Shown here: one piece after another, positions 1-64,000 of the stretch | Numbering within the stretch: position 1 is the stretch's first letter | How the letters are laid out: every line of letters starts with the position of its first letter | Assembly: GCA_965206365.1 (NCBI GenBank) | Contig: CBDBJL010000016.1 | Coordinates: forward strand, 130,283-194,282 | Direction of reading: 5' to 3' | Length of the DNA: 64,000 bases | Source of the DNA: Alphaproteobacteria bacterium | Lineage (GTDB): Bacteria; Pseudomonadota; Alphaproteobacteria; JABAAW01; JAHZMA01 | Notes under the pieces: model-generated | What the model was told of the DNA's origin: nothing | Databases searched by the model: none | Seen by the model: the letters and a program-made list of their open reading frames with translations, nothing else | Position numbers and translations under genes: made by a program

Positions 1-340
1 AGGTAGGCTCCATAACAACACCAATTTAATGGAATCTTTGGCAAAAATCCCCCGCGTTATCCAAAAATTACTCCCCGATGCCCCCAATGAATCCTTACTG
101 GTTTTAGATGCAACAACTGGGCAAAACACTTTGAATCAAGTAAAAAAATTTCAAGAAACCTCGCAAATTACCGGAATGATTATGACCAAACTCGATGGCA
201 CTGCCAAGGGCGGAGCTTTGCCATCTTTAATCACACAATATCATTTGCCAGTTTATTTTTTAGGTATGGGCGAAGCCATCGAAGATTTGCTACCCTTTGA
301 TTGCGAAAAATTTACCCAGGCTTTGCTCAGCCAAAAATGA
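1..340 (+). CDS. ftsY: Signal recognition particle receptor FtsY, C-terminal part (gene starts upstream of window)
   Basis: SRP-GTPase C-terminal motifs (TKLDGTAKGG, ends ~30 aa after G5 region, no M-domain so FtsY not Ffh); ORF open to window edge. Confidence 0.7.
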   Translation, partial: GRLHNNTNLMESLAKIPRVIQKLLPDAPNESLLVLDATTGQNTLNQVKKFQETSQITGMIMTKLDGTAKGGALPSLITQYHLPVYFLGMGEAIEDLLPFDCEKFTQALLSQK

Positions 341-447
341 AATTAGCCCAAGATTCAAATCTTCAGCCACTTAAATTTTAGGGCAATTTTTAGGAAAAAA
401 TTTTCAGGATATTCGAAATTTTAAGCGTTACAACCACTCAAAATTTA

Positions 448-897
448 ATGAAAAAAGCCTTACTATTGGCCAGCCAAGCCGCCAAACAAGGCGAAGTGCC
501 TGTTGCTGCAATCCTTACCGATTCTGTTGGGGATATTATTGCAAGTAGCCAAAACCGCATGCACCGCAACCAAGATCCCACCGCACATGCCGAAATGTTG
601 GTATTGGCACAATGCAAATCAATAAATTCTCACCATAAGCACTATTTTCTCCATGATTGCTATTTATTTGTCACCCTAGAACCTTGCCCCATGTGTGCCC
701 ATGCCATCGCCCTAATGCGGATCAAAGCCCTCTATTTTGCTGCCTATGATGTTAAGGGGGGAGGGGTTGATCACGGTGCCCGAATTTTTGCTCAAAGCGG
801 TTGTAATCATATTCCTGAAATTATTGGTGGGTTGTATCAAAGCGATAGCGAAAAATTACTCAGCCATTTTTTTCAAAAACGCCGACAAAATCCTTGA
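448..897 (+). CDS. tadA: tRNA-specific adenosine deaminase
   Basis: CMP/dCMP-deaminase zinc motifs HAEM...PCPMC; size 149 aa. Confidence 0.8.
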   Translation: MKKALLLASQAAKQGEVPVAAILTDSVGDIIASSQNRMHRNQDPTAHAEMLVLAQCKSINSHHKHYFLHDCYLFVTLEPCPMCAHAIALMRIKALYFAAYDVKGGGVDHGARIFAQSGCNHIPEIIGGLYQSDSEKLLSHFFQKRRQNP

Positions 898-1071
898 CCT
901 TTCCTCATATTTGCATTAAATTTTGTGTCAAATTGCGCTTTTTCCGAATCAATTTCGGTTTAAGCGTGTATTTCTTGGTATAGGGGTTTTTCATGTTGGG
1001 CTTTTCTATAAGGCTTTTTTTATGGTTTTCCTTGAATCTAAAAAAATTTTAAGAAACGGAGTATTCTAATT

Positions 1072-1386
1072 ATGGCGCGTCGGTGTGAATTATCAGGGAA
1101 AAGTGTTTTAAGTGGAAATAATGTTTCGCACGCACATAATAAAACGCGTCGCAAATTTTTTCCTAACTTACAAAACATTCATTTGCGAAGTGATTTGTTA
1201 AATCAAAATATGAAGTTTTCTATGTGCACAAGCTTGCTTCGAACCGTCGAACGTTGTGGTGGTTTGGATGCTTGGCTAAGCACACAACCAGAACGAAATC
1301 TGGCAACAAAAGCCGTGAAAATCAAACGGGCAATCGCTAAAATCCAGAAAAATTCTCAAATCCAACCCGAAAATCAACAAATTTAA
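1072..1386 (+). CDS. rpmB: 50S ribosomal protein L28
   Basis: N-terminus [34 protein letters not shown] typical of L28; alphaproteobacterial-length C-terminal extension. Confidence 0.8.
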
Positions 1387-1439
1387 TATAATGGTTACAT
1401 CCCGGCTATTTTAGGAATATAGATATGGGATGATGGTAA

Positions 1440-2114
1440 ATGCGAATTGTTTTTCCTGAAATTGATCTAACGAACATTAAAGCCGTATTAATTGATCTGG
1501 ACCATACTTTGTATGATTTTATCCAGGCTGAAGCTACCGCACTAGCTTCTTGCCACCGAAAATATCAAAGCGAGCTTGTAGCCATCGACTACCCAACTTT
1601 TGAAGCTTATTACCACCAGGCACGTGGTGAAATACAACAACGCCTAGCCCCGCAAGGTGCGTGCCGTTCGCGATTTCTTGCCTTCCAGGCTTGGTTTGAA
1701 AAACTTAATTTTCCCAAAGCTTACCAGCTAGCTTTTCAATATGAGGCTTTTTATTGGCAAGTTTTCATAGATTCGATCTCACTTGCCCCTGATGCTGAAA
1801 AATTTTTAACCGATACTCAAACCAAAAAAATAGGAATTGCGATCGTCACCGATATGCAACCGCATTATCAAACAGCAAAAATTGCGAAGCTTGGCATTAT
1901 CGATAAAATTGATTTTTTAGTCACCTCCGAAGAAGCCGGCAAGGAAAAACCTGCTCGCCAGCCATTCTCATTGGCACTCAAAAAACTCTCTACCCACCAT
2001 AAAAAACCTCTCCGGCCTGAAGAAGTAATCATGATTGGCGATAATTTTGCAAAGGATATCATCGGTGGTGAAACTTTCGGCATGAAAAGCTATGTTGTTC
2101 AATACCAACCCTAA
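1440..2114 (+). CDS. HAD-superfamily hydrolase
   Basis: DxD-like N-terminal motif (LIDLDHTLYD) and C-terminal GDNxxKD motif. Confidence 0.55.
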   Translation: MRIVFPEIDLTNIKAVLIDLDHTLYDFIQAEATALASCHRKYQSELVAIDYPTFEAYYHQARGEIQQRLAPQGACRSRFLAFQAWFEKLNFPKAYQLAFQYEAFYWQVFIDSISLAPDAEKFLTDTQTKKIGIAIVTDMQPHYQTAKIAKLGIIDKIDFLVTSEEAGKEKPARQPFSLALKKLSTHHKKPLRPEEVIMIGDNFAKDIIGGETFGMKSYVVQYQP

Positions 2115-2214
2115 AAGTAAATTAATTAGCGGATAAACGAACACACCCCTTGAAATATGGATCATTTTCACCTTATTATCTTGATGAATAAGCGCAATCT
2201 ATAAATATTTTTAA

Positions 2215-3819
2215 GTGGGGTTAAAAATGGAAAAAGTAAAACATGTTCTTTTTATTATGTGCTCACAATTACGGTTTGATTACCTTAATATTCATGGTCA
2301 CCCTCACGCTAACACACCCAACATTAGTCGCCTTGCCCAACGCGGGGTCACTTTCACCCGTGCCTACAGTCAATCTTTACTCGATGCCCCTTCCCATATC
2401 AGCGCCTATACAGGGCGTTATGTGGGCACTCATGGCAGTGATCGCGAATATGCTCCTATTAAACTGGGTGAGCGCACCATCGCTGATTACCTCCGCCAGC
2501 TTCAGATCCCCACAGGCTTGATTGGGAAAAGCTCAATTCGTGCAGATTTTGAAACTATGCAACTTTTAGGCATAAACCCGAAAACATCTATTGGGGTATT
2601 GGCATGTGAAGCAGGCTTTGAATCTTACGATCGCTTGGATGGTTTGCATCCTGGTAATCCTAATAACCCGCTAAATTTTTACCCACTTAAATATAATTAC
2701 TTCTTAAAAGAAAATGGTTACGAGGATAAAAATCCGTGGCAAAAATTTAGTGCCAGTACGAAAAATGGTAAGAATAGTTTTTTTTTAGAAAATACTCATA
2801 TCCCTTTGGCTGTGCACGAAATAGAATCAGAGACCAATTATTTAACTAACCGTACAGAACAATTTATCAAAGAAGCGGGTGACCAACCTTGGTGCGCCCA
2901 TTTATCATTTACAAAACCGCACTGGCCCTATGCCGCATCTGAACCTTTCAACAAAATGTATACAAAAGAAGATGTTGTCGCGCCAGTCCGTAACAAAGAG
3001 GAACTAAATAATCCGCACCCTATTTACGAAGCTTTCATGAATAACGTGGCTTCTAAAACTTTTATTGATGATGCAAAACGTACCCGTATTATTCCTACCT
3101 ATATGGGTTTAATTAAACAAATTGACGAAAATTTAGGCGGATTATTCCGTGCTATGGATAAAAACACACTTTTCAAAGATACAATGATTATCTTTACTTC
3201 CGATCATGGTGTCTGTTTGGGAGATCATTGGTTAGGCGAAGGTGAACTTTTTTATGATTCTGCCGTAAGGATCCCCTTAATCATTTATGATCCACGCACC
3301 GAAGCGAATAAGACGCGCGGGAATAAATGCGATGATCTCGTCGAACTCATCGATATTGCCCCAACCCTATTAGAAGCTATGGGCGTAACAAAATTACCCA
3401 AGCATATTGAAGGAAAAACCTTAACACCGGTTTTACATCAACATGGCGATTACAAACCTCGCGAAGCCGCATTCTCGGAATATAATTTTAGTGCATCTTC
3501 CATTATTAAAAAGAAAAACATCCAAAATCGCAACGCAAAATTAACAATGGTTGTAACAAAAGAATGGAAATATACCTATTTTTCTGATTACCCACCCATG
3601 CTATTTGATTTAATCAATGATCCCAATGAACTCAAAGATTTAGGTCGCGAACCAGGTTATGAAAAAGTAACCCGTCAATGTCGCGATTATTTGCTAGAGT
3701 GGGCTTTGCACCATACCTCGGATACGGAACCAGAAATATCTGAAGATACCAACAAGGCCCTAGAAAAATTGGGTGTTTTTAAGGGTTATTGGTCGGAAAA
3801 TGATGTTGAAAAAGAATGA
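2215..3819 (+). CDS. Sulfatase / alkaline-phosphatase-superfamily hydrolase
   Basis: Motifs CSQLR...TPNI..LA..GV.F and FTSDHG..LGDH characteristic of the sulfatase fold. Confidence 0.6.
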   Translation: MGLKMEKVKHVLFIMCSQLRFDYLNIHGHPHANTPNISRLAQRGVTFTRAYSQSLLDAPSHISAYTGRYVGTHGSDREYAPIKLGERTIADYLRQLQIPTGLIGKSSIRADFETMQLLGINPKTSIGVLACEAGFESYDRLDGLHPGNPNNPLNFYPLKYNYFLKENGYEDKNPWQKFSASTKNGKNSFFLENTHIPLAVHEIESETNYLTNRTEQFIKEAGDQPWCAHLSFTKPHWPYAASEPFNKMYTKEDVVAPVRNKEELNNPHPIYEAFMNNVASKTFIDDAKRTRIIPTYMGLIKQIDENLGGLFRAMDKNTLFKDTMIIFTSDHGVCLGDHWLGEGELFYDSAVRIPLIIYDPRTEANKTRGNKCDDLVELIDIAPTLLEAMGVTKLPKHIEGKTLTPVLHQHGDYKPREAAFSEYNFSASSIIKKKNIQNRNAKLTMVVTKEWKYTYFSDYPPMLFDLINDPNELKDLGREPGYEKVTRQCRDYLLEWALHHTSDTEPEISEDTNKALEKLGVFKGYWSENDVEKE

Positions 3820-3906
3820 ACAATGTTGAAGAAGAGTGAACTCACAATAATATTCAATATCAGTACCCTTAAAGAATGATATAAATTTGCAGAATTTCCA
3901 TAATCT

Positions 3907-5463
3907 ATGAAAATACGAGCAACGCATGGCCTAGCCCATGCTGATTTTTATGCCTTTACCATGGCACAGGCTTTGTTTGCCCAAACAGAACATGAAATTC
4001 CAGCTTGCTTTCATGCTTTTGCTCGCAACACCCCATTTGGCGGAGCCTATATCCTTACCGCAGGACAAAGTGAATTTTTACAATGGATTCTCCATCATTG
4101 GCAAGAAAATATTGCAAATCTCATTACATTTCTGGCAAAGCAAAAAGGGATAACCAATAATCCTTTATTTCAAAAAGAATTCCTCTCCATGCTAGAAACA
4201 TCTAGGCTTACCCTAGATATAGATGCCTTGCCTGAGGGCAGTTTGGCATTTGCCAATACCCCTATTATTCGAGTTTTTGGCCCTATTTGGCAATGTTTAC
4301 TTGTTGAAGCTTACCTACTCAACACTCTCAACAGCCAAAGCATTATTGCCACCGAAGCTTCTCGTCTGCGCTATGCCGTAGATTTCAACAACCCAAAAGC
4401 CCCTAGCCTTATTATTGAAAGTGGTATGCGTCGCGCCCAAGATATTAGTGGTCTCTCGCCCACACGCGCCGCTTATATTGGTGGCACCGATGCCACTTCT
4501 AATGTTGCCGCAGCCATGGAATATGATATTCCCGCCAAGGGAACTTTTTCGCATGCTTTTGTTCAACATCATTGGTGCAATGCTCCGGGCAATGGTGAAG
4601 ATGATGCTTTTCGAAATTATCTCAGCTGCTTCCCTCAAGATAGTTATCTTCTTGTAGATACCTATAACGCGCTGAAAGGTGTTGAACGAGCTTGCAAAAT
4701 TTGCCAAAAGGGAAATTTTACCCTCCCTGGAATTCGCCTTGATTCTGGTGATTTGGCTTATTTAAGTAAAAAATCACGCAAGATTTTGGATGCTTACGGC
4801 TTTTATAACACGAAAATTGTTGCCAGCAACAATTTAAACCCACATGTTATTTATTCTTTGCGCCAAGAACAACAAGCACAAATTGATGTCTGGCTCATTG
4901 GAACCCACCTAACAGTGGCTAGCGAGCAGCCTAGCTTGGGTTGTGTTTATAAATTAGGGCAAACCTATGCAAAAACCGCACAAAATCTTTATAATTCTGG
5001 GCGTAAAGTGTTAAAAATTTCAGATGATCTCAAAAAAACAACTCTGCCAGGAGCCTTAAATTTGGTACGTTTTATCAATGAAACCGATGGTATATTTCTC
5101 AGTGATAATTTGATTAATGCCCAACAAACTGATTTTTTTATCGATAAAAATCAGCAATATCTCCAAAATGAAATGCATTGCACGCGTATCAATGCATCAC
5201 ACCAGCAAAAGAAATTTGCCAAAGGACATCCTCTTTTGTTGCCTATCGAATCTTTTATTCAAAAAGGGGCGCAGATTCGCTCAATAGAAACTGCACAGCA
5301 AGCCCGTAACCATGCAATAATATCCCTAAAACGATTAGATGATTCGCATAAAAGGCTTACCTACCCACACCTATACATTACCGCTATCGAGGCAAGCCTA
5401 CGCCAACAACAACAGGATTTGCTTGCCAATATAACATTGGCAAATGCCGATGATTTTAAATAA
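3907..5463 (+). CDS. pncB: Nicotinate phosphoribosyltransferase family protein
   Basis: ESGMRRA...GGTDATSNV...PAKGTFSHAFV matches NAPRTase active-site region. Confidence 0.6.
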   Translation: MKIRATHGLAHADFYAFTMAQALFAQTEHEIPACFHAFARNTPFGGAYILTAGQSEFLQWILHHWQENIANLITFLAKQKGITNNPLFQKEFLSMLETSRLTLDIDALPEGSLAFANTPIIRVFGPIWQCLLVEAYLLNTLNSQSIIATEASRLRYAVDFNNPKAPSLIIESGMRRAQDISGLSPTRAAYIGGTDATSNVAAAMEYDIPAKGTFSHAFVQHHWCNAPGNGEDDAFRNYLSCFPQDSYLLVDTYNALKGVERACKICQKGNFTLPGIRLDSGDLAYLSKKSRKILDAYGFYNTKIVASNNLNPHVIYSLRQEQQAQIDVWLIGTHLTVASEQPSLGCVYKLGQTYAKTAQNLYNSGRKVLKISDDLKKTTLPGALNLVRFINETDGIFLSDNLINAQQTDFFIDKNQQYLQNEMHCTRINASHQQKKFAKGHPLLLPIESFIQKGAQIRSIETAQQARNHAIISLKRLDDSHKRLTYPHLYITAIEASLRQQQQDLLANITLANADDFK

Positions 5464-5549
5464 TTTGCATCTTCAGATGAAACTTGCTAACCTGTGCCGA
5501 TAAAGGGTTAGTAATCCTAAAATATTAATAATTGAAGGTTTGAAATCAA

Positions 5550-6146
5550 ATGACGAGTTCGCTATTTTTTAGCAAAAATATCCTTGCTAGCATCTTTGTA
5601 ATTTTTCTATTGATTGCTTGTGGTGGTGGAACTTCCTATAATCAAGGCGGTGAAGAAGAGATTAGTACTGGATTTGGCATTCGCGATTTTCGTGCCATCA
5701 CTGAGATGATGGTGGAAAAAATGAGCACCGATCGGGGCTTAAGAGAAGATATCGGCGATAACCGCCCAACTTTACTAATTACCCCAATGATTAACAACAC
5801 AGATGAACATATTGATACCCAATCAATCACCCAAACTTTACAAGTGAAAATCTCTAAGGCTCGCCTTTTCACATTTGTAACACGTGAAGCTCTGGAAGCC
5901 TTAAAAGATGAAAACGCCCTAGAACAAGCCGGAATTGCAGATTCTGTAACTGTGGCACGTTTAGGAAAAGTTGTCGGTGCCCGTTATATTTTGCGAGGCA
6001 GTATTACCTCACTGCGAAATAAAATTGGTAAAAAAACGCAAACTTTCTATAAAGTCACAATTATTATGACTGACATTGAAACCGGTATTGATGTTTGGCT
6101 AGATGAAGTTGAAATTAGTAAAACCACAAAAAAATCTTTATTCTAG
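5550..6146 (+). CDS. Lipoprotein (lipobox LIACGGG); LpoB/CsgG-like fold possible
   Basis: Signal peptide plus lipobox cysteine; no recognisable catalytic motif. Confidence 0.45.
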   Translation: MTSSLFFSKNILASIFVIFLLIACGGGTSYNQGGEEEISTGFGIRDFRAITEMMVEKMSTDRGLREDIGDNRPTLLITPMINNTDEHIDTQSITQTLQVKISKARLFTFVTREALEALKDENALEQAGIADSVTVARLGKVVGARYILRGSITSLRNKIGKKTQTFYKVTIIMTDIETGIDVWLDEVEISKTTKKSLF

Positions 6147-7266
6147 ATGTTTTATCCTTGTAGTGCTCTTTATTGCTACGCTTCATACTGGCTTTGCCGA
6201 ACCTTTAATCGGCGAAGGTACTGGTAAGAGTAAAGACGTTGCCTATGAGAATGCTCTTGCAGTGCTAGCGCAACAAATTCTTGTTCAAGTTTCTGCAAGT
6301 AGTAGTTCCCATATTATAGATAATAATGGTGATGTTGATAAAAATAACGAGAGTTTGGTTGCTCTGCAAAGCAATATTCGCTTTCAAGGCGTTCAATTTA
6401 AAAAACCAAAACGAAAACGAAAAATTTGGACCGTTCGGGCGATTCTTACCGATGATGCTTTGCGACAAACCATTTCTTTTTTAGATGAGCGACTACCCGA
6501 TACGATTGAAGGCTTAACGCGATTACAAATATCGGATGCTTTCAACGAGGTTCAACAATTACAAGCTTTATTGCATTTTTCTACACAAAAAAGATTAAAT
6601 ATTCCCGAAAAAGACCGCATTGGTCAACAAGCGAAAAAAATTCGTGCTGCCCTGCAACTTAGAATTGGAAATTATGGTTGGGTCCGCTTTATTCCACCGC
6701 CCAATATTCCTTTTAATGAAAATTTTATTATCGAAATTGATGATACGCCAGTGGCAATAGCGGGAAAAATATTTCTGCCTGTAGGAACATTTCGTTATCG
6801 AATTAGCCGTGAAAATTATGCCAATGAACAAGGAATTTTGCGGATATCGCGCGGGCGCGAAGAAAGAATTTCACTGTTTTTGGTTCACCTGCCCAAACAA
6901 CCCGTTGCCATAGCCCTGGATATTAAGGCTGAAACACCACAAGAAATTAATATTATTACTGCCACGCTTACAGAAATTCTCCAAAATTATACAGTTACAA
7001 TTGATCCTAACAGCCGCCTTGTTTTACACGCTCGTGCTGATAGTGAGGTGAATAATTCAGTGAAAAATTTTGAACATTTATTCGCCACTCTCCAATTAAA
7101 TTTTACGCGCTCAGGGAAAAATATTCGCTCGCATAGCGAAAGTCTCCGCTTATTTAACAAGAAAAAAGGTGATATTGGCTCACATTCATGGCGCAAATTA
7201 AGCGAAAAAACTTTACGTACGCTTATTTCTGGCAATGGACTCTTGCATATTAGCGGAGAATTGTAA
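6103..7266 (+). CDS. Hypothetical secreted protein (start probably internal, overlaps previous ORF)
   Basis: Long ORF with N-terminal hydrophobic segment; co-directional with the lipoprotein gene. Confidence 0.4.
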   Translation: MKLKLVKPQKNLYSRCFILVVLFIATLHTGFAEPLIGEGTGKSKDVAYENALAVLAQQILVQVSASSSSHIIDNNGDVDKNNESLVALQSNIRFQGVQFKKPKRKRKIWTVRAILTDDALRQTISFLDERLPDTIEGLTRLQISDAFNEVQQLQALLHFSTQKRLNIPEKDRIGQQAKKIRAALQLRIGNYGWVRFIPPPNIPFNENFIIEIDDTPVAIAGKIFLPVGTFRYRISRENYANEQGILRISRGREERISLFLVHLPKQPVAIALDIKAETPQEINIITATLTEILQNYTVTIDPNSRLVLHARADSEVNNSVKNFEHLFATLQLNFTRSGKNIRSHSESLRLFNKKKGDIGSHSWRKLSEKTLRTLISGNGLLHISGEL

Positions 7267-7343
7267 CCGTTTCCCTTTTTTATACTTGTATGTTTTGCTA
7301 TTTATATCTTGTTATTGATTACACAAACAACAATTTTACCGCA

Positions 7344-8834
7344 TTAATTTTCTAATTTTGGATAAAGCTGGCTGCCAATCGCAAATGTACCGGTATCAAT
7401 CAGCCGAGCAATTGTTAAACCTCCAGAACGCACAGTAACCTTTAATTCGGCTTCTCTGCCTCCCCCCAAATCTACCTTCAAAACATGATTGCCTTTCGGT
7501 AAAACCATCTCCAAATTATCCACCTGCTGTGGTAGGCTAACCCATGAACGCGTATCTGCCTGTTCTGATATTGTTGTAACCACAGCCGTTGCTAAAAATC
7601 CAGCCAGCCCGGCAACAGCTACCAAAGCATCATCCGAACTTGCACTTTGCGTGGCAACATTCAATGCCAGCTGATTGGCAGCCTGTTTCACTGCCAACCG
7701 CGCAATCTGTCGTGCCAAAATTCCAGCCATAGCTTCTTTTAATTGATAAGCTGCCATCGGCAAGGTTGAAAATAAATATTGGCTTTTACCAGTAACAGTA
7801 GCTGTTCCTAAATCTTCTGGTAATGCCTCAACCCCGATTGCTGGTAAAATATTAAATTCTTGCTCGTAAGTTGGCACCGCAGTGCGAGCAGAGAAAATAT
7901 TAAATGAACCATCAGCGCGCAAATAATCCCCCTGCACATCAAAAATAAATTCTGCTCTTGGAGCCACAAACCCACGCTCGATAAGCACCGCCACCCGACC
8001 ACTTCCTTCAGGAATATCAACAACGCCCACTCCAGTTTTTTGCTGATAACCCGCTTGATTGCTACGATCATATTGCCCCGCCAATGTAACAAGATTGGCA
8101 CCAATATAGCGATTTGTGGGTTGTAATTGCCAAGCCTTACGGTAATCAATAAAAGCTGAATTATGCTCTTGGGTTGCTTCACGCATAAGAGCCGAAAAAT
8201 AATACATATAGCTACTTAAAAAACCATTTCTGGTATCACCAGCTAAAGATGTCAATAAGGCTAGCTGATCCTTATCCACACGATTAATATATTTCTCACG
8301 GGCATCAGCTTCAGCTTGATCCACTATTTTCTCGCGAGCTTCCGCGGCAAAACGCTGATCATTAGCCCCAGCACGAATTTCGATCAATGCCTTATCCACT
8401 TGCCCTAAAACCAAATAATTCATGGCTTGTAGCTGCCTGGCAAAAATCCGCTCATAATCTGAACCACCATAAGGAATCACCTTATCATTCGTAAATAATG
8501 CCGCACCTTTGGAAACATCTTCTACAGTAAAAGTGGCCTCATATTCGCGGGCACGATAAATATCTAGCAAGATGGCTAATAATTTTTGACTTTCCTGATA
8601 TTCCCCTGCCAACTGATGCAAACGAGCTTTTTCTTGCAAATCCAAGATTGCATTCAGTTTTGTATCAGTTGAGATTTTTCTTGCATACAAACCGGCGGCT
8701 TCAGGCGTTTCTAATCCCAAAAGTTCCTCTCTAACATCACCATGCTGAGGGGAAAACCCCCCACAACCACCAAGGGGTAATAGCAAAACAACAATAATTT
8801 TTTTTTTTATTCGAAGCATCACGTTAATTCTCAC
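7344..8834 (-). CDS. Lipoprotein, 496 aa (lipobox LLPLGGCGG)
   Basis: Signal peptide with lipobox; long ORF with coding-like composition. Confidence 0.5.
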   Translation of the reverse strand: MRINVMLRIKKKIIVVLLLPLGGCGGFSPQHGDVREELLGLETPEAAGLYARKISTDTKLNAILDLQEKARLHQLAGEYQESQKLLAILLDIYRAREYEATFTVEDVSKGAALFTNDKVIPYGGSDYERIFARQLQAMNYLVLGQVDKALIEIRAGANDQRFAAEAREKIVDQAEADAREKYINRVDKDQLALLTSLAGDTRNGFLSSYMYYFSALMREATQEHNSAFIDYRKAWQLQPTNRYIGANLVTLAGQYDRSNQAGYQQKTGVGVVDIPEGSGRVAVLIERGFVAPRAEFIFDVQGDYLRADGSFNIFSARTAVPTYEQEFNILPAIGVEALPEDLGTATVTGKSQYLFSTLPMAAYQLKEAMAGILARQIARLAVKQAANQLALNVATQSASSDDALVAVAGLAGFLATAVVTTISEQADTRSWVSLPQQVDNLEMVLPKGNHVLKVDLGGGREAELKVTVRSGGLTIARLIDTGTFAIGSQLYPKLEN

Positions 8835-8976
8835 CGCATTATTTTTTTTTTAATGCGCTACCTCACAATTTAAAATCACAAGGAAGAATACAACATCTTA
8901 AAGCAAAACGCAAACCTTTAACATGAAGCAGGGAGCTGTGCCCTTAATTTCGATAAATAATAATAGATACGAAACA

Positions 8977-9858
8977 CTACAATATTTTTTGCGCAAGCTC
9001 ACTGGTAAAGCCTTGCTTGGCATCTTTGCTTGTAACAGCCGATGTTTGCTCAAGCTCAGTAATTTCTACTCGCGTTGAATCTTTCGCATCTAAGCGATTT
9101 TTCAATTGCGCAATCTCATGATCAAAAACATATTGGTTAGCATTTTGACTAACCACATTGATCGCACGTTTCTCTAACAAAAAATTCAATTTTTCTTGAA
9201 TTTCAGCACCACTAAGATCCACTTGAACATTATTATCTTTCGTATCTAATACCCGACGATGAATTGCTTGTTGCTCACCATCAATCAAATTGGCAGTTTG
9301 AATTTGCGAACGCAAATGCAACAATAACAAATCACTTTCAAGCCCCTTAATTTGGGCTTGCAACCCCTTAAACTGCTGACCCTCAGTTTGCTTACGATCC
9401 ACCAAACCTTGCAACGAACGTTTTAGGAATTTTAAGGCCCTGCTAGTTTTATAAAATAATTTCGATACCTCATCATCCACAGCATCTTGCAAAACAAGAT
9501 TTACTTGCTTGGCATCAACATTTGTCAATTTTTTTGCGGATGAACTCCGTAATAAATTTTGCAGTGTAACCTGAATCACATCGGCATTATTGCGAGCAAA
9601 AAAATCCGTATTTGTTGCTTGTTGCTTGTTATTCGTAAACTGCAATACACCAATATCATCCTGATCAGCCGTACGATTATACGCCAATTCAGTATCATTA
9701 TTTTCCTGAGTAAGATAAGCAATATTCGCTTGTTGAATAATTTGCGTATCCGATGTTACATTATCGGCACTATTAACATTCGCAGAAGCCTGCCGTTGCC
9801 GATCCGGCGAGATCGGATTTGCCGATATCGCCCCTATAACCGAAACAATCTGTGTCAT
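8977..9858 (-). CDS. Hypothetical Q/N-rich coiled-coil protein
   Basis: 293-aa ORF with heptad-like Q/L/K-rich segments; no family recognised. Confidence 0.35.
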   Translation of the reverse strand: MTQIVSVIGAISANPISPDRQRQASANVNSADNVTSDTQIIQQANIAYLTQENNDTELAYNRTADQDDIGVLQFTNNKQQATNTDFFARNNADVIQVTLQNLLRSSSAKKLTNVDAKQVNLVLQDAVDDEVSKLFYKTSRALKFLKRSLQGLVDRKQTEGQQFKGLQAQIKGLESDLLLLHLRSQIQTANLIDGEQQAIHRRVLDTKDNNVQVDLSGAEIQEKLNFLLEKRAINVVSQNANQYVFDHEIAQLKNRLDAKDSTRVEITELEQTSAVTSKDAKQGFTSELAQKIL

Positions 9859-10080
9859 AATTTTGTCCCTCTTCTTTTCAATGTTATTCGTTACCTCTTA
9901 TTATAGCAAATTTTGTGCCATATTTCTCTAAAAAAAAGTTATATGCCTTTAATAAAAAAACGAAAGCAGAGGTTGCAAAAAAAGTCATTTTACGGTAAAA
10001 TATTCCTTAGCTAGGCGAGTTTGTGAAATTAAGAAATGTAGTTTCCATACCCTCTTTGGTTTACAAAAAATGGATGTTTA

Positions 10081-10157
<77 letters not shown>

Positions 10158-10376
10158 TTACTGGTGTGATTTCCGTTGCCTAACCTTGCAAAATGTTGGG
10201 GCAAAATGTTGAAAAGTTTATTTTGGTTTGTAATTAAACGGTAAAAAGTTTGATTATTCTATTTTTAGGTTGCTAATTTTGTATGTTTTATATGTTGACA
10301 TTAGTCGCTTGTAGGTCTTATCATCCAGGACCAGGACTGTGGTTCGACCAAAAAAACAATAAAACTAGGAGCATAG

Positions 10377-12638
10377 ATGATTCATTTCCACTCAATTGGT
10401 TTAAAGAGTATTGATAGTTTGCCTATTGTTTATAAAATTCAAATCTTAACTTTATTATTTGTTATGATAAGTTCAACGGTGATGGCGGTACTTGTAGATC
10501 GGCTTACCGTTGATGCAACCTATTCCAATGTTTATACTTATCTTCAATCTATTGGCTCACAGCGCAAGCAAGCATTAGAAATAGATTTTCAATCTAATAT
10601 ACGTGCCATTAAGCTCTTAGCATCAAGCGCACCTACAAGAAATATGATGATCAATTTTGATGAAGCCTGGCTATTTGCCCAAGAAAATGATGAGCTGGAA
10701 GAGGTGATCTCACTTTATACAACTGAAAATCCAAATCCTGTGGGTCAACGCGACCTGCTTTTCCATCCCTATGATCCCTCTAGCTATAGCCAATATCATA
10801 ATGATTATCACCGGATAATGCTGAATTTTCAAGAAATTAATGGTTTTTACGATGTCTATCTTATAGATCTAAAAGGCAATATTATTTATAGCGTTGAAAA
10901 AGAAGCCGATTTTGGGCTTAATATTCATAATTCTGAAATCTTAAAAGATTCTGGAATTGCCAATGCCTTTAATGTGGCATTGAAAGCTTCTGAAAATGGT
11001 GATTCTCCTGAGGCTTCATATGCAGAATTTTCTAGCTATGCACCCAGCAATGGAGAGCCCACATCTTTTCTATCAAAATCAATTTTCAACCCAATAACCA
11101 AAAAAAATCTAGGCATTCTTGTCGTTCAGTTGCATCTTTCTAAAATTACCGATATTACCCTTAACCCCGGAGGGTTAAATGAAGAGACCGAGGTTTTACT
11201 GATTAATTCAGATTTTGTTTTTGTTGCCCCATCGCGGTTATTTGATGACCAAACAATCATTTTTCAACGCGTTTTAGACGATAGTGAAATGATTCGAAAC
11301 AATTTATTGCGCGCTTCAACGCAAACCTTACAATCAAAAGATGAAATCGATGAGGATTTTCAAGATATTTTAGAGAATTACACAGAAAAAACCATTAATC
11401 ATCTGGGTTACCCCGTTCTTAGGGTCGTTGATACAGTTTTATTTTATGATACAATTTATCCGATAATCGTAGAAAAAAGTATCAAAAGTTCCTTGGCACC
11501 ACTTCGTCATCTTGAAACCATGATGGGAATCACCACAATTGGGATCTTGATTAGCATGTTTTTCATAACCACCCTCACCTCGCACACCATTAGCAATCCA
11601 ATTGTCGCTGTTACCAATGCCATGAAAAAATTGGCCAGTGGCGATACCAACGTGCATCTTAAAAATTTGGTAAACCACAAGAATGAAGTAGGTCATATGG
11701 TGGAAGCTGTCAATGTTTTCCGTGAAAACTCAGTCAGAAACCAAACTCTGCAGGCCGAAAAAGAAACCCGTGAAAAAGTAGTAAAAGAACGATTTGAAAA
11801 ACGCGATAATTTAATCCATCTTTTTCAGGATAATATTGTTAAATTGCTTAAGAATGTCTCTGAATCTGTATCCATTATGGAACATAGCAATCATGTTGTT
11901 AACGTTGCCGTGCGTGAAACCCACAAATATTCTAGCGAAATCTCTACTGCAACGGAAAAAGCAACCGGAAATGTTCAGCTTGTGGCTGCTTCAACAGCAC
12001 AGATGGCAACATCAATTAACGAAATTAATGAAAATATGCAAGAATCACTTTCTGCATCCAACAAAGTTGCTGAAACAGTCTCTGAAACAGACGTTGTTGT
12101 TAAAAATATGTCGAGGCTTTCCAGCAGTATTGGCGATATTGTCTCCCTGATTAACGACATTGCTGGGCAAACCAACCTATTAGCACTTAATGCTACTATT
12201 GAAGCCGCACGTGCGGGTGAAAGCGGTAAGGGATTTGCCGTTGTTGCCAACGAAGTAAAGAATTTAGCAACACAAACCACGAAAGCTACTGAAGAGATCT
12301 CCCAGCAAATTACAAGTATTCAAAGTATTTCAGGGCAAGCCAATGGTGCGATCGTTGGTGTTCAAGGAGAAATCGAACTCCTTAACAATATGATGTCTGC
12401 AATTACTGCGGCTGTAGAAGAACAGTCTGTTACGACTGAAGAAATTAAACATGCGAGTACAGAAGCCTCGATAGGCACCATTGAAGCCAATAATAAGGTA
12501 GGAAAAATTGCAGAACAAGTAACTGACAGCTTGAAACAATCAGAAGATATGTCATCTTCTGTGCAGGACACAGTTACAATTCTTAAAGAATTGCACGATG
12601 AGATTCAAACATTTTTGGATAATTTGTCTAAAACCTAA
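10377..12638 (+). CDS. Methyl-accepting chemotaxis protein (periplasmic sensor + HAMP + MCP signalling domain)
   Basis: Highly conserved MCP signalling motif [31 protein letters not shown]; N-terminal TM, periplasmic region, second TM. Confidence 0.85.
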
Positions 12639-12839
12639 TCTAGAATCTTATCGACAACATTAAAAAAAACACTAAGCTTGCCTTCATTAGATAGGTGTTA
12701 TATATTTAACTAATTTGTGACCATGCTTAAATGTTGACGCGAAGTTTGTTTGTATTATTAATGAAGTGATTCTTTATATAGAAGTGGTATCCATTATTGC
12801 TTATGTTATTAAATAGTGATTGTATTTTAAGGAAAAACT

Positions 12840-15131
12840 ATGAAATCTAAGATGAAATTCTTAAAGTTGGATATTATTCGTAATTGGCCGGTAAACGTTA
12901 AAATTCAAAGTTTAACGATGTTGTTTGTTATTCTTACATCAATCATCATGGCACTTCTTGTTGATATTCGTACCACGAACGATGTAACACAAACCGCTAC
13001 GTATAATTTGCTAACCACAATTAAGGAACGCAATAAGATCTTAGACCTCTATATCGAGGGAAAAGTAAGCAATTTAGTCCTTATGGCCTTGAATGAAGCA
13101 ACGCTTAAAGCTTCTAGAAATTTTACTCAGGAATGGAATTTTGCGAAAGAAGATAATAATATCGAAGATATTATCTCACTTTACACCACTAATAACCCTA
13201 ATCCTGCAAATGAACGTGAACTGCTCATAGCCCCCGATGATAATCTCTCTTATGGTTACCATAATGAGCATAAAACTTATCACCCTGGTTTTGTAACATT
13301 ACAACAAATTGATGAATTAAATGATATTCTTGTGCTCAATCTTGAAGGTGACGTTGTCTACAGCGTTAAAAAGAAAGCAGATTTTGGGCAAAATGTCGTT
13401 GAAGGCGAACTTGCAAATACCGGACTTGGTAAAGTTTTTGCCGATGCTGTAACAATTGCCACCTCTGCAAATGAGGCAACTAGTTATGAAGAATTAATTA
13501 GCTATGAAGAATTATCGCTCTATGCTCCGGCTGATAATCAACCCGTATTTTTTCTGGCAACGACAATATATGATCCGGAAAATCACCAACCCCTTGGTGT
13601 TATTGTGATCAAAATTAATAATGATGCTCTCAGCGAAATTACCTCAGACACTAAAAATGCTCATACGAAAATAGAATCCTTTTTGGTGAATGGGAATTTA
13701 GAATTTATAACCCCATCGCGATTTCTTAGTAACGATATTGTCTTAAAACGTCGTTTGGAGGGTCGTGATTTAATTAAAAAACATTTCTCGTCGCTCCTGA
13801 ATCCTGCTTCCGAACACTCGGAAGCAGATTCCTTAAATTTCGAAGAAGGTCATGACGATAATGATAACATTTTTATTGAGCAGACCATTAACCATCTTGG
13901 TTATCCGGTGCTAAGTGCAGTGAACGTATTTTTGATTAACAGCTCCCCCTATGCGCTGATTGTTGAAAATAGTGTTGAAAGTATTTTGGTACCAGTTCGT
14001 CGCCTTGAAGCCATGATGGGATTTGCCGCGTGTGGAATTCTGATTGTAATGTTCTTTTTAACGTTGATCACCTCACGTACAATTAGTAGCCCAATTATCG
14101 CAGTTACCAATGCAATGAAAAATTTAGCCGGTGGCGATACAAGCATTACTCTCAATCATTTAAAGCAAGAAAATGAAATTGGCGATATGGTTGAAGCGGT
14201 AGGTATTTTTCGCGATAATATGATTAAAAGTCAAACCCTGCAAACTGAAAAAGATCAACATGATGACGCAGAGAAACAGCGATTTGTAAAACGCGACAAA
14301 TTAACCCAAAACTTCCGTAACAATGTTGTTGATTTGCTAGAACAAGTCTCTGGTGCCATGTATAACATGGAAGAGGCCAATAAAATTGTTACCACTGCTG
14401 TGCGGCAAACCCACGAATATTCTAACGATATTTCTAGTGCAACCGAAAAAGCGACACAAAATGTTCAGCTTGTCGCCTCTTCAACATCACAAATGGCAAC
14501 ATCGATTAACGAGATTAATGAAAATATGCAAGCCTCGCTTTCCGCGGCCAATAAAGCCGCAGAAACAGTTGCTGAAACAGATGTCGTAGTCAAAAACATG
14601 TCAGAACTTTCAACCAATGTTGGTGATATTGTCTCGTTAATTAACGATATTGCCGGACAAACTAACCTCTTAGCACTCAATGCTACCATCGAGGCTGCAC
14701 GCGCGGGGGAAAGCGGTAAAGGCTTTGCCGTTGTTGCCAATGAAGTGAAAAATCTAGCCACACAAACCACCAAAGCTACCGAGGATATCTCCAAGCAAAT
14801 TACGAATATTCAGGGTATTTCTATGCAAGCGACAACTGCCATTGTCAGTATCCAAGAAGAAATTCAGCTTGTGAACGACATGATTAGTACGATCACAACC
14901 GCAATGGAAGAACAAGCCGTTACCACCCAAGAAATTAACAAAGCCAGTACCGAGGCATCGATAGGCACTATGGAAGCCAATAATAAAGTCGCAAAAGTTG
15001 CAGAGCGAGCTACTGATACCTTACATCAATCCGAGGATATGTCATCTTCAGTACAAAATACTGGTCAAATTTTGGACAAATTACGCGGTGAAGTACGAAC
15101 ATTTTTAGATAATTTATCGACTGATACGTAA
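12840..15131 (+). CDS. Methyl-accepting chemotaxis protein, tandem paralogue of the upstream MCP
   Basis: Same architecture and near-identical signalling domain; divergent sensor domain. Confidence 0.85.
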
Positions 15132-15766
15132 TCTATCAAAATCTAAAATCATTACGCAACTACAAAGCAGCCAGAATTGATGGTTAAATTATTTGCCATT
15201 TTATTTCTTCTTCAAAGCGGGCTTGTGCGTTCAATCAACAAAATATCAATAAAGTCACCCTTTTTTGAGCTTTCCCTTTAAGAAAATTTTTATCGTTCAT
15301 GGCCATGATCCATGACAGCGGGTGATTATGGTTATTCTAAAGCTGAAGGCGCAGAAAAAGTTAGTGCCAGAATTTTATCTTGGAAATAGGGATGATATGG
15401 CATCTTTTGGTCGTGAAAAAATGGTAATTTAAAAAGGAACATGAAAGGTGCCGTCTGACACAGAGGGTATTTCCGTAGAAGGCAGCTTGAGTTTGTAATA
15501 ACCAAAGCAAGAATGCTTAATAAAATTTTAGGAGCCGAAAGAAAACCCAAATTCTGTTGCTAAGGTAAGGCTCTGCAAAAAATAATGGTGGCAAGTATTT
15601 TTTCAAGTTATTTCCCTAGAATCTTATTATTAAGTATGGTGAAATTTATTACTAGTTTGAAGATTAGTTTTTATTAAACAGTCATGTATATGAAAAATAA
15701 TTTTTTTTTACCATACCATTCGTACTTGATAATCTACAATGATCATTGAAGTTTCTTTTGTTCCTG

Positions 15767-15943
15767 CTAATTCATTCGCTGTTTCAAGCATACGTTATGA
15801 TAGCTAGTATAAATTCCCTCAAAGTCCCTTTTAATGTTTTCGTATTTATGCTTTTCTAAGCATTCTTCTGCCTGCGCAGAATTTACGATACGCAAGCTGA
15901 AGATAAAGCCGGCGCCGATAAGTGTTTTGACAGATTTATTCAT
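15767..15943 (-). CDS. Small secreted Cys-containing peptide (Sec signal ...IVNSAQA|EECLEK...)
   Basis: 58-aa ORF starting MNKSVKTLIGAGFIFSLRIVNSAQA with AxA cleavage site, mature ~33 aa with 2 Cys; partial nucleotide copy at 30131-30185. Confidence 0.35.
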   Translation of the reverse strand: MNKSVKTLIGAGFIFSLRIVNSAQAEECLEKHKYENIKRDFEGIYTSYHNVCLKQRMN

Positions 15944-16061
15944 TGTTGTCTCCTCAATGAAATAGTGAAAAATTAGAAATTTTTCTATAGCGAAAAACAT
16001 GCTAAAAGATGGCTAATGATCGTCAGAAATATTTAGAATATCAATTTGGGAATAATCTAAA

Positions 16062-16208
16062 TAATTTTGTAGAATTCCATATATTTTTGCCTCCATATAT
16101 CCGGCGTTAGCCTCTTTCGCATTTCTAAATTTTCCGCGACGCCCTCGAATGCCTTAACTGCATTGTCTAAATCTCTTCGATTAATATCTGCAAAAGTAGA
16201 TTGCATAT
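16062..16208 (-). CDS. Small hypothetical protein (49 aa, MQSTFADINRRDLDNAVKAFEGVAENLEMRKRL...)
   Basis: Short ORF below the ORF-track cutoff; coding-like but unsupported by homology. Confidence 0.2.
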
Positions 16209-16277
16209 AATTTTCGTCTTATCGTTTCATAAGGATAAATCGCACTGCACCTTTTATCGAAAAATTATCAAGAACGA

Positions 16278-16580
16278 ATGATTTTTCTATTGCGCAAAAC
16301 GGTGCCAAGGCTTCTCGCAATATTAATCATAGTGCCAAAATTGCGAAAACATTTCCATCACATAAATATTCCTGATGCGCTTATAGTGGCAGATGGTGAC
16401 CAATGGGATTTGCTACAAAGTGATTTGGCGAATAATATAGGATACAAAATTTCAGCATATCAGGAGGTGATGAAAAAAGATTTCAGAAATTCAGCGGCCG
16501 CTTCAAGCGGAGGAGCTGGGTGACGATACTATTGCGATATTTAGGTTCGGAGATTTCACCGGTTGGATTATTAAAAAAAA
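16278..16580 (+). pseudogene. 3' remnant of a class I SAM-methyltransferase gene, paralogue of 59038-59619, frameshifted
   Basis: 16500-16580 translates to EELGDDTIAIFRFGDFTGWIIKKNSN* versus EELGDDIIEVFRFGDFTGWIIEKNSN* at the C-terminus of the 59038-59619 protein; upstream segment (KISAYQEVMKKD) matches in another frame. Confidence 0.55.
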
Positions 16581-16767
16581 CTCAAACTAAATCATTTGAT
16601 ATAATAGTTTAAAAATTTATTCTAAAACTGAAAAAACTTAAACCATGTTTCGAATAAGAGCAAACCATGTTTCTTGCATTTCCCGTCACATAGGAAAATT
16701 TTAAGAAAACCCTGGAAGAAAACCCTGGGCTGGAAATGCTAAGGGCGCATCATCTGCCCGACATTTT

Positions 16768-17070
16768 TTGGCCTCCAGTAATTTTGTCTCCCCCCAAAGC
16801 TACACCAAAAATAACTTAAACGCTCCCGTGGATGATCGTGAGACCAAAACCTTGGCACGCCCACCGCAAAATCCTGGAGGCACGTATGTAAGAGATCTTG
16901 ACGGCGCATCGCCTTTGGTCTTAAAGGACCGATTTAAATTGGGCGCAAGCTCGGCAGTATTTTCCAAGGGACGGCCTTACCCAATATCGACTTTCATGAA
17001 CCCGCGGTCTGCTAAGTTTTTCGCTATAGCAGCAGGCACAATCGGCGACCTAAGTAACGAAGAATGGTAG
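16768..17070 (+). CDS. Hypothetical protein
   Basis: 100-aa ORF in a gene-poor patch; no motif. Confidence 0.2.
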   Translation: MASSNFVSPQSYTKNNLNAPVDDRETKTLARPPQNPGGTYVRDLDGASPLVLKDRFKLGASSAVFSKGRPYPISTFMNPRSAKFFAIAAGTIGDLSNEEW

Positions 17071-17342
17071 ACAAGTTAAACAGAGGGAAATTTTTGCAAA
17101 AATGTGCGTGGCAATCTCACCCGTAAGCGCAGTTATCACAACTCAAACAATCGCTATTTGAACCAGCGGATTAAAATCGGGTGGTGGTTCAGCAAGGGTT
17201 GCCACGAAAGAATTTGATAATAAGAGCTTTTTGCGAAAAAAATGGGCAATATGTTTTATTTTTTAGAGGATAAGGATTAAAATATTTATTCTCTGATAAT
17301 AAATTTATACCTTAGACTAGGAAATTTTATTGGCGCGCATGA

Positions 17343-18506
17343 TTATTTATTCTGTAATTTACGCGCTAGCTTTTCTAGCATATTCAACGATGATTGCAAT
17401 TGCCCGAGCGAGATAAATTCATCAGCCTTATGGGCTTGTTCTATAGAACCTGGACCGCAAACAACCACATCCATGCCCATCGATTGAAACAGCCCCGCCT
17501 CGGTACCAAACGCCACAAGCTCTCGATTGTTCTTACCGGTTAATTCAGCCACGAGCTCTATGGCTTTGTTATTTTCAACCGGTATCAGCCCTTCTACCTC
17601 GCCCACAATATGAGTGATAATGTTTGACTCGCCATAAATTTTTTGCATCTTAGGCAAAAGATGCTGGTGACAATATTTATGCATTTCACCTTTCACAAAA
17701 GCCGCATCTGTATCTTGTACGGGGCGCAGATCCCAAGCTACTTGGCAAGAAGCAGCAATCACATTAGAGGCAATGCCACCATGAATAGAACCGATATTAA
17801 GCGTGGTGAAAGGCGGGATAAATTTCCCATTTTGTGGCGATCGGTCAGCAAGCTCTGTGCGTAATGATTTAAGGTAGGCAACATAATCAACAGCATATTC
17901 TACGGCATTAACCCCAAGTTCGGGGCGCGAACCATGCCCCGGTAGGCCTTGAAATTCGGTTACATATTCATAGCAACCCTTATGGCCTTCAATCATCACC
18001 ATCTCGGTTGGCTCACCAATAATCGCCATCGCTGGGCGAATTTTTTTTTCGACCAGAATTTTAATTAACTCTTGGGCACCAAGGCAGCCCGTCTCTTCAT
18101 CATGGGTGAAGCTGAAATGCAGAGGTCGCGATAAAGGCGCTGAAGTAAATTGGGGGCATAAAGCCAAACAAGTGGCAATAAAGCCTTTCATATCGCAACT
18201 ACCGCGACCATATAATTTCGCATCGATTGCCACCATTTTGAAAGGATCATTGAACCAATTCTGCCCCTCTACAGGGACAACATCACTATGGCCCGATAAA
18301 ACAATACCGCCTTCGCTCATGGGCCCGATTGTGGCAAATAAATTGGCTTTGTTTTGGCTTTTATCGTAAAAAATTGCAACAGAGATGCCAAAACTATCAA
18401 GATAATTCGCAATATATTCTATAATATCTAAATTGCTTTGCGCGGAAATGCTCGGGAATGCAATTAAGTCGCGTAAAATATTTTGAGTTTTTTCTAGTAA
18501 AGTCAT
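17343..18506 (-). CDS. M20-family metallopeptidase/deacylase (ArgE/DapE family)
   Basis: SGHSDVVPV, HDEETG and EGHKG metal-binding motifs. Confidence 0.75.
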   Translation of the reverse strand: MTLLEKTQNILRDLIAFPSISAQSNLDIIEYIANYLDSFGISVAIFYDKSQNKANLFATIGPMSEGGIVLSGHSDVVPVEGQNWFNDPFKMVAIDAKLYGRGSCDMKGFIATCLALCPQFTSAPLSRPLHFSFTHDEETGCLGAQELIKILVEKKIRPAMAIIGEPTEMVMIEGHKGCYEYVTEFQGLPGHGSRPELGVNAVEYAVDYVAYLKSLRTELADRSPQNGKFIPPFTTLNIGSIHGGIASNVIAASCQVAWDLRPVQDTDAAFVKGEMHKYCHQHLLPKMQKIYGESNIITHIVGEVEGLIPVENNKAIELVAELTGKNNRELVAFGTEAGLFQSMGMDVVVCGPGSIEQAHKADEFISLGQLQSSLNMLEKLARKLQNK

Positions 18507-18650
18507 GCGAGCAATTTTTCCCCAAATAGCTTTTTCGTATCGCGCAAAATAACTAACTTTTGCTCCTGCTTACCTTCAGCCCAAAAAACAACTCTGCCCA
18601 AAAACGACTCTGTAAAGAGTTGAGAAAAATGAAATCTACAACATTTAGCT

Positions 18651-19400
18651 TTAATATGAAAATAATTTTCCAAATTTTTGGGGTTGATAATTATAATTTG
18701 CCAATCTCATATTGTGCCATATTAACACTTGATTGCTTGAGAACATATGTTTATTCGTTATTTTTTCAATTTCATCAATCACACGAAAACTATGTAAATT
18801 TGTACAGGATGCAAAATATGCTTCTATCTTATCGCCATGTTCCTTATCCATATCCAAAATTGCCACCTTTACCGATTGCTCGCTAATCGAAGCAACAACA
18901 TGATCATCGGATTGTTCAAAGGATGAAAATGCTTTAACCGTGATCTTATTTTGGTTTAGCAAAGCAATCATCGATTGCGAGACTTCTGCAATATAAGGCG
19001 TTAACAGGCCAATATTTTTTATATTCAGAAGCTTAAGAGCCACGATCAAAGCGGTAATAGGGTTGGTAACCGGCATATTAGGATGGGGTTTTTGGACAAG
19101 CGCGGCAACATTTTCCTCACCAATAATGGTGGCCCCCGAGGTGCAACCATAGGCGATAGATTTTACGCCTAACGACGGTGATAATAAAGCAGCACTATGG
19201 CTAATATTTTGTTCCATAAGGGCAAGAGTTTCTTTTGTAACTTTTTTTTCATTCGCAATGCGTGAAATATGATATTCAATATTGGCTTGCGGCAAAATTT
19301 TTATAATATCACTTTCCAAAGTTAGATCTGTTTGCAAAATAATAAAACCAAGAGGGTTTCTATTCGCAAAATCAGGAATAGTTTCAAAAGCTACCTTCAT
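18651..19400 (-). CDS. Asp/Glu/hydantoin racemase-family protein (arylmalonate decarboxylase / maleate isomerase-like)
   Basis: Size, N-terminal GxIxLxTD-like motif and paired Cys/Thr-containing segments typical of the family. Confidence 0.45.
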   Translation of the reverse strand: MKVAFETIPDFANRNPLGFIILQTDLTLESDIIKILPQANIEYHISRIANEKKVTKETLALMEQNISHSAALLSPSLGVKSIAYGCTSGATIIGEENVAALVQKPHPNMPVTNPITALIVALKLLNIKNIGLLTPYIAEVSQSMIALLNQNKITVKAFSSFEQSDDHVVASISEQSVKVAILDMDKEHGDKIEAYFASCTNLHSFRVIDEIEKITNKHMFSSNQVLIWHNMRLANYNYQPQKFGKLFSY

Positions 19401-19412
19401 TTTTTCAATCCT

Positions 19413-20540
19413 TTATAATATCGGCAATGTATCATTAGCCCGTTTGGATAAATATTCTGCACCATTTTTCGTAATAACAATATTTTCTTCTGCAACCATA
19501 ATTTTACCATTCATGATTTCGATACTCGGCTCTAAAGTTAATACCATATTTTCTTCAATGATGGTTTCATCAAGTGGCGAGAAAGATGGAAATTCGGTTA
19601 ATTGCATACCCAACCCATGGCCAAACCGACCAACTTGACCCGCATCACCTTTAATAATTGCATTCATGGCAACAAAAACTTCTGCCATAGAAGCACCAGG
19701 TTTTGCAGCATGAAACCCAACATCTGTTGCTTGATATAAAATATCATAGGCATTTTTGGCTTCATCAATGGCCGAGCTAAAGGCAAAATTTCGATCAAAA
19801 TCACAATAATAGCCTTTGAGAGTTGAGCCCGTATCTAGCAACAAAATATCTTTTTCGGCAATTTTTTGCGCACAAGGTGGGGCAATAATATTATCATGGC
19901 CTTCTGGGTCAGCACCACCAACAAGATATTCTACATTATCCGCGCCTTCTTGTAAAAGTGCAATGCGAAATTTGCGAAAAACTTCCTCTAAGCTTTGCCC
20001 TTGATGGAAAAGTTCAGGTGCCCGAGCAAAGGCTCTACTCGCAATTTCACAAATATCTCGGATAATCGCAATTTCTGCTGCCGATTTCACCACTCTTAAT
20101 TTTTGGATGATCGGAGTGCAATCTATAAATTTTTTCGATAATTTTTTTATCAATAGCTGATATTTAACCATTGACATGGTTAAGCAAGTTTCTTCGCCCA
20201 TTGGCATTCCAATATTTTTATAATGAGATAATGCCTCAATTAACAAGGGAAGTTCCGGCATAGATAGATCTGGAGAGGCAAAAATACGAATATCATCAAC
20301 CCAACTTTTTTGCATAAGATTCTCGCCAATCGATGGAATAATAGCAATTGGTTTGCCGCCTTTCGGAACAATCAAATACCACGGCCTTGTCGGGCTTTTC
20401 CAAAATAAAGTGCGAAAGCCAGTAAAATACATGATTTCAGCTTCGCTGGTAAAAAACATGGCATCCATATCTTGTTGATCCATAAGGCTTTGAGCCTTGC
20501 AAAGACGTTTCTCATATTCCTCAGGTAAAAAATCTAGCAT
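19413..20540 (-). CDS. M24-family peptidase/hydrolase (Xaa-Pro aminopeptidase / creatinase / ectoine-hydrolase-like)
   Basis: Creatinase N-domain plus pita-bread motifs (DxGxxxxGYxxDxxR, HGxGxxxxE). Confidence 0.7.
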   Translation of the reverse strand: MLDFLPEEYEKRLCKAQSLMDQQDMDAMFFTSEAEIMYFTGFRTLFWKSPTRPWYLIVPKGGKPIAIIPSIGENLMQKSWVDDIRIFASPDLSMPELPLLIEALSHYKNIGMPMGEETCLTMSMVKYQLLIKKLSKKFIDCTPIIQKLRVVKSAAEIAIIRDICEIASRAFARAPELFHQGQSLEEVFRKFRIALLQEGADNVEYLVGGADPEGHDNIIAPPCAQKIAEKDILLLDTGSTLKGYYCDFDRNFAFSSAIDEAKNAYDILYQATDVGFHAAKPGASMAEVFVAMNAIIKGDAGQVGRFGHGLGMQLTEFPSFSPLDETIIEENMVLTLEPSIEIMNGKIMVAEENIVITKNGAEYLSKRANDTLPIL

Positions 20541-20543
20541 GGT

Positions 20544-21644
20544 TTATGCAGCTTCAGAGATAATCGATAAAATACGAGATTGGGCATTTAACTCTACTTT
20601 TCTTTCTATGGAAGCATAGTGGAATCCTGCAAAGCCAGCACCACCAGATGGGCTAGTGCTAAGGTTGCAAAAATCTAAATATTTGATGGCCTCTGCGCAT
20701 TCATCATCACTGATTGTCATAAAATAATCCGCATCCTCTGCCAAAGCTTGCAGAGCTAAATCAGAGGGCTCTTTGCAATCTAATCTGCCCATATTAGAGA
20801 TTTGATTGCCGACAGAAGTTTTCTTGCCCGCAAGAATGCTTGCTTGCAAACAAGGCGCAAAATCAGCCTCAACAATAATTATGATCATATCATCAGACCA
20901 AATTTTACGAAAATATTTCGCCATAGCAGAGGCAAGCCCGCCAACACCCGCTTGCAGGAAAACATGACTAGGTTCTTCGATCTGGCGGGTAATTTCATCG
21001 GCCAATGCCAAATAGCCTTCCATGATCATCTTACCACCATCATAGCCTTTCCATGAAGAATCAGATAGTAAAAACCAATTATTGTCATCGGCAGCTTGTT
21101 TTGCTCCTGCCAGCGAAGCTTCGTAATCATCGCCTTCGATCACCACAGTTGCGCCGTACTCTTCTAGCCTGGTTGCAAATGATTCAGGAACATTTCTTGA
21201 GAGATAAATTACAGCCTTGGCACCAAAAATTTTGGCACCCGCCGCGATTGAAAGCCCATGATTGCCTGCACTCGAGCAAATATAAGTTTCACCTTTTAAT
21301 ATTGTAGATAAATGTTCTTGATCCTTAATTGCATCACCAGCCCTTTCATAAGCATGGCGGGCAATAACATAGGCTGCACCTAAAGCCTTAAAACTGCCAA
21401 GCCGCATACGCGAACGCTCGTCCTTAAAGTATAAATTTTTAACATTGTAAGATTCTGCCAGTGTTTTTTGCTCACAAAGCGACGTTGGTTGAGCAATAGG
21501 GCAAAGGTTTAGCAGATAATTGACCAAAGTTGGGTCAGTAGATAAAACCCCATTCTCGCAATCATGATCAACTGGAAATGATTTTCCTCTGTAAGGGTTT
21601 GATATTATATTAATTGCAATATCTCCGATATTCATTACTACCAA
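20544..21644 (-). CDS. PLP-dependent fold-type-II enzyme, diaminopropionate ammonia-lyase / threonine-dehydratase-like
   Basis: KDERSRMRLGSFKALGAAY (PLP-lysine motif) and SAGNHG glycine loop. Confidence 0.6.
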   Translation of the reverse strand: MVVMNIGDIAINIISNPYRGKSFPVDHDCENGVLSTDPTLVNYLLNLCPIAQPTSLCEQKTLAESYNVKNLYFKDERSRMRLGSFKALGAAYVIARHAYERAGDAIKDQEHLSTILKGETYICSSAGNHGLSIAAGAKIFGAKAVIYLSRNVPESFATRLEEYGATVVIEGDDYEASLAGAKQAADDNNWFLLSDSSWKGYDGGKMIMEGYLALADEITRQIEEPSHVFLQAGVGGLASAMAKYFRKIWSDDMIIIIVEADFAPCLQASILAGKKTSVGNQISNMGRLDCKEPSDLALQALAEDADYFMTISDDECAEAIKYLDFCNLSTSPSGGAGFAGFHYASIERKVELNAQSRILSIISEAA

Positions 21645-22199
21645 AACAAGTGATTATATGATATTGTAATTTTAATTGCAATTGATTTCAATTCAATAAT
21701 GCATATATTATTCAACAATATCGCTTAATTCGCCCGTGGTTTTTGGGCTCCTAATTCTAGTATCAATCCAGAAATTTTGAAAAAAATAGTTGCTTATGAT
21801 GCAACTATGCCTTTAAAAACTTTATTCCGCGAGCAGCTACTGAAAGAATGTGGGTTTGTATCTATTGCAATTGATAAATTATGCCCCCGATGAGCCATGA
21901 GCGAGCTTTAAAATATTTTCCGTTGCCAATTCCCAAAAAACATTCCAGAAACCAAACCAAACCAAAATATTCTGGGTAAAAGGGAATATTTTTGATAATA
22001 TTCAAGTAATATTTGTGCCAGAATTGCCGTATTTCTGGTGGCAATTCATCTTTCGGGCGTAAATAATTTCCTATTGGCAAGATTGCCCCCCTAATATAAT
22101 CCGAGCATTGGATTTAGTCTAAGCAAATCGATCCCGTAAAATCATGGCAAAAATTATCGTGAAACAACAACGAAAACAAAGCTAAGCATAGAAAAGATT

Positions 22200-22356
22200 T
22201 ATGGAAATTCACCACAAAGCATTGAGCCTCTGCCCGGTAAACCAAGCAAAGGCCTAAATTATCTTAGGCGAACCTAAGAAATATCTTTCAGATGTATTAT
22301 AAAATACACCCTTACTATAGCCCTTAATCCATCCCAAACGAATTATGCTATACGAA
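22200..22356 (-). ncRNA. Candidate tracrRNA (tracr-1): long imperfect anti-repeat followed by two hairpins
   Basis: Minus strand 22353->22315 reads GUAUAGCAUAAUUCGUUUGGGAUGGAUUAAGGGCUAUAG, complementary to the crRNA repeat with a UU bulge after a 6-bp lower stem; followed by hairpins UGUAUU-UUAU-AAUACA (22293-22308) and CUUAGG-UUCG-CCUAAG (22263-22278); 3' end undefined. Confidence 0.55.
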
Positions 22357-22576
22357 ACCACAATATGTGCCAAAAACAAAAAAAGACCCACAATGCTAAC
22401 CAAAACCCATCATCAAAAACAAATTTAGAGACAGGCTCGTAATTTCATCGAACTACTAACGCCCTACTTTATCATAAATTCTAGAGTAAGACAAACCTTA
22501 TTTATCAGTTTTGTTGGAATAATCTTAACAACAAGGATAAAACATCAAATAACAAAGCATTGAGCCTCCGTAACTG

Positions 22577-22660
22577 AAAAAAAAGACTCAACTATACTTA
22601 GGCGAATCTAAGAGATATCTTTCAGATGTATTATAAAATACATATTTTCTATAGTTCCCG
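22577..22660 (-). ncRNA. Second tracrRNA-like module (tracr-2): 11-nt perfect anti-repeat at the 5' end, same hairpins, U8 terminator
   Basis: Minus strand reads GGGAACUAUAG (22659->22649, perfect complement of crRNA repeat nt 2-12), then UGUAUUUUAUAAUACA and CUUAGAUUCGCCUAAG hairpins, AGAUUC/GAGUCU stem, UUUUUUUU (22584->22577); candidate extended -10 TGTTAGAAT at 22674->22666 places the TSS at the anti-repeat. Confidence 0.4.
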
Positions 22661-22756
22661 CCGATATTCTAACATAATTTTTGGCATTTTTATTTTCTAA
22701 AAAATATTACAAAGACACCTATTAATAGATATCATCGGTGAATAAAAAGATGTAAT

Positions 22757-22764
22757 ATTGACAC
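22757..22764 (+). promoter_or_regulatory. Candidate extended -10 (TGTAATAT) for cas9
   Basis: TGn-TAATAT ~48 nt upstream of the cas9 ATG; SD AAGGAG at 22796-22801. Confidence 0.25.
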
Positions 22765-22811
22765 TTAATTGTGTATTTAAGGGGGATAAGGCGCAAAGGA
22801 GCTTCAAAGTA

Positions 22812-25800
22812 ATGGTAAAAAAACAACCCAGAAACCCTCAAAATTATATTTTAGGAATTGATGTTGGAGTCGGCTCGCTAGGCGTTGCCTTAATTGCAAT
22901 CGATGGGGATACGCCTAGAATTTTAAATGGTAGTTCGTTAATTTATCCCAGTGCAAGTGGAAATAGTGACAGGCGCACCCATAGGTTAGCGCGTAACTAC
23001 TTCCAAAATCGGACAAAACGTAAGAAATTGCTTCAGAAGAAACTAACAGAGTTTTTGCAATTACAAGGTGAAGGATATCGGATCGGGCAAACCCATATCA
23101 AACCCTATAACGCCGAAAGATTTCCCAAAGTTAAGAATAAAAAAAATAACTCTTGTGTGGCGTTACGCGCCATGGCTTTGGATGAACAACTAACTTTACC
23201 TGAATTATTTCGAGTTTTTATGCACCTTGCAACGCATCGCGGAGTCCGCCTTACCAAAGCAATCAAAGAGGCTGAGCAAAAAGAAACCGGTGTGCTGAAA
23301 CAAGCGATACAGGAATTGCAAGAGCAAATGCAAACAGCAGACAATACAGGAAAAATGATTCGCACTGTGGGTGAATATCTTGCCAAGCAAGAAAAAAAGG
23401 GTCAGGCTATAAAGTTGCGTCCAGATGCTTTTAATAAACGAGCTATTTTTCTACTCACGTGCGATGATTATCAAAGAGTTTGACCAGATTATTGCCAAGC
23501 AACAAGAATATTACCCTGAAATTTTTACACCGGAAAATATTCAACTTATAAAAGAAGGCTCTCTTAAAAAAACAATTGAAGGTAAAGAAAGAATAATTGG
23601 TTATGGGATTTTTTGTGAAAAAGGTGCGTATCAAAGCGCGATCGAAGAAAAAATTGGTTATTGTTGTTACCTTCCGGAAGCGGGGACCATAAGAGAGAAA
23701 CGAATTGCAATCGCTTCTAATTTGTTTCAAGAAAAGCGTTTGCTCGAACAAATTAATAATCTCCGTATTTATCAAGGTGCAAAAGCTGGCGGTGAAGCCG
23801 GGGATGGCAAATTAACTTTAGCGCAACGCGATCTTGTTTATGAAAACATGCTCGAGGAAAAAGAGGCGGTTAAGGGAAATAAAATTGGGAAATGGCTTAA
23901 TTTAGCCAGTAATTCTCGCCTTAATATTGATGCAAGTGGCAAAAAAAAATCCGAACAAGTGATCCAACCTCATGTAATTCTTGCCACAATCAAAAAAACC
24001 AAAAATTCTGAACTTTTTGCAACATGGCAGAGTTTAAGTGCTGAGGCGCAGGATTATGCAGTTAAATTATTGCATGATGAGGGGGAATTAGATGCAAATA
24101 TGAAAGCATGGGTAGAAGAATTTCCTGATTTTCCGCCCGATTGGATTGAAACATTACAAAATATTATTTTGCCACGAGGCTATGCGGCAACGGGCACCAC
24201 TGCCACTTCGAAATTGATTGCAGAATTACGCGCTGATGTGATTACTCATTACAAAGCTGAAATACGCGCTAAACTCAAACATCCTACATCTGAACCCACA
24301 GAAGATTATTTGCCATATTACGGAAGATTGCCCTCCTTAGAACATTATTGTCAGGGGGCAAGCAAGCATCCGGCCGAACCATTAGAAAAACAATTTGGTA
24401 AAATCCCCAATTCGGTCGTGCATCAATCACTCAATAAAATTCGCAAAATTCTCAACACCTATATTAAAGAATATGGTCCGCCACAAAAGATTCACCTCGA
24501 ACTTGCACGCGAGTTAAATAAATCACTTAAGGAACGTGAGAACGAGGATAAAAAAAATCAAAAAAATCAAAAAAAAAATACTAAATATAATGATAAAATC
24601 CTCACCTATAGGGACCGAACCTCGCGCAAATATCGACGCGCCTTAAAATTACATGAGTGGCAACTCCCTAAACAACAAAAAAAATTATACAAAGAGCAAA
24701 AATGTATTTGCCCGTATTCAGGAACAGAAATCAGCATTGATGATATTTTTACTGGCAAGGCCGAAATTGATCATATTTTGCCTTATTCTCAAACCATGCT
24801 CGATAATATTAGTAATTTGGTGTTATGCACAAAAGAAGCGAATTCGAAGAAGAAAAAGCAAACCCCTTACGAAGCTTTTTCTGGTGGCTATCCTGATGGA
24901 ACTGGTAGAACTTATGATGATATTCTCACAACGATTGCAGATTATCCAGAATATAAGAAGAAAAAATTTAATGAAGATGCGATGGCGCATTTTAAAAATA
25001 AAAATCTTTTCGCAACCAGATTTAAAACCGATACCCAGTATTTGGCAAAAGTGGTTCATAATTATTTAGGATGCTTAAAATTAAATCCTATCAACCAACA
25101 GCAAGATGAAAAGCATGAAAATAACCCTGAATCACAGCATGATGCTCAAGATAAAATCGACGGTGAAGTAAAGAAAAAAAGGATTATCTGTCTTTCCGGC
25201 GGTATTACCGCTGATCTGCGACATCATTGGGGCTTGGGCAATATCCTCCAAAATTTTGAACAAGATAGCCTCACCAGTGTCGGACGAGAAGAAATGGCTG
25301 ATAATATTAACAAAGATTTTTTGCAATATATCAAAACTAGACAAATCGATTTACAGAAACAGGCGAAAAAAAAGGTGCTCGATGAAGCTGAGCAAAAATT
25401 TCTCGCAATTAATCTTGCCGAACTTCAAACAAATCAGCGGGGCGACTGGGATGATTATGTTAAAAATATATTTAGGGATCGTGAAAATAAAGCAAAAAAG
25501 AATCGCCTGGATTATCGTCATCATTTCATTGATGCGATTGTGATCGCTTGTACCAATGCCTCGGAAGTAAATAGGCTTAATGCGGCAAATGCAAATTATC
25601 GAAACCAAAAAACCGAGAATACGCAAAGTTTTTACCAGCAAAAACAACAGCACCGAATCGAGCATTCAGGCGTTAAAAAACATCCCTTAAATTGGGTGAA
25701 TTTTTGCCAAGATGTTAAAGATTATTTGCGCGCTCATCCTAATTTAATCGTGCAAAATCCTAATTTCAACAGTGCATCGCGCCAGATCCATGAAGAAACT

Positions 25801-26823
25801 AATTATCGCAAAATTATTGATATTTATACTCAGAATAAAACCACACAAGCAGAAAATTATCTTCAATCTCTTGTATCCAGCCGACAATCTTTGGATAATT
25901 TAGTTGCAGAGAAAAGTTTTGATGCTTTGCTCCCAAAAAAAGAGGATTGGATGCAAACATTGCGCAAGAAAAACAGCATTTGTAAATCTCCGATCGGGGA
26001 TCGACCTCGATTTTCGCCGGAAGAATTGGAAATTGAAATTACAAAAATTACAGCGAAACTTGCAGTTCAGGCCGAAATCAAACAATTTTTAGAAGATAAA
26101 TTTCATGGAGCCAAGAAAGAAAAACGCGTTATTTATGAGGCAACAAAAGATAAGCTAGTAAAAGATAAAATCGTAAAAGGTGAACCCGAAGAAGAAAAAT
26201 TGGTAAAAACCTCTGTGCCAGAACAAATGGCATGGGCAATTACAGAATATAAAAACCGGAAAAGCAAAGGAGAAATTAACACAATATTTGGGCGCAAATA
26301 TTTCACAATCTATAAATATCTCACAGTGATTGAAATTAGAAATAAATCCCTTGAGACAGACTTAAAACAACAAAGACAAAATATCCCCACCCGCCCGCAA
26401 CGTGTGGTGGTAACCGGCAATAATTCGCATAGCGATATTTTCTACTATTACGATGACAATGGTGCCCGCCAGATTGGGTGGGAATGTATTGCCGTTATCG
26501 CTGTACGAAAAGCAGATTACCAACCCGCATGGCGGCAAAAATATCCTAAGGCGAAATTAATTGGGCAATTGCGCATTAATGATACGCTTCAAATTTGGAA
26601 CAATCCTGATCCCGAAGCTCCCCTGCGCAAAAGAATTTTGGTACGGGTACAGAAAATGTCGAAAGGATATATTAGTTTTTCGCACTTGCAACGTTCCAAA
26701 ACCGAAAATATGAGTGCTCCTTATCGGAAAGTTTCATCCATTGGTCTTTTTCAAGCTTTTGCACCCAAATTGGTCAAGCGTGATGTTACGGGCAAGGTTT
26801 ATTATCATCGTAAATTATATTAA
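22812..26823 (+). CDS. cas9: Cas9 (type II-C), ~1336 aa, interrupted by a +1 frameshift in a T5 tract at 23443-23447
   Basis: RuvC-I GIDVGVGSLGVALIA, Arg-rich bridge helix RRTHRLARNYFQNRTKRKK, RuvC-II KIHLELARE, HNH EIDHILPYSQTMLDNISNLVLCTKEANSKK, RuvC-III HHFIDAIVIACTN; ORFs 22758-23483 and 23425-26823 join seamlessly if one T is removed (..NKRAIF|YSRAMIIKEF..). Confidence 0.85.
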
Positions 26824-26836
26824 AGGAAGCTATTTT

Positions 26837-27748
26837 ATGTGGAGAATTTTGGATATTGGGCAAGATCATCGAAGCTTGTTGGTAAAAAATCATCAATTAG
26901 TGATTAAAAATAACACAGCATCTTCTAAAAATATTCTAGCAACTCTGAATTTTAACGATCTTCATGCCATTATTCTCCATGGTCATGGCATCTGGTTAAG
27001 TCGAAATGTGCTGGATCAGGCAGGTGAACATAATATTCCTGTGATTATTTGCAATGCCCAGCATATTCCCCAAACCATAACTCTGCCCGTAGTAGGGCAT
27101 TATCATTATCAGCAACGCGTTCATGGGCAAATTACTATTACACTTGCCCGACGTAAGGGTTTGTGGAAAAAAATTGTTCAAGCCAAAATCAAGGCACAAG
27201 CCTATTTGCTGAAATCTTATCAATTGCCCGAAGCCGATAGGCTGGAAGCCATGTTGGCAAAAGTTCTTGCTGGTGATGCGAATAATCACGAGGCCCAAGC
27301 AGCTCGTATCTATTGGCAGGCATTATTCGGCAGTGATTTTCGACGCAATATCGAACAACCAGGGCTAAATGCACATCTGAATTATGGTTATGCAATTTTA
27401 CGCGCATCGGTAGCGCGCTTTATTGTGGCATCGGGTTTATTACCCGCAATTGGGCTGAATCACCATAATAAGCTGAATCCATTTTGTTTTGTGGATGATG
27501 TTATGGAACCATTTCGCCCGTTAATTGATCGGTTGGTGCGTACGCATCATAAGCCATTTGCCAATCGGGTGACTCCTGAAAATAAAGCAATTTTAAGCGA
27601 TATTATCAATCACCAGCTCTATTATCGTGACGAAAATATTTCAGTGCAACATGCGGTTCAAAATTTATGCCATAGTTTTGCCCAGATTTTTTTAGGGGAA
27701 GAGAAAAATCTTGCCTTACCACCCATTATTTTTACCAATCAATTATAA
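26837..27748 (+). CDS. cas1: Cas1 integrase
   Basis: Conserved LNYGYAILRA and ...GLNHHNKLNPF... motifs; starts 14 nt after cas9 stop with SD AAGGAAG. Confidence 0.9.
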   Translation: MWRILDIGQDHRSLLVKNHQLVIKNNTASSKNILATLNFNDLHAIILHGHGIWLSRNVLDQAGEHNIPVIICNAQHIPQTITLPVVGHYHYQQRVHGQITITLARRKGLWKKIVQAKIKAQAYLLKSYQLPEADRLEAMLAKVLAGDANNHEAQAARIYWQALFGSDFRRNIEQPGLNAHLNYGYAILRASVARFIVASGLLPAIGLNHHNKLNPFCFVDDVMEPFRPLIDRLVRTHHKPFANRVTPENKAILSDIINHQLYYRDENISVQHAVQNLCHSFAQIFLGEEKNLALPPIIFTNQL

Positions 27749-27749
27749 T

Positions 27750-28076
27750 ATGCTATCGGGATATAAAACAATGTGGCTATTTATCATGTTTGATTTGCCA
27801 ACTAGCAATCGGGCTGAAGCCCGTAGTGCGAATCAGTTTAGAAATCACCTGTTACAAGAAGGTTATATTATGAAACAATTTTCTGTTTATATGCGTTATT
27901 TTGACAGTAAAAATCGCGCAAATTCGTCGCTTAGCCGAATTCAGCAGAAAATTCCACAACAAGGTATGGTGAGTGCATTATTTGTTACGGATCGACAATT
28001 TGGGCAAATTCAGAATTTTTATGGCAAAAAACCCAAAAAAAACGACGAGAAACCGACCCAATTACTGTTATTATAG
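27750..28076 (+). CDS. cas2: Cas2
   Basis: MLSGYKTMWLFIMFDLP... N-terminus typical of type II Cas2; ~108 aa; immediately precedes the array. Confidence 0.85.
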   Translation: MLSGYKTMWLFIMFDLPTSNRAEARSANQFRNHLLQEGYIMKQFSVYMRYFDSKNRANSSLSRIQQKIPQQGMVSALFVTDRQFGQIQNFYGKKPKKNDEKPTQLLLL

Positions 28077-28148
28077 GGGAATTATGTGCATTTTTTACAC
28101 GAATAAATCCCTGGAAACCATTTCATATCAAGGGTTTCCAGGGATGCT

Positions 28149-28910
28149 AGTATAGCATACTTCGTTTGGGATGGGAACTATAGCATTATTTTCAAAAGCC
28201 GATATTCCATAATAAGTATAGCATACTTCGTTTGGGATGGGAACTATAGCTACCAATACGTTGCATTTGCCCAAGAAATCAGTATAGCATACTTCGTTTG
28301 GGATGGGAACTATAGCTTGCGGCTCGTATTTTGGTAGAACAATTAAAGTATAGCATACTTCGTTTGGGATGGGAACTATAGCAAGATAATCCAAAAATCC
28401 ATGTTAAAATCAAGTATAGCATACTTCGTTTGGGATGGGAACTATAGCATCAACCATTCAATCACTGCAGCAAAGTCAAGTATAGCATACTTCGTTTGGG
28501 ATGGGAACTATAGCTAGCAACAGTGCCAGCAATGGTAAAACGCAAGTATAGCATACTTCGTTTGGGATGGGAACTATAGCAAAATATGATCAAGGGGTTC
28601 GTGACGTTTAAGTATAGCATACTTCGTTTGGGATGGGAACTATAGCATCAAACAGCAACAAGCTTGGCAAATAACTAGTATAGCATACTTCGTTTGGGAT
28701 GGGAACTATAGCCAACGCGGGTTTCGCCGTAAGCTTGCTTGGAGTATAGCATACTTCGTTTGGGATGGGAACTATAGCCAACAGGCAAATGCAAGTTCGA
28801 CATTGTTGAGTATAGCATACTTCGTTTGGGATGGGAACTATAGCTAGCAACAGTGCCAGCAATGGTAAAACGCAAGTATAGCATACTTCGTTTGGGATGG
28901 GAACTATAGC
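28149..28910 (-). CRISPR. CRISPR array: 12 identical 36-nt repeats (AGTATAGCATACTTCGTTTGGGATGGGAACTATAGC on +), 11 spacers of 30 nt; transcription inferred on the minus strand
   Basis: Exact 66-nt periodicity, repeats start at 28149+66n; minus-orientation repeat GCTATAGTTCCCATCCCAAACGAAGTATGCTATACT ends in an extended -10 (TGcTATACT), like the Neisseria II-C repeat promoter; spacers 6 and 11 identical. Confidence 0.95.
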
Positions 28911-29443
28911 TCGTTTACGGTAATATCGTAAAATGGTTCTATGCGTTCTAGTTTTTTAGTCCTTTCTTGGGGGTTAATTTTACCGTCTCCGTCTTCATCG
29001 CCTTTTAAAAAGGCTTCTTGTAGTGCTTCATGGGCACTGCAATCAACCGCTTGTGGGTCAAAATTCCAAAAGCGGTCGCGTAAATGTTTTTTTATTAAAG
29101 CTGATACTGTCCTTAGCTCGCAGGTGATGTTGGTTAGATGCTGAACGCACGTATCGCAACCAACAACACCCGATAGGCTTGCCACTGTCCCCGTAACCTC
29201 TGCCATACCGTCAAGATCCGCAACAGTTTCAGTGATCCCGGCTTCGATATCTCTAAATGTAGAGGATTGTTGCCGTGCAACATTGGTAAGGTTAATGCCG
29301 TTATTAGCAATAGATAATAAGTGTGCTGTATTTGCTGGGTTAGCATAAGCTTTAGCTATTTCATAAAGTGGTTCACCATAGCGCAAGGTAATGAAGGATA
29401 AGATAATGGCAAGATAAAGCGATGAATGGTTGGGCTTTTCCAT
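28904..29443 (-). CDS. Hypothetical protein with canonical EF-hand Ca-binding loop (DEDGDGKINPQE)
   Basis: 12-residue EF-hand loop with D1,D3,D5,G6,I8,E12; ORF terminates 2 codons inside the last CRISPR repeat. Confidence 0.4.
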   Translation of the reverse strand: MEKPNHSSLYLAIILSFITLRYGEPLYEIAKAYANPANTAHLLSIANNGINLTNVARQQSSTFRDIEAGITETVADLDGMAEVTGTVASLSGVVGCDTCVQHLTNITCELRTVSALIKKHLRDRFWNFDPQAVDCSAHEALQEAFLKGDEDGDGKINPQERTKKLERIEPFYDITVNEL

Positions 29444-29474
29444 GATTAAAGAGTCTTTTTATGTGGGTTTTATT

Positions 29475-30035
29475 TTATTTGGGGTTAATTACTTTATTAT
29501 AAATTTTTAAATATTTATGTCCGTTTGTAATTTCAGAATTTAACAAACAATTATTTTGATCAAAAACATAGATTGCTTTTTTTTCACCATCTGCTGTTCC
29601 TGCTGTACCAATAATTAATGCGCTAGTGCCGTTGCTTTTGGTGATTTGATTAGCAACAGCAAGAGCCGCGCCTTTGCTTACATCTAACGTCTTGAACGGA
29701 TTAAAATCAGACGCAACCTCTGCTTTAGACTGATATTGCTTGCAACCCTCTGATGCTTGCGCATTAACCATAATTAAAAAGGTAATGCCAGTAATCATGA
29801 AAATTATGGCTACAAAACGATAGATAACATTCATTACTTTGGTAATGCCAGTTTCATCCCTATAGGCTTTGCAAATTAGCGGGTGGATAATATTTTCGGT
29901 GATTACATATCGGATTCTTTTAAATACAAAACTGCCTGTATTAAGCAAAAAAATGCCAAAATTACATAAAATGATATTCATAGCTTTTGTATCAAGCTGG
30001 TTGCCGATAAGTAGTCTTTTGGTAAGGTTATTCAT
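29475..30035 (-). CDS. Hypothetical small secreted/membrane protein (possibly VirB5-like by position)
   Basis: Internal start MNVIYRFVAIIFMITGITFLIMVNAQA|SEGCKQY gives a Sec-type signal; lies immediately downstream of the virB4 fragment. Confidence 0.3.
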   Translation of the reverse strand: MNNLTKRLLIGNQLDTKAMNIILCNFGIFLLNTGSFVFKRIRYVITENIIHPLICKAYRDETGITKVMNVIYRFVAIIFMITGITFLIMVNAQASEGCKQYQSKAEVASDFNPFKTLDVSKGAALAVANQITKSNGTSALIIGTAGTADGEKKAIYVFDQNNCLLNSEITNGHKYLKIYNKVINPK

Positions 30036-30192
30036 TATATATCTCCTTAATGAAGGGTTAAAGAAAAAGGTATGTTTTGATAGCGCAAAAAATATGCCAA
30101 AAAATGTATGATAATGATGTGATTTAATTATTTGTTTATTTTATATTTATATTTGTCTAAGCATTCCTCCGCTTGTGCAGGGTTAGTTAAAA

Positions 30193-31233
30193 TTATATAT
30201 ATTGTTGTTGCCAGCTTTCTGGATTCAATTCTTTTAGCATATTTACTTTTTTTACAGCTTCAGCCCCGCCTTCAAAGGTTTTAAGCGCGTTGCCTAAGCC
30301 TATTAGGTTAATGTCTATGAAAGTTGATTGGGTATATTCTTCGTCTTGACGTTTGATTAGAATGGGTCTAACCGCGCCTCTAATCTCAAAGTTTCCTAGT
30401 ACAAATTCTTTTTCGGTTTCAGTAAGTTTAAATTTATCTAATTCTTCAGGATTATCTGACGTTCTAGGAAAGAAAATAAATGTTTGAGTATTGGTAATTA
30501 ATGAATTGCTGGTTTTGCCTAAGTTTGTGAGTCCTGAAACTTCTTGAAAGATAAGATTAAGAACACCATTGGATTTTCTGATGGTTCTGATATATTGTTG
30601 GATTTGCTCGGCGAAAAATTTATCTTGTAGCAAGGTTGCGCTTTCATCAACAATCATTAATGAAGGTACTGAATTAGTTTCGCAATGATTTTGTATTTTG
30701 GTAAGAAAATATGAGATTAATACTCGGAATAGATTTTCATCTTTTATGACTTCATCCATGCCGGATGCCATAAATTGACTATTTGCAATATTAAAACTAT
30801 CATGAATTCCATGAAAAATTTCCTTATATTTGCCGTCTGCGAAAGGACGTAAAAGGTCTTTAAATTTGCTTTGTGGGATGGCTTTGTACCATGTTTTTTT
30901 GAAGGTGGTTTTTTCAAGAGAGAACGAATTTTGAATAGATTCTTGGATGATTTCTTCGTATTCTGTATTATTTACAGAGATTCCAGCAATGGTTTTAAGA
31001 AAACTTGTTAAATTTTGTACATATAGAGATTTATTAGGAATATCAAATGGATTTAGATCTAATTTATCAACGTTTAACATTAGATATTTACCGTCAATTA
31101 CTTTACTGAATACTTCCATGCCTCGCTTAATATCAAATCCATAGACTTTTAACTTTCTGTAGCGTGCGATTGCTTGAGCCGCGAGGAATAATATCAAAAC
31201 TGTCTTCCCACTGCCTGAGGGTGCAAAAATCAT
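30193..31233 (-). CDS. VirB4/TraC/TrbE-family type IV secretion ATPase, C-terminal domain only (N-terminal ~440 aa missing)
   Basis: Walker A FAPSGSGKTVLILFLAAQ (cf. VirB4 G-P-T-G-S-G-K-S-V-L-L-N-F-L), Walker B LMIVDES, RKSNGVLNLIFQE and TQTFIFFP motifs in VirB4 order; first Met 3 nt from an orphan CRISPR repeat. Confidence 0.6.
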   Translation of the reverse strand: MIFAPSGSGKTVLILFLAAQAIARYRKLKVYGFDIKRGMEVFSKVIDGKYLMLNVDKLDLNPFDIPNKSLYVQNLTSFLKTIAGISVNNTEYEEIIQESIQNSFSLEKTTFKKTWYKAIPQSKFKDLLRPFADGKYKEIFHGIHDSFNIANSQFMASGMDEVIKDENLFRVLISYFLTKIQNHCETNSVPSLMIVDESATLLQDKFFAEQIQQYIRTIRKSNGVLNLIFQEVSGLTNLGKTSNSLITNTQTFIFFPRTSDNPEELDKFKLTETEKEFVLGNFEIRGAVRPILIKRQDEEYTQSTFIDINLIGLGNALKTFEGGAEAVKKVNMLKELNPESWQQQYI

Positions 31234-31236
31234 GCT

Positions 31237-31272
31237 AGTATAGCATACTTCGTTTGGGATGGGGGCCATAGC
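31237..31272 (-). repeat. Orphan degenerate CRISPR repeat (33/36 identical), 2.3 kb beyond the array
   Basis: AGTATAGCATACTTCGTTTGGGATGGGGGCCATAGC versus consensus ...GGGAACTATAGC; the embedded TGcTATACT -10 is intact and points into the virB4 fragment. Confidence 0.85.
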
Positions 31273-31294
31273 CTGAAAAGCACACTCACCCTCT

Positions 31295-32131
31295 TCAAGT
31301 TTTTTTCAAGGAAATTAATTTGTAAATTTTATATTTCTCAAAATTTTCTTGATTACGATTCTTGCTATACTTAAATTGGAGCTTAGCAATTTTTTTCCGT
31401 GAAAAATATTTAATAATGCCATAGATAATTTTTTTCCTATGCGTTAAAAATTTGTCTAAAATTTGACACACCGGTATTAACCGATTCACAATCACTTCAT
31501 TCACCAAAGCCATGTTTGGCGAGACATTGCGCGTTACATCAAGATCAGAAATAATTTTATAATTACTTGCTGCGATTAACCGATCAAAATTACCAAGCGA
31601 ATGCCCGCCCCCAAGTGGCGAGCGCCCGTCAATATTATCACGACTGAAAAAATCAAAAATCACAACATTCCCCAATGGAGTTAATATTTCATCCAGAACA
31701 CGCAATGATTTTTCCATATCAACATATTGAAAACTTTCACTAAAAAAAACCAAATCATACTTTATACCCGAATACAAACCTTTATCGATAAAATCTTCAA
31801 ATCCACATTGATAAAAAATTGCTTCCGATATTTCTCGACATTGCTGAATCATCATCTTAGATGGAATAATACCTTCAATATTTTGATAACCCATTGCCTC
31901 TAGCTTTTTGATATTTTGACCAACCCCACAACCAACATCTAAAATTCGCGCCTGCTTATTCGATGAAATTAATTCTTCAATATGGCCAAAAAGAACCTCT
32001 GAATAACGTTCTTGCGCTGCAATGAAATCTTTGATTGTTGGGATCGCACCTTCTTGCCAAAAACCATAATGCAGATCCTCAACGTCTAATATTTTTTGGG
32101 CCATTACCAAACCCATTTCTTTACTATCCAT
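31295..32131 (-). CDS. Class I SAM-dependent methyltransferase
   Basis: Motif I ILDVGCGVGQN; start taken at MDSKEMG.. to avoid overlap with tRNA-Trp. Confidence 0.6.
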   Translation of the reverse strand: MDSKEMGLVMAQKILDVEDLHYGFWQEGAIPTIKDFIAAQERYSEVLFGHIEELISSNKQARILDVGCGVGQNIKKLEAMGYQNIEGIIPSKMMIQQCREISEAIFYQCGFEDFIDKGLYSGIKYDLVFFSESFQYVDMEKSLRVLDEILTPLGNVVIFDFFSRDNIDGRSPLGGGHSLGNFDRLIAASNYKIISDLDVTRNVSPNMALVNEVIVNRLIPVCQILDKFLTHRKKIIYGIIKYFSRKKIAKLQFKYSKNRNQENFEKYKIYKLISLKKT

Positions 32132-32190
32132 AGATTGCCCCCTTCTGCATCTGTTTTTAAGAACCAAAATCCTAAATATGCCATCCCCGA

Positions 32191-32266
32191 TCCAAGAATA
32201 TGGCAGGAGCGGAGGGACTTGAACCCGCAACCCCCGGTTTTGGAGACCGGTGCTCTACCAATTGAG
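32191..32266 (-). tRNA. tRNA-Trp (anticodon CCA)
   Basis: Reverse complement AGGAGTGTAGCTCAATTGGTAGAGCACCGGTCTCCAAAACCGGGGGTTGCGGGTTCAAGTCCCTCCGCTCCTGCCA folds as a cloverleaf; CCA encoded. Confidence 0.9.
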
Positions 32267-32303
32267 CTACACTCCTAAATATTGCCACTATCACTATGGT
32301 TTG

Positions 32304-32377
32304 TGGAGCGGGTGATGGGGATCGAACCCACACAGCTAGCTTGGAAGGCTAGAATTCTACCATTGAACTACACCCGC
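32304..32377 (-). tRNA. tRNA-Gly (anticodon TCC)
   Basis: Reverse complement GCGGGTGTAGTTCAATGGTAGAATTCTAGCCTTCCAAGCTAGCTGTGTGGGTTCGATCCCCATCACCCGCTCCA; acceptor GCGGGTG/CACCCGC. Confidence 0.9.
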
Positions 32378-32510
32378 AAAATCACCCAAACATTCTTTGA
32401 CAATAGGCTTTATGCTACATAGCAAAAAACCAAAGAATAAGCAAGCCCATCTTACGGCACTTCTTCGTAAAAATAACGATAACCAGTAGCCTTAATATCC
32501 TTCAGAGAGA

Positions 32511-32987
32511 TTAGTATGAATTTTGCGGTAGATCCGGTGCTATTGCCAGGCTTTGCCCATATTTGGCGGCTTCAACATGCATTCGAGTTTCAATTTGAAC
32601 AATAATCTCTCGCAACCGTAAATCTTGCCCCAAATTCCCGCGCTGCGCTTGAATAAAGCGCGCAATCGCCTGCAATCTTTGCCCAGAAACTTTCCCTGCC
32701 AACAATTCATTTTGTAATTGTCGTAAATGATGCAATAAAGCGTTACCATATTCATAGGCTTGTTTATTTTCTTCAACCCCAAATTGCGTTTCTTGTAAAG
32801 CTAATAATGCGGAAACCCCGGCATTCGCATAAACGTTATCAAGGCTATCCGTTGCTTCCACATCATCAATTTCGTCTTGCGCAGAGTTACTGCCACGAAC
32901 CGCAAAAACCTTATCAACATGTTGCGATTTCTGACTACGTTTGAGGCTAGTTGTTTTGCCTACTGAGCTACCTGAACCAATTTTCAT
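32511..32987 (-). CDS. Hypothetical acidic protein
   Basis: 158-aa ORF, no motif recognised. Confidence 0.3.
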   Translation of the reverse strand: MKIGSGSSVGKTTSLKRSQKSQHVDKVFAVRGSNSAQDEIDDVEATDSLDNVYANAGVSALLALQETQFGVEENKQAYEYGNALLHHLRQLQNELLAGKVSGQRLQAIARFIQAQRGNLGQDLRLREIIVQIETRMHVEAAKYGQSLAIAPDLPQNSY

Positions 32988-33117
32988 TTATCTACCTTTA
33001 ATTACTTATCTACTCTTATTACTTCCAAAGCCGGGCTGTCCCAAAGCTGGGTTATCAATGACGCAAAAACCTAAAGACTAACCCTCACCCTAACATGATT
33101 AGACACAAAACGCAAAA

Positions 33118-35604
<2,487 letters not shown>

Positions 35605-35663
35605 TTAATTTTTAGAAAAAACACAATTCTTCTGCAAAGAATATGCACAGAAAATTAGTAACC

Positions 35664-36872
35664 CTAATCTAACTTATAATGAAGGTATTTGTCATCTAAA
35701 TACTGCAGAAAAACTGCATCTGTACCCGTAAAAAACAACTGAACATCCAAATGCAACAAATAATCGTATAAAAATTGTAAATGCTGAGAATCAAGATGGG
35801 CCCCAATATCATCAAGTAATAAAATTGGACGCGGCCCCATCTCACCAAGCATTAATTGTAATTGTGCCAAAATTAACGAAAGCAAAATAATTTTTTGTTC
35901 CCCTGTTGAGCAAGATTGCGCCAAAACAGAGAAAGATTTAGCTTCAGAGCCAAAATCTTTGTTGCCAAGATCAGAATGAGAAGGACATTGATAATATCGA
36001 ATAACAATATCAGTTAAATGTACCCCATAATGGGTTCGATTATAGGTTTGGTCACGCTTTCGATTATCGAATAATTTTTGCTGATAATCTTGTTCGCCTT
36101 GAACCGCCCCACCATCCAAAATTTTAGGGTCATTGCCGCCGGTTAGCTCCATGATAATGCTAGGGAAATTGACAATTTTTGGTATATGGGTAATTTGATT
36201 TAATCGAAAAACAATCTGCTTGCGCATCACCGCAATCGAAACCGCTCGCATTGCCATTTCTTGCTCGATAATATCCAACCAAGTTTTATTCCCTCCTTGC
36301 AGTAATAAAATTAATCGCTCACGCATTTGTTGCTCGTAAGCTTTCAGCCGACCATAATGACTTTTATCAAACAAAATAGCCGTGCGATCGATGAATTTCA
36401 ATCGTGCCATCCGTCCATCTTGAAATAACCGCGCCATTTGGGGAACATACCATAACATTCGCAAATGTTCATCTAAAGCTTGTTGTGACGATTTCTCATT
36501 GCCGTTAATCATAATATGGCGACGTTTTTGATGGAAACTATTTTCCGAATTTTGCTGACACGAAAACCCTGTTGCCAAACGCGTTAATTGAGCATTATTG
36601 GCAACAACCGCCTGAATTCCCCAATCACGGATCAGTCGTGGCGATGTTAATTCTGGATTTGCCAAAGCATCATTGGGGTGAACCGCAAAGGGCAGAATAT
36701 CTTCCAGTTTTGCATTTCGTAACCCCCGGCCTGAAACTAAAAATGATAACGCCTCTAAACAGTTGGTTTTGCCAGCACCGTTACTTCCTGTAAACAGAAC
36801 CACACGACTCTCTGTAGCAAATTGTGCTTGCCGATGATTGCGAAAATGAGAAAGTGAAAATTCCTTAATCAC
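35664..36872 (-). CDS. recF: DNA replication and repair protein RecF
   Basis: Walker A GSNGAGKTNCLEAL; conserved position between dnaN and gyrB. Confidence 0.9.
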   Translation of the reverse strand: MIKEFSLSHFRNHRQAQFATESRVVLFTGSNGAGKTNCLEALSFLVSGRGLRNAKLEDILPFAVHPNDALANPELTSPRLIRDWGIQAVVANNAQLTRLATGFSCQQNSENSFHQKRRHIMINGNEKSSQQALDEHLRMLWYVPQMARLFQDGRMARLKFIDRTAILFDKSHYGRLKAYEQQMRERLILLLQGGNKTWLDIIEQEMAMRAVSIAVMRKQIVFRLNQITHIPKIVNFPSIIMELTGGNDPKILDGGAVQGEQDYQQKLFDNRKRDQTYNRTHYGVHLTDIVIRYYQCPSHSDLGNKDFGSEAKSFSVLAQSCSTGEQKIILLSLILAQLQLMLGEMGPRPILLLDDIGAHLDSQHLQFLYDYLLHLDVQLFFTGTDAVFLQYLDDKYLHYKLD

Positions 36873-36892
36873 AAAAACAAAAGCAAACTTGC

Positions 36893-38014
36893 CTAAACCC
36901 GCATCGGCATTAATATATACAAAGCTTGACTATTATTAATATCCCGAATAATCGTTGCTGCACTATTATCCAACCAACAAAACTCTGCCATAGCCCCAAT
37001 ATTATCCACAATATCGAGTAAATATTTGGCATTATACCCAATTTCCAACGCATCATCGTTATATTCAACATCCATTTCATCGTTGGCTTCGCCATGTTCT
37101 TGTGAGCGCGTTGTCAATTCTAACCGATTCGTTACAACATGTAATTTTACCGCACAAGAATCATCGCTGAAAATATTAACCCGCTCCACCGAACGGCGCA
37201 ATTTGGGGGCATCAACTTGCATTTTTTTCTCATTATTTTTTGGAATCACCCGCTCATAATCAGGAAATTCACCCCCAATTAATTTACTCGTTAAGTTAAT
37301 GGCATCAATTTCAAAGCGTGCCAGTTTTTCACTCACCTTAATTTGCAATTCTTGCGTGTTATTCTCACATAATTTAATTAATTCACCAATCGCTTTTCGT
37401 GGAATAATGATTCCTGGAATGGCTTCGGCACCCTTGGGGCAATCACCGGCAAAATATACCAATCTATGCCCATCAGTGGCAACAAAACAAAGACTTTCAT
37501 CACGGTAATGCACATAAATACCATTAAGATAGTGGCGCATAGTATCGGTAGATATTGCTAATTTCACTGTCTTTAATGCCTGAGCAAAATCTTTCGCTAC
37601 CATTGTAAAATGTACAGCAAAGGGTCCTTGTTCCGGGTTGGGGAACTCACTGCCCTCGTGCAAAGAAGTATCAGAAGTATAATCGAGAACATTCAATGCA
37701 AAACGACTCTTCCCCGATTGAACCTTAACGTGATTATCACTAACAGCCACTTCGATAATTGCCCCCTCAGGTAATTTGCGGGCAATTTCATAGGCGAGTT
37801 TTGCCGGGATGATACTCTCACCCTGCTCTGAAATTTCCGCCACAACCGTTTCTTGAATGAACACTTCTTTATCAGTGCCTGTAAGCTCAATTCCTTCTGC
37901 CACAGTGCGAATTCTGATATAGGATAATAAATTTTGCGCATGCCGCTGCTCAATCACACCATGAACATGTTCTAAAGCACTCACTAAAATCGCGCGATCA
38001 ATAGTAAATTTCAT
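36893..38014 (-). CDS. dnaN: DNA polymerase III beta sliding clamp
   Basis: 373 aa, N-terminus MKFTIDRAILVSAL..., three-domain length; synteny dnaN-recF-gyrB. Confidence 0.9.
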   Translation of the reverse strand: MKFTIDRAILVSALEHVHGVIEQRHAQNLLSYIRIRTVAEGIELTGTDKEVFIQETVVAEISEQGESIIPAKLAYEIARKLPEGAIIEVAVSDNHVKVQSGKSRFALNVLDYTSDTSLHEGSEFPNPEQGPFAVHFTMVAKDFAQALKTVKLAISTDTMRHYLNGIYVHYRDESLCFVATDGHRLVYFAGDCPKGAEAIPGIIIPRKAIGELIKLCENNTQELQIKVSEKLARFEIDAINLTSKLIGGEFPDYERVIPKNNEKKMQVDAPKLRRSVERVNIFSDDSCAVKLHVVTNRLELTTRSQEHGEANDEMDVEYNDDALEIGYNAKYLLDIVDNIGAMAEFCWLDNSAATIIRDINNSQALYILMPMRV

Positions 38015-38244
38015 ATATTTGCCCTTATTTTCTCACCTACAAGGCTTGCTATTTTATTCAATATCATGTTTATAGAAAACATATCTTGCTACTATACAAG
38101 TATATTACGCAAAAAGTGAAATTAGATTCGTAATATTTATGTGGGTAACTTTAACAGCACAACCTCACTTGCTACCGCATGATATGATTTGGAAATATTT
38201 GATTCAAAAGTGCTACACTTGTATATCACCACAATGCAAAGGAT

Positions 38245-38760
38245 ATGACCGCAATGACCAAACCGTCAGATACAAAACAATCCTCTAAAGATACCCCACA
38301 AGCTCTTCCCGACACTCCTTTCATGATTATTGCACAATATACTAAGGATCTTTCTTTTGAAAATCCCAATATCCCGGAAATTTTAACCTATAAAGATCCA
38401 GCGCAATTAAATATAACCATTAACGTTACCTTAAGCCCTATGAATGAAAATTTGTTTACCGTCGATTTAATCGTTAAGGCTGAATCTAAAATTCCCCAAG
38501 GTGTGCAATTTGTCGCTGAAATTACCTTTGGTGCTTTGGTGAAAATTAATGAAACCGTGGCAGAAAAATTTCATAAGCCACTTTTGTTAGTAGAAGTTCC
38601 CCGCATGTTATTTCCTTTTGTGCGTAATATTTTGGTCGATATCACCCGTGATGGCGGTTTTTCACCCTTATTGATGCAACCGATTGATTTTGGTGATTTG
38701 TACCGCAAACAGCTTGAAACTGAAATTAACAATGCTTCTGCGGATATTCCCAAACATTAA
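38245..38760 (+). CDS. secB: Protein-export chaperone SecB
   Basis: FMIIAQYTKDLSFENPN... core SecB motif; 171 aa. Confidence 0.8.
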   Translation: MTAMTKPSDTKQSSKDTPQALPDTPFMIIAQYTKDLSFENPNIPEILTYKDPAQLNITINVTLSPMNENLFTVDLIVKAESKIPQGVQFVAEITFGALVKINETVAEKFHKPLLLVEVPRMLFPFVRNILVDITRDGGFSPLLMQPIDFGDLYRKQLETEINNASADIPKH

Positions 38761-38812
38761 CCCCAAATTATCAATCTCATGGAGTAACCAATATTACAAT
38801 GAACCCAAGCCA

Positions 38813-39430
38813 ATGAAAGATAAAAATTCCTCAGAAGCTCTTATTCGCCATAGTGAAAAAATGGCAAAAAAGAAACATGTCCGCGCCAAAATTATGGCGC
38901 AAAAAACTCAAGAAAAAGGTTTATTAATTGTCCATACTGGCAAAGGTAAAGGCAAAACAACTGCAGCCATTGGGCTAATTTTTCGTGCTTTAGGGCGCGA
39001 GAAAAAAGTCTCGTTAGTACAATTTGTTAAAGGGGCGTGGGAAACAGGCGAGCATGCTGCTTTGCAAAAATTTTATCCCCTATGCCAATTTAAGGCAATG
39101 GGTGAAGGTTTCACTTGGGAAACGCAAGATCGCGCGCGCGATATTGCCGCCGCATCAGCCGCATGGGAATATGCAAAACAGCAAATGGCAGATGAAACTT
39201 TATTTATGCTTGTTTTAGACGAACTTAATATTGTATTGCGTTATGATTATTTAGAGCTTGCCGAGATTTTATCAACCTTGAAGAAGAAACGCGATGATTT
39301 GCATATTGTAATCACGGGCAGAAATGCCCCGGATGCTTTACTAGAAATGGCTGATATTGTTACCGAAATGACGCAAATTCGCCACCCTTTTCGTGATGGG
39401 GTGAAGGCCCAATTAGGCATAGAATTTTAA
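38813..39430 (+). CDS. cobO: Cob(I)yrinic acid a,c-diamide adenosyltransferase
   Basis: P-loop GLLIVHTGKGKGKTTAAIG characteristic of CobO/BtuR; ~205 aa from the MKDK start. Confidence 0.8.
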   Translation: MKDKNSSEALIRHSEKMAKKKHVRAKIMAQKTQEKGLLIVHTGKGKGKTTAAIGLIFRALGREKKVSLVQFVKGAWETGEHAALQKFYPLCQFKAMGEGFTWETQDRARDIAAASAAWEYAKQQMADETLFMLVLDELNIVLRYDYLELAEILSTLKKKRDDLHIVITGRNAPDALLEMADIVTEMTQIRHPFRDGVKAQLGIEF

Positions 39431-39469
39431 TACATTCATAATTCATCATCCAATTTTTTCCTAAGAATC

Positions 39470-41011
39470 ATGCGCCCAAAAACTCACCTTCCCGCTTGCA
39501 TCATGTTACAAGGCACAGGTTCAAATGCTGGAAAATCAGCGCTTACCGCTGGGCTGGCACGTCTTTTTAGCAATCAAGGATTCAAAACCCTTCCCTTCAA
39601 ACCGCAAAATATGTCGAATAATGCTGCCGTCACTCCAGATGGCGGTGAGATCGGGCGGGCTCAAGCATTTCAAGCATTTGCCGCGCACGAGCCGCCAAAC
39701 CGCTTGATGAATCCCATTTTACTAAAACCTGAAGGGGAAGGTTCACAACTAGTTATCCTTGGCAAAGCTGTGGGCACAATCAAAGCTTGTGATTATTACA
39801 AATGCAAAACTCAGTTGCTGGAAATTGTGATGCAAAGCTTTGCTGAGCTTGCACAGCAAGCCGATATTATTTTGGTAGAGGGGGCAGGTTCTCCGGCAGA
39901 AATCAATCTGCGCGCCAGTGATATCGCCAATATGGGTTTTGCCACGGTAGCCAATATTCCGGCTTTGTTGGTTGCTGATATTGATCGTGGCGGAGTGTTA
40001 GCCTCTGTGGTCGGCACGCATCATTTGCTTAACCCAAACGAACGAGCTCACCTTAAAGGCTATATTATTAATAAATTTCGTGGCGATGTTACTCTTTTTA
40101 CCGATGCCATCGATATTATCCACCAAGAATCTCATTTAGATTGCTTAGGGATCGTTCCCTTTCATCCAGCCGTAAAATGGTTTGCCGACGAAGATTCTAT
40201 GACACTACGCTCGCGTAATAACATTGCTTGTGCAGATCCCTGTCAACCTCGTATCATTGTTGCTCATCTGCCGCATATTGCCAATGCTGATGACTTTACG
40301 CCACTTGCAGAAAACCCGGAAATTAATTTTCGTTTCGCGCCACTAGATGCCCCCATGCCCCCATGTGATTGGGTAATTTTACCCGGTAGTAAAAATACAA
40401 TTTCCGATTTGCAAGTTTTAAAAGATTCTTTGTGGCATATCGATATTCAAGCGCATTTGCGCCACGGTGGTAAAATTCTAGGAATATGTGGAGGCTATCA
40501 AATGCTTGGGAAAAAAATTGCTGATCCCAACCAAATTGAAGGCAGTCACACTGAAATCACTGGGTTAGGCTTGTTAAATGTAGAAACAATCCTAACAGCA
40601 AAGAAAATTTTACAAGCCGTAGAAATCACTTATCCCAGATCAACAAACAGCGATATTCATTTTTCTGGCTATGAAATTCATTTAGGCAGAACTTATGGAA
40701 AAGATACCGAAAATGGTTGGTTGAAATTAAGAAATGCGCTCTATGGGGCTTGCCCTGCTGCGAAAACCCCCTATGCCGGGCAAGTATTTGGCTGTTACCT
40801 TCATGGTATTTTTAACAATTCTCGTTTTTGCAATGCCTTCTTTCAATTGCCAAACCATCCCGATTTTATAAATATCGATCGCAAAGCCGATCTGGCATTG
40901 GATGAATTTGCGACTTGTTTAGAGCAATCTTTAGACATTTCAAAGCTACTTGCCATCGCCAAAAAACGCATTCCAACCCTAAAGAAACAATTCCTGTTGA
41001 ACAATTTCTAG
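39470..41011 (+). CDS. cobQ: Cobyric acid synthase
   Basis: N-terminal MLQGTGSNAGKS P-loop plus C-terminal class-I glutamine amidotransferase (ILGICGGYQMLG, H..G). Confidence 0.85.
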   Translation: MRPKTHLPACIMLQGTGSNAGKSALTAGLARLFSNQGFKTLPFKPQNMSNNAAVTPDGGEIGRAQAFQAFAAHEPPNRLMNPILLKPEGEGSQLVILGKAVGTIKACDYYKCKTQLLEIVMQSFAELAQQADIILVEGAGSPAEINLRASDIANMGFATVANIPALLVADIDRGGVLASVVGTHHLLNPNERAHLKGYIINKFRGDVTLFTDAIDIIHQESHLDCLGIVPFHPAVKWFADEDSMTLRSRNNIACADPCQPRIIVAHLPHIANADDFTPLAENPEINFRFAPLDAPMPPCDWVILPGSKNTISDLQVLKDSLWHIDIQAHLRHGGKILGICGGYQMLGKKIADPNQIEGSHTEITGLGLLNVETILTAKKILQAVEITYPRSTNSDIHFSGYEIHLGRTYGKDTENGWLKLRNALYGACPAAKTPYAGQVFGCYLHGIFNNSRFCNAFFQLPNHPDFINIDRKADLALDEFATCLEQSLDISKLLAIAKKRIPTLKKQFLLNNF

Positions 41012-41177
41012 AGAAGCGGATGCTTGTGTGAACAATTTTATGGGATTTACATTGTTAAATAATTCAATTCATAAGGATAAATCATAGAAAATAAAAAACA
41101 CTCCTTGTCTTTTATTATGTTTTCGGTTATTTAAGATTGTGAAAATTTATAATTTTTCTAAAGGTTAATATTTTTTA

Positions 41178-41726
41178 ATGGCAAAAACAATTCAAGCTAA
41201 CGAAGCAGAACCCGATAAAAAGCGTCGTGATTTTTTAAGTTTACTCGCAACCGCAACAGGCGGTGTTGGTGGTGTTGCTTTGTTATGGCCCTTTATTGAT
41301 TCCTATAACCCGTCAAAAGATGTGTTGGCTGTCTCCACTACTGAGGTGGATCTGTCATCGCTGAATGTTGGGCAAGCAATCACCGTAATTTGGCGCGGCA
41401 AGCCTGTATTCATCCGCAAACGCAACCAAGCTGAAATTAGCGCAGCCCAAAATGTTGAGCTTTCAGATTTACGCGACCCTGAAGCCGATGAGATCCGAAC
41501 AATACTTCCTGAATGGCTTGTAGTTGTTGGCATTTGTACCCATTTGGGTTGCGTACCACAAGGGCAAAAAACCAATGAAGTGCGAGGCGATTTTAACGGC
41601 TGGTTTTGCCCATGCCATGGTTCGCATTACGATAGCTCTGGGCGAATCAGGAAAGGCCCGGCACCGGAAAACCTCATTGTGCCTCCTTACAAATTTACTT
41701 CCGATAACATTATTAAAATCGGTTAG
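41178..41726 (+). CDS. petA: Ubiquinol-cytochrome c reductase Rieske iron-sulfur subunit
   Basis: Tat-like N-terminus RRDFL; Rieske boxes CTHLGC and CPCHGS. Confidence 0.9.
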
Positions 41727-41761
41727 ATACTGTTGCTATCATTTCAGGAAACCCATTTATC

Positions 41762-42988
41762 ATGAACAAAGAAAATCTTCCCAAACCTGATTTTAAAAAT
41801 CCAGTTATTCAATGGATTGATCGTAGATTGCCGATATTTACCTATATTCATTACGATTATATGCACTTTCCAATGCCCCGAAATGTTAATTATTTCTGGA
41901 GCTTTGGTGGAATCGCTATGGTGATTTTGATGATTATGATCTTAAGTGGTGTTTTCTTAGCCAGCCAATATATTGCCAGTGCTGATTTAGCCTTTGGCTC
42001 GGTAGAACGCATCATGCGCGATGTTAATTATGGTTGGTTAATGCGCTATATTCATGCAAATGGCGCATCCATGTTCTTCATTGCCATCTATATCCATATG
42101 TTTCGGGGTATTTACTATGGTTCTTATAAAGAACCTCGCGAGCTGGTTTGGATTTTCGGTGTTCTAATCTTTGTCATTATGATGGCAACGGGTTTCCTTG
42201 GCTATGTGTTACCTTGGGGGCAAATGAGCTTTTGGGCCGCAACCGTGATTACAAATCTTTTCGGTGCAATCCCTATTGTTGGCGATAGCGTTGTTACATG
42301 GCTATTAGGCGGGTTTAGTGTTGATAATCCTACCTTAAATCGCTTTTTTGCCTTGCATTATTTATTTCCCTTTATCCTATTGGCAATGGTTATGTTGCAT
42401 GTCACCACTGTCCATATCTCAGGTTCTAGTAACCCTGCAGGCATTGATACCAAATCGGCTCAAGATACAGTACCGTTTTTTCCCTATACGGCGGCAAAAG
42501 ATATATATGCCATGGGTATTTTTGCAATTTTCTTTGCATTTTTTGTCTTCTACGCGCCGAATTATCTTGGACATCCCGATAATTATACCGAGGCCAACCC
42601 GCTTTCAACCCCAGCCCATATCGTTCCCGAATGGTATTTTTTACCCTTCTATGCGATTCTACGCTCAATTCCTGATAAGCTTATCGGTGTTATTGCCATG
42701 TTTTCTGCTATTGCTGTTTTGTTTGTTTTACCGTGGCTAGACCGCTCTAAAATACGTTCTTGTCGCTATCGTCCCCTGTATCGTTGGTTTGTCTTTGCCT
42801 TTGCCCTAGATTTTCTTTTCCTAGGTTGGCTTGGGGGCAAACCCGCTGAAGCCCCTTATGTTTTTATGGCACAATTGGCAACCTTTTATTATTTTGCACA
42901 TTTTTTTATCATCACCCCCTTTATTGTGAAAATTGAAAAACCCCGCGCTTTGCCTGAGAGTATTGCAAAATCTGTATTAAAATCATAG
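41762..42988 (+). CDS. petB: Cytochrome b
   Basis: Multi-TM protein with conserved haem-ligating His and PEWY motif. Confidence 0.9.
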
Positions 42989-43015
42989 AAACGTAGCTTT
43001 TGAGGAATAGATCCC

Positions 43016-43792
43016 ATGCTTAAAATTACTGCCTGCCTGCTTTATACAATTCTTATGGCAACAACACCCCTATTAAATGCCTTGGCATCTGGTGGTGACG
43101 GCCATACAAAATTAGAGAAACAAAATTGGAGTTTTTCTGGGATTTTTGGCAATTATGACACAAACACCCTACAACGGGGCTTTCAAGTTTACCAAGAAGT
43201 ATGTTCGATATGCCATTCCTTAAAATATGTTGCATATCGTGATTTAAGTGCTTTGGGCTATAATGCCGCCCAAATTCAAGCGATTGCCTCTGACTTTGAA
43301 GTAACAGATGGCCCTAATGATGTTGGTGAATATTACCAACGCCCTGCACGCGGTTCTGATAAATTTGTTTCCCCCTTCGCCAATCAAAATGCCGCGCGGG
43401 ATGCGAATAATGGGGCCTACCCAGTTGATTTATCCTTAATTGCCAAAGCCCGTTTTAACGGGCCCGACTATATCTACTCGTTGCTGATTGGTTATGAAGA
43501 CGAAGCCCCGGAAGGAGTTACTGTAAGCGAAGGTTTATATTATAATCATGCATTCCCTGGCAATCAAATTGCTATGCCCCAACCATTATATCCCGAACAG
43601 GTTGAATATCAAGATCAACACCTCGCAACTGTGGAAAATATGGCATTTGATGTAACTAATTTTTTGATGTGGACAGCAGAACCTTATTTAGAACAACGCA
43701 AAGAAATGGGATTTAAGGTAATTCTTTTTCTGATTTTTTTCGTAATTGTGCTTTATGCTAACAAAATAAGAATTTGGCGCAAATTACATTAA
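43016..43792 (+). CDS. petC: Cytochrome c1
   Basis: Signal peptide, CSICH haem-binding motif, C-terminal TM anchor. Confidence 0.85.
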   Translation: MLKITACLLYTILMATTPLLNALASGGDGHTKLEKQNWSFSGIFGNYDTNTLQRGFQVYQEVCSICHSLKYVAYRDLSALGYNAAQIQAIASDFEVTDGPNDVGEYYQRPARGSDKFVSPFANQNAARDANNGAYPVDLSLIAKARFNGPDYIYSLLIGYEDEAPEGVTVSEGLYYNHAFPGNQIAMPQPLYPEQVEYQDQHLATVENMAFDVTNFLMWTAEPYLEQRKEMGFKVILFLIFFVIVLYANKIRIWRKLH

Positions 43793-43850
43793 GCCGTTTC
43801 TATTGCTAACCCGCTTGGAATTGTGCAATCGCAATAATTTTTGAAAGATT

Positions 43851-44822
43851 ATGAATGTTTCTGATTCGGATACAATTTTAAACATTGCTCGTAATGTTAT
43901 TCGCACTGAAGCCAAAGGGCTAGAAGCACTTGAAGATAGCCTTGATCATAATTTTTTTCAAGCGACAACCCAAATTCTTACAACCAAAAATCGCCTCATT
44001 ATCTCCGGCATGGGCAAAAGTGGGCATATTGCCCGTAAAATTGCCGCGACTTTAGCATCCGTTGGCACACCCGCCTTTTTTCTGCACCCTGGGGAAGCAT
44101 CCCATGGCGATTTAGGGATGATTTGTCAGGGAGATACGATGCTTACACTATCTAATTCCGGAGAAACTACCGAATTAGAAAATTTATTAGAATTTTGCAA
44201 ACGAAACCAAATTCCACTCATCAGCATTACAGCGCGCCGAAACAGCACTTTGGCAAAAATGTCTGATATCCCACTAATCGTACCCGAAGCCCCCGAAGCT
44301 TGCCCGCTAAACCTTGCACCAACAACTTCAACCACAATGATGCTAGCATTAGGCGATGCCTTAGCGGTAACTTTACTAGAAATGCGTAAATTCACGCCGG
44401 AAGATTTCGCCATGTTTCATCCAGGGGGCAAACTTGGGCAGCGGCTTTTAAAAGTAGAAGATTTAATGCATCAAGCTGAAAAAATGCCTTTGACTAACCA
44501 TAATTGCCCGATGGCAGAGGTTTTAATTGAAATTAGTGCAAAAAGTTTTGGTTGTAGTGGTATTATTGCAGATAATGGTGAGTTAATTGGCATTATTACC
44601 GATGGTGATTTGCGTCGGTGGCTCACAAATAATCGTTCTTTAGAAACAATTGCTAGCCAAGTGATGAGCCAGAATGTTCGTACAATTGCGCCCACTTTAT
44701 TGGCCGCTGAAGCGGTAAGTTTAATGAATCATCGTAAAATTACCAGCTTATTTGTGGTGATCGATAAATCTCCTCTTGGCATTGTCCATATCCATGATTG
44801 TTTGCGCATTGGGTTAGGCTAA
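43851..44822 (+). CDS. kdsD: Arabinose-5-phosphate isomerase (SIS + tandem CBS)
   Basis: SIS motif GMGKSGHIARKIAATLASVGTPAFFLHPGEASHGDLGM; C-terminal CBS pair. Confidence 0.85.
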   Translation: MNVSDSDTILNIARNVIRTEAKGLEALEDSLDHNFFQATTQILTTKNRLIISGMGKSGHIARKIAATLASVGTPAFFLHPGEASHGDLGMICQGDTMLTLSNSGETTELENLLEFCKRNQIPLISITARRNSTLAKMSDIPLIVPEAPEACPLNLAPTTSTTMMLALGDALAVTLLEMRKFTPEDFAMFHPGGKLGQRLLKVEDLMHQAEKMPLTNHNCPMAEVLIEISAKSFGCSGIIADNGELIGIITDGDLRRWLTNNRSLETIASQVMSQNVRTIAPTLLAAEAVSLMNHRKITSLFVVIDKSPLGIVHIHDCLRIGLG

Positions 44823-44903
44823 CAATCTTTGCTATCCGATAATTTTTCTTTGGCATTGCCCATATCCATGATTGCTTGCACAAACTCATAAATATATACT
44901 TAG

Positions 44904-46097
44904 TTGGTATCAATGATGATTACAATATGGGTTAGGAACGAAATGCAGGATTTAGTTGCGATGAATAGAAGAGTTTTTCATAATCCGTTACTCTCACATT
45001 TCCTAAAATGGCTAGGAATCTTCAGCCTATGGCGCGCTTTATCCTATTTTATTGCCTCAGAAATCGCCCTAACAAAAATTCGCTATCGTTATCGTCGTTA
45101 TTATGCGATCTCATGGCTATTATGCAATTTATTATTGCGGTTTTCATTATTAACTTTGCCAATCATCTTAATTTTATGGCCATTACTCTCACCTTCAAAA
45201 CACCCCAAAATTCCTTTTACAACCAACAGTAAGAATTTCATTATCGCACCAACCTTTTATCAGCAAGGACAAAATAATTTTATTCTTAATGCCAATTCTG
45301 CAGTTATTTTAGGAACCAACCATTACCAACTTACTCAAGGCAAACTTCACTTCCCCGTTACCCAAAAAACGATTTCGGCAAATCAAATGCTTTTCGATCA
45401 TGATAATATCGATATGTCTGAGAATGTTCATTATCAGCAATCTTCAAATAATTTGAATATTCACAGTGCCACCCTTAATTACAATCCGCTACGCAAAATT
45501 ACTTCTAGCTACTCTCCAATCACCGGAAATATCGGTGATTATCGCCTCAGCGCATCGGGATTTTCGCATAGTAATCTCAATAACCAGCTCTCCTTGGATT
45601 CTAACACCCATTTTGGCAATAAAATTTTAACATTAGATGCCGAAAATGGAATGAATATCGATATTAATCAAGGAATGATCCGTAGTGATGCAATCATCTA
45701 TCATCACGAAACTGGCGTTATCGCCTCGGCAAATCAACTGTTGGGAAATTTTATCCAAAGAAATAATCAAAATCAAATAAAACAGCTTCACTTCTTAAAA
45801 GTTTTCTCGTATCATGATCCCAACACTGATATTATAGCAGATGAATCCATTCTAAGTTTTGTCGATGGCAAAGCGCATCATATGATTATGAAGGATAACA
45901 TTCGCGTAATAGCATCGAAGCGAACCCTTACCGGGCAAAGTGCCTATCTAGATTATTTAGGAGGCAAACTGGAGATTTGTGGCGATGCTGAAATTATCTT
46001 GCAAGGCGGAGGACGGATTTATTCACCATGCGCAATTGTTTCTTTTGGCGATGATTCACAGCTAATATTGGGACAAAAAAAACGCTATCCACATTAG
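44904..46097 (+). CDS. LptC/LptA-like LPS-transport protein (single long ORF; true start probably internal)
   Basis: Position between kdsD and lptB; N-terminal TM anchor then beta-rich OstA-like sequence; weak sequence support. Confidence 0.4.
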   Translation: MVSMMITIWVRNEMQDLVAMNRRVFHNPLLSHFLKWLGIFSLWRALSYFIASEIALTKIRYRYRRYYAISWLLCNLLLRFSLLTLPIILILWPLLSPSKHPKIPFTTNSKNFIIAPTFYQQGQNNFILNANSAVILGTNHYQLTQGKLHFPVTQKTISANQMLFDHDNIDMSENVHYQQSSNNLNIHSATLNYNPLRKITSSYSPITGNIGDYRLSASGFSHSNLNNQLSLDSNTHFGNKILTLDAENGMNIDINQGMIRSDAIIYHHETGVIASANQLLGNFIQRNNQNQIKQLHFLKVFSYHDPNTDIIADESILSFVDGKAHHMIMKDNIRVIASKRTLTGQSAYLDYLGGKLEICGDAEIILQGGGRIYSPCAIVSFGDDSQLILGQKKRYPH

Positions 46098-46112
46098 GAA
46101 GTTCTCGCTTGT

Positions 46113-46913
46113 ATGACCATCAGTCTCAAACAAAGAAGTAAAAAGAACCTTGCCAAACAAACTTTGAAAAATAACTGGCTCGAAGATATTCCTTCAGGGC
46201 TTTATGCTTGTGGGCTTGTGAAAAAATACGACAGTAAAGTTGTTTTAAGAAACATTAGCTTCACTCTTAATCGTGGTGAGGCGGTTGCCTTATTAGGACC
46301 AAATGGTTCCGGAAAAACCACAAGTTTTTATATTTTAAGTGGCCTATTAATGCCCGATGCCGGGCATATTTTTTTAGATAAGCAAGAAATTACGGCTTTG
46401 CCAATTCATATTCGTGCTCGTTTTGGGCTTGGGTATCTGCCGCAAGAAGCATCCATTTTTCGGGGTTTAAATGTTTTGCAAAATATTTTAGCCATTTTAG
46501 AAATTAATCAACCCAATAAAAAACTCCATCAAAGCGAATTATCACAATTACTCGAAGATTTCTCGCTTACCCACTTAAAAGATAGCCCAGCAATTTCCCT
46601 TTCAGGTGGCGAGCGTCGTAGATTGGAAATTGCCCGCGCATTGGCAGCAAAGCCTTCTTATATTTTGTTAGATGAACCTTTGGCGGGCGTTGATCCCATT
46701 GCTGTAAAAGATATTCAAGCTTTAATTTTAGGCCTGAAAAAACGCAATATTGGTGTATTAATTACCGACCATAATGTTCGTGAAACATTACAATTGGTAG
46801 ACCGCGCTTATGTAATTTACGATGGACAAATGCTTGTAGAAGGCACAGCACAAGAAATTGTTGCCCACCCACAAGTGCGTGAACATTATCTTGGTGCAGA
46901 ATTTAGGATGTAA
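46113..46913 (+). CDS. lptB: LPS export ABC transporter ATP-binding protein
   Basis: Walker A GPNGSGKTT, signature LSGGERRR, Walker B ILLDEP; immediately upstream of rpoN. Confidence 0.9.
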   Translation: MTISLKQRSKKNLAKQTLKNNWLEDIPSGLYACGLVKKYDSKVVLRNISFTLNRGEAVALLGPNGSGKTTSFYILSGLLMPDAGHIFLDKQEITALPIHIRARFGLGYLPQEASIFRGLNVLQNILAILEINQPNKKLHQSELSQLLEDFSLTHLKDSPAISLSGGERRRLEIARALAAKPSYILLDEPLAGVDPIAVKDIQALILGLKKRNIGVLITDHNVRETLQLVDRAYVIYDGQMLVEGTAQEIVAHPQVREHYLGAEFRM

Positions 46914-48377
46914 TTGATGTCATCACCTCATCTGAAAATAGACGCCAGACAAAGCCAAAATCTGGTTTTAACACCACAAATGCAACAAGCGATTAAGCTT
47001 TTACAATTTAATGCCTTAGATCTAAACCAATATTTAACCGGAATGCTAGAGACTAACCCCTTTTTAGAACATGATCGGGGCCATGCTGGCGATACATTAG
47101 AAGAGCTTAATATTTCTGAATCCTCAGAACATGCCGGCGATTCTCTTGAAGCTATGCTTACCGATGGTTGCTGCAATGAAGCTTTAGATGTTTCTTATGA
47201 AAATCAATTTGATGAAGATTACCAGCCCCCCTCAACAGCTACCCATAGCGACAATTCTTATAATTATCTCGATGATTCCGCAACTCAATTGCCGTGCTTA
47301 CGCGATCATATCGATCAACAATTACGCATCGCCTTCACCGACAATAAATCATTATTAATTGGACAAATCCTATTAGATAACATCAATGAACGTGGCTGGT
47401 TACCACAAAGTGATGCGCAATTGATGAGCGAGCTTAAAATAGACTTAAAAGAATTACATTTTGTTTTAGGTAAAATGCGACAATTCGACCCCGTTGGCAT
47501 TTTCGCCCGTAATATTGCCGATTGTTTGGGGTTGCAATTGCTAGAAAAAAACCATTTAGACCCAGCAATCCAAATTTTATTAGATAATATCGAACTCATT
47601 GCGACACGCGAATATCATAAATTAATGCGCTTATGCCAAGTTGATGAAGAAGATTTGCGTGATATGCTTAGCGAAATTCGTACTTTAGAGCCAAATCCAA
47701 TTGCAAAATTCTCTCCCCTTACCGTTGATATGATTATCCCCGATATTTACACCCGCAAAGGTACACGAAATAATTGGATTGTAGAGCTAGGGGGGCATGC
47801 ACAATCTGCAATTCGAACCAATCATCATTATTACAATGCAGTAATGCAAGGAACCCAAGGACGTGATGACAAACAATATGTCCAGCATAATTGGCAAGAA
47901 GCAAAATGGATGGTACGTGCCCTTACGCAGCGCAACGCAACCATCATGCTTGTTGGGCAAGCCATTGTTCAACGCCAAATTGGTTTTTTTCGTGATGGCA
48001 TTAATGGGCTTAAACCCTTGGTTTTGAAAGATATTGCTCAAGATGTAACGATGCATGAAAGTACAATTAGCCGTACATGTTCTGGAAAATATATGGCAAC
48101 GCCACATGGTATTTTTGAAATGAAATATTTCTTTACCAACGCTTTGAAAGGCAATAGCAAAAATGACGATGGGCTTTCTGCTCAAGCCGTAAGGCAGCGA
48201 ATTAAAACCTTAATCGACAATGAAATCCACCATAAAATACTATCCGATGATGCCATTGTTGAAATTTTACGTGCCGAGCATATTGATATTGCCCGTCGCA
48301 CAGTTGCAAAATATCGAGATTTAATGAAAATTCCTTCATCTGCGCAACGCAAACGTAATAAATCTGCAATCTTCTAA
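46914..48377 (+). CDS. rpoN: RNA polymerase sigma-54 factor
   Basis: N-terminal Gln/Leu-rich region, C-terminal RpoN box ARRTVAKYRDLMKIPSS. Confidence 0.9.
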   Translation: MMSSPHLKIDARQSQNLVLTPQMQQAIKLLQFNALDLNQYLTGMLETNPFLEHDRGHAGDTLEELNISESSEHAGDSLEAMLTDGCCNEALDVSYENQFDEDYQPPSTATHSDNSYNYLDDSATQLPCLRDHIDQQLRIAFTDNKSLLIGQILLDNINERGWLPQSDAQLMSELKIDLKELHFVLGKMRQFDPVGIFARNIADCLGLQLLEKNHLDPAIQILLDNIELIATREYHKLMRLCQVDEEDLRDMLSEIRTLEPNPIAKFSPLTVDMIIPDIYTRKGTRNNWIVELGGHAQSAIRTNHHYYNAVMQGTQGRDDKQYVQHNWQEAKWMVRALTQRNATIMLVGQAIVQRQIGFFRDGINGLKPLVLKDIAQDVTMHESTISRTCSGKYMATPHGIFEMKYFFTNALKGNSKNDDGLSAQAVRQRIKTLIDNEIHHKILSDDAIVEILRAEHIDIARRTVAKYRDLMKIPSSAQRKRNKSAIF

Positions 48378-48399
48378 ACCTGAAAACGAAAAACCTCTC

Positions 48400-48549
48400 A
48401 TGAAACCCAAAAAAAACCTTCCCGCTTGGTTAAAAGCCATCTTTGCTTTAAGCCTAGTTACCATTTTCTATATGCTGGCACGGCATTACCCCCCGCATGT
48501 GCTCATAAACATGATCTCAAATATGACCCCCAATATTACCTTGGGGTGA
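48400..48549 (+). CDS. Small hypothetical membrane protein (49 aa)
   Basis: MKPKKNLPAWLKAIFALSLVTIFYMLA... with one TM; below ORF-track cutoff; occupies the slot where hpf/ptsN usually follow rpoN. Confidence 0.2.
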   Translation: MKPKKNLPAWLKAIFALSLVTIFYMLARHYPPHVLINMISNMTPNITLG

Positions 48550-48562
48550 TCATTTTCTTTTC

Positions 48563-49483
48563 ATGACCTATTTCTTACTTCTATTAGGGCTATTTTTGCT
48601 CTATCAAGGCGGTGAAATCACCGTAGAGAATGTGGTGAAAATTGGGCATAAATTCCAACTCTCCCCGGCTTTTATCGCCGCAATTATCATTGGTTTTGGC
48701 ACTTCTTTGCCTGAATTTATCACAAGTTTTCTGGCTGCCTATCATGGCAATAGTGGCATTGCTGTTGGCAATATTTTGGGCAGTAATATCGCCAATATTT
48801 TGTTAATTTATGCTTTGGCAATTATGTTTTTCCCCTTCTCGATGAAACAGAATTCCTATATTTGTACCAGCTTAATTTATATGCTGAGCAGCTTTGGATT
48901 ATTATGGCTAACTTCTTTTTTCGGCAATATCACCCTACCAATTGCCATTTTAATGCTGGTCGGCTTTGCCAGCTATCTTCATTACGCGCTGAAAAATACA
49001 CATGCCAGTTCACCCACCATCAGCACCGATCAGGGCTTCAGCTTGATCATCTTCCTGAAAACTATTTTGGGCATTATTTTCTTACTTGTCGGTGCTAATT
49101 TCACGATCGATAATGCCTCGCTAATTGCTTTGGCTTTTCATGTACCCCAAAGTTTAATTGCTGTATCTGTGATCGCCCTGGGCACCTCTTTGCCCGAAAT
49201 ATCAGCAACATTTGCCGCCATTCGACTAAAGAATGCCGAAATTATTGCTGGCAATGTTGTGGGAAGTTGCATTTTCAACTCGTTGTTGGTATTAGGAAGC
49301 TCAGCGCTGATCGCACCTCTACCTTTTGCTGAAAATCTTGCCCAAACCGATATTTGGATCATGCTAGGCTCAGCCATGGTCTGTAGCTTTTTTATCTTAG
49401 GCACGCCCAAGAAATTTTGGGGCTTGCTGGGAATGATCCTTTACCTAATTTATATTGGCACCACCTTGAAAAACTTCTTCTAA
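48563..49483 (+). CDS. Ca2+:cation antiporter (CaCA/YrbG family) membrane protein
   Basis: Two alpha-repeat motifs GTSLPEFITS and GTSLPEISAT in a 10-TM-like protein. Confidence 0.75.
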   Translation: MTYFLLLLGLFLLYQGGEITVENVVKIGHKFQLSPAFIAAIIIGFGTSLPEFITSFLAAYHGNSGIAVGNILGSNIANILLIYALAIMFFPFSMKQNSYICTSLIYMLSSFGLLWLTSFFGNITLPIAILMLVGFASYLHYALKNTHASSPTISTDQGFSLIIFLKTILGIIFLLVGANFTIDNASLIALAFHVPQSLIAVSVIALGTSLPEISATFAAIRLKNAEIIAGNVVGSCIFNSLLVLGSSALIAPLPFAENLAQTDIWIMLGSAMVCSFFILGTPKKFWGLLGMILYLIYIGTTLKNFF

Positions 49484-49550
49484 GCGGAAAAAATCAAACC
49501 ATCTTCAGATAAAATATTTGCAAATTTATACCCAAAATTATTGGAATTCT

Positions 49551-50306
49551 TTATTTCTTCTTGCTACCAACGCGCCAGTAAATACCGCCAAAAATTGTAC
49601 CATGACCCATATGAAAAGAAGACAAACCCTGATTTCCAGCTGCACCGGTTAAGCCATAATTTTGAAATTCCTTAATTTCAAAATCTCCAAATAAACCCAA
49701 GCCGGATTCGTCATTTAATGAAAGTTCAAATCCTACACCGGCACTTGTTACATATGCCAATCGTGCCCGTTCATCTGTTTTATCTTCCCGTATGCTCGCC
49801 TTGCCCCGGCCCATCATTAATTTCAGCCGTATTTTATCATTTCCAAACCGACCTACCAAATGCGCCGAACGTTCGGTAACGATATCCAAGGGCCCTTTTG
49901 TACCTTCATATTCTAACCCATAAACCAAACGTTTAAATTCCACTCCAACTCGGCCCGTACCAAACCCAATAACACCACCATAACCAGGGGTAACATTATA
50001 TTCATATTTTGGAGAAACCACTGCGGTGCTTGGCCCTATGGTGGCAGGAACAGCAGGGACGGCAGGAACAGCAGGGACGGCAGGAACATAACCAGGCTGA
50101 CCGGGCGTGCCCGTGGCGGGAACAGCAGGAACAGCAGGAACAGCAGGGGTGCCAGGAGTGACTATCCCCCCCGGGACCACATAGGCACCTTGCACTGCAC
50201 CGATTGTACCCGAAGTCGAACCCAAAGCCAGATACATATTGCCCGCCCGCGCTTGATGCGAAAAGGGCAATAACAACAACATCGCAACAATCAAAAACCG
50301 TTCCAT
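49551..50306 (-). CDS. Secreted protein with (PAVPAV)n Pro/Ala/Val-rich repeat and conserved C-terminal domain; putative outer-membrane/surface protein
   Basis: Signal peptide ...SHQARA|GNMY; repeat tract encoded by tandem 9-18-bp DNA units; paralogue of 50402-51265. Confidence 0.45.
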   Translation of the reverse strand: MERFLIVAMLLLLPFSHQARAGNMYLALGSTSGTIGAVQGAYVVPGGIVTPGTPAVPAVPAVPATGTPGQPGYVPAVPAVPAVPAVPATIGPSTAVVSPKYEYNVTPGYGGVIGFGTGRVGVEFKRLVYGLEYEGTKGPLDIVTERSAHLVGRFGNDKIRLKLMMGRGKASIREDKTDERARLAYVTSAGVGFELSLNDESGLGLFGDFEIKEFQNYGLTGAAGNQGLSSFHMGHGTIFGGIYWRVGSKKK

Positions 50307-50401
50307 TCAATTATCCTTCAAATAATACCTTCCATTCTCACTGTAACATAAAAAGTAACAATAGTCATGAATTTTAAATTTATTTTTACATCTTCTTAAA
50401 T

Positions 50402-51265
50402 TTAGAATACCATGTTTCTTGCCCTTTTGCCATCGTTATTTTTTGTACCAACGCGCCAATAAATACCACCAAAAACTGTATCATGCTTCATATGAAACGA
50501 AGATAAACCACGGGCATAGTCAGTATCACTGCCCCTAGTAGCATATTGTTGAAATTCCTTAATTTCATAATCAACAAATAATCCTAAACCGGATTCATCA
50601 TTTAATGAGAGTTCAAATCCTACACCAGCACTTGTTACATATGCCAATCGTGCCCGTTCATCGCTTCCATCTTTCAGCAAGCTTGCCCTGCCCCAACCCA
50701 TCATCAGTTTCAGACGAAGATTATCATTGCCTATGCGTCCCACCAAATGCCCTGAACGTTCAGCAACATTATCAATTGTTTTCTCTGAATCCTCATATTG
50801 CAAACCATATTCCAACCGCTTAAATTCCAGACCAACTCTACCAGTGCCAAAACCAAGAACAACCCCGATGCCAGGAAGAATTCTATAATCAGTTTCCGAA
50901 GAAACACTGCCAATACTAGACACTTCAGGCACCGCAAGCACAGCAGGAACCGCAGGCTGGGCAGGCACGGCAGGCTGGGCAGGGATGTAAGGCGTGCCAG
51001 GGAGGGGTGGCAGGGGAGGAAGACCTGGGATTGGAGGGAAAATGGTAGGAGGTACGGCAGGCACGGCAGGCACGAAAGGCTGGGCAGGCTGGGCAGGGAC
51101 GAAAGGGCTGCCAGGAATGCCAGGGGTGCCAGGGGTAATAAATGCAGCTTGGGCACTTCCCCTAGTGCCTGCAACCGAACCAAAAGCAACATACATATTA
51201 CCCGCCCATGCTTGATAAGAAAATGACGGTAACAAAATAATAACCAGAAACAAAAATCGTTTCAC
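50402..51265 (-). CDS. Paralogue of 49551-50306 with longer Pro-rich linker and C-terminal extension ...NNDGKRARNMVF
   Basis: Same signal peptide (..YQAWA|GNMY), same C-terminal domain (YVTSAGVGFELSLNDESGLGLF...FGGIYWRVG). Confidence 0.45.
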   Translation of the reverse strand: MKRFLFLVIILLPSFSYQAWAGNMYVAFGSVAGTRGSAQAAFITPGTPGIPGSPFVPAQPAQPFVPAVPAVPPTIFPPIPGLPPLPPLPGTPYIPAQPAVPAQPAVPAVLAVPEVSSIGSVSSETDYRILPGIGVVLGFGTGRVGLEFKRLEYGLQYEDSEKTIDNVAERSGHLVGRIGNDNLRLKLMMGWGRASLLKDGSDERARLAYVTSAGVGFELSLNDESGLGLFVDYEIKEFQQYATRGSDTDYARGLSSFHMKHDTVFGGIYWRVGTKNNDGKRARNMVF

Positions 51266-51346
51266 TTTAACTTAATCCTCCAATATTATTACCCCACCAT
51301 TAAGTATAGCAGAAAAAGTAATAATAATCACGAATTATGAATGTAG

Positions 51347-52057
51347 CTATCTTATTTTTGCATTCTTCTGAAAGTGAAAATACCATGTTTCTTGATCTTT
51401 TTCCATCGCTTTTTTTCCATAATATGTTATTTTTCGCGGTGGAGTTTGCCAATCCTTGGCACAATTTACCAACCAAATAAAATCCCGGCGCTGTAGCATC
51501 ACCGCTAAGATCCAGCACATATAATCGGGTGAATCTGTTCCTAAAATGATCCGTCCTTTATCGACAAGCCGATCATGCAAAATATCGATGAAATTATTTT
51601 GTAATAATCGCCTTTTATGATGCTTTTTCTTCGGCCATGGATCTGGATGCAAAATAAATATCTTCGCAAATTGTCGACTGTGCAGATAAGGCAATAATAA
51701 CCGCACATCATCGGAAAAAATACGAATATTCGTAATATTTTCTGCTTGCATGATTTGTAGCAATTTTGCCACCCCATGCATATAGGGTTCAGCACCAATA
51801 AAACCAACATTAGGATTATTTTTGGCTTGAAGTGCGAGATGCTCTCCATCACCAAAACCAACTTCTAAAGCGTAGGAATCATAATTTTGCGTGAAAAAAT
51901 ATCGGGCAGAAAATAAATATCCTGGCAAAGATTTTGGCAAATGAATCGCATAATCAGGCAAAATATCGGTTAAAATTTTCCGTTGCGTTGCCGTAATATG
52001 TTTTGAAAATCGTCTGCCAGAAAAGCGCAATAAAGGATAGATTTTCATATCCAACAC
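51347..52057 (-). CDS. trmB: tRNA (guanine46-N7)-methyltransferase
   Basis: LEVGFGDGEHL and FIGAEPY motifs; 236 aa. Confidence 0.85.
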   Translation of the reverse strand: MLDMKIYPLLRFSGRRFSKHITATQRKILTDILPDYAIHLPKSLPGYLFSARYFFTQNYDSYALEVGFGDGEHLALQAKNNPNVGFIGAEPYMHGVAKLLQIMQAENITNIRIFSDDVRLLLPYLHSRQFAKIFILHPDPWPKKKHHKRRLLQNNFIDILHDRLVDKGRIILGTDSPDYMCWILAVMLQRRDFIWLVNCAKDWQTPPRKITYYGKKAMEKDQETWYFHFQKNAKIR

Positions 52058-52111
52058 CCTATGAAAGCTCTAACAATCTCAAGGAACAATTTTAACCAAC
52101 GATATTATTAA

Positions 52112-53272
52112 TCATCCAAGTGTTTTTAATTGTTCTGCAAGATCACATTTTTCCCATGAAAACGCACCATCAGCCTCAGATTCACGCCCAAAATGCCCAT
52201 AGGCTGCAGTTTTTTGATAGATTGGGCGATTTAGTTGCAAATGTGTGCGAATTCCTCGCGGAGTTAAATCTACCAACTCTTGCAATGCCTTGCTAATTTT
52301 CATTTCATCAACCTTACCCGTTCCCTGACAATCAACATAAACAGAGATCGGTTGGCTAACTCCGATTGCATAAGCCAATTGAATCAAACAACGCTCGGCT
52401 AATTTTGCCGCCACAACATTTTTGGCAAGATACCGCGCTGCATAAGCAGCTGAACGATCCACTTTTGTTGGATCTTTTCCCGAAAATGCCCCGCCACCAT
52501 GCGGGGATGCGCCACCATAAGTATCCACAATAATTTTACGCCCCGTTAGCCCAGCATCACCATCAGGGCCCCCAATCACAAATCTCCCCGTGGGGTTAAT
52601 ATATAATTCATCATCTGTGCACATCCAACCTTCAGGCAAAATGCGCATCGCATGTTCTTTCACAAGCCCGCGAATATCCACTTGCTTCATATCTTCCTGA
52701 TGTTGCGTTGATACCAAAACAGATTGCGCCTTAACCGGAATGCCTTTTTTATACTGCAATGTTATCTGAGATTTGGCATCGGGCAACAAACCAGAATCCG
52801 GATTAGATTTACGGGTTTTTGCCAAAGCCCGTAAAATTTCATGGCTATAATAAATTGCCGCGGGCATAAAAATATCGGTTTCTGTACAAGCATAACCAAA
52901 CATAATGCCTTGATCCCCGGCGCCCTCCTCTTTTTCTACGCCGGCATCAACCCCTTGAGCAATATCGGCAGATTGCTGATGCACGTAGGAAGCAAATTCA
53001 AAAGTTTCATGATGAAACCCTTCTTGCTCATAACCAATATCACGAACAACTTCACGCGCCAATTCTTCCATGCGCGCAACCGACACATTGCCACGAACTT
53101 CACCGGCTAAAATCACACGATTTGTTGTCGTCATTGTTTCCACCGCAACTCTGGCTTCGGGTTCGTAGGTCAAAAATTCATCCACAATTGCATCTGAAAT
53201 TTGATCGGCAATTTTATCAGGGTGCCCCTCGCTCACAGATTCGCTCGTAAATAAATAATCTTGCATCATCAT
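52112..53272 (-). CDS. metK: S-adenosylmethionine synthase
   Basis: SEGHPDK, GAGDQG and [18 protein letters not shown] signature motifs. Confidence 0.95.
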
Positions 53273-53329
53273 AATTAACTTTCTAGAATTTGATTAGATT
53301 GAAACAGCAAAAACCACTTTCAGTAATTT

Positions 53330-53590
53330 TTATTTTTTAATTTTATTTTCAGATTTTTGCAGTGCATCTTCCAGAAGCTCGATCCGTTTTTGCAATTTTA
53401 CATTTTCCAAAAGAGCATTTTCTGCCATCATTTTCACCATCTGAAACTCATCACGACTTACCATATGCTCTTGGGTTGCCATAAATTGCACCATTCGATC
53501 ACGAACCAAATTTTCAACTTCGCGTTTTATTAAAAAAAGCATAGAAGCACCGCCACTGATCACGCGCATATTGTCAAAAAACCTAAACAT
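53330..53590 (-). CDS. UbiK/YqiC-family coiled-coil accessory protein
   Basis: 86 aa; VSRDEFQMV...LLENVKLQKRIELLEDAL parallels the YqiC/BMFP C-terminal coiled coil. Confidence 0.5.
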   Translation of the reverse strand: MFRFFDNMRVISGGASMLFLIKREVENLVRDRMVQFMATQEHMVSRDEFQMVKMMAENALLENVKLQKRIELLEDALQKSENKIKK

Positions 53591-53677
53591 GTTTTTTCTT
53601 ACCCTTTTTGTCTAGCAATTACAAGGAAAACCATTACCGTCTTTCTTATTTTTATGATCTATGATCAGCACAATTCC

Positions 53678-54187
53678 CTACTGAATTTCTTGTGAATTGG
53701 GTTGAGCGACCCCGCTTCGCTGCGCAACAAGTAAATATAAGCATTGTCGTAAAATGGTCGGAACCACTCTATTTTCCAAGCCCCCACTTCGCAAGTTTGC
53801 ATAAGAGACAATCGCATCTTGCCCAACAAACAGGTCTATAATACAATCTTTGCTACGATATTGCAAAAACTCTTTGCCCAAATCACGACGCAAAAAATCA
53901 GGTTTCCCCAGATGCGTAATAATCTCATTTTTCTTTTTGCCAACAAATTCAGCCGGGTCATATTCAGGCAATTCTTGTAAACGAACAACAATAGAACTTT
54001 CTTTTTTTTGTTCGATCAGCAAATCATCATACACAGGTTTATCGTGATAGGAAGAAATACAACCAGATAGCCAAGTTGATAGGAATAATAGCGATAACCA
54101 ACCCCGTAAATGCAAAATAAATTTTGCGACAAAAGAAAATAATTGCAAAAGAAAAATTCCTTTTTTTCTAAATATGATAATTGACAA
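53678..54187 (-). CDS. Hypothetical lipoprotein (lipobox LSGC)
   Basis: Hydrophobic leader ending [10 protein letters not shown]; true start probably downstream of the annotated one. Confidence 0.4.
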
Positions 54188-54283
54188 TCACTTATATACT
54201 GTTATACTCGCCTTGATGTAAAGCTAAAGATTTGCTTTAGCCTGCCTTATATCACTATTAATTGTTGCATCTGGAATTTAACT

Positions 54284-54418
54284 ATGAAGAGAACCTTTCA
54301 ACCCAGCGTCTTAATTCGTAAACGTCGTCACGGCTTTAGAAGCCGAATGGCAACCAAGGCGGGGCAACGTATTATCAATTCGCGTCGTCAAAAAGGGCGC
54401 AAAAAATTATCTGCTTAA
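54284..54418 (+). CDS. rpmH: 50S ribosomal protein L34
   Basis: [44 protein letters not shown] (44 aa), not in the ORF track because <60 aa. Confidence 0.9.
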
Positions 54419-54534
54419 TGGCTTGTATCATAGATATAAATTTCAAGCTTAGCGAAACCTTAGATAATCTAAAATAATATTTTCTCAGTTTTGATTTTCC
54501 AATTTAAATTTTACTCTTTGGTGGAGATAGGCTC

Positions 54535-54975
54535 TTGGTGGTTGAAAAGTTAAGAAAGCGCGTTGATTTTCAACATATGACTCTTCACGGTGCATTAATT
54601 CACAAGCAAAGCCTATTAATGCAATATTTTCTGCGTCGCAATCATTCCATGGCAAATAGCCCGATTCGTGTTGGGTTTACCGCTAGTCGCCGAGTTGGCA
54701 ATGCCGTTATGCGAAATTTGGCAAAGCGAAGATTACGTTCTTTGGCATACACATATCTCCCGAAATTAGGGGTTGAGGGGATGGATTATGTGATCATTGC
54801 ACGACAACGATTGCTAACCACAAAATTCATCCATTTAGAACAAGATTTTATTAAATCGCTTGCTCAAGCCACAGAAAAACCTAACGAAAGATATACGAAA
54901 CGTGCTCGTTTCCCACAGAAAAAGCACAGAAAAACCAAAAAATCAATATTACCGCAATCAAAGAAAACCTCATGA
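54535..54975 (+). CDS. rnpA: Ribonuclease P protein component
   Basis: Basic protein with RVGFTASRRVGNAVMRNLAKRRLR motif, directly after rpmH. Confidence 0.8.
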   Translation: MVVEKLRKRVDFQHMTLHGALIHKQSLLMQYFLRRNHSMANSPIRVGFTASRRVGNAVMRNLAKRRLRSLAYTYLPKLGVEGMDYVIIARQRLLTTKFIHLEQDFIKSLAQATEKPNERYTKRARFPQKKHRKTKKSILPQSKKTS

Positions 54976-55340
54976 TTAGGAACCAAAGCCCAATCACTCG
55001 CAAAAACAATCCCCAACAGAAAAAAAAAATAAGAGCTTCGCTTATTTTACCCTTAATTTTCATCTTGCAATTTTACCGTTTCGTCCTATCCCCCTTACTG
55101 CATATGCTTGCCAGCCAGGGGATGGTCTCTGCTTGTCGTTTTTCTCCTAGCTGTAGCGAATATGCAGTTGAATCTTTACGCCGTTTTGGGCTATATCAAG
55201 GAAGCGTTTTAACATTGAAACGATTTTTGCGTTGTCGCCCTTGGTCATCCTTTGGCTTTGACCCTGTTCCAGAAATATTATTAAGCAAAGCAAGACCCAA
55301 TCAATGTGAAAATCACAACAAAAACAATCATCAGATTTAA
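54972..55340 (+). CDS. yidD: Membrane protein insertion efficiency factor YidD
   Basis: Conserved CRFSPSCSEYA motif. Confidence 0.75.
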   Translation: MIRNQSPITRKNNPQQKKKIRASLILPLIFILQFYRFVLSPLLHMLASQGMVSACRFSPSCSEYAVESLRRFGLYQGSVLTLKRFLRCRPWSSFGFDPVPEILLSKARPNQCENHNKNNHQI

Positions 55341-55374
55341 ATTAACCTGCTATCACCGATAAGGCAATCTTTTT

Positions 55375-57165
55375 ATGGAACCGCAAAAACCCAACAACCC
55401 AAATTTTATCCTTGCGATCGCTCTCTCTTTAATGGTGCTTGTTGGTTGGCAAATGTTTTTTGCTCCGAAACCACAACCAAGAAACCAACCTTCACAAACA
55501 ACGCAAACTGGTGATGGAAATACCTCTCAGGATCAATCTGTTCCCTCCAATCTCACTCCGCAATTGCCGGAATCACTGCAAGGAAATTCTTCTGATTTAC
55601 CCTTAGAGATCATCGAAGAATCCGAAACTGAGATCCTAGCTAGGCGCGCCAAAGTTATTGCCAACACTGCGCGTATTTTTGTTGAAAATGCAAAAATATT
55701 TGGCTCGATTTCGCTTCAAGGTGGGCATTTTGACGATTTAACCTTACGAAATTACCACACTGATTTGGCAGAAAATTCGCCCAATATTACCCTTTTTAAC
55801 CCTCGCGGTAGTGCCAACCCCTATCATGCCACTTTTAATTGGTTTGGTGATAAAACCATTGATTTCCCTAATGATAACACCCTATGGCGTGTCGATAACC
55901 CCAGTTCTCTCACCCCCAATCATCCCATTACGCTTTATTGGGTTAATAACCAGAATGTTCGGTTTGAAAAAACATTTACCATTGATGATGATTATTTGAT
56001 AACTGTTACACAACGCGTTTTGAACGGTTCAAGCAACGCCATTACCCTCTATCCTTATGGTTTAATTTCACGCACGGGTGAGCCTGATATTCTGAATTTT
56101 TACATTCTTCATGAAGGTTTCATTGGCGTTTTACAACAAGAACTCATCGAAGATGATTATGATGATGTCGCCAAAGAAACCATCATTTATCAAAATAGCA
56201 CCGGTTGGTTTGGCATTACTGATAAATATTGGCTAGCTGCCCTTATTCCCCAAAGTAAGGGTTTTAACGCATCCTTCAAGCAAGGCAATAAAAAAGGTTC
56301 AAGCATTCCTACCTATCAAGCAGATTTTTATGCCCAAGCAGCGAATATTAACCAAGGTGAATCCTATGAATATGAAACTTTATTATTTGCCGGCGCGAAA
56401 GAGCTAGATGTTTTAGACCAATATACAAAAACCCACAATATCTATAAATTTGATTTAGGCGTTGATTTTGGCATTTTGTATTTTATTACGAAACCAATAT
56501 TTCTATTAATTAAATATTTTTCCAGTCTTTTTGGTAATTTTGGTGTTGCAATTTTAGCCTTAACGGTTGTGATCAAATTTTTCTTTTTTCCTCTTGCCAA
56601 TAAATCTTATGTATCGATTTCAAAAATGAAACAATTGCAACCGCAAATTACCGAGCTAAAAGAACGCTATGGCGATGATAAGCAAAAATTACAACAAGAA
56701 ATGATGCGCATCTATCGCGAGAAAAAAATTAACCCGCTTGCAGGTTGCATTCCGATTGTTTTACAAATTCCGGTATTTTTTGCACTCTACAAAGTGTTGT
56801 TTGTTACAATTGAAATGCGCCATGCGCCATTTTTTGGATGGATTCAAGATTTATCCGCCCCTGATCCCCTAGGCATTCTCACGCTTTTTGGCTTGATTAG
56901 CTGGAATGTTCCAGCAATTTTAACGGTGGTAAATATTGGCATTTGGCCTATTTTGATGGGGCTTACAATGTGGGTGCAGCAAAAATTAAACCCGGCCCCG
57001 GCAGATCCAATGCAACAGAAAATATTTGCCTTACTGCCCTTTGTTTTTACATTTTTACTTGGCACTTTTCCAGCAGGCTTGGTAATTTATTGGACATGCA
57101 ATAACAGCCTCACCATTTTGCAACAATGGCTCATTACACGCTCACTTGAGAAAAAGTCGCAGTAA
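55375..57165 (+). CDS. yidC: Membrane protein insertase YidC
   Basis: N-terminal TM, large periplasmic domain, C-terminal 5-TM core with conserved PLANKSY...GCIPI motifs. Confidence 0.9.
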   Translation: MEPQKPNNPNFILAIALSLMVLVGWQMFFAPKPQPRNQPSQTTQTGDGNTSQDQSVPSNLTPQLPESLQGNSSDLPLEIIEESETEILARRAKVIANTARIFVENAKIFGSISLQGGHFDDLTLRNYHTDLAENSPNITLFNPRGSANPYHATFNWFGDKTIDFPNDNTLWRVDNPSSLTPNHPITLYWVNNQNVRFEKTFTIDDDYLITVTQRVLNGSSNAITLYPYGLISRTGEPDILNFYILHEGFIGVLQQELIEDDYDDVAKETIIYQNSTGWFGITDKYWLAALIPQSKGFNASFKQGNKKGSSIPTYQADFYAQAANINQGESYEYETLLFAGAKELDVLDQYTKTHNIYKFDLGVDFGILYFITKPIFLLIKYFSSLFGNFGVAILALTVVIKFFFFPLANKSYVSISKMKQLQPQITELKERYGDDKQKLQQEMMRIYREKKINPLAGCIPIVLQIPVFFALYKVLFVTIEMRHAPFFGWIQDLSAPDPLGILTLFGLISWNVPAILTVVNIGIWPILMGLTMWVQQKLNPAPADPMQQKIFALLPFVFTFLLGTFPAGLVIYWTCNNSLTILQQWLITRSLEKKSQ

Positions 57166-57826
57166 CATCATGAGATCGGGTCTGAAAAAATCAACCCAAA
57201 TTTTATTTTCACGCCCTTGTCACTTCAAGCTCTCAGTATTGACATTGGCGCAATTACCGAAAAGTGATTTGCCAGAAATTGCATTTTGTGGACGCTCCAA
57301 TTGTGGCAAATCTAGCTTGCTGAATCGCTTGGTCGATCACAAGCAATTGGCACGGGCGAGTCGTACTCCGGGGCGCACCCGCGCTCTTAATTTTTTTTTA
57401 TTGGGCAATGAAATGAAAAATAAAGGCAACATTTACCTTGTGGATATGCCGGGTTATGGCTATGCCAAAGCTTCGAAAAGCGACATCACTATTTTCCAAA
57501 AACTTTCGCATGATTACTTGAAAAATCGACGCAATTTGCGATTAGTGTTTTTATTAATTGATGCCAGACGTGGCATTATCGATATCGACCGCAATGTGAT
57601 CAATTTTTTCACAATCATGGCAATACCCTTTCTCGTTATTCTCACCAAGCAAGATCAAATCACCCAGGCCAAGCAAATCGAACTTAGCGTAGCATTAAAT
57701 CATGAAATTGCGAATTTTCCCTCGGCATTACCAGAATTAATTGTCACCAGTGCACGTAAAAATCAAGGGATTGATACTCTGCGCGAAAGATTGGCTTTAC
57801 TCATCCAACAAAAATCTTTAGCCTAG
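57146..57826 (+). CDS. engB: Ribosome biogenesis GTPase EngB/YihA
   Basis: G1 GRSNCGKSSLLN, G3 DMPGYG, G4 TKQD. Confidence 0.85.
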   Translation: MRKSRSNIMRSGLKKSTQILFSRPCHFKLSVLTLAQLPKSDLPEIAFCGRSNCGKSSLLNRLVDHKQLARASRTPGRTRALNFFLLGNEMKNKGNIYLVDMPGYGYAKASKSDITIFQKLSHDYLKNRRNLRLVFLLIDARRGIIDIDRNVINFFTIMAIPFLVILTKQDQITQAKQIELSVALNHEIANFPSALPELIVTSARKNQGIDTLRERLALLIQQKSLA

Positions 57827-57834
57827 ATGTTGCT

Positions 57835-58701
57835 ATGAATTTGAAATCTGATAAACATATTCGCTTTTTAGCCCAAGCGGGCATTTTGGTACAGGCCCTG
57901 CCCTTTATGCAACGTTATCAGGGCGAAACCATCATTATCAAATTTGGTGGCAATGCCATGATTGATGAAAAATTATTTTCTGACTTTGCCCGCGATATTA
58001 TGCTATTGAAACAGGTTGGCATTAACCCGGTGATTGTGCATGGAGGGGGGCCACAAATCAACCAAATGCTAGAAAAATTACAAATAAAAAGTGAATTTGT
58101 CGCTGGCATTCGCATTACCAACAAAGCCACTATGGATGTGGTGGCAATGATTTTGGGGATAATTAATAAGCGTATTGTTGCTGAGATTAACGCCCTAGGC
58201 GGCAAAGCCATTGGGCTCTCAGGCGTTGATGGTAATTTGTTACGCGCCCAACCGATCAGTGCTGAATTGGGCTTTGCCGGGAAAGTGGCGCAAGTGGATA
58301 TTGGTATTTTGAACCAGCTTCACCAACATTGCGATACCATTCCCGTGCTTGCTTCCTTTTCTCTGGGGGAAGAGGATCATCAATTTTATAATGTTAATGC
58401 CGATGTTTTTGCCGGTGCCATTGCCGTTGCCAGCAAGGCGCGACGATTATTAATGTTGACAGATATTCCTGGAGTTTTAGGAACCGATAACAAACTTATT
58501 CGCGAGTTGAATCTGCAGCAAGCACAAACATTAATGGAAACTGGCGTGATTTCGGGCGGAATGATACCGAAATTAGAAACTTGTATCCATGCCGTGAAAC
58601 AAGGTTTAATCGCAGCGGTTATCCTTGATGGTCGCTTTACCCATTCAATCTTGCTTGAACTTTTCACTGAAAAAGGGCACGGAACCTTATTGCGCCAATA
58701 G
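57835..58701 (+). CDS. argB: Acetylglutamate kinase
   Basis: Amino-acid kinase fold motifs IIKFGGNAM and VHGGGPQI; 288 aa. Confidence 0.9.
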   Translation: MNLKSDKHIRFLAQAGILVQALPFMQRYQGETIIIKFGGNAMIDEKLFSDFARDIMLLKQVGINPVIVHGGGPQINQMLEKLQIKSEFVAGIRITNKATMDVVAMILGIINKRIVAEINALGGKAIGLSGVDGNLLRAQPISAELGFAGKVAQVDIGILNQLHQHCDTIPVLASFSLGEEDHQFYNVNADVFAGAIAVASKARRLLMLTDIPGVLGTDNKLIRELNLQQAQTLMETGVISGGMIPKLETCIHAVKQGLIAAVILDGRFTHSILLELFTEKGHGTLLRQ

Positions 58702-58725
58702 GCTGATTAGGGATAAATTCATACA

Positions 58726-58770
58726 AGGGGGGGCGCGGAATCGCTATCTTTCCCCTCCCCCTTAAAGATA
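58726..58770. terminator. GC-rich hairpin (AAGGGGGGG...CCCCTCCCCCTT), possible bidirectional terminator between argB and the phage-tail block
   Basis: Inverted G7/C-run repeat directly after the argB stop; no clean U-run. Confidence 0.3.
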
Positions 58771-58832
58771 ATGATGCAGGGGATTTAAGAGGGGTGCCCA
58801 TCGGCTGGGCATCGCCCCCCCTTATGAAATAT

Positions 58833-58967
58833 TTAGGTTCTAATGATATAAATCAGGGAATAATAGGGTGGGGTGAATCCATGGCTGTGGGCGTGGCTGG
58901 AACCTTGCGTGGAAATCCAACGATTATAACTGTAGCGCGAAATATGGTTTGCTCTCATTCGAAGCAT
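58833..58967 (-). pseudogene. 3' remnant of a tail-collar/tail-fibre gene (encodes ...AHSHGFTPPYYSLIYIIRT*)
   Basis: Last ~20 codons identical to the C-terminus of the 59723-60427 protein; part of an ~85-bp direct repeat. Confidence 0.5.
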
Positions 58968-59037
58968 GGTTTGAGTTTTTTTCAGTTTAAGAATAAGATT
59001 TTAAAACTATCGTGGGTGGACTATCGCGGCAAGTGAT

Positions 59038-59619
59038 TTAGTTTGAGTTTTTTTCAATAATCCAACCTGTAAAATCTCCAAACCGAAACACCTCAATAAT
59101 ATCGTCACCCAATTCCTCCGCGCGAAGTGGACGTTGAATTCCTGAAAGTGCCATTTCTTTTTTCATCACCTCTTCATACGATACTCCGGCTGAAATTTTT
59201 GCATCCCAGATCATTCGCCAAATAACTGTTGCCGCGTAACCAGATCCAGCTACACGTCGATCAAATATTATCAGTGCCCCGCCAGGATTTAATTTTTCTC
59301 GCAATTGGATCACTAATTTTTGACGTTCTGAAACTGGTAAAAACATTAAAACTAAAAATAATATGCCAACATCAAAGCGTTGATATTCAAAATCGAGTGC
59401 ATTGGCTTGAATAACTTCGCCAGCCCCAGAATACCTATCAATCATATTTACCTCATCATCTAATGCAATAAGCTTTGCTTGTCTTTCCATCAATGTTGGC
59501 TGTAAAATTTTGCCCATATTACCTGTGCTTGCCCCAATATCATAAACCAGCCCATTTTTGGGAATATAGCTTCGCGCTAAAAAGCAAGCTGCCGAACTCA
59601 TAAAATCATACCATGGCAA
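59038..59619 (-). CDS. Class I SAM-dependent methyltransferase (moron inside the phage tail cluster)
   Basis: Motif I VYDIGASTGNMG; flanked by the direct repeat; paralogous remnant at 16278-16580. Confidence 0.65.
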   Translation of the reverse strand: MPWYDFMSSAACFLARSYIPKNGLVYDIGASTGNMGKILQPTLMERQAKLIALDDEVNMIDRYSGAGEVIQANALDFEYQRFDVGILFLVLMFLPVSERQKLVIQLREKLNPGGALIIFDRRVAGSGYAATVIWRMIWDAKISAGVSYEEVMKKEMALSGIQRPLRAEELGDDIIEVFRFGDFTGWIIEKNSN

Positions 59620-59722
59620 ATGTTGTCGAACAATGGCGGGGGGATCTTAAGGGGGGTCATCGCAAAGGATTGAGCTCGTCTTCAATCCCGAGAAGCGATG
59701 TCGCTCCCCCCTTGTTAATAAT

Positions 59723-60427
59723 CTATGTTCTGATGATATAAATCAGGGAATAATAGGGCGGAGTGAATCCATGGCTGTGGGCTGCGTTGCCACCTGCATT
59801 TCTAGTACTATCTCCATTTATCCAACCAGAGCTGCCCGTTAAAAAATATGATGCCGTCCATCCATTACCACCCGCGATATTCATAGTATGGCTATGACTC
59901 GGCATTTGCGCTATTGTGATTGCATGCCCATCGGTGGTGAAACTACCGCCTTTAGTGCCAGCCTCGCGGGTTGCGCTTCTGCCAATCACAAATTTATCTT
60001 GCAAATTGGGCACATTAAAACTGGTGGAGCCATCACCCGCACCATGAATATCGCCCAAAACCGCATAAAGATCGCTATAGATTGTGCGCGAAATTGCCTG
60101 CCCATCGCACACCAAAAAACCTTTCGGGGCATTGGCTAAACTGCCCGCCCACATACGCACATCACCCGCAGGCGCGCATAATTGCCGAATGGCCTGATAA
60201 AGCTGGGTAAGATCGGAGGAATCTGGCGTGCTGGCATTGCTACCCGCAGGGGCATGATTTGGCGTTGAACGCGCTTGATTAAATGCCTGCTGAATAACAT
60301 TTACAATCTCGCGTTGGGGGTTTTCAATGGCTTGGGCGGGGATGATTGAGCCTTGCGTACCTTGCTGCGCATTGCCATTGCTATAAGGGCTGTTCGCGGG
60401 TTCATTTAGGGGTTGAATATATTCCAT
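59723..60427 (-). CDS. Phage tail-collar-domain tail-fibre protein
   Basis: C-terminal tail-collar signature (IAQMPSHSHT...GGNAAHSHGF) typical of the phage tail collar / MdpB family. Confidence 0.7.
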   Translation of the reverse strand: MEYIQPLNEPANSPYSNGNAQQGTQGSIIPAQAIENPQREIVNVIQQAFNQARSTPNHAPAGSNASTPDSSDLTQLYQAIRQLCAPAGDVRMWAGSLANAPKGFLVCDGQAISRTIYSDLYAVLGDIHGAGDGSTSFNVPNLQDKFVIGRSATREAGTKGGSFTTDGHAITIAQMPSHSHTMNIAGGNGWTASYFLTGSSGWINGDSTRNAGGNAAHSHGFTPPYYSLIYIIRT

Positions 60428-60439
60428 GATAAATATTCC

Positions 60440-61531
60440 TTAAGCTGAGAAAGTAACTATGGTTGGTTTTAAAATATTGGTATTATTAGTCGGCGTTAAA
60501 TTGCTGGTGGGGCTCTGTAAAATAAAATCATCAACATGTGCAACATCGTTAATGGTTTCATAAAGTGAGGTAAGGCTAATGGAGGCACCAGGCGATGCCA
60601 ACCGCATGAAATGCGCACTTAAAGCCTGTTTAATTTGCGCTTCCACCTGAGTTTTATTACTGCCAGAACTTATTTTTAATTTACTAATATTGAGCGTAAC
60701 ATCTTCGATATCAGGGGTTTTAACAAAAACTGTTGTTCCCACCGGACGATTAGCATCAATAAATTCTTTTACTTTTGCCATTTGATTTGCATTGGGCACT
60801 GCAAGCAAATCATCTTCATTTTGAATCATAATAAAAATATCTACCGTACCTTTGCCTTGGGCTCCGCCTTTAACAAAGGCACGCGATACTGGAATTGTAT
60901 GATATTGCCGCGCCAAAGCCCAATTCTCATAATCGCTAATCGAGCCATTTTTGCTAGGGTTTCGTAATTCTAATAAAATCCTGCCACGATAGAGTGTATC
61001 GGATTCTGCATCCGCCCCACCGATAAAACCAGCATCAGTAACAATGCCGTATGAGGCGACACCACGCATGGGTTCTACCCATGATAATTCTTGCTTAGCG
61101 ATTAAATTTCCTGTTTTGCCAGCTTTTTTTGCTTGAAAAGCGATAATTGCATCGCCATCTGTAAAATTGCTAGTAGCGATTACCGTATAAATTGTACCAT
61201 CTGCACTGCTAACCGCAACATTTTTTGGAATCGTAACATCTTCGGTTGCGGTAAAAGAAATGCTGCCAGAGGCGTGAGTGGCTCTGCCCCGAGTAACATT
61301 CCAAAAACTTCCGATCCGATCTAAATCATTGCCTGATGCCGTCATCACAAAACTGCCTTTAATCGCATCCTCTAAAGCATCATACAGGCTTGATATTGCC
61401 CCTGATGCCGATAATGCCAAAAGATTAAGTGGATGCGCCGTAAGTGCAACAGTGGTATCTGCGCTATGATTGACCATTTTATTCACCATCCGATCGTGAA
61501 TTTCATCGATAGAATAAGATTTAATTGGCAT
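60440..61531 (-). CDS. Baseplate J-like protein (Mu gp47 / P2 gpJ family)
   Basis: Size and position between gp46-like and tail-fibre genes; central region resembles the Baseplate_J family. Confidence 0.6.
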   Translation of the reverse strand: MPIKSYSIDEIHDRMVNKMVNHSADTTVALTAHPLNLLALSASGAISSLYDALEDAIKGSFVMTASGNDLDRIGSFWNVTRGRATHASGSISFTATEDVTIPKNVAVSSADGTIYTVIATSNFTDGDAIIAFQAKKAGKTGNLIAKQELSWVEPMRGVASYGIVTDAGFIGGADAESDTLYRGRILLELRNPSKNGSISDYENWALARQYHTIPVSRAFVKGGAQGKGTVDIFIMIQNEDDLLAVPNANQMAKVKEFIDANRPVGTTVFVKTPDIEDVTLNISKLKISSGSNKTQVEAQIKQALSAHFMRLASPGASISLTSLYETINDVAHVDDFILQSPTSNLTPTNNTNILKPTIVTFSA

Positions 61532-61548
61532 ATATTTTCTCCTTTTGG

Positions 61549-61989
61549 TTAAATTTCTAACAAATCTTCATCAATATGAAGAGTAATTCGATAAGTGCCA
61601 CGACGGGCTTCAACGCGAATATCAATATTCTTGGCAAGGCTTTTTTCTTGTAAAAATTTTAAGCTCTCTGAAATATGTTTCACAATTTGCACAGCTTGCT
61701 GATTACCTGTGCTTTCTTTATCGGCTATAATCACTCGAAATACCGAATCATGAGCACTGATGCCAGTATAAAATTGCTGGTAAATAACACTGCCAAAATC
61801 AGGCGCGCCCCAAAAACCCTTCCGTTTTGCCTCGAAATTTGTTACGGAATTGGCCTCTAAATTTTGCTCATCAGCGCGCTCGGTAAGCAATGCATTCATC
61901 ACTAAGGCAGGTAGAACATTTACCTTATTATTCGCCCGCCACACATTATTAGGCGTTAAATGATTAAATTTTGGAAATAGATTCCACAT
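61549..61989 (-). CDS. Mu gp46-like baseplate protein
   Basis: ~146 aa, positional equivalent of Mu gene W between V and J homologues. Confidence 0.4.
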   Translation of the reverse strand: MWNLFPKFNHLTPNNVWRANNKVNVLPALVMNALLTERADEQNLEANSVTNFEAKRKGFWGAPDFGSVIYQQFYTGISAHDSVFRVIIADKESTGNQQAVQIVKHISESLKFLQEKSLAKNIDIRVEARRGTYRITLHIDEDLLEI

Positions 61990-62007
61990 TTTTAGGATCC
62001 TTTTCTT

Positions 62008-62454
62008 TTAAGTTTCAGGAGAATTGAGCGAAATCATGCCATTTGCCGGGCCATTGCCGCTAATTGTTACAGGATCCCCATCGGCTAAGATCCGTTTTTT
62101 TCCCGCAGGAGTTTCACGATAAATATTTTTACCAGATGCCGGTTTCAAAAGAATATTCCCATCAGCTTGTAAGATAATTTGCGCACCTGAATTCGCCACC
62201 AAATGCGTTGCTCCCAATTTTAAGGGGACAAATTTTTGATCCTGAAATTTCTTATCATCAATAATGGGTAAGGCAAAATTGCCATAGGAACAAATTTTAT
62301 TGGGGAACATCAGCCAAGCTTTTTGCTTGATATCCGGCAAACTCAACAAACCTTGAGGATGGAACAATGTCACATTCTCATACAGGGTTCCTTGGGCTTC
62401 TACTTGTAATTTCTCATCAATTTTGCTAAGATTTCTTGTAATTTTTGCTTGCAT
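62008..62454 (-). CDS. Baseplate assembly protein V / spike (Mu gp45-like)
   Basis: ~148 aa with C-terminal Gly-rich beta segment (ILLKPASGKNIY...ISGNGPANG) typical of gpV spikes. Confidence 0.5.
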   Translation of the reverse strand: MQAKITRNLSKIDEKLQVEAQGTLYENVTLFHPQGLLSLPDIKQKAWLMFPNKICSYGNFALPIIDDKKFQDQKFVPLKLGATHLVANSGAQIILQADGNILLKPASGKNIYRETPAGKKRILADGDPVTISGNGPANGMISLNSPET

Positions 62455-62466
62455 CTTCTTTCCTTT

Positions 62467-63417
62467 TTAATGTAGAGGGATCAAGGATTGAACATCCTTA
62501 TACTCAATGGCAACAAATTTACTGGTAGTGCTTGTTGTTGTTGTTTTATAAAAATGGCTCTCTATGATCATTTTTGGCGTCGCATTTCCTTTTGAGCCTT
62601 CTGGTGATTTTGTGGATACATCAATAATATCACCCGGTAGAAATGGAACGATTCCGTTATATTCTAATTCATAATATTTGCTTGGATGTAAAAATTGATA
62701 ATATTTTACTGCATTAAAAGGAACTTCGCCTTGTGTGAAAATGCGTTTCAAACCATTTCCTAATTTCTTATTTGCACTTAATTTCGGTTGCCAATCACCC
62801 TGATGATTCAACGAGGTGGCATGAATATAAGGCAAGGGCTCGGTTTCATAACAATAAAATTTTTGTGGCTCAGTAAACTTCTGAAAGATATCTTGAAAAT
62901 TCTGAATTTCTTTTTGCATTTTCTGTGTTAAAACCATTAACTCGCCCCCACGATTAAGCATAAATACACAACCCAACATTTGTTCTAACCTGCATAATGT
63001 GGTTGCGATGGTTTGTTCAGCGCAGAGTTGAAATTGTTTCACCATTGTTTTCTGCAAGAATTCTTGTTCCGCAATAACAATAGGATATTGATTGAAAATT
63101 ATTTTTAAGGTTTGCTCTAACGAAACATTGTTTAAATAATGCAGCCCAAGCATATTTTGCTCTGCAATCGCCGATAAGGGATCCAAACAATCAATCACGA
63201 AACCTTGATAAGCTGTTTGCAATTTGATAATTTTCGTATTTTTTGCCAAAATATGTGGAGAGCTTTTAATTTCTAGATGCCCCATATTCATTTTATTTGA
63301 ATCATTATCGCCCGCTAGCGTGCCACAGCTGAAGCCCAAATGAAAATTTAAATAATATTGCTGACAATCAACGCGAAAATTATTTTCTTCCTGAATATAT
63401 TGAAACTGTATTGACAT
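62467..63417 (-). CDS. Phage tail/baseplate hub protein (Mu P-like)
   Basis: 316-aa ORF immediately upstream of the V homologue; synteny only. Confidence 0.35.
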   Translation of the reverse strand: MSIQFQYIQEENNFRVDCQQYYLNFHLGFSCGTLAGDNDSNKMNMGHLEIKSSPHILAKNTKIIKLQTAYQGFVIDCLDPLSAIAEQNMLGLHYLNNVSLEQTLKIIFNQYPIVIAEQEFLQKTMVKQFQLCAEQTIATTLCRLEQMLGCVFMLNRGGELMVLTQKMQKEIQNFQDIFQKFTEPQKFYCYETEPLPYIHATSLNHQGDWQPKLSANKKLGNGLKRIFTQGEVPFNAVKYYQFLHPSKYYELEYNGIVPFLPGDIIDVSTKSPEGSKGNATPKMIIESHFYKTTTTSTTSKFVAIEYKDVQSLIPLH

Positions 63418-63426
63418 TGATAAAAC

Positions 63427-63654
63427 TCACAAATTATTGAGATTTTTAGGAACAAGAAATATTTCTGCTTCTCCCATGATCCCCGCTTGGGTGAAATGAT
63501 TGGCGGCCATAATTAAGGCTTTGCCACGCTTCCAATCCTTACCATAATGTTGCCAAGCAAAAATAATGAGAGGAACCGTATATTTCATTTGATATTTTTG
63601 ATAAGTAACTGTTGGCAATTGTTGCAAGAAATAACGGTTAATTTCATTTTCCAA
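63427..63654 (-). CDS. Small phage protein
   Basis: 75-aa ORF with 10-nt spacing to the downstream gene. Confidence 0.3.
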   Translation of the reverse strand: MENEINRYFLQQLPTVTYQKYQMKYTVPLIIFAWQHYGKDWKRGKALIMAANHFTQAGIMGEAEIFLVPKNLNNL

Positions 63655-63706
63655 AGCTTCAAATGCTGTTACTTGGGCGCGTGATGATTCATGATCAGTA
63701 CGATTT

Positions 63707-64000
63707 TTAAGAAAATCTTTTTTGCAATTCTGTTGTCAGGTTTGTAAGCGTGCGCCGAAGTTCTTCTCGGGCTTGCTCGTCGCCATACCAATCATCCTGT
63801 AAAATCGCATCACATATTTCGGTAACAAAAACTGCCTTGGTAAAGGTTTGTAATTGTTCTTCAAGCTGATTTTCTTCTGCTGAAGAAATACGCCCATTAT
63901 CTTGTCGCTTAAACGATAAGGATCCAAGGATTGTAGCCAAACTGCGTGGATCCCATTTCTTCACCGGGCGCGACAAAGCGCGCACTCGACCCGATAATTG
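63707..64000 (-). CDS. Phage structural protein, 3' part (runs off the window end)
   Basis: ORF open to the window edge, co-directional with the tail cluster. Confidence 0.3.
   Translation of the reverse strand, partial: QLSGRVRALSRPVKKWDPRSLATILGSLSFKRQDNGRISSAEENQLEEQLQTFTKAVFVTEICDAILQDDWYGDEQAREELRRTLTNLTTELQKRFS

Follow-up and report, generated by a model that had tools for sequence, protein, structure and literature searches.

Type II-C CRISPR-Cas9 systems, described for example in N. meningitidis, C. jejuni, and alphaproteobacterial loci, have a minimal cas9-cas1-cas2 operon. The anti-repeat of their tracrRNA is found most commonly upstream of cas9 (PMC3737331). Tracr anti-repeats are thought to derive from CRISPR repeats (PMC3737331, PMC6546382). 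In II-C guides, the spacer-proximal base of the repeat is paired (usually as G:U), a junction of A or AA follows, and the nexus hairpin is found within 1-3 nt; the median hybrid energy is -39.4 kcal/mol (PMC6546382). Transcription of the array against the cas operon has been documented in N. meningitidis and C. jejuni (PMC3737331).

The window analysed here (the whole stretch of 64,000 nt) contains a locus with this same minimal operon. The locus consists of cas9 (TIGR01865; 22812..26823, plus strand), cas1 (type II, NMENI-type; 26837..27748, plus strand), and cas2 (27750..28076, plus strand), all identified by NCBIfam profile matches, and an array of 12 repeats. cas9 is read in two frames, with a repaired product of 1336 aa. 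Neither csn2 nor cas4 nor any fourth cas gene exists among the ORFs of the locus, and the ORFs next after the array are unrelated to CRISPR-cas. Because csn2 and cas4 are absent and Cas1 is of the NMENI type, the locus is classified as minimal type II-C.

Upstream of cas9, the minus-strand interval 22214..22353 (hereafter copy A) is very probably the tracrRNA gene of this minimal type II-C locus, judging from its sequence. It comprises an anti-repeat and a tail; its ends are approximate, and it stops at a 17-nt block that is common to a second, paralogous copy (copy B). Copy A is located 459 nt upstream of the cas9 ATG and is divergent from cas9, at the commonest II-C position. A tracrRNA candidate on this strand, divergent from cas9, had been proposed in the preliminary description. 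The anti-repeat, the fold, and the related loci all support it, with the addition that copy B lies between the candidate and cas9.

The anti-repeat of copy A (39 nt; 22315..22353, minus strand) is defined by complementarity, and the sequence quoted earlier for 22353 to 22315 is present as read. The first 25 nt (22329-22353) are identical to GTATAGCATACTTCGTTTGGGATGG at 24 of 25 positions, inverted relative to all 12 repeats of the array and to a degenerate orphan repeat. A search for this 25-mer allowing up to two mismatches, for which the chance expectation is 0.00, matched only the repeats, the one orphan repeat, and the copy A site. The pairing with the crRNA repeat that had been described is strong: RNAduplex gives -49.7 kcal/mol for the minus-orientation repeat against the copy A interval, compared with a background of -10.1 +/- 4.9 kcal/mol, calculated for 45-nt windows along both strands of the entire window. 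The duplex is thus about 8 sd from the background, and stronger scores are found only for the array and the orphan repeat.

The form of this duplex differs in part from what was first drawn. The long imperfect upper stem is present, while the 6-bp spacer-proximal stem with a UU bulge represents another way to draw the lower part. In the minimum-energy duplex the lower stem has 10 bp (G1:U, six Watson-Crick pairs, U8:G, U9:G, and C10-G). It is followed by a 5-nt bulge, AUUAA, on the tracrRNA side (22329-22325), and then by 14 bp, a 1x1 mismatch, and another 10 bp. Note that the lower stem of copy A (GGGCUAUAG) needs two G:U pairs with the present repeats. The spacer-proximal G1 of the crRNA pairs with U22314, the AA junction is at 22313-22312, and hairpin 1 begins directly after it. 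The likeness to known Cas9 guide duplexes is supported; the G:U closing pair, the AA junction, and the hairpin at the nexus position are those of the II-C guide rules.

The tail of copy A is highly structured. For the 157-nt minus-strand RNA the fold energy is -52.5 kcal/mol (z = -4.6), and none of 200 shuffled sequences is as stable. Both hairpins reported earlier exist. Hairpin 1 (UGUAUU-UUAU-AAUACA; 22293..22308, minus strand) is at the nexus position and can be extended to a 9-bp stem over 22311-22290. It is followed by a GAAAGA motif (UCUGAAAGA; 22284..22292, minus strand), whose homologues are GUCGAAAGAU and AUCGAAAGAU in two related loci, L010 and L003, respectively. Hairpin 2 (CUUAGG-UUCG-CCUAAG; 22263..22278, minus strand) is capped by a UNCG loop, and its counterpart in relatives is the terminator hairpin. 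After these two comes a third hairpin at 22225..22254 on the minus strand, with a 13-bp stem (GGCCUUUGCUUGG/CCGGGCAGAGGCU) and a UUUA loop (-27.4 kcal/mol, z -4.5). Since the stem of hairpin 3 is followed by CAAUGCUUUGU, it has no canonical U-tract. The terminator scan found no canonical hairpin with a U-tract after copy A and gave only a weak alternative at 22269-22252, in agreement with the earlier remark that this copy has no evident U-run terminator. Terminator prediction is regarded as supportive but not essential for tracrRNA calls (PMC3737331).

At the other end of copy A, a promoter-like site, TTGGCA-17-TAGCAT (22345..22373, minus strand), agrees with the consensus at 9 of 12 positions; it is a consensus match only. 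The start predicted from this site is near 22338, inside the anti-repeat, which would leave ~25 nt. Transcription starting inside the anti-repeat is known for C. jejuni (PMC3737331). In a permissive Rfam scan of 20000-30000 at E <= 10, no family matched the tracrRNA region, the tracrRNA model gave no match at all, and what was returned could be dismissed as noise (an S15 leader below threshold and miRNA models). The Rfam tracrRNA model covers only a subset of Cas9 lineages, and for this reason the miss is not counted against function.

The CRISPR array (28149..28910) consists of 12 identical 36-nt repeats (AGTATAGCATACTTCGTTTGGGATGGGAACTATAGC) and 30-nt spacers, and one of its repeat-spacer units is duplicated. 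In the promoter-consensus scan, TTCCCA-17-TATACT with a preceding TG is found on the minus strand in all 12 repeats. The extended -10-like element, which is a consensus match only, forms the end of the repeat facing the next spacer. None of the plus-strand promoter-like sites reported by the scan has such a per-repeat pattern. Because this element ends every repeat on the minus strand, the array is predicted to be read from the minus strand, i.e., towards the cas genes. The predicted crRNAs would have a guide of ~23-24 nt plus the repeat, whose part begins GCUAUAGUUCCC. Copy A is encoded on the strand able to pair with such minus-strand crRNAs, which fits the strand predicted for the tracrRNA. 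[quoted passage not shown]

The orphan degenerate repeat is located at 31237-31272 and is split from the array by 2.3 kb of foreign-looking genes. Its duplex with copy A has an energy of -54.9 kcal/mol, compared with -49.7 kcal/mol for the present repeats.

The tracrRNA region was also compared with related Cas9 loci. The best non-self match of the Cas9 protein, in an Alphaproteobacteria MAG, has 46% identity, and most other matches, which are typical II-C proteins, have ~27-31% over about half of the query. The loci compared were L001 (Alphaproteobacteria MAG GCA_022599575), L002, L003/L004, L005, L010, and L012. In six of six related loci one minus-strand tracrRNA is found ~70-150 nt upstream of the cas9 start. 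The comparison with tracrRNAs of related Cas9 proteins, which the preliminary description had pointed to, thus places the element at the same position and on the same strand. In relatives the tracrRNA exists as a single copy of 85-97 nt, and TTGACA-17-TAnnnT promoters are clear in several of them. In each element the anti-repeat and the AA junction are followed by a small hairpin and then by a GC-rich hairpin with a UNCG cap; in most of the loci a U-run comes next. In the four loci with a readable repeat, the anti-repeat binds its own repeat more strongly than the repeats of other relatives. Hybrid energies in relatives range from -39 to -60 kcal/mol.

The repeat family AGTATAGCA...GGATGGAAGCTATAGC is near-identical in L001, L002, L003/L004, and the window. 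The counterpart of hairpin 1 in L010 is CUGUA-GAAA-UACAG, made of other bases than the UGUAUU-UUAU-AAUACA of the window, and a GAAAGAU motif is common to the window, L003, and L010. When seven sequences of the UNCG hairpin were aligned, 97% of positions were paired and five of five pairs had changes on both sides, although the segments had been selected visually as hairpins, a choice biased towards pairing. The loop has the same U, C, and G in every sequence, and the sole unpaired cell is the closing pair of copy B. Unlike its relatives, the window has two copies, its UNCG hairpin is short, AU-rich, and not followed by a U-run, and a hairpin of 13 bp is added. No second copy of the tail is found in L001, L002, L003, or L005, and no tracrRNA was recognisable by eye in the upstream region of L011. 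Searching the genome collection with the Cas9 protein yielded no relative. With the repeat-based DNA pattern, the only matches there were to the L001 lineage and to a sister MAG with a stretch that ends short of the tracr region. Neither of two metagenome searches for repeat and anti-repeat patterns was informative; L013 was discarded as a chance match in unrelated sequence.

The paralogue, copy B, is found at ~22552..22659 on the minus strand, 334 nt nearer cas9 than copy A. It lies between copy A and cas9, directly beside the predicted cas9 promoter. On the minus strand there are two versions of the tail (22248-22320 and 22582-22654), with 82% identity over 73 nt, and gapped similarity between the two copies extends from the anti-repeat through to the 17-nt block. 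A 28-nt block and this 17-nt 3' block (GAGGCTCAATGCTTTGT; 22568-22552 in copy B, minus strand) show no difference between the copies and occur nowhere else in the window; the stretches around them have diverged. Both copies also keep a 3' hairpin, in different register. Due to the perfect conservation of the two blocks and the retention of this hairpin, both copies may be under selection.

Other parts of copy B are reduced, and its hairpins are less stable than those of copy A. Its anti-repeat remnant GGGAACUAUAG (11 nt; 22659-22649, minus strand) is an exact match to the present repeat; outside copy B this sequence is found in the repeats only, with a chance expectation of 0.02. Hairpin 1 (22642-22627, minus strand) is present and the GAAAGA motif is also kept. 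The UUCG hairpin (22612-22597, minus strand) is weakened, with its closing pair lost. A run of eight U residues (22584-22577, minus strand) is situated in the loop of the 3' hairpin, not after a stem. The duplex of copy B with the crRNA has 11 bp only, without the G:U closing pair, and its energy of -19.7 kcal/mol is ~2 sd from the background. The fold of copy B is no better than that of shuffled sequences (z -0.3), in contrast to copy A (z -4.6). A possible extended -10 element, TGtTAGAAT, is seen by eye at 22666..22674 (minus strand); it has no -35 match, so it is absent from the scan report. An RNA starting from it would begin at about the first G of GGGAAC, at the anti-repeat remnant. Spacer 1 has its best match in the whole window at 22643-22679, in the anti-repeat region of copy B, with a score of 27 that is reached by 2 of 300 shuffles. 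Other spacers score 26-31 elsewhere in the window, and the spacer 1 match is a borderline case of ordinary score.

The most likely reading of copy B is a paralogue in the course of degeneration that may still be expressed. There is a small chance that it is instead a second functional tracr-type RNA, with an 11-nt anti-repeat and its own extended -10 element, which loads Cas9 via the lower stem or competes with copy A. If it did compete for Cas9, it would tune the system from beside the cas9 promoter. For such a functional copy B, the lower-stem-only duplex would be too short for RNase III. The two anti-repeats also differ in how they fit the repeats. At crRNA position 8, the orphan repeat and the repeats of relatives alike carry C, presumably the ancestral base. 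Because copy A pairs better with the orphan repeat and the remnant of copy B equals the present consensus, the sequences suggest that copy A preserves an earlier state and accommodates drift of the repeats via wobble pairs, while the remnant of copy B may have been refreshed from the array.

In cas9, one extra T in a T5 run at 23446-23450 shifts the frame. With this T removed, a Cas9 of 1336 aa is obtained that is colinear with the relative across the junction. The public protein from the same contig is the truncated form of 1119 aa; it comes from the same assembly and is not independent. cas1 and cas2 are intact, as are the other long genes checked (gyrB, recF, and cobQ). The extra T may be either an assembly error or a real inactivation, and present Cas9 activity is uncertain because of the frameshift.

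Several other explanations of the interval have to be weighed against a tracrRNA gene at copy A. The one with most weight overlaps with it: the gene would be a tracrRNA gene by descent in a locus that is decaying as a whole and no longer functional. The +1 T frameshift in cas9 with its truncated public protein, the separation of the array from the degenerate orphan repeat by foreign-looking genes, the duplicated repeat-spacer unit, and the degenerate tracr copy all speak for such a locus. Yet the 12 repeats remain identical, cas1 and cas2 are intact, and cas9 is otherwise open and colinear with its relative. Furthermore, an error of one base in a homopolymer could be an assembly artefact, and gyrB, recF, and cobQ are intact. 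General decay is accordingly given a minority share of the probability. It is much less probable that copy B (22552-22659) is the working tracrRNA and copy A a silent or recent duplicate. Copy B does occupy the position of the single tracrRNA of relatives, 130-170 nt from the cas9 ATG. Its GGGAACUAUAG is a perfect complement to the present repeat that is found nowhere else outside the array, and a U8 run and a plausible extended -10 element are present. Engineered single guides work with a repeat:anti-repeat duplex of ~12 bp, which also counts for a working copy B. These points are outweighed by a crRNA duplex of only 11 bp, at -19.7 kcal/mol far from the -39 to -60 kcal/mol of relatives, by the missing G:U closing pair and UUCG closing pair, by a fold like that of shuffled sequences, and by the placement of the U8 run in a hairpin loop.

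The remaining explanations take the anti-repeat differently. The preliminary description had named a decayed ancestral CRISPR repeat as the alternative. The interval would then have no RNA function and could be, for example, a remnant of an old array. The interval is indeed repeat-derived, and an orphan degenerate repeat exists elsewhere in the window. However, copy A has the opposite orientation to the array, from which it is separated by the cas operon. Its tail is unusually stable and is duplicated with the 28-nt and 17-nt blocks identical, and the same kind of structured tail is conserved at the same position in six related loci. A mere remnant is therefore very improbable. Least credible of all is a tracrRNA read from the plus strand at the same anti-repeat, with the array co-transcribed with the cas operon. 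Complementarity is symmetric between strands, and in many type II systems the array runs in the same direction as cas (PMC3737331). Against this, the plus-strand RNA of 22315-22470 is unstructured (-8.6 kcal/mol, z = +0.2), the promoter-like elements of the repeats are on the minus strand only, and hairpins and the U-run are on the minus-strand side in all relatives.

Copy A is thus taken as the working tracrRNA. A tracrRNA, the helper RNA without which Cas9 cannot use its CRISPR guides, is required in every type II system; the element is therefore ordinary and expected, and its place and form agree with the II-C rules already established. What is peculiar to this locus is the paralogue in tandem, the additional hairpin, and the absence of a U-tract. 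Against this reading, most relatives carry a U-run terminator and copy A is without one; the ancestral position is held by copy B, not copy A; and with cas9 frameshifted the RNA may have no working partner. With copy A as the tracrRNA, the crRNAs would come from minus-strand transcripts of the array that run in the direction of the cas genes. Each transcript would probably start within a spacer, driven by the extended -10 element at the end of the repeat before it, an arrangement shared with N. meningitidis and C. jejuni. Copy A would be transcribed as well, into an RNA with ends near those given above. The 5' part of the crRNA repeat (GCUAUAGUUCCCAUCCC...) would then pair with its anti-repeat to form the 10-bp G:U-closed stem, the tracr-side bulge, and the long upper stem. 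The handle bound by an active Cas9 would be composed of the AA junction, the hairpin at the nexus position, the GAAAGA motif, and the UUCG hairpin, and the 13-bp hairpin 3 probably marks or stabilises the 3' end.

With Cas9, the crRNA direction, and the tracrRNA, the parts list would be complete for a Cas9 lineage 46% identical to its nearest database relative. These three parts are what is needed for the design of a single-guide RNA and a test of the enzyme. The tandem pair is also a small natural experiment in tracrRNA evolution, with a full bulged anti-repeat in one copy and the lower stem only in the other, and shows how much of an anti-repeat can be lost. Together, the cas9 frameshift, the split array, and the tandem tracr pair may record a locus in decay.

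Compared with known systems, copy A is like II-C tracrRNAs in its G:U-closed lower stem, AA junction, hairpin at the nexus position, and 3' hairpins (PMC6546382). It is unlike them in having a tail of three hairpins without a U-tract terminator and in existing as one of two tandem paralogues. There are precedents for a second anti-repeat or tracrRNA in one type II locus, as in Lactobacillus gasseri (PMC3737331) and among alternative tracrRNAs (bioRxiv 10.1101/2020.09.02.279885). Such extra anti-repeats have been explained by duplication or a second acquisition (PMC3737331; bioRxiv 10.1101/2020.09.02.279885). While the L. gasseri pair is found at different positions of its locus, the copies in the window are in tandem, 334 nt apart on one strand, with a homologous tail.

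In S. pyogenes, tracr-L is reportedly a natural single guide that represses the cas9 promoter (Workman et al. in Cell, 2021). tracr-L and tracr-S of S. pyogenes are two transcripts of one gene, whereas the window has two gene copies. No tracr-L-like guide is apparent in the leaders of copies A and B. They have no match to the cas9 promoter region of at least 10 nt (all 10-12-mers compared with the window gave scattered, chance-level matches), and no fold-back guide was identified in them. The likeness to S. pyogenes is that more than one tracr-type RNA could arise beside the cas9 promoter, since copy B abuts the predicted promoter. Small CRISPR/Cas-associated RNAs (scaRNAs) are another kind of accessory RNA, found in Francisella and Neisseria (PMC6199352, PMC13431127). 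Copies A and B were rejected as scaRNAs: they have the same sense as each other and both are complementary to the repeat, i.e., they are tracr-like and not tracr-complementary. A scaRNA-like feature, a solitary repeat-derived element outside the array, fits instead the orphan repeat at 31237-31272, which pairs with copy A.

The window is chromosomal, as gyrB and recF are found on the minus strand (33118-36872) within a few kb of the CRISPR locus; its overall G+C content is 39%. Beyond the array of 12 repeats (28149-28910), a degenerate CRISPR repeat exists alone on the plus strand at 31237-31272. It has 3 mismatches, all of them in its lower-stem-forming end. The 2.3 kb between the array and this orphan repeat (28911-31236) contain three ORFs, all on the minus strand. 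One of these encodes a TraG/VirB4-like P-loop ATPase, which is truncated at the N-terminus and whose start is located 4 nt from the orphan repeat. This layout looks like that of an array split through the insertion of conjugative-element DNA.

A comparable arrangement is found in the sister genome of L001, a related Cas9 locus from an alphaproteobacterial MAG. Contig CBDBHZ010000005.1 of this sister genome carries a perfect repeat that stands alone, far from the array of 17 repeats (features at about 4040-4170 in stretch L006, and at 631-666 and about 850-990 in stretch L007). Near-identical stretches of about 70 nt adjoin the end of the array as well as the solitary repeat, which suggests that this array has also undergone an insertion or rearrangement.

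Within the array itself, a 102-nt repeat-spacer-repeat unit is exactly duplicated (28479-28580 and 28809-28910), and spacer 6 is therefore the same as spacer 11. Spacer 1 (28185-28214), which is next to cas2, has its top match in the 64-kb window at 22643-22679, the anti-repeat region of copy B (the degenerate tracrRNA-like paralogue nearer cas9). The match comprises the blocks TATTTTC, GCCGATATTC, and CATAAT, separated by the repeat fragment TATAGTTCCC and TAA. The score of 27 is reached by 2 of 300 shuffles and other spacers score similarly elsewhere in the window; the match is borderline. If real, it could mark a former self-targeting or recombination event.

The cas9 gene (22812-26823) is split into two frames by an extra T in a T5 run (23446-23450). 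Removing one T restores a Cas9 of 1336 aa, colinear with a 46%-identical relative. The split could be a genuine inactivation or a homopolymer error of the assembly. Just downstream of the tracrRNA candidate (copy A) on the same strand, minus, is a 72-aa ORF (21862-22080) whose ribosome-binding site is G-rich and which has no match in Pfam; a canonical terminator comes after it (21786-21808, minus strand). Transcription read through from copy A could reach this ORF.

The interval separating cas2 from the array contains a strong minus-strand hairpin followed by UUUAUU (28092-28145; -26.5 kcal/mol, z -6.2), and similar hairpins exist at the equivalent place in L006 and the related loci L001, L002, and L003/L004. 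It is probably a terminator of minus-strand transcripts exiting the array, or a two-way terminator. All 12 repeats include TTCCCA-17-TATACT with TG upstream on the minus strand. By consensus match, this promoter-like element within each repeat is of the Neisseria/Campylobacter style, and the predicted promoters imply that crRNA production may be independent of processing. The orphan repeat retains the extended -10 element and its predicted pairing with copy A amounts to -54.9 kcal/mol, making it a possible source of a scaRNA-like RNA, as in Francisella and Neisseria, or of an "extraneous crRNA".

What the first reader, a model, noticed from the sequence alone, without database searches (positions are those of the whole stretch)
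22200..28910. Complete minimal type II-C CRISPR-Cas9 system with an unusually long Cas9 orthologue
The locus is tracr x2, cas9, cas1, cas2 and the array, with no csn2 or cas4. That gene content defines it as II-C. Cas9 is ~1336 aa and very Lys/Asn-rich, so it is potentially a distinct orthologue with its own PAM, from a host lineage where few Cas9s are characterised.
Basis: partly seen in the sequence, partly recalled or inferred. Interest (0 to 1): 0.6.

Follow-up and report, generated by a model that had tools for sequence, protein, structure and literature searches.

The report
Divergent type II-C CRISPR-Cas9 locus, frameshifted
This is a real but ordinary-in-kind minimal (type II-C) CRISPR-Cas9 immune locus from a poorly sampled alphaproteobacterium; its Cas9 is only 45% identical to the nearest known relative, but as sequenced its gene is broken by a one-base frameshift.

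Summary
At 22200-28910 there are two tracrRNA-like units, cas9, cas1, cas2 and an array of 12 identical 36-nt repeats with 11 spacers (10 unique). No csn2 or cas4 is present, so the gene content is type II-C. Cas9 groups with Neisseria/Geobacillus-type II-C enzymes. Its nearest relative is a 45%-identical Cas9 from an uncharacterised alphaproteobacterial MAG, so it is a distinct orthologue.

Three corrections apply:
- **"Complete" is not shown.** cas9 is two ORFs as sequenced. The 1336-aa protein appears only after one T is removed from a T5 run at 23446-23450. About 50 other ORFs in the window showed no comparable break, so the frameshift is probably real.
- **Only tracr-1 is a full tracrRNA.** tracr-2 keeps the scaffold but only 11 nt of anti-repeat.
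- **1336 aa is long only for its own clade.** Cas9 is Lys-rich but not Asn-rich.

The repeats end in TGCTATACT, an extended -10 box, on the strand opposite the cas genes. This points to Neisseria-like crRNA transcription from within each repeat. No protospacer was found, so no PAM can be inferred.

Outside the given coordinates, a degenerate 13th repeat lies at 31238-31272. It is separated from the array by 2.3 kb of low-GC DNA carrying a truncated virB4/trbE gene.

Verdict: a new member of a known kind, of modest interest.

The parts
22205..22356 (-). tracr-1, the full tracrRNA candidate. Anti-repeat at about 22353->22314, then a hairpin (UGUAUU-UUAU-AAUACA), a GAAA-loop nexus-like hairpin and a long 3' hairpin.
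   Evidence: 25 nt are 96% complementary to every repeat (I2-I13). The duplex with the crRNA repeat is -47.2 kcal/mol: a 9-bp lower stem, a 5-nt tracr bulge and a 14+10 bp upper stem. The fold is -52 kcal/mol with z = -5.99. A promoter-like site TTGGCA-17-TAGCAT lies at 22373->22345.
22552..22660 (-). tracr-2, a truncated paralogue of tracr-1. It has the same scaffold but only 11 nt of perfect anti-repeat (GGGAACTATAG).
   Evidence: Alignment A2 and repeat families D3 and D15. The duplex is only -19.9 kcal/mol. The fold is no better than shuffles, z = -0.57. An extended -10-like TGTTAGAAT read from the sequence lies just upstream on the minus strand.
22681..22708 (+). Putative cas9 promoter (TTGGCA-16-AATATT), divergent from tracr-2.
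   Evidence: Consensus scan. A similar TTGCAT...TAATAT sits at the same place next to the tracr in relative L001. Inferred, not tested.
22812..26823 (+). cas9. Encodes 1336 aa only if one T is removed. As sequenced it is a 223-aa N-terminal ORF (stop codon at 23481-23483) plus an 1132-aa ORF in the +1 frame.
   Evidence: The repaired join IFYSRAM matches relative P0003 exactly. The catalytic D17, E563, H654, N677, H904 and D907 are invariant in alignment A1.
23446..23450 (+). Frameshift site: a T5 run where T4 restores the reading frame.
26837..27748 (+). cas1, type II/NMENI class, intact.
   Evidence: TIGR03639 at 258 bits covering profile positions 1-277 of 278. PADLOC Cas1_II, E = 3.5e-96.
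27750..28076 (+). cas2, intact.
   Evidence: TIGR01573 at 65 bits. PADLOC Cas2_II, E = 5e-39.
28109..28143 (.). Inverted repeat CCCTGGAAACC...GGTTTCCAGGG between cas2 and the array, probably a two-way terminator.
   Evidence: Read from the sequence. Relatives have a different-sequence hairpin at the same place. Inferred.
28149..28910 (-). CRISPR array of 12 identical 36-nt repeats and 11 30-nt spacers (spacer 6 = spacer 11). Probably transcribed on the minus strand from an extended -10 (TGCTATACT) at the end of each repeat.
   Evidence: In related II-C loci, 19 of 65 have TGnTAnnnT at this repeat end in the cas-antisense orientation and 0 of 65 in the sense orientation. Nme and Cje precedent.
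28911..31236 (-). 2,326 bp of low-GC DNA between repeat 12 and the 13th repeat. It carries a truncated virB4/trbE (30193-31233), ORF186 (29475-30035) and ORF179 (28904-29443).
   Evidence: TIGR00929 matches only profile positions 441-788 of 792. Alignment A3 shows that the conserved block before the P-loop is missing. GC is 31-34% against about 39%. ORF179 ends with a stop codon inside repeat 12. Neither small ORF has homologues.
31237..31272 (-). Solitary degenerate 13th repeat with 3 mismatches, all in its last 10 nt. Probably the original cas2-distal terminal repeat.
   Evidence: In 59 related loci, degenerate extra repeats occur only at the cas2-distal end: 5 loci there and 0 at the proximal end.

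Best explanation
This is a chromosomal type II-C CRISPR-Cas9 locus in an alphaproteobacterium with no close sequenced relative. It belongs to a small, divergent Cas9 clade.

**How it most likely works (inferred from sequence and from the Neisseria/Campylobacter precedent)**
1. Each 36-nt repeat carries an extended -10 promoter (TGCTATACT) on the strand opposite the cas genes.
2. Short crRNAs therefore start inside each spacer and run into the next repeat.
3. The first roughly 33 nt of that repeat pair with the anti-repeat of tracr-1, which is transcribed divergently upstream of cas9.
4. Cas9, whose RuvC and HNH catalytic residues are all present, would bind this duplex and cut matching DNA next to a PAM that remains unknown.
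5. Cas1 and Cas2 would add spacers at the cas2-proximal end.

**Present state (shown)**
- cas9 is interrupted by a one-base insertion in a T run. As sequenced, interference is probably off, and recently so: the rest of cas9, cas1, cas2, tracr-1 and all 12 repeats are intact.
- tracr-2 is most likely a decaying tandem copy.
- The far end of the array has taken up a 2.3-kb fragment of a conjugative-element type IV secretion operon.
For: - **Family assignment.** Cas9, Cas1 and Cas2 match their families strongly, and no csn2 or cas4 is present.
- **II-C relatives.** Nme1, Nme2 and GeoCas9 are the best solved matches.
- **Conserved layout.** The three nearest loci (L001-L003) have cas9-cas1-cas2 in the same order. 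L001 and L003 also show near-identical repeats, and L001 and L002 a divergent upstream tracr.
- **Catalytic residues and repair point.** Both are supported by alignment A1.
- **tracr-1.** Its duplex with the repeat is -47.2 kcal/mol with the usual bulge, and its fold has z = -5.99.
- **Repeat promoter.** The -10 element at the repeat end is a clade-wide trait seen only in the cas-antisense orientation. This matches the published Nme and Cje behaviour.
- **Chromosomal setting.** The locus lies next to gyrB, recF and dnaN.
- **Frameshift probably real.** About 50 other ORFs in the window showed no comparable break; 20 were scanned, including three overlapping same-strand pairs that are distinct genes.
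Against: - No expression data exist. The promoters, RNA ends and strand of the array are inferred.
- No protospacer was found for any spacer, so immunity against real targets is unproven.
- Rfam has no matching tracr model.
- The frameshift could be a consensus error in a homopolymer, in which case the system would be intact.
- The word-index protein search and the capped genome scan could have missed a closer relative. Singleton clustering of ten proteins in the window argues against that.
Confidence: 0.8

Rival explanations
1. The system is fully intact. The extra T at 23446-23450 is a sequencing or assembly error, and the cell makes a normal 1336-aa Cas9.
For: - The break is a single base in a homopolymer.
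- Removing it restores a join identical to a relative (IFYSRAM).
- No other lesion is seen in 4 kb of cas9, and cas1, cas2, tracr-1 and all repeats are pristine.
Against: - A T5 run is short for a homopolymer error.
- No other gene in the 64-kb window shows such a break.
- The public gene call for this contig also starts after the break (P0001, 1119 aa).
Confidence: 0.3
2. cas9 is expressed despite the break, either by +1 ribosomal slippage on AUU-UUU-C or as two polypeptides that reassemble (a natural split Cas9).
For: - UUU-C allows tRNA-Phe to re-pair in the +1 frame (read from the sequence).
- Both halves keep long open frames.
Against: - No stimulatory element is evident.
- Relatives have a continuous gene.
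- No Shine-Dalgarno sequence precedes the ATGs of the second ORF.
- The split would separate RuvC-I and the bridge helix from the rest of the protein.
Confidence: 0.04
3. tracr-2 is not a dead copy but a working small RNA. It could be a short-anti-repeat tracrRNA like that of relative L001, or a tracr-derived scaRNA-like RNA that binds Cas9 for a regulatory role.
For: - It sits at the ancestral position next to the cas9 promoter, where L001 and L002 have their only tracr.
- Its 11-nt anti-repeat is a perfect match, and an extended -10-like TGTTAGAAT would start transcription right at it.
- L001 manages with an 18-nt perfect anti-repeat.
- CRISPR-associated scaRNAs with an sgRNA-like shape exist in N. 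meningitidis type II-C (PMC13431127).
Against: - Its fold is no better than shuffled sequence (z = -0.57), and the 13-bp stem of tracr-1's 3' hairpin is replaced by a U-rich stretch.
- The closing pair of the UUCG hairpin is lost.
- The duplex is only -19.9 kcal/mol.
- No relative has a second copy.
Confidence: 0.15
4. The ORFs between the array and the tRNAs (methyltransferase-like ORF311, the ATPase ORF358, ORF186 and ORF179) form a separate defence operon, and the 13th repeat is incidental.
For: - PADLOC gives weak hits to mad8 (8e-11) and mad2 (5e-6).
- The genes are closely spaced on one strand.
Against: - MADS is an eight-gene operon, and only generic ATPase and methyltransferase similarity is seen here.
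- The ATPase matches VirB4 far better (168 bits).
- It lacks the conserved block just before its P-loop, so it is truncated.
- The repeat copy is 32 of 35 identical to the array repeat, with zero such matches expected by chance.
Confidence: 0.05

Closest known systems
Neisseria meningitidis type II-C CRISPR-Cas9 (Nme1Cas9/Nme2Cas9; PDB 6JDQ, 6JDV)
   Same: - The cas9-cas1-cas2 and array gene set, with 36-nt repeats and NMENI-class Cas1.
- A -10-like element ending each repeat.
- Array orientation opposite to the cas genes, which is inferred here and shown for Nme.
- Among the best solved-structure matches: E about 1e-105 by profile.
   Different: - With the window Cas9 alone as query, the best matched stretch to the Nme chains covers only about residues 530-738.
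- The Cas9 here is 1336 aa against about 1082 aa. The extra length includes about 30 aa unique to this protein after residue 757 and about 80 aa in RuvC-III shared with P0002.
- There are two tracr units.
- cas9 is frameshifted and the PAM is unknown.
Cas9 of an uncharacterised Alphaproteobacteria MAG (GCA_022599575.1; P0002, locus L001)
   Same: - Nearest relative, 45% identical over 99% of the length.
- Same gene order.
- The repeat differs at 5 of 36 positions.
- Divergent upstream tracr.
- Shares the RuvC-III insertion.
   Different: - 1256 aa.
- A single tracr with an 18-nt perfect anti-repeat and a short one-hairpin tail.
- Intact cas9.
- An array of at least 40 repeats that runs to the end of the contig.
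Geobacillus stearothermophilus Cas9 (GeoCas9-type chain 9AR4; identity of the chain recalled from its sequence, not stated by the tool)
   Same: Best single-sequence PDB match (E = 2e-35). RuvC-I, HNH and RuvC-III all align.
   Different: Only three partial stretches align. The protein is 1082 aa and comes from a different host phylum.
scaRNA of type II loci (Francisella novicida; N. meningitidis, PMC13431127)
   Same: A second small RNA gene beside tracrRNA that resembles part of the guide-RNA scaffold.
   Different: tracr-2 is a tracr paralogue with a truncated anti-repeat. It has no shown expression, target or Cas9 binding, and its predicted structure is weak.

Membership tests
Type II-C CRISPR-Cas | Cas9 effector with RuvC-like and HNH nuclease domains | tested here: met
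   TIGR01865 at 436 bits, plus HNH_4, RuvC_III and Cas9_a. Catalytic residues are conserved. Caveat: the reading frame is broken at 23446-23450.
Type II-C CRISPR-Cas | cas1 and cas2 directly downstream of cas9, with Cas1 of the type II (NMENI) class | tested here: met
   TIGR03639 at 258 bits and TIGR01573 at 65 bits. PADLOC Cas1_II and Cas2_II.
Type II-C CRISPR-Cas | No csn2 (II-A) and no cas4 (II-B) in the locus | tested here: met
   All ORFs flanking the locus were scanned with Pfam, NCBIfam, PHROGs and PADLOC. None matched Csn2 or Cas4. Only this 64-kb window was examined.
Type II-C CRISPR-Cas | tracrRNA with an anti-repeat complementary to the CRISPR repeat | tested here: met
   tracr-1 forms a duplex of -47.2 kcal/mol, with 25 nt 96% complementary. 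In silico only.
Type II-C CRISPR-Cas | Cas9 sequence groups with II-C Cas9s | tested here: met
   The best solved matches are Nme1, Nme2 and GeoCas9-type II-C enzymes. The three nearest loci are cas9-cas1-cas2 only; the rest of the 80 related loci were not gene-checked. No formal tree was built.
Type II-C CRISPR-Cas | Active RNA-guided DNA cleavage and spacer uptake | not testable with these tools
   Needs expression and cleavage assays. As sequenced, cas9 is frameshifted.
Nme/Cje-style crRNA biogenesis (promoter in every repeat) | A -10 box at the repeat's 3' end, with crRNA 5' ends inside the spacers | tested here: inconclusive
   The sequence element TGCTATACT is present. The trait is shared by relatives in the antisense orientation only: 19 of 65 against 0 of 65. 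Transcription starts were not measured.
scaRNA (small CRISPR/Cas-associated RNA), considered for tracr-2 | An expressed small RNA that binds Cas9 and/or tracrRNA and acts on an endogenous target | not testable with these tools
   Only position, a promoter-like site and an 11-nt anti-repeat are seen. The fold is not significant.
MADS defence system, considered for ORF311 and ORF358 | Eight-gene mad1-mad8 operon | tested here: not met
   Only two weak generic hits, to mad8 and mad2. MADS is defined as an eight-gene operon.

The most novel reading that the evidence does not exclude
The far end of the array may record a recombination between old spacers and their target on a conjugative element. 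That would leave 2.3 kb of the element's type IV secretion operon (truncated virB4/trbE plus two orphan ORFs) sitting between repeat 12 and the degenerate terminal repeat like a giant spacer, and still placed behind a repeat-borne promoter. Under this reading the one-base inactivation of cas9 would be a linked outcome, namely escape from self-targeting of an element the cell kept. The identical ATGCTA next to the 13th repeat and next to repeat 1 would then mark a leader-type anchoring sequence or a microhomology junction.
Probability: 0.2. Interest if true: 0.5.

Novelty: new member of a known kind. Interest (0 to 1): 0.3.

Why it matters
If the repaired protein is active, it would add a Cas9 from a sparsely sampled branch, 45% identical to its nearest relative and under a third identical to the nearest named Cas9s (29-31%). 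It would come with its own guide-RNA scaffold and probably its own PAM, which is useful for widening the catalogue of type II-C enzymes. It does not change how type II-C systems are understood, and at 1336 aa it lacks the small size that makes II-C enzymes attractive as tools. The frameshift, the half-decayed second tracr and the conjugative-element fragment inside the array are small natural-history points about how such loci decay and rearrange.

Tried and rejected
- **Protospacers and PAM.**
  - The 10 unique spacers had no match in the rest of the window beyond 16 nt.
  - They had none in 50,697 phage records or 72,556 plasmids.
  - The repeat-proximal 22-mers of spacers 2, 6, 9 and 10 had none in IMG/VR.
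  - The 43 spacers of relatives L001 and L003 had none in phages.
  - No PAM can be inferred.
- **More family members.** Two repeat patterns found nothing in the metagenome contigs, and the looser one nothing in the viral contigs.
- **Source record.** An exact look-up of the public Cas9 fragment found no contig. The host is therefore placed only as an alphaproteobacterium, nearest by GyrB to Kiloniellales/Rhodospirillales.
- **Rfam.** Only the two tRNAs matched between 21500 and 32500. There was no tracr or CRISPR family.
- **13th repeat as a third tracr.** The + strand RNA from 31238 has no significant fold (z = +0.9).
- **tracr-2 flank similar to spacer 1.** This was family D18. The local alignment score of 23-24 is reached by 3-4% of shuffles and of random genomic windows, so it is chance.
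- **MADS.** Rejected.
- **Context for the virB4 fragment.** The best homologues are only 24-28% identical. ORF179 has no relatives beyond an EF-hand-like motif. Synteny with a known element could not be shown.
- **Widespread assembly errors.** Overlapping same-strand ORF pairs turned out to be distinct genes: SecB and CobO, LpoB and LPP20, RnpA and YidD.
Full report
**1. What is at 22200-28910**

ORF listing and family scans identify three cas genes on the + strand.

- **cas9.** It matches TIGR01865 (436 bits) and the Pfam domains HNH_4, RuvC_III and Cas9_a.
- **cas1.** At 26837-27748, it matches TIGR03639, the type II/NMENI class (258 bits, full profile coverage).
- **cas2.** At 27750-28076, it matches TIGR01573.

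Downstream lie twelve identical 36-nt repeats (A+GTATAGCATACTTCGTTTGGGATGGGAACTATAGC, 28149-28910). They are separated by eleven 30-nt spacers. Spacers 6 and 11 are identical, so ten are unique. No such match is expected by chance.

The flanking ORFs are a PLP-dependent enzyme and an M24 peptidase upstream, and three minus-strand ORFs downstream. None matches Csn2 or Cas4 in four libraries. The gene content therefore fits the published definition of type II-C (PMC3737331).

**2. cas9 is not one gene as sequenced**

- The N-terminal 223 codons (ATG 22812, preceded by AAGGAG) end at a stop codon at 23481-23483.
- The rest reads in the +1 frame to 26823.
- Deleting one T from the T5 run at 23446-23450 gives 1336 aa.
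- The repaired join...RAIFYSRAMIIKEF..., aligns without a gap to relatives, and P0003 has the identical IFYSRAM.
- D17, E563, H654, N677, H904 and D907 are invariant in that alignment, so nothing else looks damaged.

Twenty other ORFs were scanned, including three overlapping same-strand pairs that proved to be distinct genes. None of the roughly 50 other ORFs in the window showed a comparable break. Widespread homopolymer error is therefore unlikely. My estimates are:

| Explanation of the frameshift | Probability |
|---|---|
| Real, recent mutation | about 0.65 |
| Isolated consensus error | about 0.3 |
| Anything more exotic | a few per cent |

**3. Guide RNAs**

Two units on the minus strand upstream of cas9 share a scaffold of roughly 105 nt (82% over 73 nt and a 17-nt identical block).

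| Feature | tracr-1 (22356->22205) | tracr-2 (22660->22552) |
|---|---|---|
| Anti-repeat | long, imperfect | 11 nt, perfect (GGGAACUAUAG) |
| Duplex with the minus-strand repeat RNA | -47.2 kcal/mol | -19.9 kcal/mol |
| Duplex shape | 9-bp lower stem, 5-nt bulge, 14+10 bp upper stem | 11 bp only |
| Fold z-score against shuffles | -5.99 | -0.57 |

tracr-2 has also lost tracr-1's 13-bp 3' stem.

tracr-2 nonetheless occupies the position where the relatives keep their single tracr. That position is immediately divergent from a conserved cas9 promoter-like site. L001's tracr has only an 18-nt perfect anti-repeat. I read tracr-2 as a decaying tandem copy. A working short tracr or a scaRNA-like RNA is not excluded. 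Rfam has no model for either unit.

**4. Direction and biogenesis (inferred)**

The tracr strand requires crRNAs from the minus strand, opposite to the cas genes. In that sense each repeat ends in TGCTATACT, an extended -10 box.

Among 65 related II-C loci with arrays, 19 have TGnTAnnnT at that repeat end in the antisense orientation. None has it in the sense orientation, and by eye most of the rest end in a TAnnnT hexamer. This matches N. meningitidis and C. jejuni, where arrays are transcribed against the cas operon from promoters inside the repeats.

A hairpin between cas2 and repeat 1 (28109-28143) probably terminates both transcription directions. Relatives have a hairpin of different sequence at the same place.

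**5. Relatives, host and novelty**

- The only 100% hit is the same contig's own gene call, which starts after the frameshift (P0001).
- The next hits are 45% (an Alphaproteobacteria MAG), 37% (marine metagenomes), then about 30% (Pararhodospirillum, Parvibaculum, Nitratireductor and many Burkholderiales).
- The three closest loci share the gene order. L001 and L003 show repeats that differ at only a few positions, and L001 and L002 the upstream tracr.
- The best solved structures are Nme1, Nme2 and GeoCas9-type enzymes.

The locus is chromosomal. gyrB-recF-dnaN, FliX, chemoreceptor genes and cobalamin genes surround it. GyrB is at most 64% identical to any named taxon (Kiloniellales, Pelagibius, Rhodospirillales), and every protein tested is a singleton cluster.

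Its length is the top of its own clade (1024-1256 aa) and comes from several insertions. Many other Cas9 hits in the same search are 1400-1570 aa. It is Lys-rich but not unusually Asn-rich.

**6. Targets**

No spacer of this array matched the window, phages or plasmids. The four spacers tested as 22-mers found nothing in viral contigs. The spacers of its two closest relatives found nothing in phages. No PAM can be proposed.

**7. Beyond the given coordinates**

A 13th repeat copy lies at 31238-31272, with 3 mismatches, all at its far end. It sits 2,326 bp past repeat 12. The DNA in between has these features:

- It is low in GC, 31-34% across 30000-31200, against about 39% for the chromosome.
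- It encodes, all on the minus strand, only the C-terminal ATPase half of a VirB4/TrbE (TIGR00929 positions 441-788 of 792).
- Homology in that ORF begins four codons before the P-loop. The conserved block that precedes the P-loop in homologues is replaced by twelve codons read from the CRISPR repeat.
- It also encodes two orphan ORFs. The last one ends on a stop codon inside repeat 12.

In related loci, degenerate repeats occur only at the cas2-distal end. This agrees with what Chylinski et al. noted for Nme and Cje. The 13th repeat is therefore most simply the array's original terminal repeat, and the type IV secretion fragment sits where the oldest spacers were.

How the fragment got there is open. 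Candidates are spacer-target recombination, or an illegitimate insertion followed by deletion. One detail is unexplained: the six bases ATGCTA precede both this repeat and repeat 1. Weak PADLOC hits to MADS components are generic and were rejected.

**8. Verdict**

This is a real type II-C locus with a new, divergent Cas9 orthologue. It is a new member of a known kind. It is not demonstrably complete, it is not exceptional in size across II-C, and no PAM is available. Interest is modest at 0.3. The most unusual features are the paired tracr units and the conjugative-element fragment bracketed by repeats.

Noticed in passing
window 31237-31272 and 28911-31236: A solitary degenerate CRISPR repeat lies 2.3 kb beyond the array. 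The DNA between it and repeat 12 is low in GC and carries a virB4/trbE gene truncated exactly at the repeat, plus two orphan ORFs. It looks like a conjugative-element fragment caught inside the array.
   Followed up: partly
window 28144-28149 and 31232-31237: The same hexamer, ATGCTA, precedes repeat 1 and the solitary 13th repeat. Relatives have similar cas2-proximal flanks (ACATCTA, TTATGTA). It could be a leader-anchoring sequence or a microhomology junction.
   Followed up: partly
window 28515-28544 and 28845-28874: Spacers 6 and 11 are identical, while the spacers around them differ. This points to a repeat acquisition of the same protospacer or a single-unit duplication.
   Followed up: no
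window 28251-28280 and 28779-28808: Spacers 2 and 10 share an 11-nt stretch in opposite orientation (TTGCATTTGCC / GGCAAATGCAA). They may come from the same or related targets, or the overlap may be chance.
   Followed up: no
window 32201-32377 and 31295-32230: tRNA-Trp and tRNA-Gly genes, together with a class I methyltransferase-like ORF, directly flank the far end of the CRISPR region. tRNA genes are common integration sites for mobile elements.
   Followed up: no
window 33118-38014: gyrB-recF-dnaN lie 2-7 kb from the locus, so the CRISPR-Cas system sits near the probable chromosomal replication origin region.
   Followed up: no
window 15131-17343: A 2.2-kb stretch has no ORF over 100 aa and no Pfam match for its three longest small ORFs. 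Its content is unknown.
   Followed up: partly
L001 1-9816: In the closest relative, a gene for a protein of more than 3300 aa ends 185 bp upstream of cas9, and the tracr is squeezed into that gap.
   Followed up: no

What the first reader, a model, noticed from the sequence alone, without database searches (positions are those of the whole stretch)
22553..22680. Second, compact tracrRNA-like gene with only an 11-nt perfect anti-repeat, its own promoter and a U8 terminator, next to the cas9 promoter
About 340 bp nearer cas9, a diverged copy of the tracr module (conserved ...CUUAGRUUCGCCUAAG..., UGUAUUUUAUAAUACA and the 3' element GAGGCUCAAUGCUUUG) carries GGGAACUAUAG. This is perfectly complementary to repeat nt 2-12 with no bulge. 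It lies directly downstream of a good extended -10 (TGTTAGAAT, minus strand 22674->22666). It is followed by an AGAUUC/GAGUCU stem and UUUUUUUU (22584->22577), giving an ~84-nt RNA. An 11-12-nt repeat:anti-repeat duplex is the length used in engineered sgRNAs, so this short form could be the main Cas9-loading tracrRNA, a regulatory variant, or a decaying duplicate. Two tracrRNA paralogues with different duplex lengths in one locus are unusual.
Basis: partly seen in the sequence, partly recalled or inferred. Interest (0 to 1): 0.7.

Follow-up and report, generated by a model that had tools for sequence, protein, structure and literature searches.

The report
Short second tracrRNA copy beside cas9
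A type II-C CRISPR-Cas9 locus carries two copies of the helper RNA gene (tracrRNA), and the short copy next to cas9 sits where six related loci keep their only tracrRNA; it is probably a still-usable trimmed version, but the sequence alone cannot exclude a decaying relic.

Summary
On the minus strand, 22659->22649 reads GGGAACTATAG. This is a perfect complement of nt 2-12 of the CRISPR repeat and the only such match outside the array. An extended -10 (TGTTAGAAT, 22674->22666) places the start site at about 22659. A ~105-nt copy of the long tracrRNA's body follows, and it contains a U8 run (22584->22577).

New points:
- Six related Cas9 loci each have one tracrRNA, divergent from cas9 and touching its promoter. 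The short copy (t2) occupies that position, and its 5' flank is homologous to that of the closest relative. The long copy (t1, 22353->22214) is therefore the extra one.
- The closest relative's only tracrRNA has just a 16-18-nt bulge-less anti-repeat, so short duplexes occur in this clade.
- t2 keeps the clade's hairpin 1 / GAAAGAU / hairpin 2 plan, but every helix is weaker than in t1 (core z -0.5 against -2.9).
- Differences between t1 and t2 are clustered (P=0.0035).
- A 17-nt element identical in both copies lies beyond the U8. This argues against a clean 84-nt RNA.
- cas9 carries a 1-nt frameshift.

Verdict: a 5'-trimmed tracrRNA paralogue that is likely transcribed. I put a functional cofactor at about 0.42, a relic at about 0.33 and a regulator at about 0.13. 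It is a new variant of a known kind, of moderate interest.

The parts
22666..22674 (-). Extended -10 of the short tracrRNA gene t2 (TGTTAGAAT), with no recognisable -35. Predicted +1 is about 22659.
   Evidence: Read directly. The motif TG.TA.AAT occurs 22 times in 128 kb of both strands. Not flagged by the sigma-70 scan, which needs a -35.
22649..22659 (-). t2 anti-repeat GGGAACUAUAG, a perfect complement of crRNA repeat nt 2-12.
   Evidence: Only match outside the array. 3 of 2000 shuffles of the 56-nt stretch score as well. Duplex with the repeat -18.9 kcal/mol.
22597..22648 (-). t2 scaffold: A-rich linker, hairpin 1 (AUGUAUU-UUAU-AAUACAU, 22643->22626), CUGAAAGAU motif, hairpin 2 (CUUAG-AUUCGC-CUAAG, 22612->22597).
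   Evidence: Homologous to t1. Same hairpin 1 / GAAAGAU / hairpin 2 topology as t1 and the tracrRNA of L011. Weaker than t1: -6.6 against -13.8 kcal/mol.
22577..22609 (-). Alternative hairpin (AGAUUCG.CUA-AGUA-UAG.UGAGUCU, 22609->22584) followed by the U8 run (22584->22577). Candidate weak intrinsic terminator giving an RNA of about 83 nt.
   Evidence: Fold -6.7 kcal/mol. T8 runs occur 25 times in 128 kb. Not flagged by the terminator scan. Overlaps hairpin 2.
22552..22568 (-). 3' element GAGGCUCAAUGCUUUGU, 17/17 identical to t1 22230->22214. It forms the right arm plus tail of hairpin 3, which is degenerate in t2 (-8.5 kcal/mol).
22214..22373 (-). Long tracrRNA gene t1. Promoter-like TTGGCA-17-TAGCAT (22373->22345). 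Anti-repeat 22353->22315 (24 pairs with a 5-nt AUUAA bulge and two G.U). Hairpin 1, hairpin 2 (CUUAGG-UUCG-CCUAAG, 22278->22263), a 13-bp hairpin 3 (22254->22225) and a tail.
   Evidence: Promoter scan. Repeat alignment, 0 of 2000 shuffles score as well. Fold z -4.5. Duplex -34.6 kcal/mol.
22681..22708 (+). Predicted cas9 promoter (TTGGCA-16-AATATT), back to back with the t2 promoter and overlapping it. The sequence around it is conserved in L001.
   Evidence: Promoter scan. Alignment with the L001 upstream region.
22812..26823 (+). cas9, about 1336 codons, interrupted by a single-nucleotide frameshift between 23421 and 23445.
   Evidence: Translations. tblastn of P0002: residues 15-193 in frame 1, residues 202-1254 in frame 2. 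TIGR01865 on both pieces.
26714..28076 (+). cas1 (type II, NMENI model) and cas2. There is no csn2 or cas4, so the layout is type II-C.
28149..28910 (-). CRISPR array: 12 identical 36-nt repeats and 30-nt spacers. The crRNA sense is the minus strand. Each repeat ends in an extended -10-like TGCTATACT.

Best explanation
t2 is a real tracrRNA gene, not a chance match. It is the positional orthologue of the single tracrRNA that related type II-C loci keep back to back with the cas9 promoter. In this lineage it has been trimmed at the 5' end to an 11-nt anti-repeat, and a paralogue (t1) with a full-length bulged anti-repeat lies 334 bp further out.

Most likely mechanism (inferred, not shown):
1. 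RNA polymerase starts at about G22659 from the extended -10.
2. The RNA begins directly with GGGAACUAUAG.
3. It carries the clade's Cas9-binding plan: A-rich linker, hairpin 1, GAAAGAU, hairpin 2.
4. It ends partly at the U8 (about 83 nt) and partly after the shared 3' element (about 110 nt).
5. It pairs with the first 12 nt of the repeat part of crRNAs. These are made from promoters inside the repeats, so they do not need RNase III.
6. It loads them into Cas9 like a natural minimal tracrRNA.

It would be redundant with, or auxiliary to, t1. Only t1 can form the long duplex that RNase III could cut. t2 appears to be under relaxed constraint, since all its helices are weakened.
For: - Position. 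The single tracrRNAs of L001, L002, L008, L010, L011 and L012 are all divergent from cas9 and directly beside its start. The t2 5' flank aligns with the L001 tracrRNA 5' flank (score 30 against shuffle mean 19.6; 9 of 1000 shuffles reach it). The t1 flank does not.
- Precedent for a short, bulge-less anti-repeat. L001 has 46% Cas9 identity, a near-identical repeat and an array of about 40 repeats. Its only anti-repeat is TTGGGATGGAAGCTATAG, 18 nt.
- Matching of anti-repeat and repeat. L001 has GGAAGC in both, and the window has GGGAAC in both the repeat and t2.
- Signals of a transcription unit on the correct strand. The extended -10 lies 7 nt before the anti-repeat and a T8 lies 65 nt after it. 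Both motifs are rare in the window: 22 and 25 occurrences per 128 kb.
- Scaffold topology. Hairpin 1, GAAAGAU and hairpin 2 are shared with t1 and L011. In L011 both hairpins have different sequences but the same pairing.
- Non-uniform divergence. Differences between t1 and t2 are clustered, with identical runs of 28 and 17 nt (permutation P=0.0035), while the flanks are not alignable. This is not uniform neutral decay.
- Stability. The 11-bp duplex is thermodynamically stable (-18.9 kcal/mol).
Against: - Every structural element of t2 is weaker than in t1. Hairpin 2 is -3.2 against -7.9 kcal/mol; its loop-closing G-C has become A x C. The base of hairpin 1 has lost a pair. Hairpin 3 is -8.5 against -20.6 kcal/mol and has a 5-nt deletion.
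- t2 does not fold better than shuffled sequence (z -0.7 and -0.5), whereas t1 does (z -4.5 and -2.9).
- The clustered identity could come from gene conversion between copies 334 bp apart.
- The terminator hairpin before the U8 is weak and destroys hairpin 2.
- The 17-nt element beyond the U8 is unexplained if the RNA ends at the U8.
- No close relative exists, so conservation of t2 could not be tested.
- There are no expression data.
- cas9 is frameshifted in this assembly, so the whole locus may have been inactivated recently.
Confidence: 0.42

Rival explanations
1. Decaying relic. After t1 arose, or took over, the ancestral tracrRNA next to cas9 became redundant and is eroding. It has lost the distal anti-repeat, its hairpins are weakening and the left arm of hairpin 3 has mutated into a U-run. 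It may still be transcribed but no longer contributes to Cas9 function.
For: - All differences from t1 destabilise helices.
- Fold z-scores are indistinguishable from shuffles.
- A 5-nt deletion lies in hairpin 3.
- The distal anti-repeat is gone.
- cas9 is frameshifted, which suggests a locus drifting out of use.
- With d of about 0.17, an 11-nt stretch stays intact by chance about 13% of the time (my calculation).
Against: - The differences are clustered, not uniform (P=0.0035).
- The GGGAA of the anti-repeat cannot come from conversion by t1, which has GGG-C, yet it matches the repeat perfectly.
- A rare extended -10 sits exactly at the anti-repeat.
- The array repeats are all identical, and apart from one indel the cas9 reading frame is intact over about 1330 codons. 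The locus is therefore not old debris.
Confidence: 0.33
2. Regulator rather than cofactor. t2 could titrate Cas9 into complexes that pair poorly with crRNA, acting as a decoy that tunes the free or active Cas9 pool. Alternatively its promoter, which overlaps the cas9 promoter back to back, could modulate cas9 transcription by competing for polymerase.
For: - The t2 -10 (22666-22671) and the predicted cas9 -35 (22681-22686) lie within 15 bp on opposite strands.
- The scaffold is retained but the anti-repeat is minimal.
- Precedents exist for RNA-level control of Cas9. One is tracr-L, reported also for II-C. Another is sequestration of Cas9 by compact phage guide RNAs (bioRxiv 10.64898/2026.06.01.729453).
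Against: - There is no repeat-like (crRNA-sense) segment on the tracrRNA strand that could fold back on an anti-repeat, so the tracr-L and scaRNA layout is absent.
- Related loci have the same back-to-back promoter arrangement with an ordinary single tracrRNA, so the arrangement itself is not special.
- No target site was identified.
Confidence: 0.13
3. t2 is not an independent RNA. It is the 5' part of a long precursor that reads through the weak U8 into t1 (a tandem tracrRNA transcript), or t1 depends on the t2 promoter.
For: - The hairpin before the U8 is weak and the terminator scan did not flag it.
- No terminator was found between the two copies in 22374-22551 (read directly).
- The 17-nt element after the U8 is perfectly conserved.
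Against: - t1 has its own promoter-like site, TTGGCA-17-TAGCAT.
- Eight consecutive U after a 10-pair hairpin usually gives at least partial termination (general knowledge of intrinsic terminators).
Confidence: 0.1

Closest known systems
Canonical type II-C tracrRNA, such as that of Neisseria meningitidis and the single tracrRNAs of the related loci fetched here (L001, L008, L010, L011, L012)
   Same: - An anti-repeat complementary to the 5' part of the repeat.
- Encoded divergently from cas9 beside its promoter.
- An A-rich linker, small hairpin(s) with a GAAAGAU-like motif, and a terminal hairpin with a U-run.
- crRNAs made from promoters inside the repeats. The TGCTATACT at the repeat end was read directly here; the Neisseria precedent is from my own knowledge of Zhang et al. 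2013.
   Different: - The anti-repeat is only 11 nt and sits at the very 5' end. Relatives have 16-36 nt.
- There are two copies in one locus.
- The helices are unusually weak, and the terminator is not the conserved terminal hairpin.
Loci reported with a second or alternative tracrRNA or anti-repeat
   Same: More than one anti-repeat-bearing candidate in one type II locus. Chylinski et al. 2013 (PMC3737331) describe two potential anti-repeats in Lactobacillus gasseri. Dooley et al. [quoted passage not shown]
   Different: Those cases are anti-repeats at different places in the locus (upstream of cas9, between cas9 and cas1, near the array). As far as I read, they are not described as same-strand tandem paralogues that share about 105 nt of scaffold but differ three-fold in duplex length.
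Engineered single-guide RNA with a truncated repeat:anti-repeat duplex
   Same: The usable duplex is about 11-12 bp. This is the length kept in minimal sgRNA designs (my own knowledge of Jinek et al. 2012 and later scaffolds).
   Different: In an sgRNA the two strands are joined by a loop, so pairing is intramolecular. Here an 11-bp duplex would have to form in trans.
tracr-L (natural single guide that represses the cas9 promoter) and scaRNA
   Same: An extra CRISPR-derived small RNA gene beside the cas9 promoter. tracr-L has been predicted in II-C loci too (bioRxiv 10.64898/2026.06.01.729453).
   Different: tracr-L needs a repeat-like segment plus a short guide upstream of the anti-repeat, and scaRNA is in crRNA sense. 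Neither is present: the best repeat-like match on the tracrRNA strand is at chance level.

Membership tests
tracrRNA (type II CRISPR-Cas) | Anti-repeat complementary to the CRISPR repeat of the same locus | tested here: met
   11/11 complementarity to repeat nt 2-12. It is the only such site outside the array and the duplex is -18.9 kcal/mol. It is much shorter than usual.
tracrRNA (type II CRISPR-Cas) | Encoded within a type II locus (cas9, cas1, cas2, array), on the strand that allows pairing with the transcribed crRNA | tested here: met
   The cas genes were confirmed. t1, t2 and the repeat-internal -10 are all on the minus strand. Related loci have the same geometry. The crRNA strand is inferred, not measured.
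tracrRNA (type II CRISPR-Cas) | Cas9-binding scaffold downstream of the anti-repeat (linker/nexus and hairpins) like that of related functional tracrRNAs | tested here: inconclusive
   The hairpin 1 / GAAAGAU / hairpin 2 topology is the same as in t1 and L011, and the 58-nt core CTATAG..CCTAAG differs from t1 at 6 positions (about 90% identity, from the alignment). However, one pair is broken in each hairpin and the fold is not better than shuffles (z -0.5).
tracrRNA (type II CRISPR-Cas) | Own promoter and terminator | tested here: inconclusive
   An extended -10 sits at the right distance and a U8 follows a 10-pair hairpin of -6.7 kcal/mol. Neither was flagged by the consensus scans.
tracrRNA (type II CRISPR-Cas) | Expressed, bound by Cas9, and required or sufficient for interference | not testable with these tools
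   No transcriptome or biochemistry is available. No close strain exists for a conservation test.
Rfam tracrRNA families | Match to a curated covariance model | tested here: not met
   No tracrRNA family matched 21500-29500 even at E<=10. t1 did not match either, so the models do not cover this clade.
tracr-L / natural single-guide autorepressor | Repeat-like segment and short guide upstream of the anti-repeat on the same RNA | tested here: not met
   The best alignment of the crRNA-sense repeat to the minus strand 22860->21900 scores 17, against a shuffle mean of 16.6.
tracr-L / natural single-guide autorepressor | Guide matching the cas9 promoter next to a PAM | not tested
   No guide segment could be defined and the PAM is unknown.
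scaRNA | Degenerate repeat in crRNA sense that pairs with the tracrRNA | tested here: not met
   t2 carries the anti-repeat sense, the same as t1.

The most novel reading that the evidence does not exclude
The two tracrRNA paralogues have divided the work. t1, with its long bulged anti-repeat, would serve RNase III-dependent processing or long-duplex functions. t2 would be a naturally minimised tracrRNA that starts exactly at an 11-nt anti-repeat. It would either load repeat-promoter-derived crRNAs into Cas9 without processing, or act as a titrating partner that sets how much Cas9 is guide-free. That would link to the reported role of guide-free Cas9 in spacer acquisition in II-C systems (PMC12477760).
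Probability: 0.12. Interest if true: 0.65.

Novelty: new variant of a known kind. Interest (0 to 1): 0.4.

Why it matters
If t2 is active, nature has arrived at the minimal 11-12-bp repeat:anti-repeat duplex used in engineered guides, but working in trans. It would also show that a Cas9 locus can carry two tracrRNAs of different duplex length. That would bear on three questions: how tracrRNAs evolve (here by erosion of the distal anti-repeat into a promoter), how far the duplex can shrink, and whether tracrRNA dosage or type tunes Cas9. It could also give a compact scaffold for this little-studied alphaproteobacterial Cas9 clade. If t2 is a relic, the locus is simply a snapshot of tracrRNA turnover.

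Tried and rejected
- Close relatives for a conservation test: none found. The nearest Cas9 is 46% identical. The repeat-pattern scan of genome contigs found only L001's contig and one other MAG with an L001-type array. The metagenome scan gave one chance hit, L007. Two viral scans gave nothing.
- Look-ups of P0001 and P0004 failed. The cluster look-up gave no name for the source genome.
- Rfam gave no tracrRNA match for either copy.
- Simple tandem duplication is rejected. Only about 105 nt (CTATAG..GCTTTGT) is shared, the flanks are not alignable, and the truncated copy is on the wrong side for that model.
- The tracr-L/scaRNA layout is rejected.
- The tracrRNA body is not a dispersed genomic repeat. 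Its motifs occur only in the two copies.
- A MAFFT alignment of tracrRNA scaffolds across relatives was not structurally meaningful, so no covariance model or pair count was made. The hairpin comparison rests on individual folds.
- Resemblance between the t2 promoter region (ATGCCAAAAATTATGTTAGAAT) and the 3' part of the repeat, or the distal anti-repeat (TGGGAT -> TAGAAT), is suggestive but at chance level.

Full report
**Locus.** The window holds a type II-C CRISPR-Cas locus.
- cas9 is on the + strand. Its ATG is at 22812 and an AAGGAG lies 12 nt upstream. The gene matches TIGR01865.
- cas1 (type II NMENI model) and cas2 follow.
- A 12-repeat array lies at 28149-28910, with 36-nt repeats and 30-nt spacers.
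- Read on the minus strand the repeat is GCTATAGTTCCCATCCCAAACGAAGTATGCTATACT. Its 3' end is an extended -10-like TGCTATACT. That is the arrangement known from Neisseria meningitidis, where each repeat drives its own crRNA (my knowledge of Zhang et al. 2013). The crRNA sense is therefore the minus strand, the same strand as both tracrRNA candidates.

**Observation.**
- GGGAACTATAG (22659->22649, minus) is the only copy of this 11-mer outside the array. There are 13 hits in all, 12 of them array repeats, against 0.39 expected. It complements repeat nt 2-12.
- TGTTAGAAT (22674->22666) puts a start site at about G22659, the first base of the anti-repeat.
- The copy of the tracrRNA module is real. 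Local alignment bounds it to 22654->22552 against 22320->22214, from CTATAG to GCTTTGT, with 18 difference events in 104 columns.
- The U8 lies at 22584->22577.
- TG.TA.AAT occurs 22 times and T8 runs 25 times in 128 kb of both strands. Finding both on the correct strand around the anti-repeat is unlikely by chance.

**The long copy, t1.**
- It has a promoter-like TTGGCA-17-TAGCAT (22373->22345).
- Its anti-repeat (22353->22315) forms 24 pairs with the repeat, with a 5-nt AUUAA bulge and two G.U pairs (-34.6 kcal/mol).
- It has hairpin 1, a CUGAAAGAU motif, a UUCG-capped hairpin 2 and a 13-bp hairpin 3 (-20.6 kcal/mol).
- It folds far better than shuffles (z -4.5).

**Comparative evidence.** The Cas9 is isolated. 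The best relative, P0002, is 46% identical. No closer genome was found in the genome, metagenome or viral collections, so conservation of t2 cannot be tested.

I read six related loci: L001, L002, L008/L009, L010, L011 and L012.
- Each has exactly one tracrRNA. It is on the strand opposite cas9 and directly beside the cas9 start.
- The three that were scanned (L001, L008, L010) end in a canonical terminator.
- L001 and L008/L009 have repeats nearly identical to the window's.
- The sequence upstream of t2, which is the cas9 promoter region, aligns with the sequence upstream of L001's tracrRNA (score 30 against a shuffle mean of 19.6; 9 of 1000 shuffles reach it). The sequence upstream of t1 does not.
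- The distances from the conserved TGTAATATT to the end of CTATAG are 63 nt (window t2) and 68 nt (L001).

t2 is therefore the positional orthologue of the clade's single tracrRNA, and t1 is the additional gene.

L001's only anti-repeat is 18 nt, perfect and bulge-less (TTGGGATGGAAGCTATAG). Its likely start site leaves 16-18 nt, and its array has about 40 repeats. A short duplex is thus tolerated in this clade. L001 has GGAAGC in both repeat and tracrRNA, whereas the window has GGGAAC in both repeat and t2. The t2 anti-repeat therefore tracks its own repeat.

**Scaffold.** L011's tracrRNA reads CUACAG UAAG ACUGUA-GAAA-UACAGU CGAAAGAU UAGA GGGGGC-UCCG-GCCCCC. It folds into two hairpins (z -5.0).
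- t1 and t2 fold into the same two-hairpin plan with quite different helix sequences, so the plan is conserved through fully changed pairs.
- t2 keeps it in weakened form. The core is -6.6 against -13.8 kcal/mol. Hairpin 2 has lost its loop-closing G-C (-3.2 against -7.9). Hairpin 3 has a 5-nt deletion (-8.5 against -20.6). The fold z-scores are -0.5 and -0.7.

**3' end.** The U8 corresponds to the left arm of t1's hairpin 3 (CUUUGCUUGG -> CUUUUUUUUC).
- It is preceded by an alternative 10-pair hairpin (-6.7 kcal/mol) that overlaps hairpin 2.
- The terminator scan did not call it.
- The 17 nt after it are 100% identical in the two copies. In t2 they can still pair with UUGAGUCUUU.

**Selection or decay.**
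- Differences between t1 and t2 are clustered, with identical runs of 28 and 17 nt (P=0.0035 by permutation), and the flanks are unalignable.
- This argues against uniform neutral decay. Gene conversion between copies 334 bp apart could produce the same pattern.
- Conversion by t1 cannot explain the GGGAA of the anti-repeat, because t1 has GGG-C.
- All of t2's changes weaken structure, as expected under relaxed constraint.

**Regulatory layouts.** No crRNA-sense repeat-like segment lies on the tracrRNA strand, so a tracr-L or scaRNA design is not present. The t2 and cas9 promoters overlap back to back, but relatives with an ordinary single tracrRNA share that arrangement.

**Literature.**
- Two potential anti-repeats in one locus (Lactobacillus gasseri) and 'a second tracrRNA' have been mentioned before (PMC3737331; bioRxiv 10.1101/2020.09.02.279885).
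- tracr-L has been predicted in II-C loci (bioRxiv 10.64898/2026.06.01.729453).
- In the papers I read I found no description of same-strand paralogues that share a scaffold but differ three-fold in duplex length.

**Caveat on the whole locus.** cas9 has a single extra nucleotide between 23421 and 23445. P0002 residues 15-193 align in frame 1 and residues 202-1254 in frame 2. The rest of the roughly 1330 codons is open and all 12 repeats are identical. This is either an assembly error or a very recent inactivation.

**Verdict.** t2 is a genuine, 5'-trimmed tracrRNA paralogue at the ancestral position and is probably transcribed. My estimates are: working cofactor, redundant with t1, 0.42; relic, 0.33; regulator or decoy, 0.13; part of a read-through precursor, 0.10. 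It is a new variant of a known kind, of moderate interest.

Noticed in passing
window 23421-23445: cas9 is split into two reading frames by one extra nucleotide. The homologue P0002 aligns in frame 1 up to 23420 and in frame 2 from 23446. The public protein record P0001 (1119 aa) starts after the break, so the deposited assembly has the frameshift too. It is either an assembly error in a run of T or A, or a very recent inactivation.
   Followed up: partly
window 28479-28580 and 28809-28910: A 102-nt stretch of the array (repeat-spacer-repeat) is duplicated at 100% identity, so one spacer (TGCGTTTTACCATTGCTGGCACTGTTGCTA on the minus strand) occurs twice. All 12 repeats are identical, including both terminal ones.
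   Followed up: no
window 28904-29443 (minus): A 179-aa ORF with no NCBIfam match ends with its stop codon (TAG, 28906->28904) inside the first repeat of the array. There is therefore no non-coding leader on that side, which fits repeat-internal promoters.
   Followed up: no
window 22144-22157 and 22674-22687: A 14-nt inverted repeat (ATGGCAAAAATTAT / ATAATTTTTGGCAT, 13 of 14 complementary) brackets the whole region holding both tracrRNA copies. TTTTTGGCA also occurs at both the t1 promoter (minus) and the cas9 promoter (plus). This may be chance in AT-rich DNA.
   Followed up: no
window 22590-22596 and 22650-22656 (minus): t2 contains UAUAGUU just before the U8. It is complementary to the AACUAUA of t2's own anti-repeat and resembles the start of the crRNA repeat. 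t1 has no equivalent. It could sequester the anti-repeat, but the minimum-energy fold does not use it.
   Followed up: partly
window 28088-28165: A strong palindromic hairpin (CCCTGGAAACC...GGTTTCCAGGG) lies between cas2 and the array. It is a likely bidirectional terminator. It produced only spurious weak microRNA hits in Rfam.
   Followed up: no
L003 2907-3999 and L004 632-667 (contig CBDBHZ010000005.1): Another alphaproteobacterial MAG has an L001-type array of about 17 repeats. It also has a lone full repeat about 4.6 kb away, beside a giant surface-protein-like gene similar to the one flanking L001's tracrRNA. No cas9 was evident in the first 16 kb. This may be an orphan or rearranged locus.
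   Followed up: no
L008 2870-2900; L001 9925-9960; window 22700-22712: A TGTAATATT(AC)...TTTAAA motif recurs in the cas9/tracrRNA divergent promoter region of three loci. It may be the cas9 -10 region or an operator.
   Followed up: partly

Follow-up and report, generated by a model that had tools for sequence, protein, structure and literature searches.

A 2.3-kb block bearing a truncated virB4 gene in the spacer position of an alphaproteobacterial type II-C CRISPR array

Results

The DNA analyzed here is a 64,000-nt stretch of one alphaproteobacterial contig (the window), in which a low-GC CRISPR island is bordered by tRNA-Trp and tRNA-Gly genes (32201-32377, minus strand). On the plus strand of this island, a split cas9 gene (22758-26823; Pfam HNH, RuvC_III and Cas9_a) is followed by cas1 (26837-27748; PF01867, E = 1.3e-23) and cas2 (27750-28076; PF09827, E = 8.9e-12), and the interval 22758-28076 holds no further cas ORF, neither csn2 nor cas4. 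Relative to the intact 1256-aa Cas9 of L001, a related locus whose Cas1 is 66% identical, the window's cas9 carries a +1 frameshift near 23439; the resulting ORFs (22758-23483 and 23425-26823) align to L001 Cas9 residues 15-193 and 202-1254, respectively. This frameshift may mean that the CRISPR locus is dead, or it may be a sequencing error.

A candidate tracrRNA (copy A; 22205-22354, minus strand) comprises an anti-repeat, CUAUAG, an AAGG nexus-like motif, CUGAAAGAU and hairpins. Its anti-repeat (22319-22354, minus strand) matches the CRISPR repeat with 12 mismatches, and 34 pairs are predicted with the whole repeat (-49.7 kcal/mol). A partial second tracrRNA 3′ module (22582-22662, minus strand) corresponds to a 73-nt direct repeat, D3, of 82% identity; its anti-repeat spans just 11-12 nt (GGGAACTATAG), and its predicted pairing with the repeat is weak (-19.7 kcal/mol).

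Downstream of cas2, a leader (28077-28148, no strand assigned) contains an 11-bp-stem hairpin, similar to one in L001, and its last 5 nt, ATGCT, adjoin repeat 1. This side is taken as the acquisition side from the known polarity of type II-C arrays (PMC12080349). The array itself (28149-28910, minus strand) consists of 12 identical copies of the 36-nt repeat AGTATAGCATACTTCGTTTGGGATGGGAACTATAGC and 11 spacers of 30 nt each. Spacer 6 is identical to spacer 11, and there is an exact 102-nt duplication within the array; spacer and segmental duplications are frequent in the arrays of the window and of related loci. When spacers from the window, L001 and L006 are pooled, 62 of the 64 unique ones measure 30 nt. 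No spacer has a significant match in phages, plasmids, the window or the fetched loci, and no protospacer for any of them was found in the collections searched, so that no PAM can be derived for this Cas9. An extended -10 element (TGCTATACT) lies on the minus strand of all 12 repeats, which, together with the minus-strand anti-repeat, indicates that crRNAs are read from the minus strand. The restricted cas9/cas1/cas2 gene set, the tracrRNA with its anti-repeat, the predicted promoters embedded in the repeats and an array running antisense to the cas genes downstream of cas2 identify the locus, as far as its sequence tells, as type II-C, with an effector gene that is not intact.

The earlier note on this DNA had placed 2.3 kb of sequence in spacer position, between the last of the 12 repeats, ending at 28910, and a further copy at 31237-31272, and this arrangement is confirmed. 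The further copy (minus strand) is a 13th repeat with 33/36 identity that retains the extended -10; neither the 12 exact copies nor the one with three mismatches is expected by chance. The note had called it an orphan. By position and mutation pattern it is instead the "extra" repeat that belongs to this array, the oldest and the first to be transcribed. At type II-C loci new spacers enter at the cas-proximal, last-transcribed repeat; the oldest repeat is the one transcribed first, and in 60% of arrays it carries mutations, most of them in its first 15 nt (PMC12080349). Here, all three mismatches fall in the outer 9 nt (plus-strand positions 28, 29 and 31; positions 6, 8 and 9 in the crRNA sense). 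The same pattern is seen among related type II-C loci with a visible array end, where mismatched repeats are exclusively cas-distal, with seven mismatches in L006 and L034, five in L009 and two in L018 and L026, and where the changes in the clear cases lie at the outer end. As with the type II-C extra repeat (Feussner et al. 2025, PMC12080349), the copy at 31237-31272 is thus cas-distal, first-transcribed, mutated within its first 15 nt and in possession of its promoter. It differs from that model in that 2,326 nt rather than 30 nt lie between it and the next repeat, and in that its mutations strengthen the predicted pairing with tracrRNA.

The latter difference bears on the age of this repeat. 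We looked for weakened tracrRNA pairing and found a predicted pairing stronger than that of the canonical repeat (-54.9 versus -49.7 kcal/mol). Positions 8 and 9 of the terminal repeat form Watson-Crick pairs with the tracrRNA where canonical repeats form G-U pairs, which suggests that the terminal repeat predates the ancestor of the 12 canonical copies; position 8 is also the base present in the L001 and L006 repeats. At two or three of the positions that differ, the ancestral base has thus probably survived in the terminal repeat. One of the three changes also provides an ATG that is in frame with the virB4 fragment described below. The DNA next to this extra repeat therefore fills the oldest slot of one continuous array.

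That DNA, the block (28911-31236, minus strand), is 2,326 bp long and carries three minus-strand ORFs, all intact, with no stop codon over 2.1 kb of ORFs. As had been pointed out before, the outer two reach into the flanking repeats, and the block shares the predicted polarity of the crRNAs, given the minus-strand anti-repeat and the extended -10. The first to follow the terminal repeat, virB4′ (30193-31233, minus strand), has an ATG 3 nt from that repeat, and its longest ORF extends to an ATG (31269-31267) inside it. The 346-aa product is the C-terminal half of a VirB4/TrbE protein, the part with the P-loop ATPase domain, matching positions 441-788 of the 792 in TIGR00929 (VirB4_CagE) with E = 6e-49 and a score of 166.9 bits, against a curated cut-off of 643. 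In an exhaustive HMMER search it aligned from residues ~434-458 to the C-terminus of VirB4 proteins of 780-830 aa. Both alignments bear out the proposal that about 440 N-terminal residues are missing. What is left is the C-terminal 43% of VirB4, starting one codon past a conserved His and just before Walker A, and it keeps Walker A, Walker B and the invariant residues G21, K22, D208 and E209. The fragment thus resembles VirB4/TrbE/CagE ATPases (TIGR00929; PF03135 plus PF19044) in its C-terminal P-loop domain and all invariant residues, and differs from them in lacking the N-terminal region; a Pfam search of virB4′ gave no match to PF03135 (CagE_TrbE_VirB). No other VirB gene was present among the neighbors checked.

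The remainder of the block is less readily assigned. Below virB4′ lies the remnant of a small secreted-protein gene (30128-30184, minus strand; NPAQAEECLDKYKYKINK followed by a stop codon) whose 5′ half is missing and which shares 81% nucleotide identity over 37 nt with 15843-15879 of the window. ORF186 (29475-30035, minus strand) encodes a 186-aa ORFan with an internal signal-peptide-like segment (...VNAQASEGC), and this segment is reminiscent of the small secreted protein encoded after virB4 in a second copy, with weak similarity to 15818-15895. ORF179 (28904-29443, minus strand), which is open to the block's end and has its TAG stop (28904-28906) inside the last repeat, encodes a 179-aa ORFan. 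It had been described as an EF-hand protein; one canonical DxDxDG loop is indeed visible, but the Pfam EF-hand match is weak (E = 9e-4, under the gathering score), and a single-sequence AlphaFold model (pLDDT 43.7) was unusable. Protein searches returned no homologues of ORF179 or ORF186. With regard to composition, virB4′ and ORF186 (GC 0.33) have GC and GC3 values near the bottom of the range seen in host genes, whereas ORF179 (GC 0.43) is host-like. The open ORFs and preserved VirB4 motifs are consistent with an insertion that took place after the terminal repeat had diverged.

The second copy is a decayed fragment at 15767-16320 (minus strand), where the 3′-terminal ~73-85 codons of a virB4 gene, interrupted by a stop, precede a 77-aa small secreted-protein ORF. 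It matches virB4′ at 57.5% identity over 73 aa (tblastn, E = 5e-18) and at 68% nucleotide identity, and the order virB4, then small gene, is common to both sites. No CRISPR repeat lies near 15767-16320, and the surrounding 2.2 kb has no Pfam or Rfam match. Debris of type IV secretion systems (T4SS) in this chromosome is therefore not specific to the array, and non-specific insertion and decay also occur in the genome. These observations qualify two earlier proposals. The description of the block as T4SS-derived holds for virB4′ and, by synteny with the second copy, for the small-gene region that follows it, which together make up the T4SS link demonstrable from sequence comparison; ORF179 and ORF186 have no homologues. 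Likewise, the suggestion that the block directly ties the array to a T4SS element is weakened by a repeat-free occurrence of the same virB4 and small-gene arrangement, close to what had been named as grounds for rejecting it.

Both junctions of the block fit the 36-nt repeat register, and no hidden degenerate repeat lies within it at 13 or fewer mismatches. The claim that virB4 is cut exactly at the repeat stands as regards the truncation there; its exactness is secure to about 5 nt at best, and sequence compatible with the VirB4 family may reach the boundary. This estimate applies to the virB4 side, ORF179 on the other side being without homologues. No spacer-end nucleotide bias comparable with the block ends was found. 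The five bases preceding the terminal repeat (31232-31236), ATGCT, are identical to those preceding repeat 1 (28144-28148), and a match of this length occurs once in approximately 900 junctions of other arrays.

Searches for the origin of the block returned distant proteins at most. Among 1.8 billion representative proteins (HMMER), the best homologues of virB4′ are 30-34% identical; against PLSDB plasmid proteins identity is at most 28%, and a word-index search of 5.8 billion proteins recovered virB4′ itself and homologues at 23-25% identity only. Block DNA has no match in PLSDB plasmids, an exact-gene record search found nothing, and clustering at 90% identity leaves the block proteins, DnaN, Cas1 and others as singletons. 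No source element, no intact source operon and no close relative was found in any collection searched; L001 is the only useful relative, and its array runs off the contig. The repeat, sought exactly and as a degenerate family pattern, is absent from JGI metagenome contigs and IMG/VR, and PLSDB holds no copy of the repeat family.

Several familiar types of insertion were considered and rejected. An IS or transposon does not fit a block that matches no transposase family and has no terminal repeats and no target-site duplication (TSD); its termini share no inverted run longer than 6 nt and no direct run longer than 7 nt. Kilobase-sized breaks do occur in the type II-C arrays of L018, L023 and L031, and in this respect the block is similar. 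Those inserts, however, are IS elements with IS3- or IS4-like transposase genes and inverted ends, lying inside a spacer or repeat, whereas the block has no transposase, terminal inverted repeat or short TSD and is bounded by whole repeats. An integrative and conjugative element at tRNA-Trp is rejected because the window has no att copy, the neighboring genes checked are housekeeping genes and virB4 fragments alone are present. Elsewhere in the window there are no tRNA-Trp or tRNA-Ile 12-mers, and the single recurrence of a tRNA-Gly 12-mer, at 47748, looks like chance. Finally, a single crossover at one spacer followed by internal deletion predicts identical 30-mers at the two block ends, and these differ.

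Discussion

The block forms one uninterrupted stretch of a foreign type IV secretion operon, with a gene cut short at either end, and its presence in a spacer slot is real and unusual, with the route by which it arrived inferred from one genome. Capture through recombination or mis-integration, as the earlier note proposed, still provides the leading candidates. Our own tentative preference, to which we give a probability of about 40%, is that the block arrived by homology-driven recombination between the array and a conjugative element that it targeted, and not by transposition. The starting point would have been two adjacent oldest spacers taken from the same element at sites 2.3 kb apart, with one common orientation. 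A crossover at the first spacer-protospacer pair would integrate the element, and the other pair would then serve either for a second crossover or for single-strand annealing after Cas9 had cut the chromosomal protospacer, with deletion of the remainder of the element. The net effect would be an exchange of spacer-repeat-spacer for the continuous element sequence between the protospacers, and such a double recombination predicts that both junctions fall at repeat boundaries and that the points of gene truncation are arbitrary. The putative former spacers would be the terminal 30-mers at 28911-28940 and 31207-31236, with a PAM predicted beyond the latter, within the block, as AAGACAGT on the crRNA strand. 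The product would be stable, since the first protospacer would keep its PAM and lose its crRNA, and the second would keep its crRNA and adjoin a repeat in place of a PAM.

With respect to precedent, spacer-protospacer recombination has been described (Varble 2019; Watson 2018; both cited in PMC8616872) and shares with the proposed route the ~30 bp of spacer homology and the joining of invader DNA exactly at the spacer. The cases on record are single crossovers that carry CRISPR loci into phage particles, in contrast to the chromosomal double event envisaged here. A variant of the favored recombination would use repeat-repeat homology with a donor already bearing repeats. Rearrangement of arrays through repeat recombination is common, and in Neisseria type II-C a repeat-containing DNA fragment recombines into the resident array (PMC12477760). 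Such a variant needs donor virB4 to have been truncated at a repeat beforehand, which merely moves the question. For the main form, two crossovers on 30-bp homologies are very rare, which counts against it, and the ATGCT identity is left unexplained. Also against it, the collections searched yielded no source element, no protospacer and no relative with the spacer pair intact, and the second T4SS fragment occurs in the chromosome without repeats. We know of no description of element DNA fixed in a chromosomal array by a double event.

The ATGCT identity is predicted by one model only, an unlikely one in our estimation, in which Cas1-Cas2 integrated both ends of a 2.3-kb linear element fragment at the leader-repeat junction as an oversized spacer. 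A leader cut displaced by 5 nt would have duplicated 41 bp (ATGCT plus the repeat), 11 spacers would have been added later on the leader side, and a repeat-repeat deletion would at last have removed older units and fused the block onto the old terminal repeat. Integrase chemistry does duplicate the whole repeat, and this model would explain the repeat-bounded position, the arbitrary gene cuts and the lack of transposon features as well as the five-base match (empirical chance ~1 in 900). As in canonical integration, the insert lies between two repeat copies and the foreign DNA is cut arbitrarily; unlike in canonical integration, the insert is 77 times the 30-nt ruler, the flanking repeats are not identical and the putative duplication is 41 bp rather than 36 bp. 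Spacer size is normally held within a nucleotide or two, and a ruler as tight as the present one (62/64) argues against an integrase product of 2,326 nt; we know of no report of kilobase-sized Cas1-Cas2 products. Casposases demonstrate that Cas1 chemistry is able to insert DNA of this size with target duplication, but the block has none of the casposon terminal repeats. Moreover, as a founding insert it would make repeat 12 and the terminal repeat siblings, yet these differ at 3/36 positions; with a terminal repeat that is probably ancestral and 2.1 kb of stop-free ORFs, the extra deletion step becomes necessary. Precedent for the individual steps comes from Neisseria type II-C, where short or single-repeat arrays acquire spacers at very high rates, and from the finding that block deletions of old spacers are common (PMC12477760). 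Against this, the displaced cut has to be assumed ad hoc, the ATGCT identity came to notice post hoc, and its codons (S-M) are compatible with a native VirB4.

The ATGCT identity would likewise go unexplained if the repair of a break, for instance, had led to illegitimate insertion of a random foreign fragment into the oldest 30-bp spacer, an event that we consider somewhat less probable again. The apparent exactness would then be illusory, a few nucleotides of old spacer possibly surviving at the ends, and the array end would be neutral ground next to a broken cas9. The frameshift in that gene, the one decayed gene already in the block, a junction whose exactness is testable to ~5 nt on the virB4 side alone, and, in a gene-free stretch of 2.2 kb that has no repeat near it, a comparable T4SS fragment (15767-16320) are all in keeping with such an event. 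A random strike on a given 30-bp target in a several-Mb genome, however, has a chance of ~1e-5, the requirement that at most 5 nt of old spacer remain on the virB4 side costs roughly another factor of 5, and there is no demonstrable microhomology or filler DNA. The repeat-bearing donor discussed above as a variant, whose share is included in the probability given for the favored reading, is a minor contributor to it. Such a donor, an element or another strain, would bring in repeat-block-repeat or a solitary repeat by repeat-repeat recombination; a Neisseria type II-C array takes up a fragment with one repeat plus a marker (PMC12477760), and a role in mediating integration into arrays has been proposed for solitary repeat units carried by mobile elements (Faure 2019, cited in PMC8616872). 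The repeat family is nevertheless absent from IMG/VR, JGI metagenome contigs and PLSDB, and truncation of virB4 at a donor repeat would be unexplained. As for a misassembly joining the array to unrelated DNA through its repeats, what appears to be a single contig from an unsampled lineage and the exact 102-nt internal duplication of the array give some cause for concern. We judge it very improbable, as unique sequence lies directly against a repeat at both junctions: on one side, the terminal repeat with its private mutations runs into a unique trailer and methyltransferase gene; on the other, the repeat joined is preceded by a spacer of the same array. The neighboring genes checked in the window are also intact.

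Returning to the favored recombination with a targeted element, the block is now probably an inert relic. The SAM-dependent methyltransferase gene upstream (31295-32131, minus strand) has its stop codon 22 nt short of the terminal repeat, with no terminator found in the interval. With the promoter predicted in the terminal repeat, a long minus-strand transcript across the block would be expected. If tracrRNA and RNase III processed it at repeat 12, a crRNA with the guide 28934-28911 could result, and its target would be the 179-aa gene in the source element.

To our knowledge, CRISPR arrays are normally interrupted by transposable elements only, and spacer-guided recombination between an array and its target is known so far only from laboratory phage-CRISPR hybrids. 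A random insertion into a dead locus, if that is what took place, would be a mere curiosity. Were the block an oversized spacer, it would be natural evidence that the CRISPR integrase can insert gene-sized DNA, as its casposase relatives do, and a product so far outside the ruler would be relevant to the origin of CRISPR adaptation from casposons. If the favored recombination is correct, the locus would preserve the fixed footprint of such spacer-guided recombination, and would point to a route by which immunity loci capture genes from their invaders.

Organization of the type II-C locus

The CRISPR array consists of 12 identical 36-nt repeats (AGTATAGCATACTTCGTTTGGGATGGGAACTATAGC, 28149–28910) separated by 11 spacers of 30 nt each, with cas9, cas1 and cas2 located upstream and csn2 and cas4 absent. 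On the minus strand, a repeat-like sequence at 22319–22354 is followed by CUAUAG, an AAGG nexus-like motif, CUGAAAGAU and hairpins, a module that constitutes a putative tracrRNA predicted to pair with the whole repeat. Moreover, every repeat carries an extended −10 element (TGCTATACT) on the minus strand, and the layout, as read from sequence, matches that of the Neisseria and Campylobacter type II-C systems: crRNAs would be transcribed on the minus strand, toward cas2, from promoters inside the repeats.

With respect to the effector, cas9 is interrupted: a +1 frameshift near 23439 (23425–23445), at a site with no long homopolymer, leaves two overlapping ORFs. Both align, one after the other, with the Cas9 of the nearest related locus (L001), which is intact at 1256 aa, and the frameshift is probably real because the remaining window genes that we checked look intact. 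The 3′ module of the tracrRNA is doubled on the minus strand (22205–22354 and 22582–22662, 334 nt apart; 73 nt, 82% identical), the long anti-repeat being found only in the upstream copy and spanning 11–12 nt in the cas9-adjacent one. The tracrRNA, cas genes, array, adjoining block (28911–31236) and a methyltransferase gene make up a low-GC island, both edges of which carry the 11-mer AGATTGCCCCC (22080–22090 and 32132–32142); each copy is the ribosome-binding region of a minus-strand ORF, and chance alone would give about 19 such pairs over 12.7 kb. Elsewhere in the window, tandem repeats of 9, 18 and 27 nt (GGCAGGAAC and similar, 50043–51115) lie inside minus-strand ORFs (49551–51265) and point to a protein containing short peptide repeats.

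Identity of the terminal repeat

Beyond the block, at 31237–31272, lies a thirteenth repeat copy with three mismatches, a match for which the chance expectation is none. In the crRNA sense this copy begins GCTATGGCCCCC and the canonical repeat GCTATAGTTCCC, the two differing at positions 6, 8 and 9. The base at position 8 is that of the repeats of L001 and L006, two of the related type II-C loci retrieved via Cas1. At positions 8 and 9 its pairs with the tracrRNA are Watson–Crick, those of the canonical repeats G–U, and predicted tracrRNA pairing is −54.9 kcal/mol for the terminal repeat versus −49.7 kcal/mol for the canonical one. The shared base at position 8 and the pairing at 8 and 9 indicate that the terminal repeat is probably ancestral there; it has thus probably retained the ancestral base at two, or all three, of the sites that differ, and it predates the common ancestor of the 12 canonical repeats.

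In type II-C arrays, new spacers are acquired at the cas-proximal repeat, which is transcribed last; the repeat transcribed first is the oldest, or "extra", one and is mutated in 60% of arrays, mainly in its first 15 nt (PMC12080349). The changes observed here fall within those 15 nt, as in that report, and in the related loci mismatched repeats are confined to the cas-distal end of the array, with the changes in clear cases at the outer end of the repeat. Judged by its sequence and cas-distal position, the copy that the earlier note had described as an orphan is the array's own oldest terminal repeat. The block sits in the oldest-spacer slot, corresponding to one or more spacers, of a single array.

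Gene content of the block

The block spans 2,326 bp and contains three co-directional ORFs, all on the minus strand: ORF179 (28904–29443, 179 aa), whose TAG stop lies within the last repeat, ORF186 (29475–30035, 186 aa), and virB4′ (30193–31233, 346 aa), whose ATG and the thirteenth repeat are 3 nt apart. The virB4′ product matches positions 441–788 of the 792-position VirB4_CagE model, and an exhaustive HMMER search aligned it from residues ~434–458 to the C-terminus of VirB4 proteins of 780–830 aa. Alignment with seven VirB4 proteins places the break one codon past the conserved His of the family, right before the Walker A loop, and reveals that every invariant catalytic residue is kept. These results bear out the earlier description of the repeats, the three ORFs and a virB4 cut before Walker A, as well as the view of the block as foreign T4SS DNA in a spacer slot with crRNA polarity, the last given by the minus-strand ORFs, the tracrRNA and the repeat-embedded −10 element. 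The EF-hand label given to ORF179 is based on a visible DxDxDG loop and a Pfam match that falls below threshold. The GC content of virB4′ and ORF186 is 0.33, at the low end of sampled host and cas genes (0.34–0.43), and that of ORF179 is 0.43.

In terms of a source, the intact virB operon that the earlier note proposed to look for in related genomes or plasmids did not emerge from the collections searched: PLSDB contained no DNA-level similarity to the block, and its closest VirB4 is 28% identical to virB4′. Among 1.8 billion representative proteins the best match reaches 34% identity, and ORF179 and ORF186 had no homologue in the protein collections searched. A tblastn search of the block proteins against all fetched DNA did, however, recover a second virB4 fragment on the minus strand (16287–16078) that encodes the last ~73 residues, contains an internal stop, and shares 57.5% protein and 68% nucleotide identity with virB4′. 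It forms part of a decayed minus-strand T4SS fragment (15767–16320; the last ~73–85 virB4 codons, then a 77-aa small secreted-protein ORF) within a gene-free stretch of 2.2 kb (15131–17343), near which no CRISPR repeat was found. In the block, a 5′-truncated remnant of the same small secreted-protein gene directly follows the virB4′ stop (30184–30128), and the signal-peptide region of ORF186 resembles a paralogue of that protein. By this shared gene order, the block appears to be one uninterrupted stretch of a T4SS operon, and the chromosome holds two or more fragments of this operon type that have diverged from each other. The earlier interpretation is partly right in that the block is foreign T4SS DNA, and the proposed link between this CRISPR locus and a conjugative element is weakened by a second, repeat-free fragment nearby. 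Just upstream of that fragment lie two tandem paralogous methyl-accepting chemotaxis protein genes (10377–15131, 52% identical).

Possible origins of the block

The block lacks a transposase as well as terminal repeats, whether inverted or direct, and differs in nature from an IS element. Kilobase-sized gaps in the arrays of L018 (12087–13572), L023 (12542–13789) and L031 (13661–15657), loci from uncultured gammaproteobacterial MAGs (two Porisulfidus-related, one Arenicellales), are each an inserted IS element with its transposase (IS3-like OrfA/OrfB, IS4-like transposase). An ICE at the nearby tRNA-Trp is likewise unsupported, as an att copy is absent and the neighboring genes (chemotaxis, peptidase, FliX, gyrB, recF, dnaN, secB) count against it. 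An assembly artefact is unlikely: both junctions join unique sequence to a repeat, the privately mutated terminal repeat runs on into a unique trailer, and the other side of the block is joined to a spacer of the same array.

Since the junctions appear to fall at repeat boundaries and both ends cut genes, the event either recognized such boundaries or was a rare coincidence. We tentatively favor homologous recombination with a targeted element (probability roughly 0.4). Type II systems acquire new spacers close to an existing cut site. Under the favored route, the two oldest adjacent spacers would have derived from co-oriented sites lying 2.3 kb apart in one element. The element would have integrated at one spacer–protospacer pair, followed by deletion at the other, either through a second crossover or through annealing once Cas9 had cut the now-chromosomal protospacer. 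Spacer–repeat–spacer would thereby have been swapped for continuous element sequence, and the resulting locus would no longer be self-targeting. In the double-crossover model, the octamer AAGACAGT that follows the block's initial 30 nt, as read on the crRNA strand, would fit the PAM of this Cas9. As precedent for individual steps, we count the abundant spacer duplications in these arrays: spacer 6 (28515–28544) is identical to spacer 11 (28845–28874), and single and segmental duplications likewise occur in L014, L017, L018, L023, L031 and L041. Further precedents are spacer–protospacer recombination (Varble 2019 and Watson 2018, as cited in PMC8616872) and, in a type II-C array where rearrangement is frequent, the entry of repeat-carrying DNA by recombination (PMC12477760).

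The main rival, which we consider unlikely, is aberrant Cas1–Cas2 integration of the whole fragment at the leader–repeat junction. It draws on the sequence ATGCT, which precedes both repeat 1 (leader end, 28144–28148) and the terminal repeat (block end, 31232–31236); a match of this length occurs at 1 in about 900 junctions of other arrays, and a leader-side cut shifted by 5 nt would yield exactly such a 41-bp duplication. However, the codons beneath ATGCT (S-M) fit native VirB4 sequence, and spacer length follows a strict 30-nt ruler (62 of 64 unique spacers). The flanking repeats are also not siblings, so that an extra deletion of older units would be needed. Were the block and terminal repeat equally old and neutral, three changes in 36 nt together with no stops in 2.1 kb of ORFs would be improbable (joint probability roughly estimated at ~0.02), ~4–5% of substitutions making stops. 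Plain illegitimate insertion into an old spacer we regard as quite improbable, given that striking one 30-bp target is very unlikely a priori; nonetheless, junction exactness is secure on the virB4 side alone, and there to within about 5 nt, and the second fragment indicates that such debris builds up in the genome. A donor already bearing the repeat is a minor alternative. ATGCT and the repeat end together form the palindrome ATGCTA-TAC-TAGCAT.

Transcription across the block and implications

The −10 element is preserved in the terminal repeat, and a start placed as in Neisseria, at the sixth nucleotide past the repeat (PMC12477760), would lie at about 31231, just 3′ of the virB4′ ATG. Between the terminal repeat and the methyltransferase gene, which ends 22 nt before it, no terminator is predicted, nor is one on the minus strand in the block; a long minus-strand transcript should therefore run through the block and on into the array. 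If it were processed at repeat 12, it could yield a crRNA with a guide (28934–28911) aimed at the source element, which is probably without effect because cas9 is frameshifted. A private plus-strand T-to-C change at 31267 in the terminal repeat creates an ATG (31269–31267) in frame with virB4′, at which a 358-aa database protein starts; as no convincing ribosome-binding site is seen for it, we treat this ATG as a coincidence.

Taken together, the locus is a variant of known interactions between arrays and invaders and not a new kind of system; its interest would be high if oversized integration were proved.
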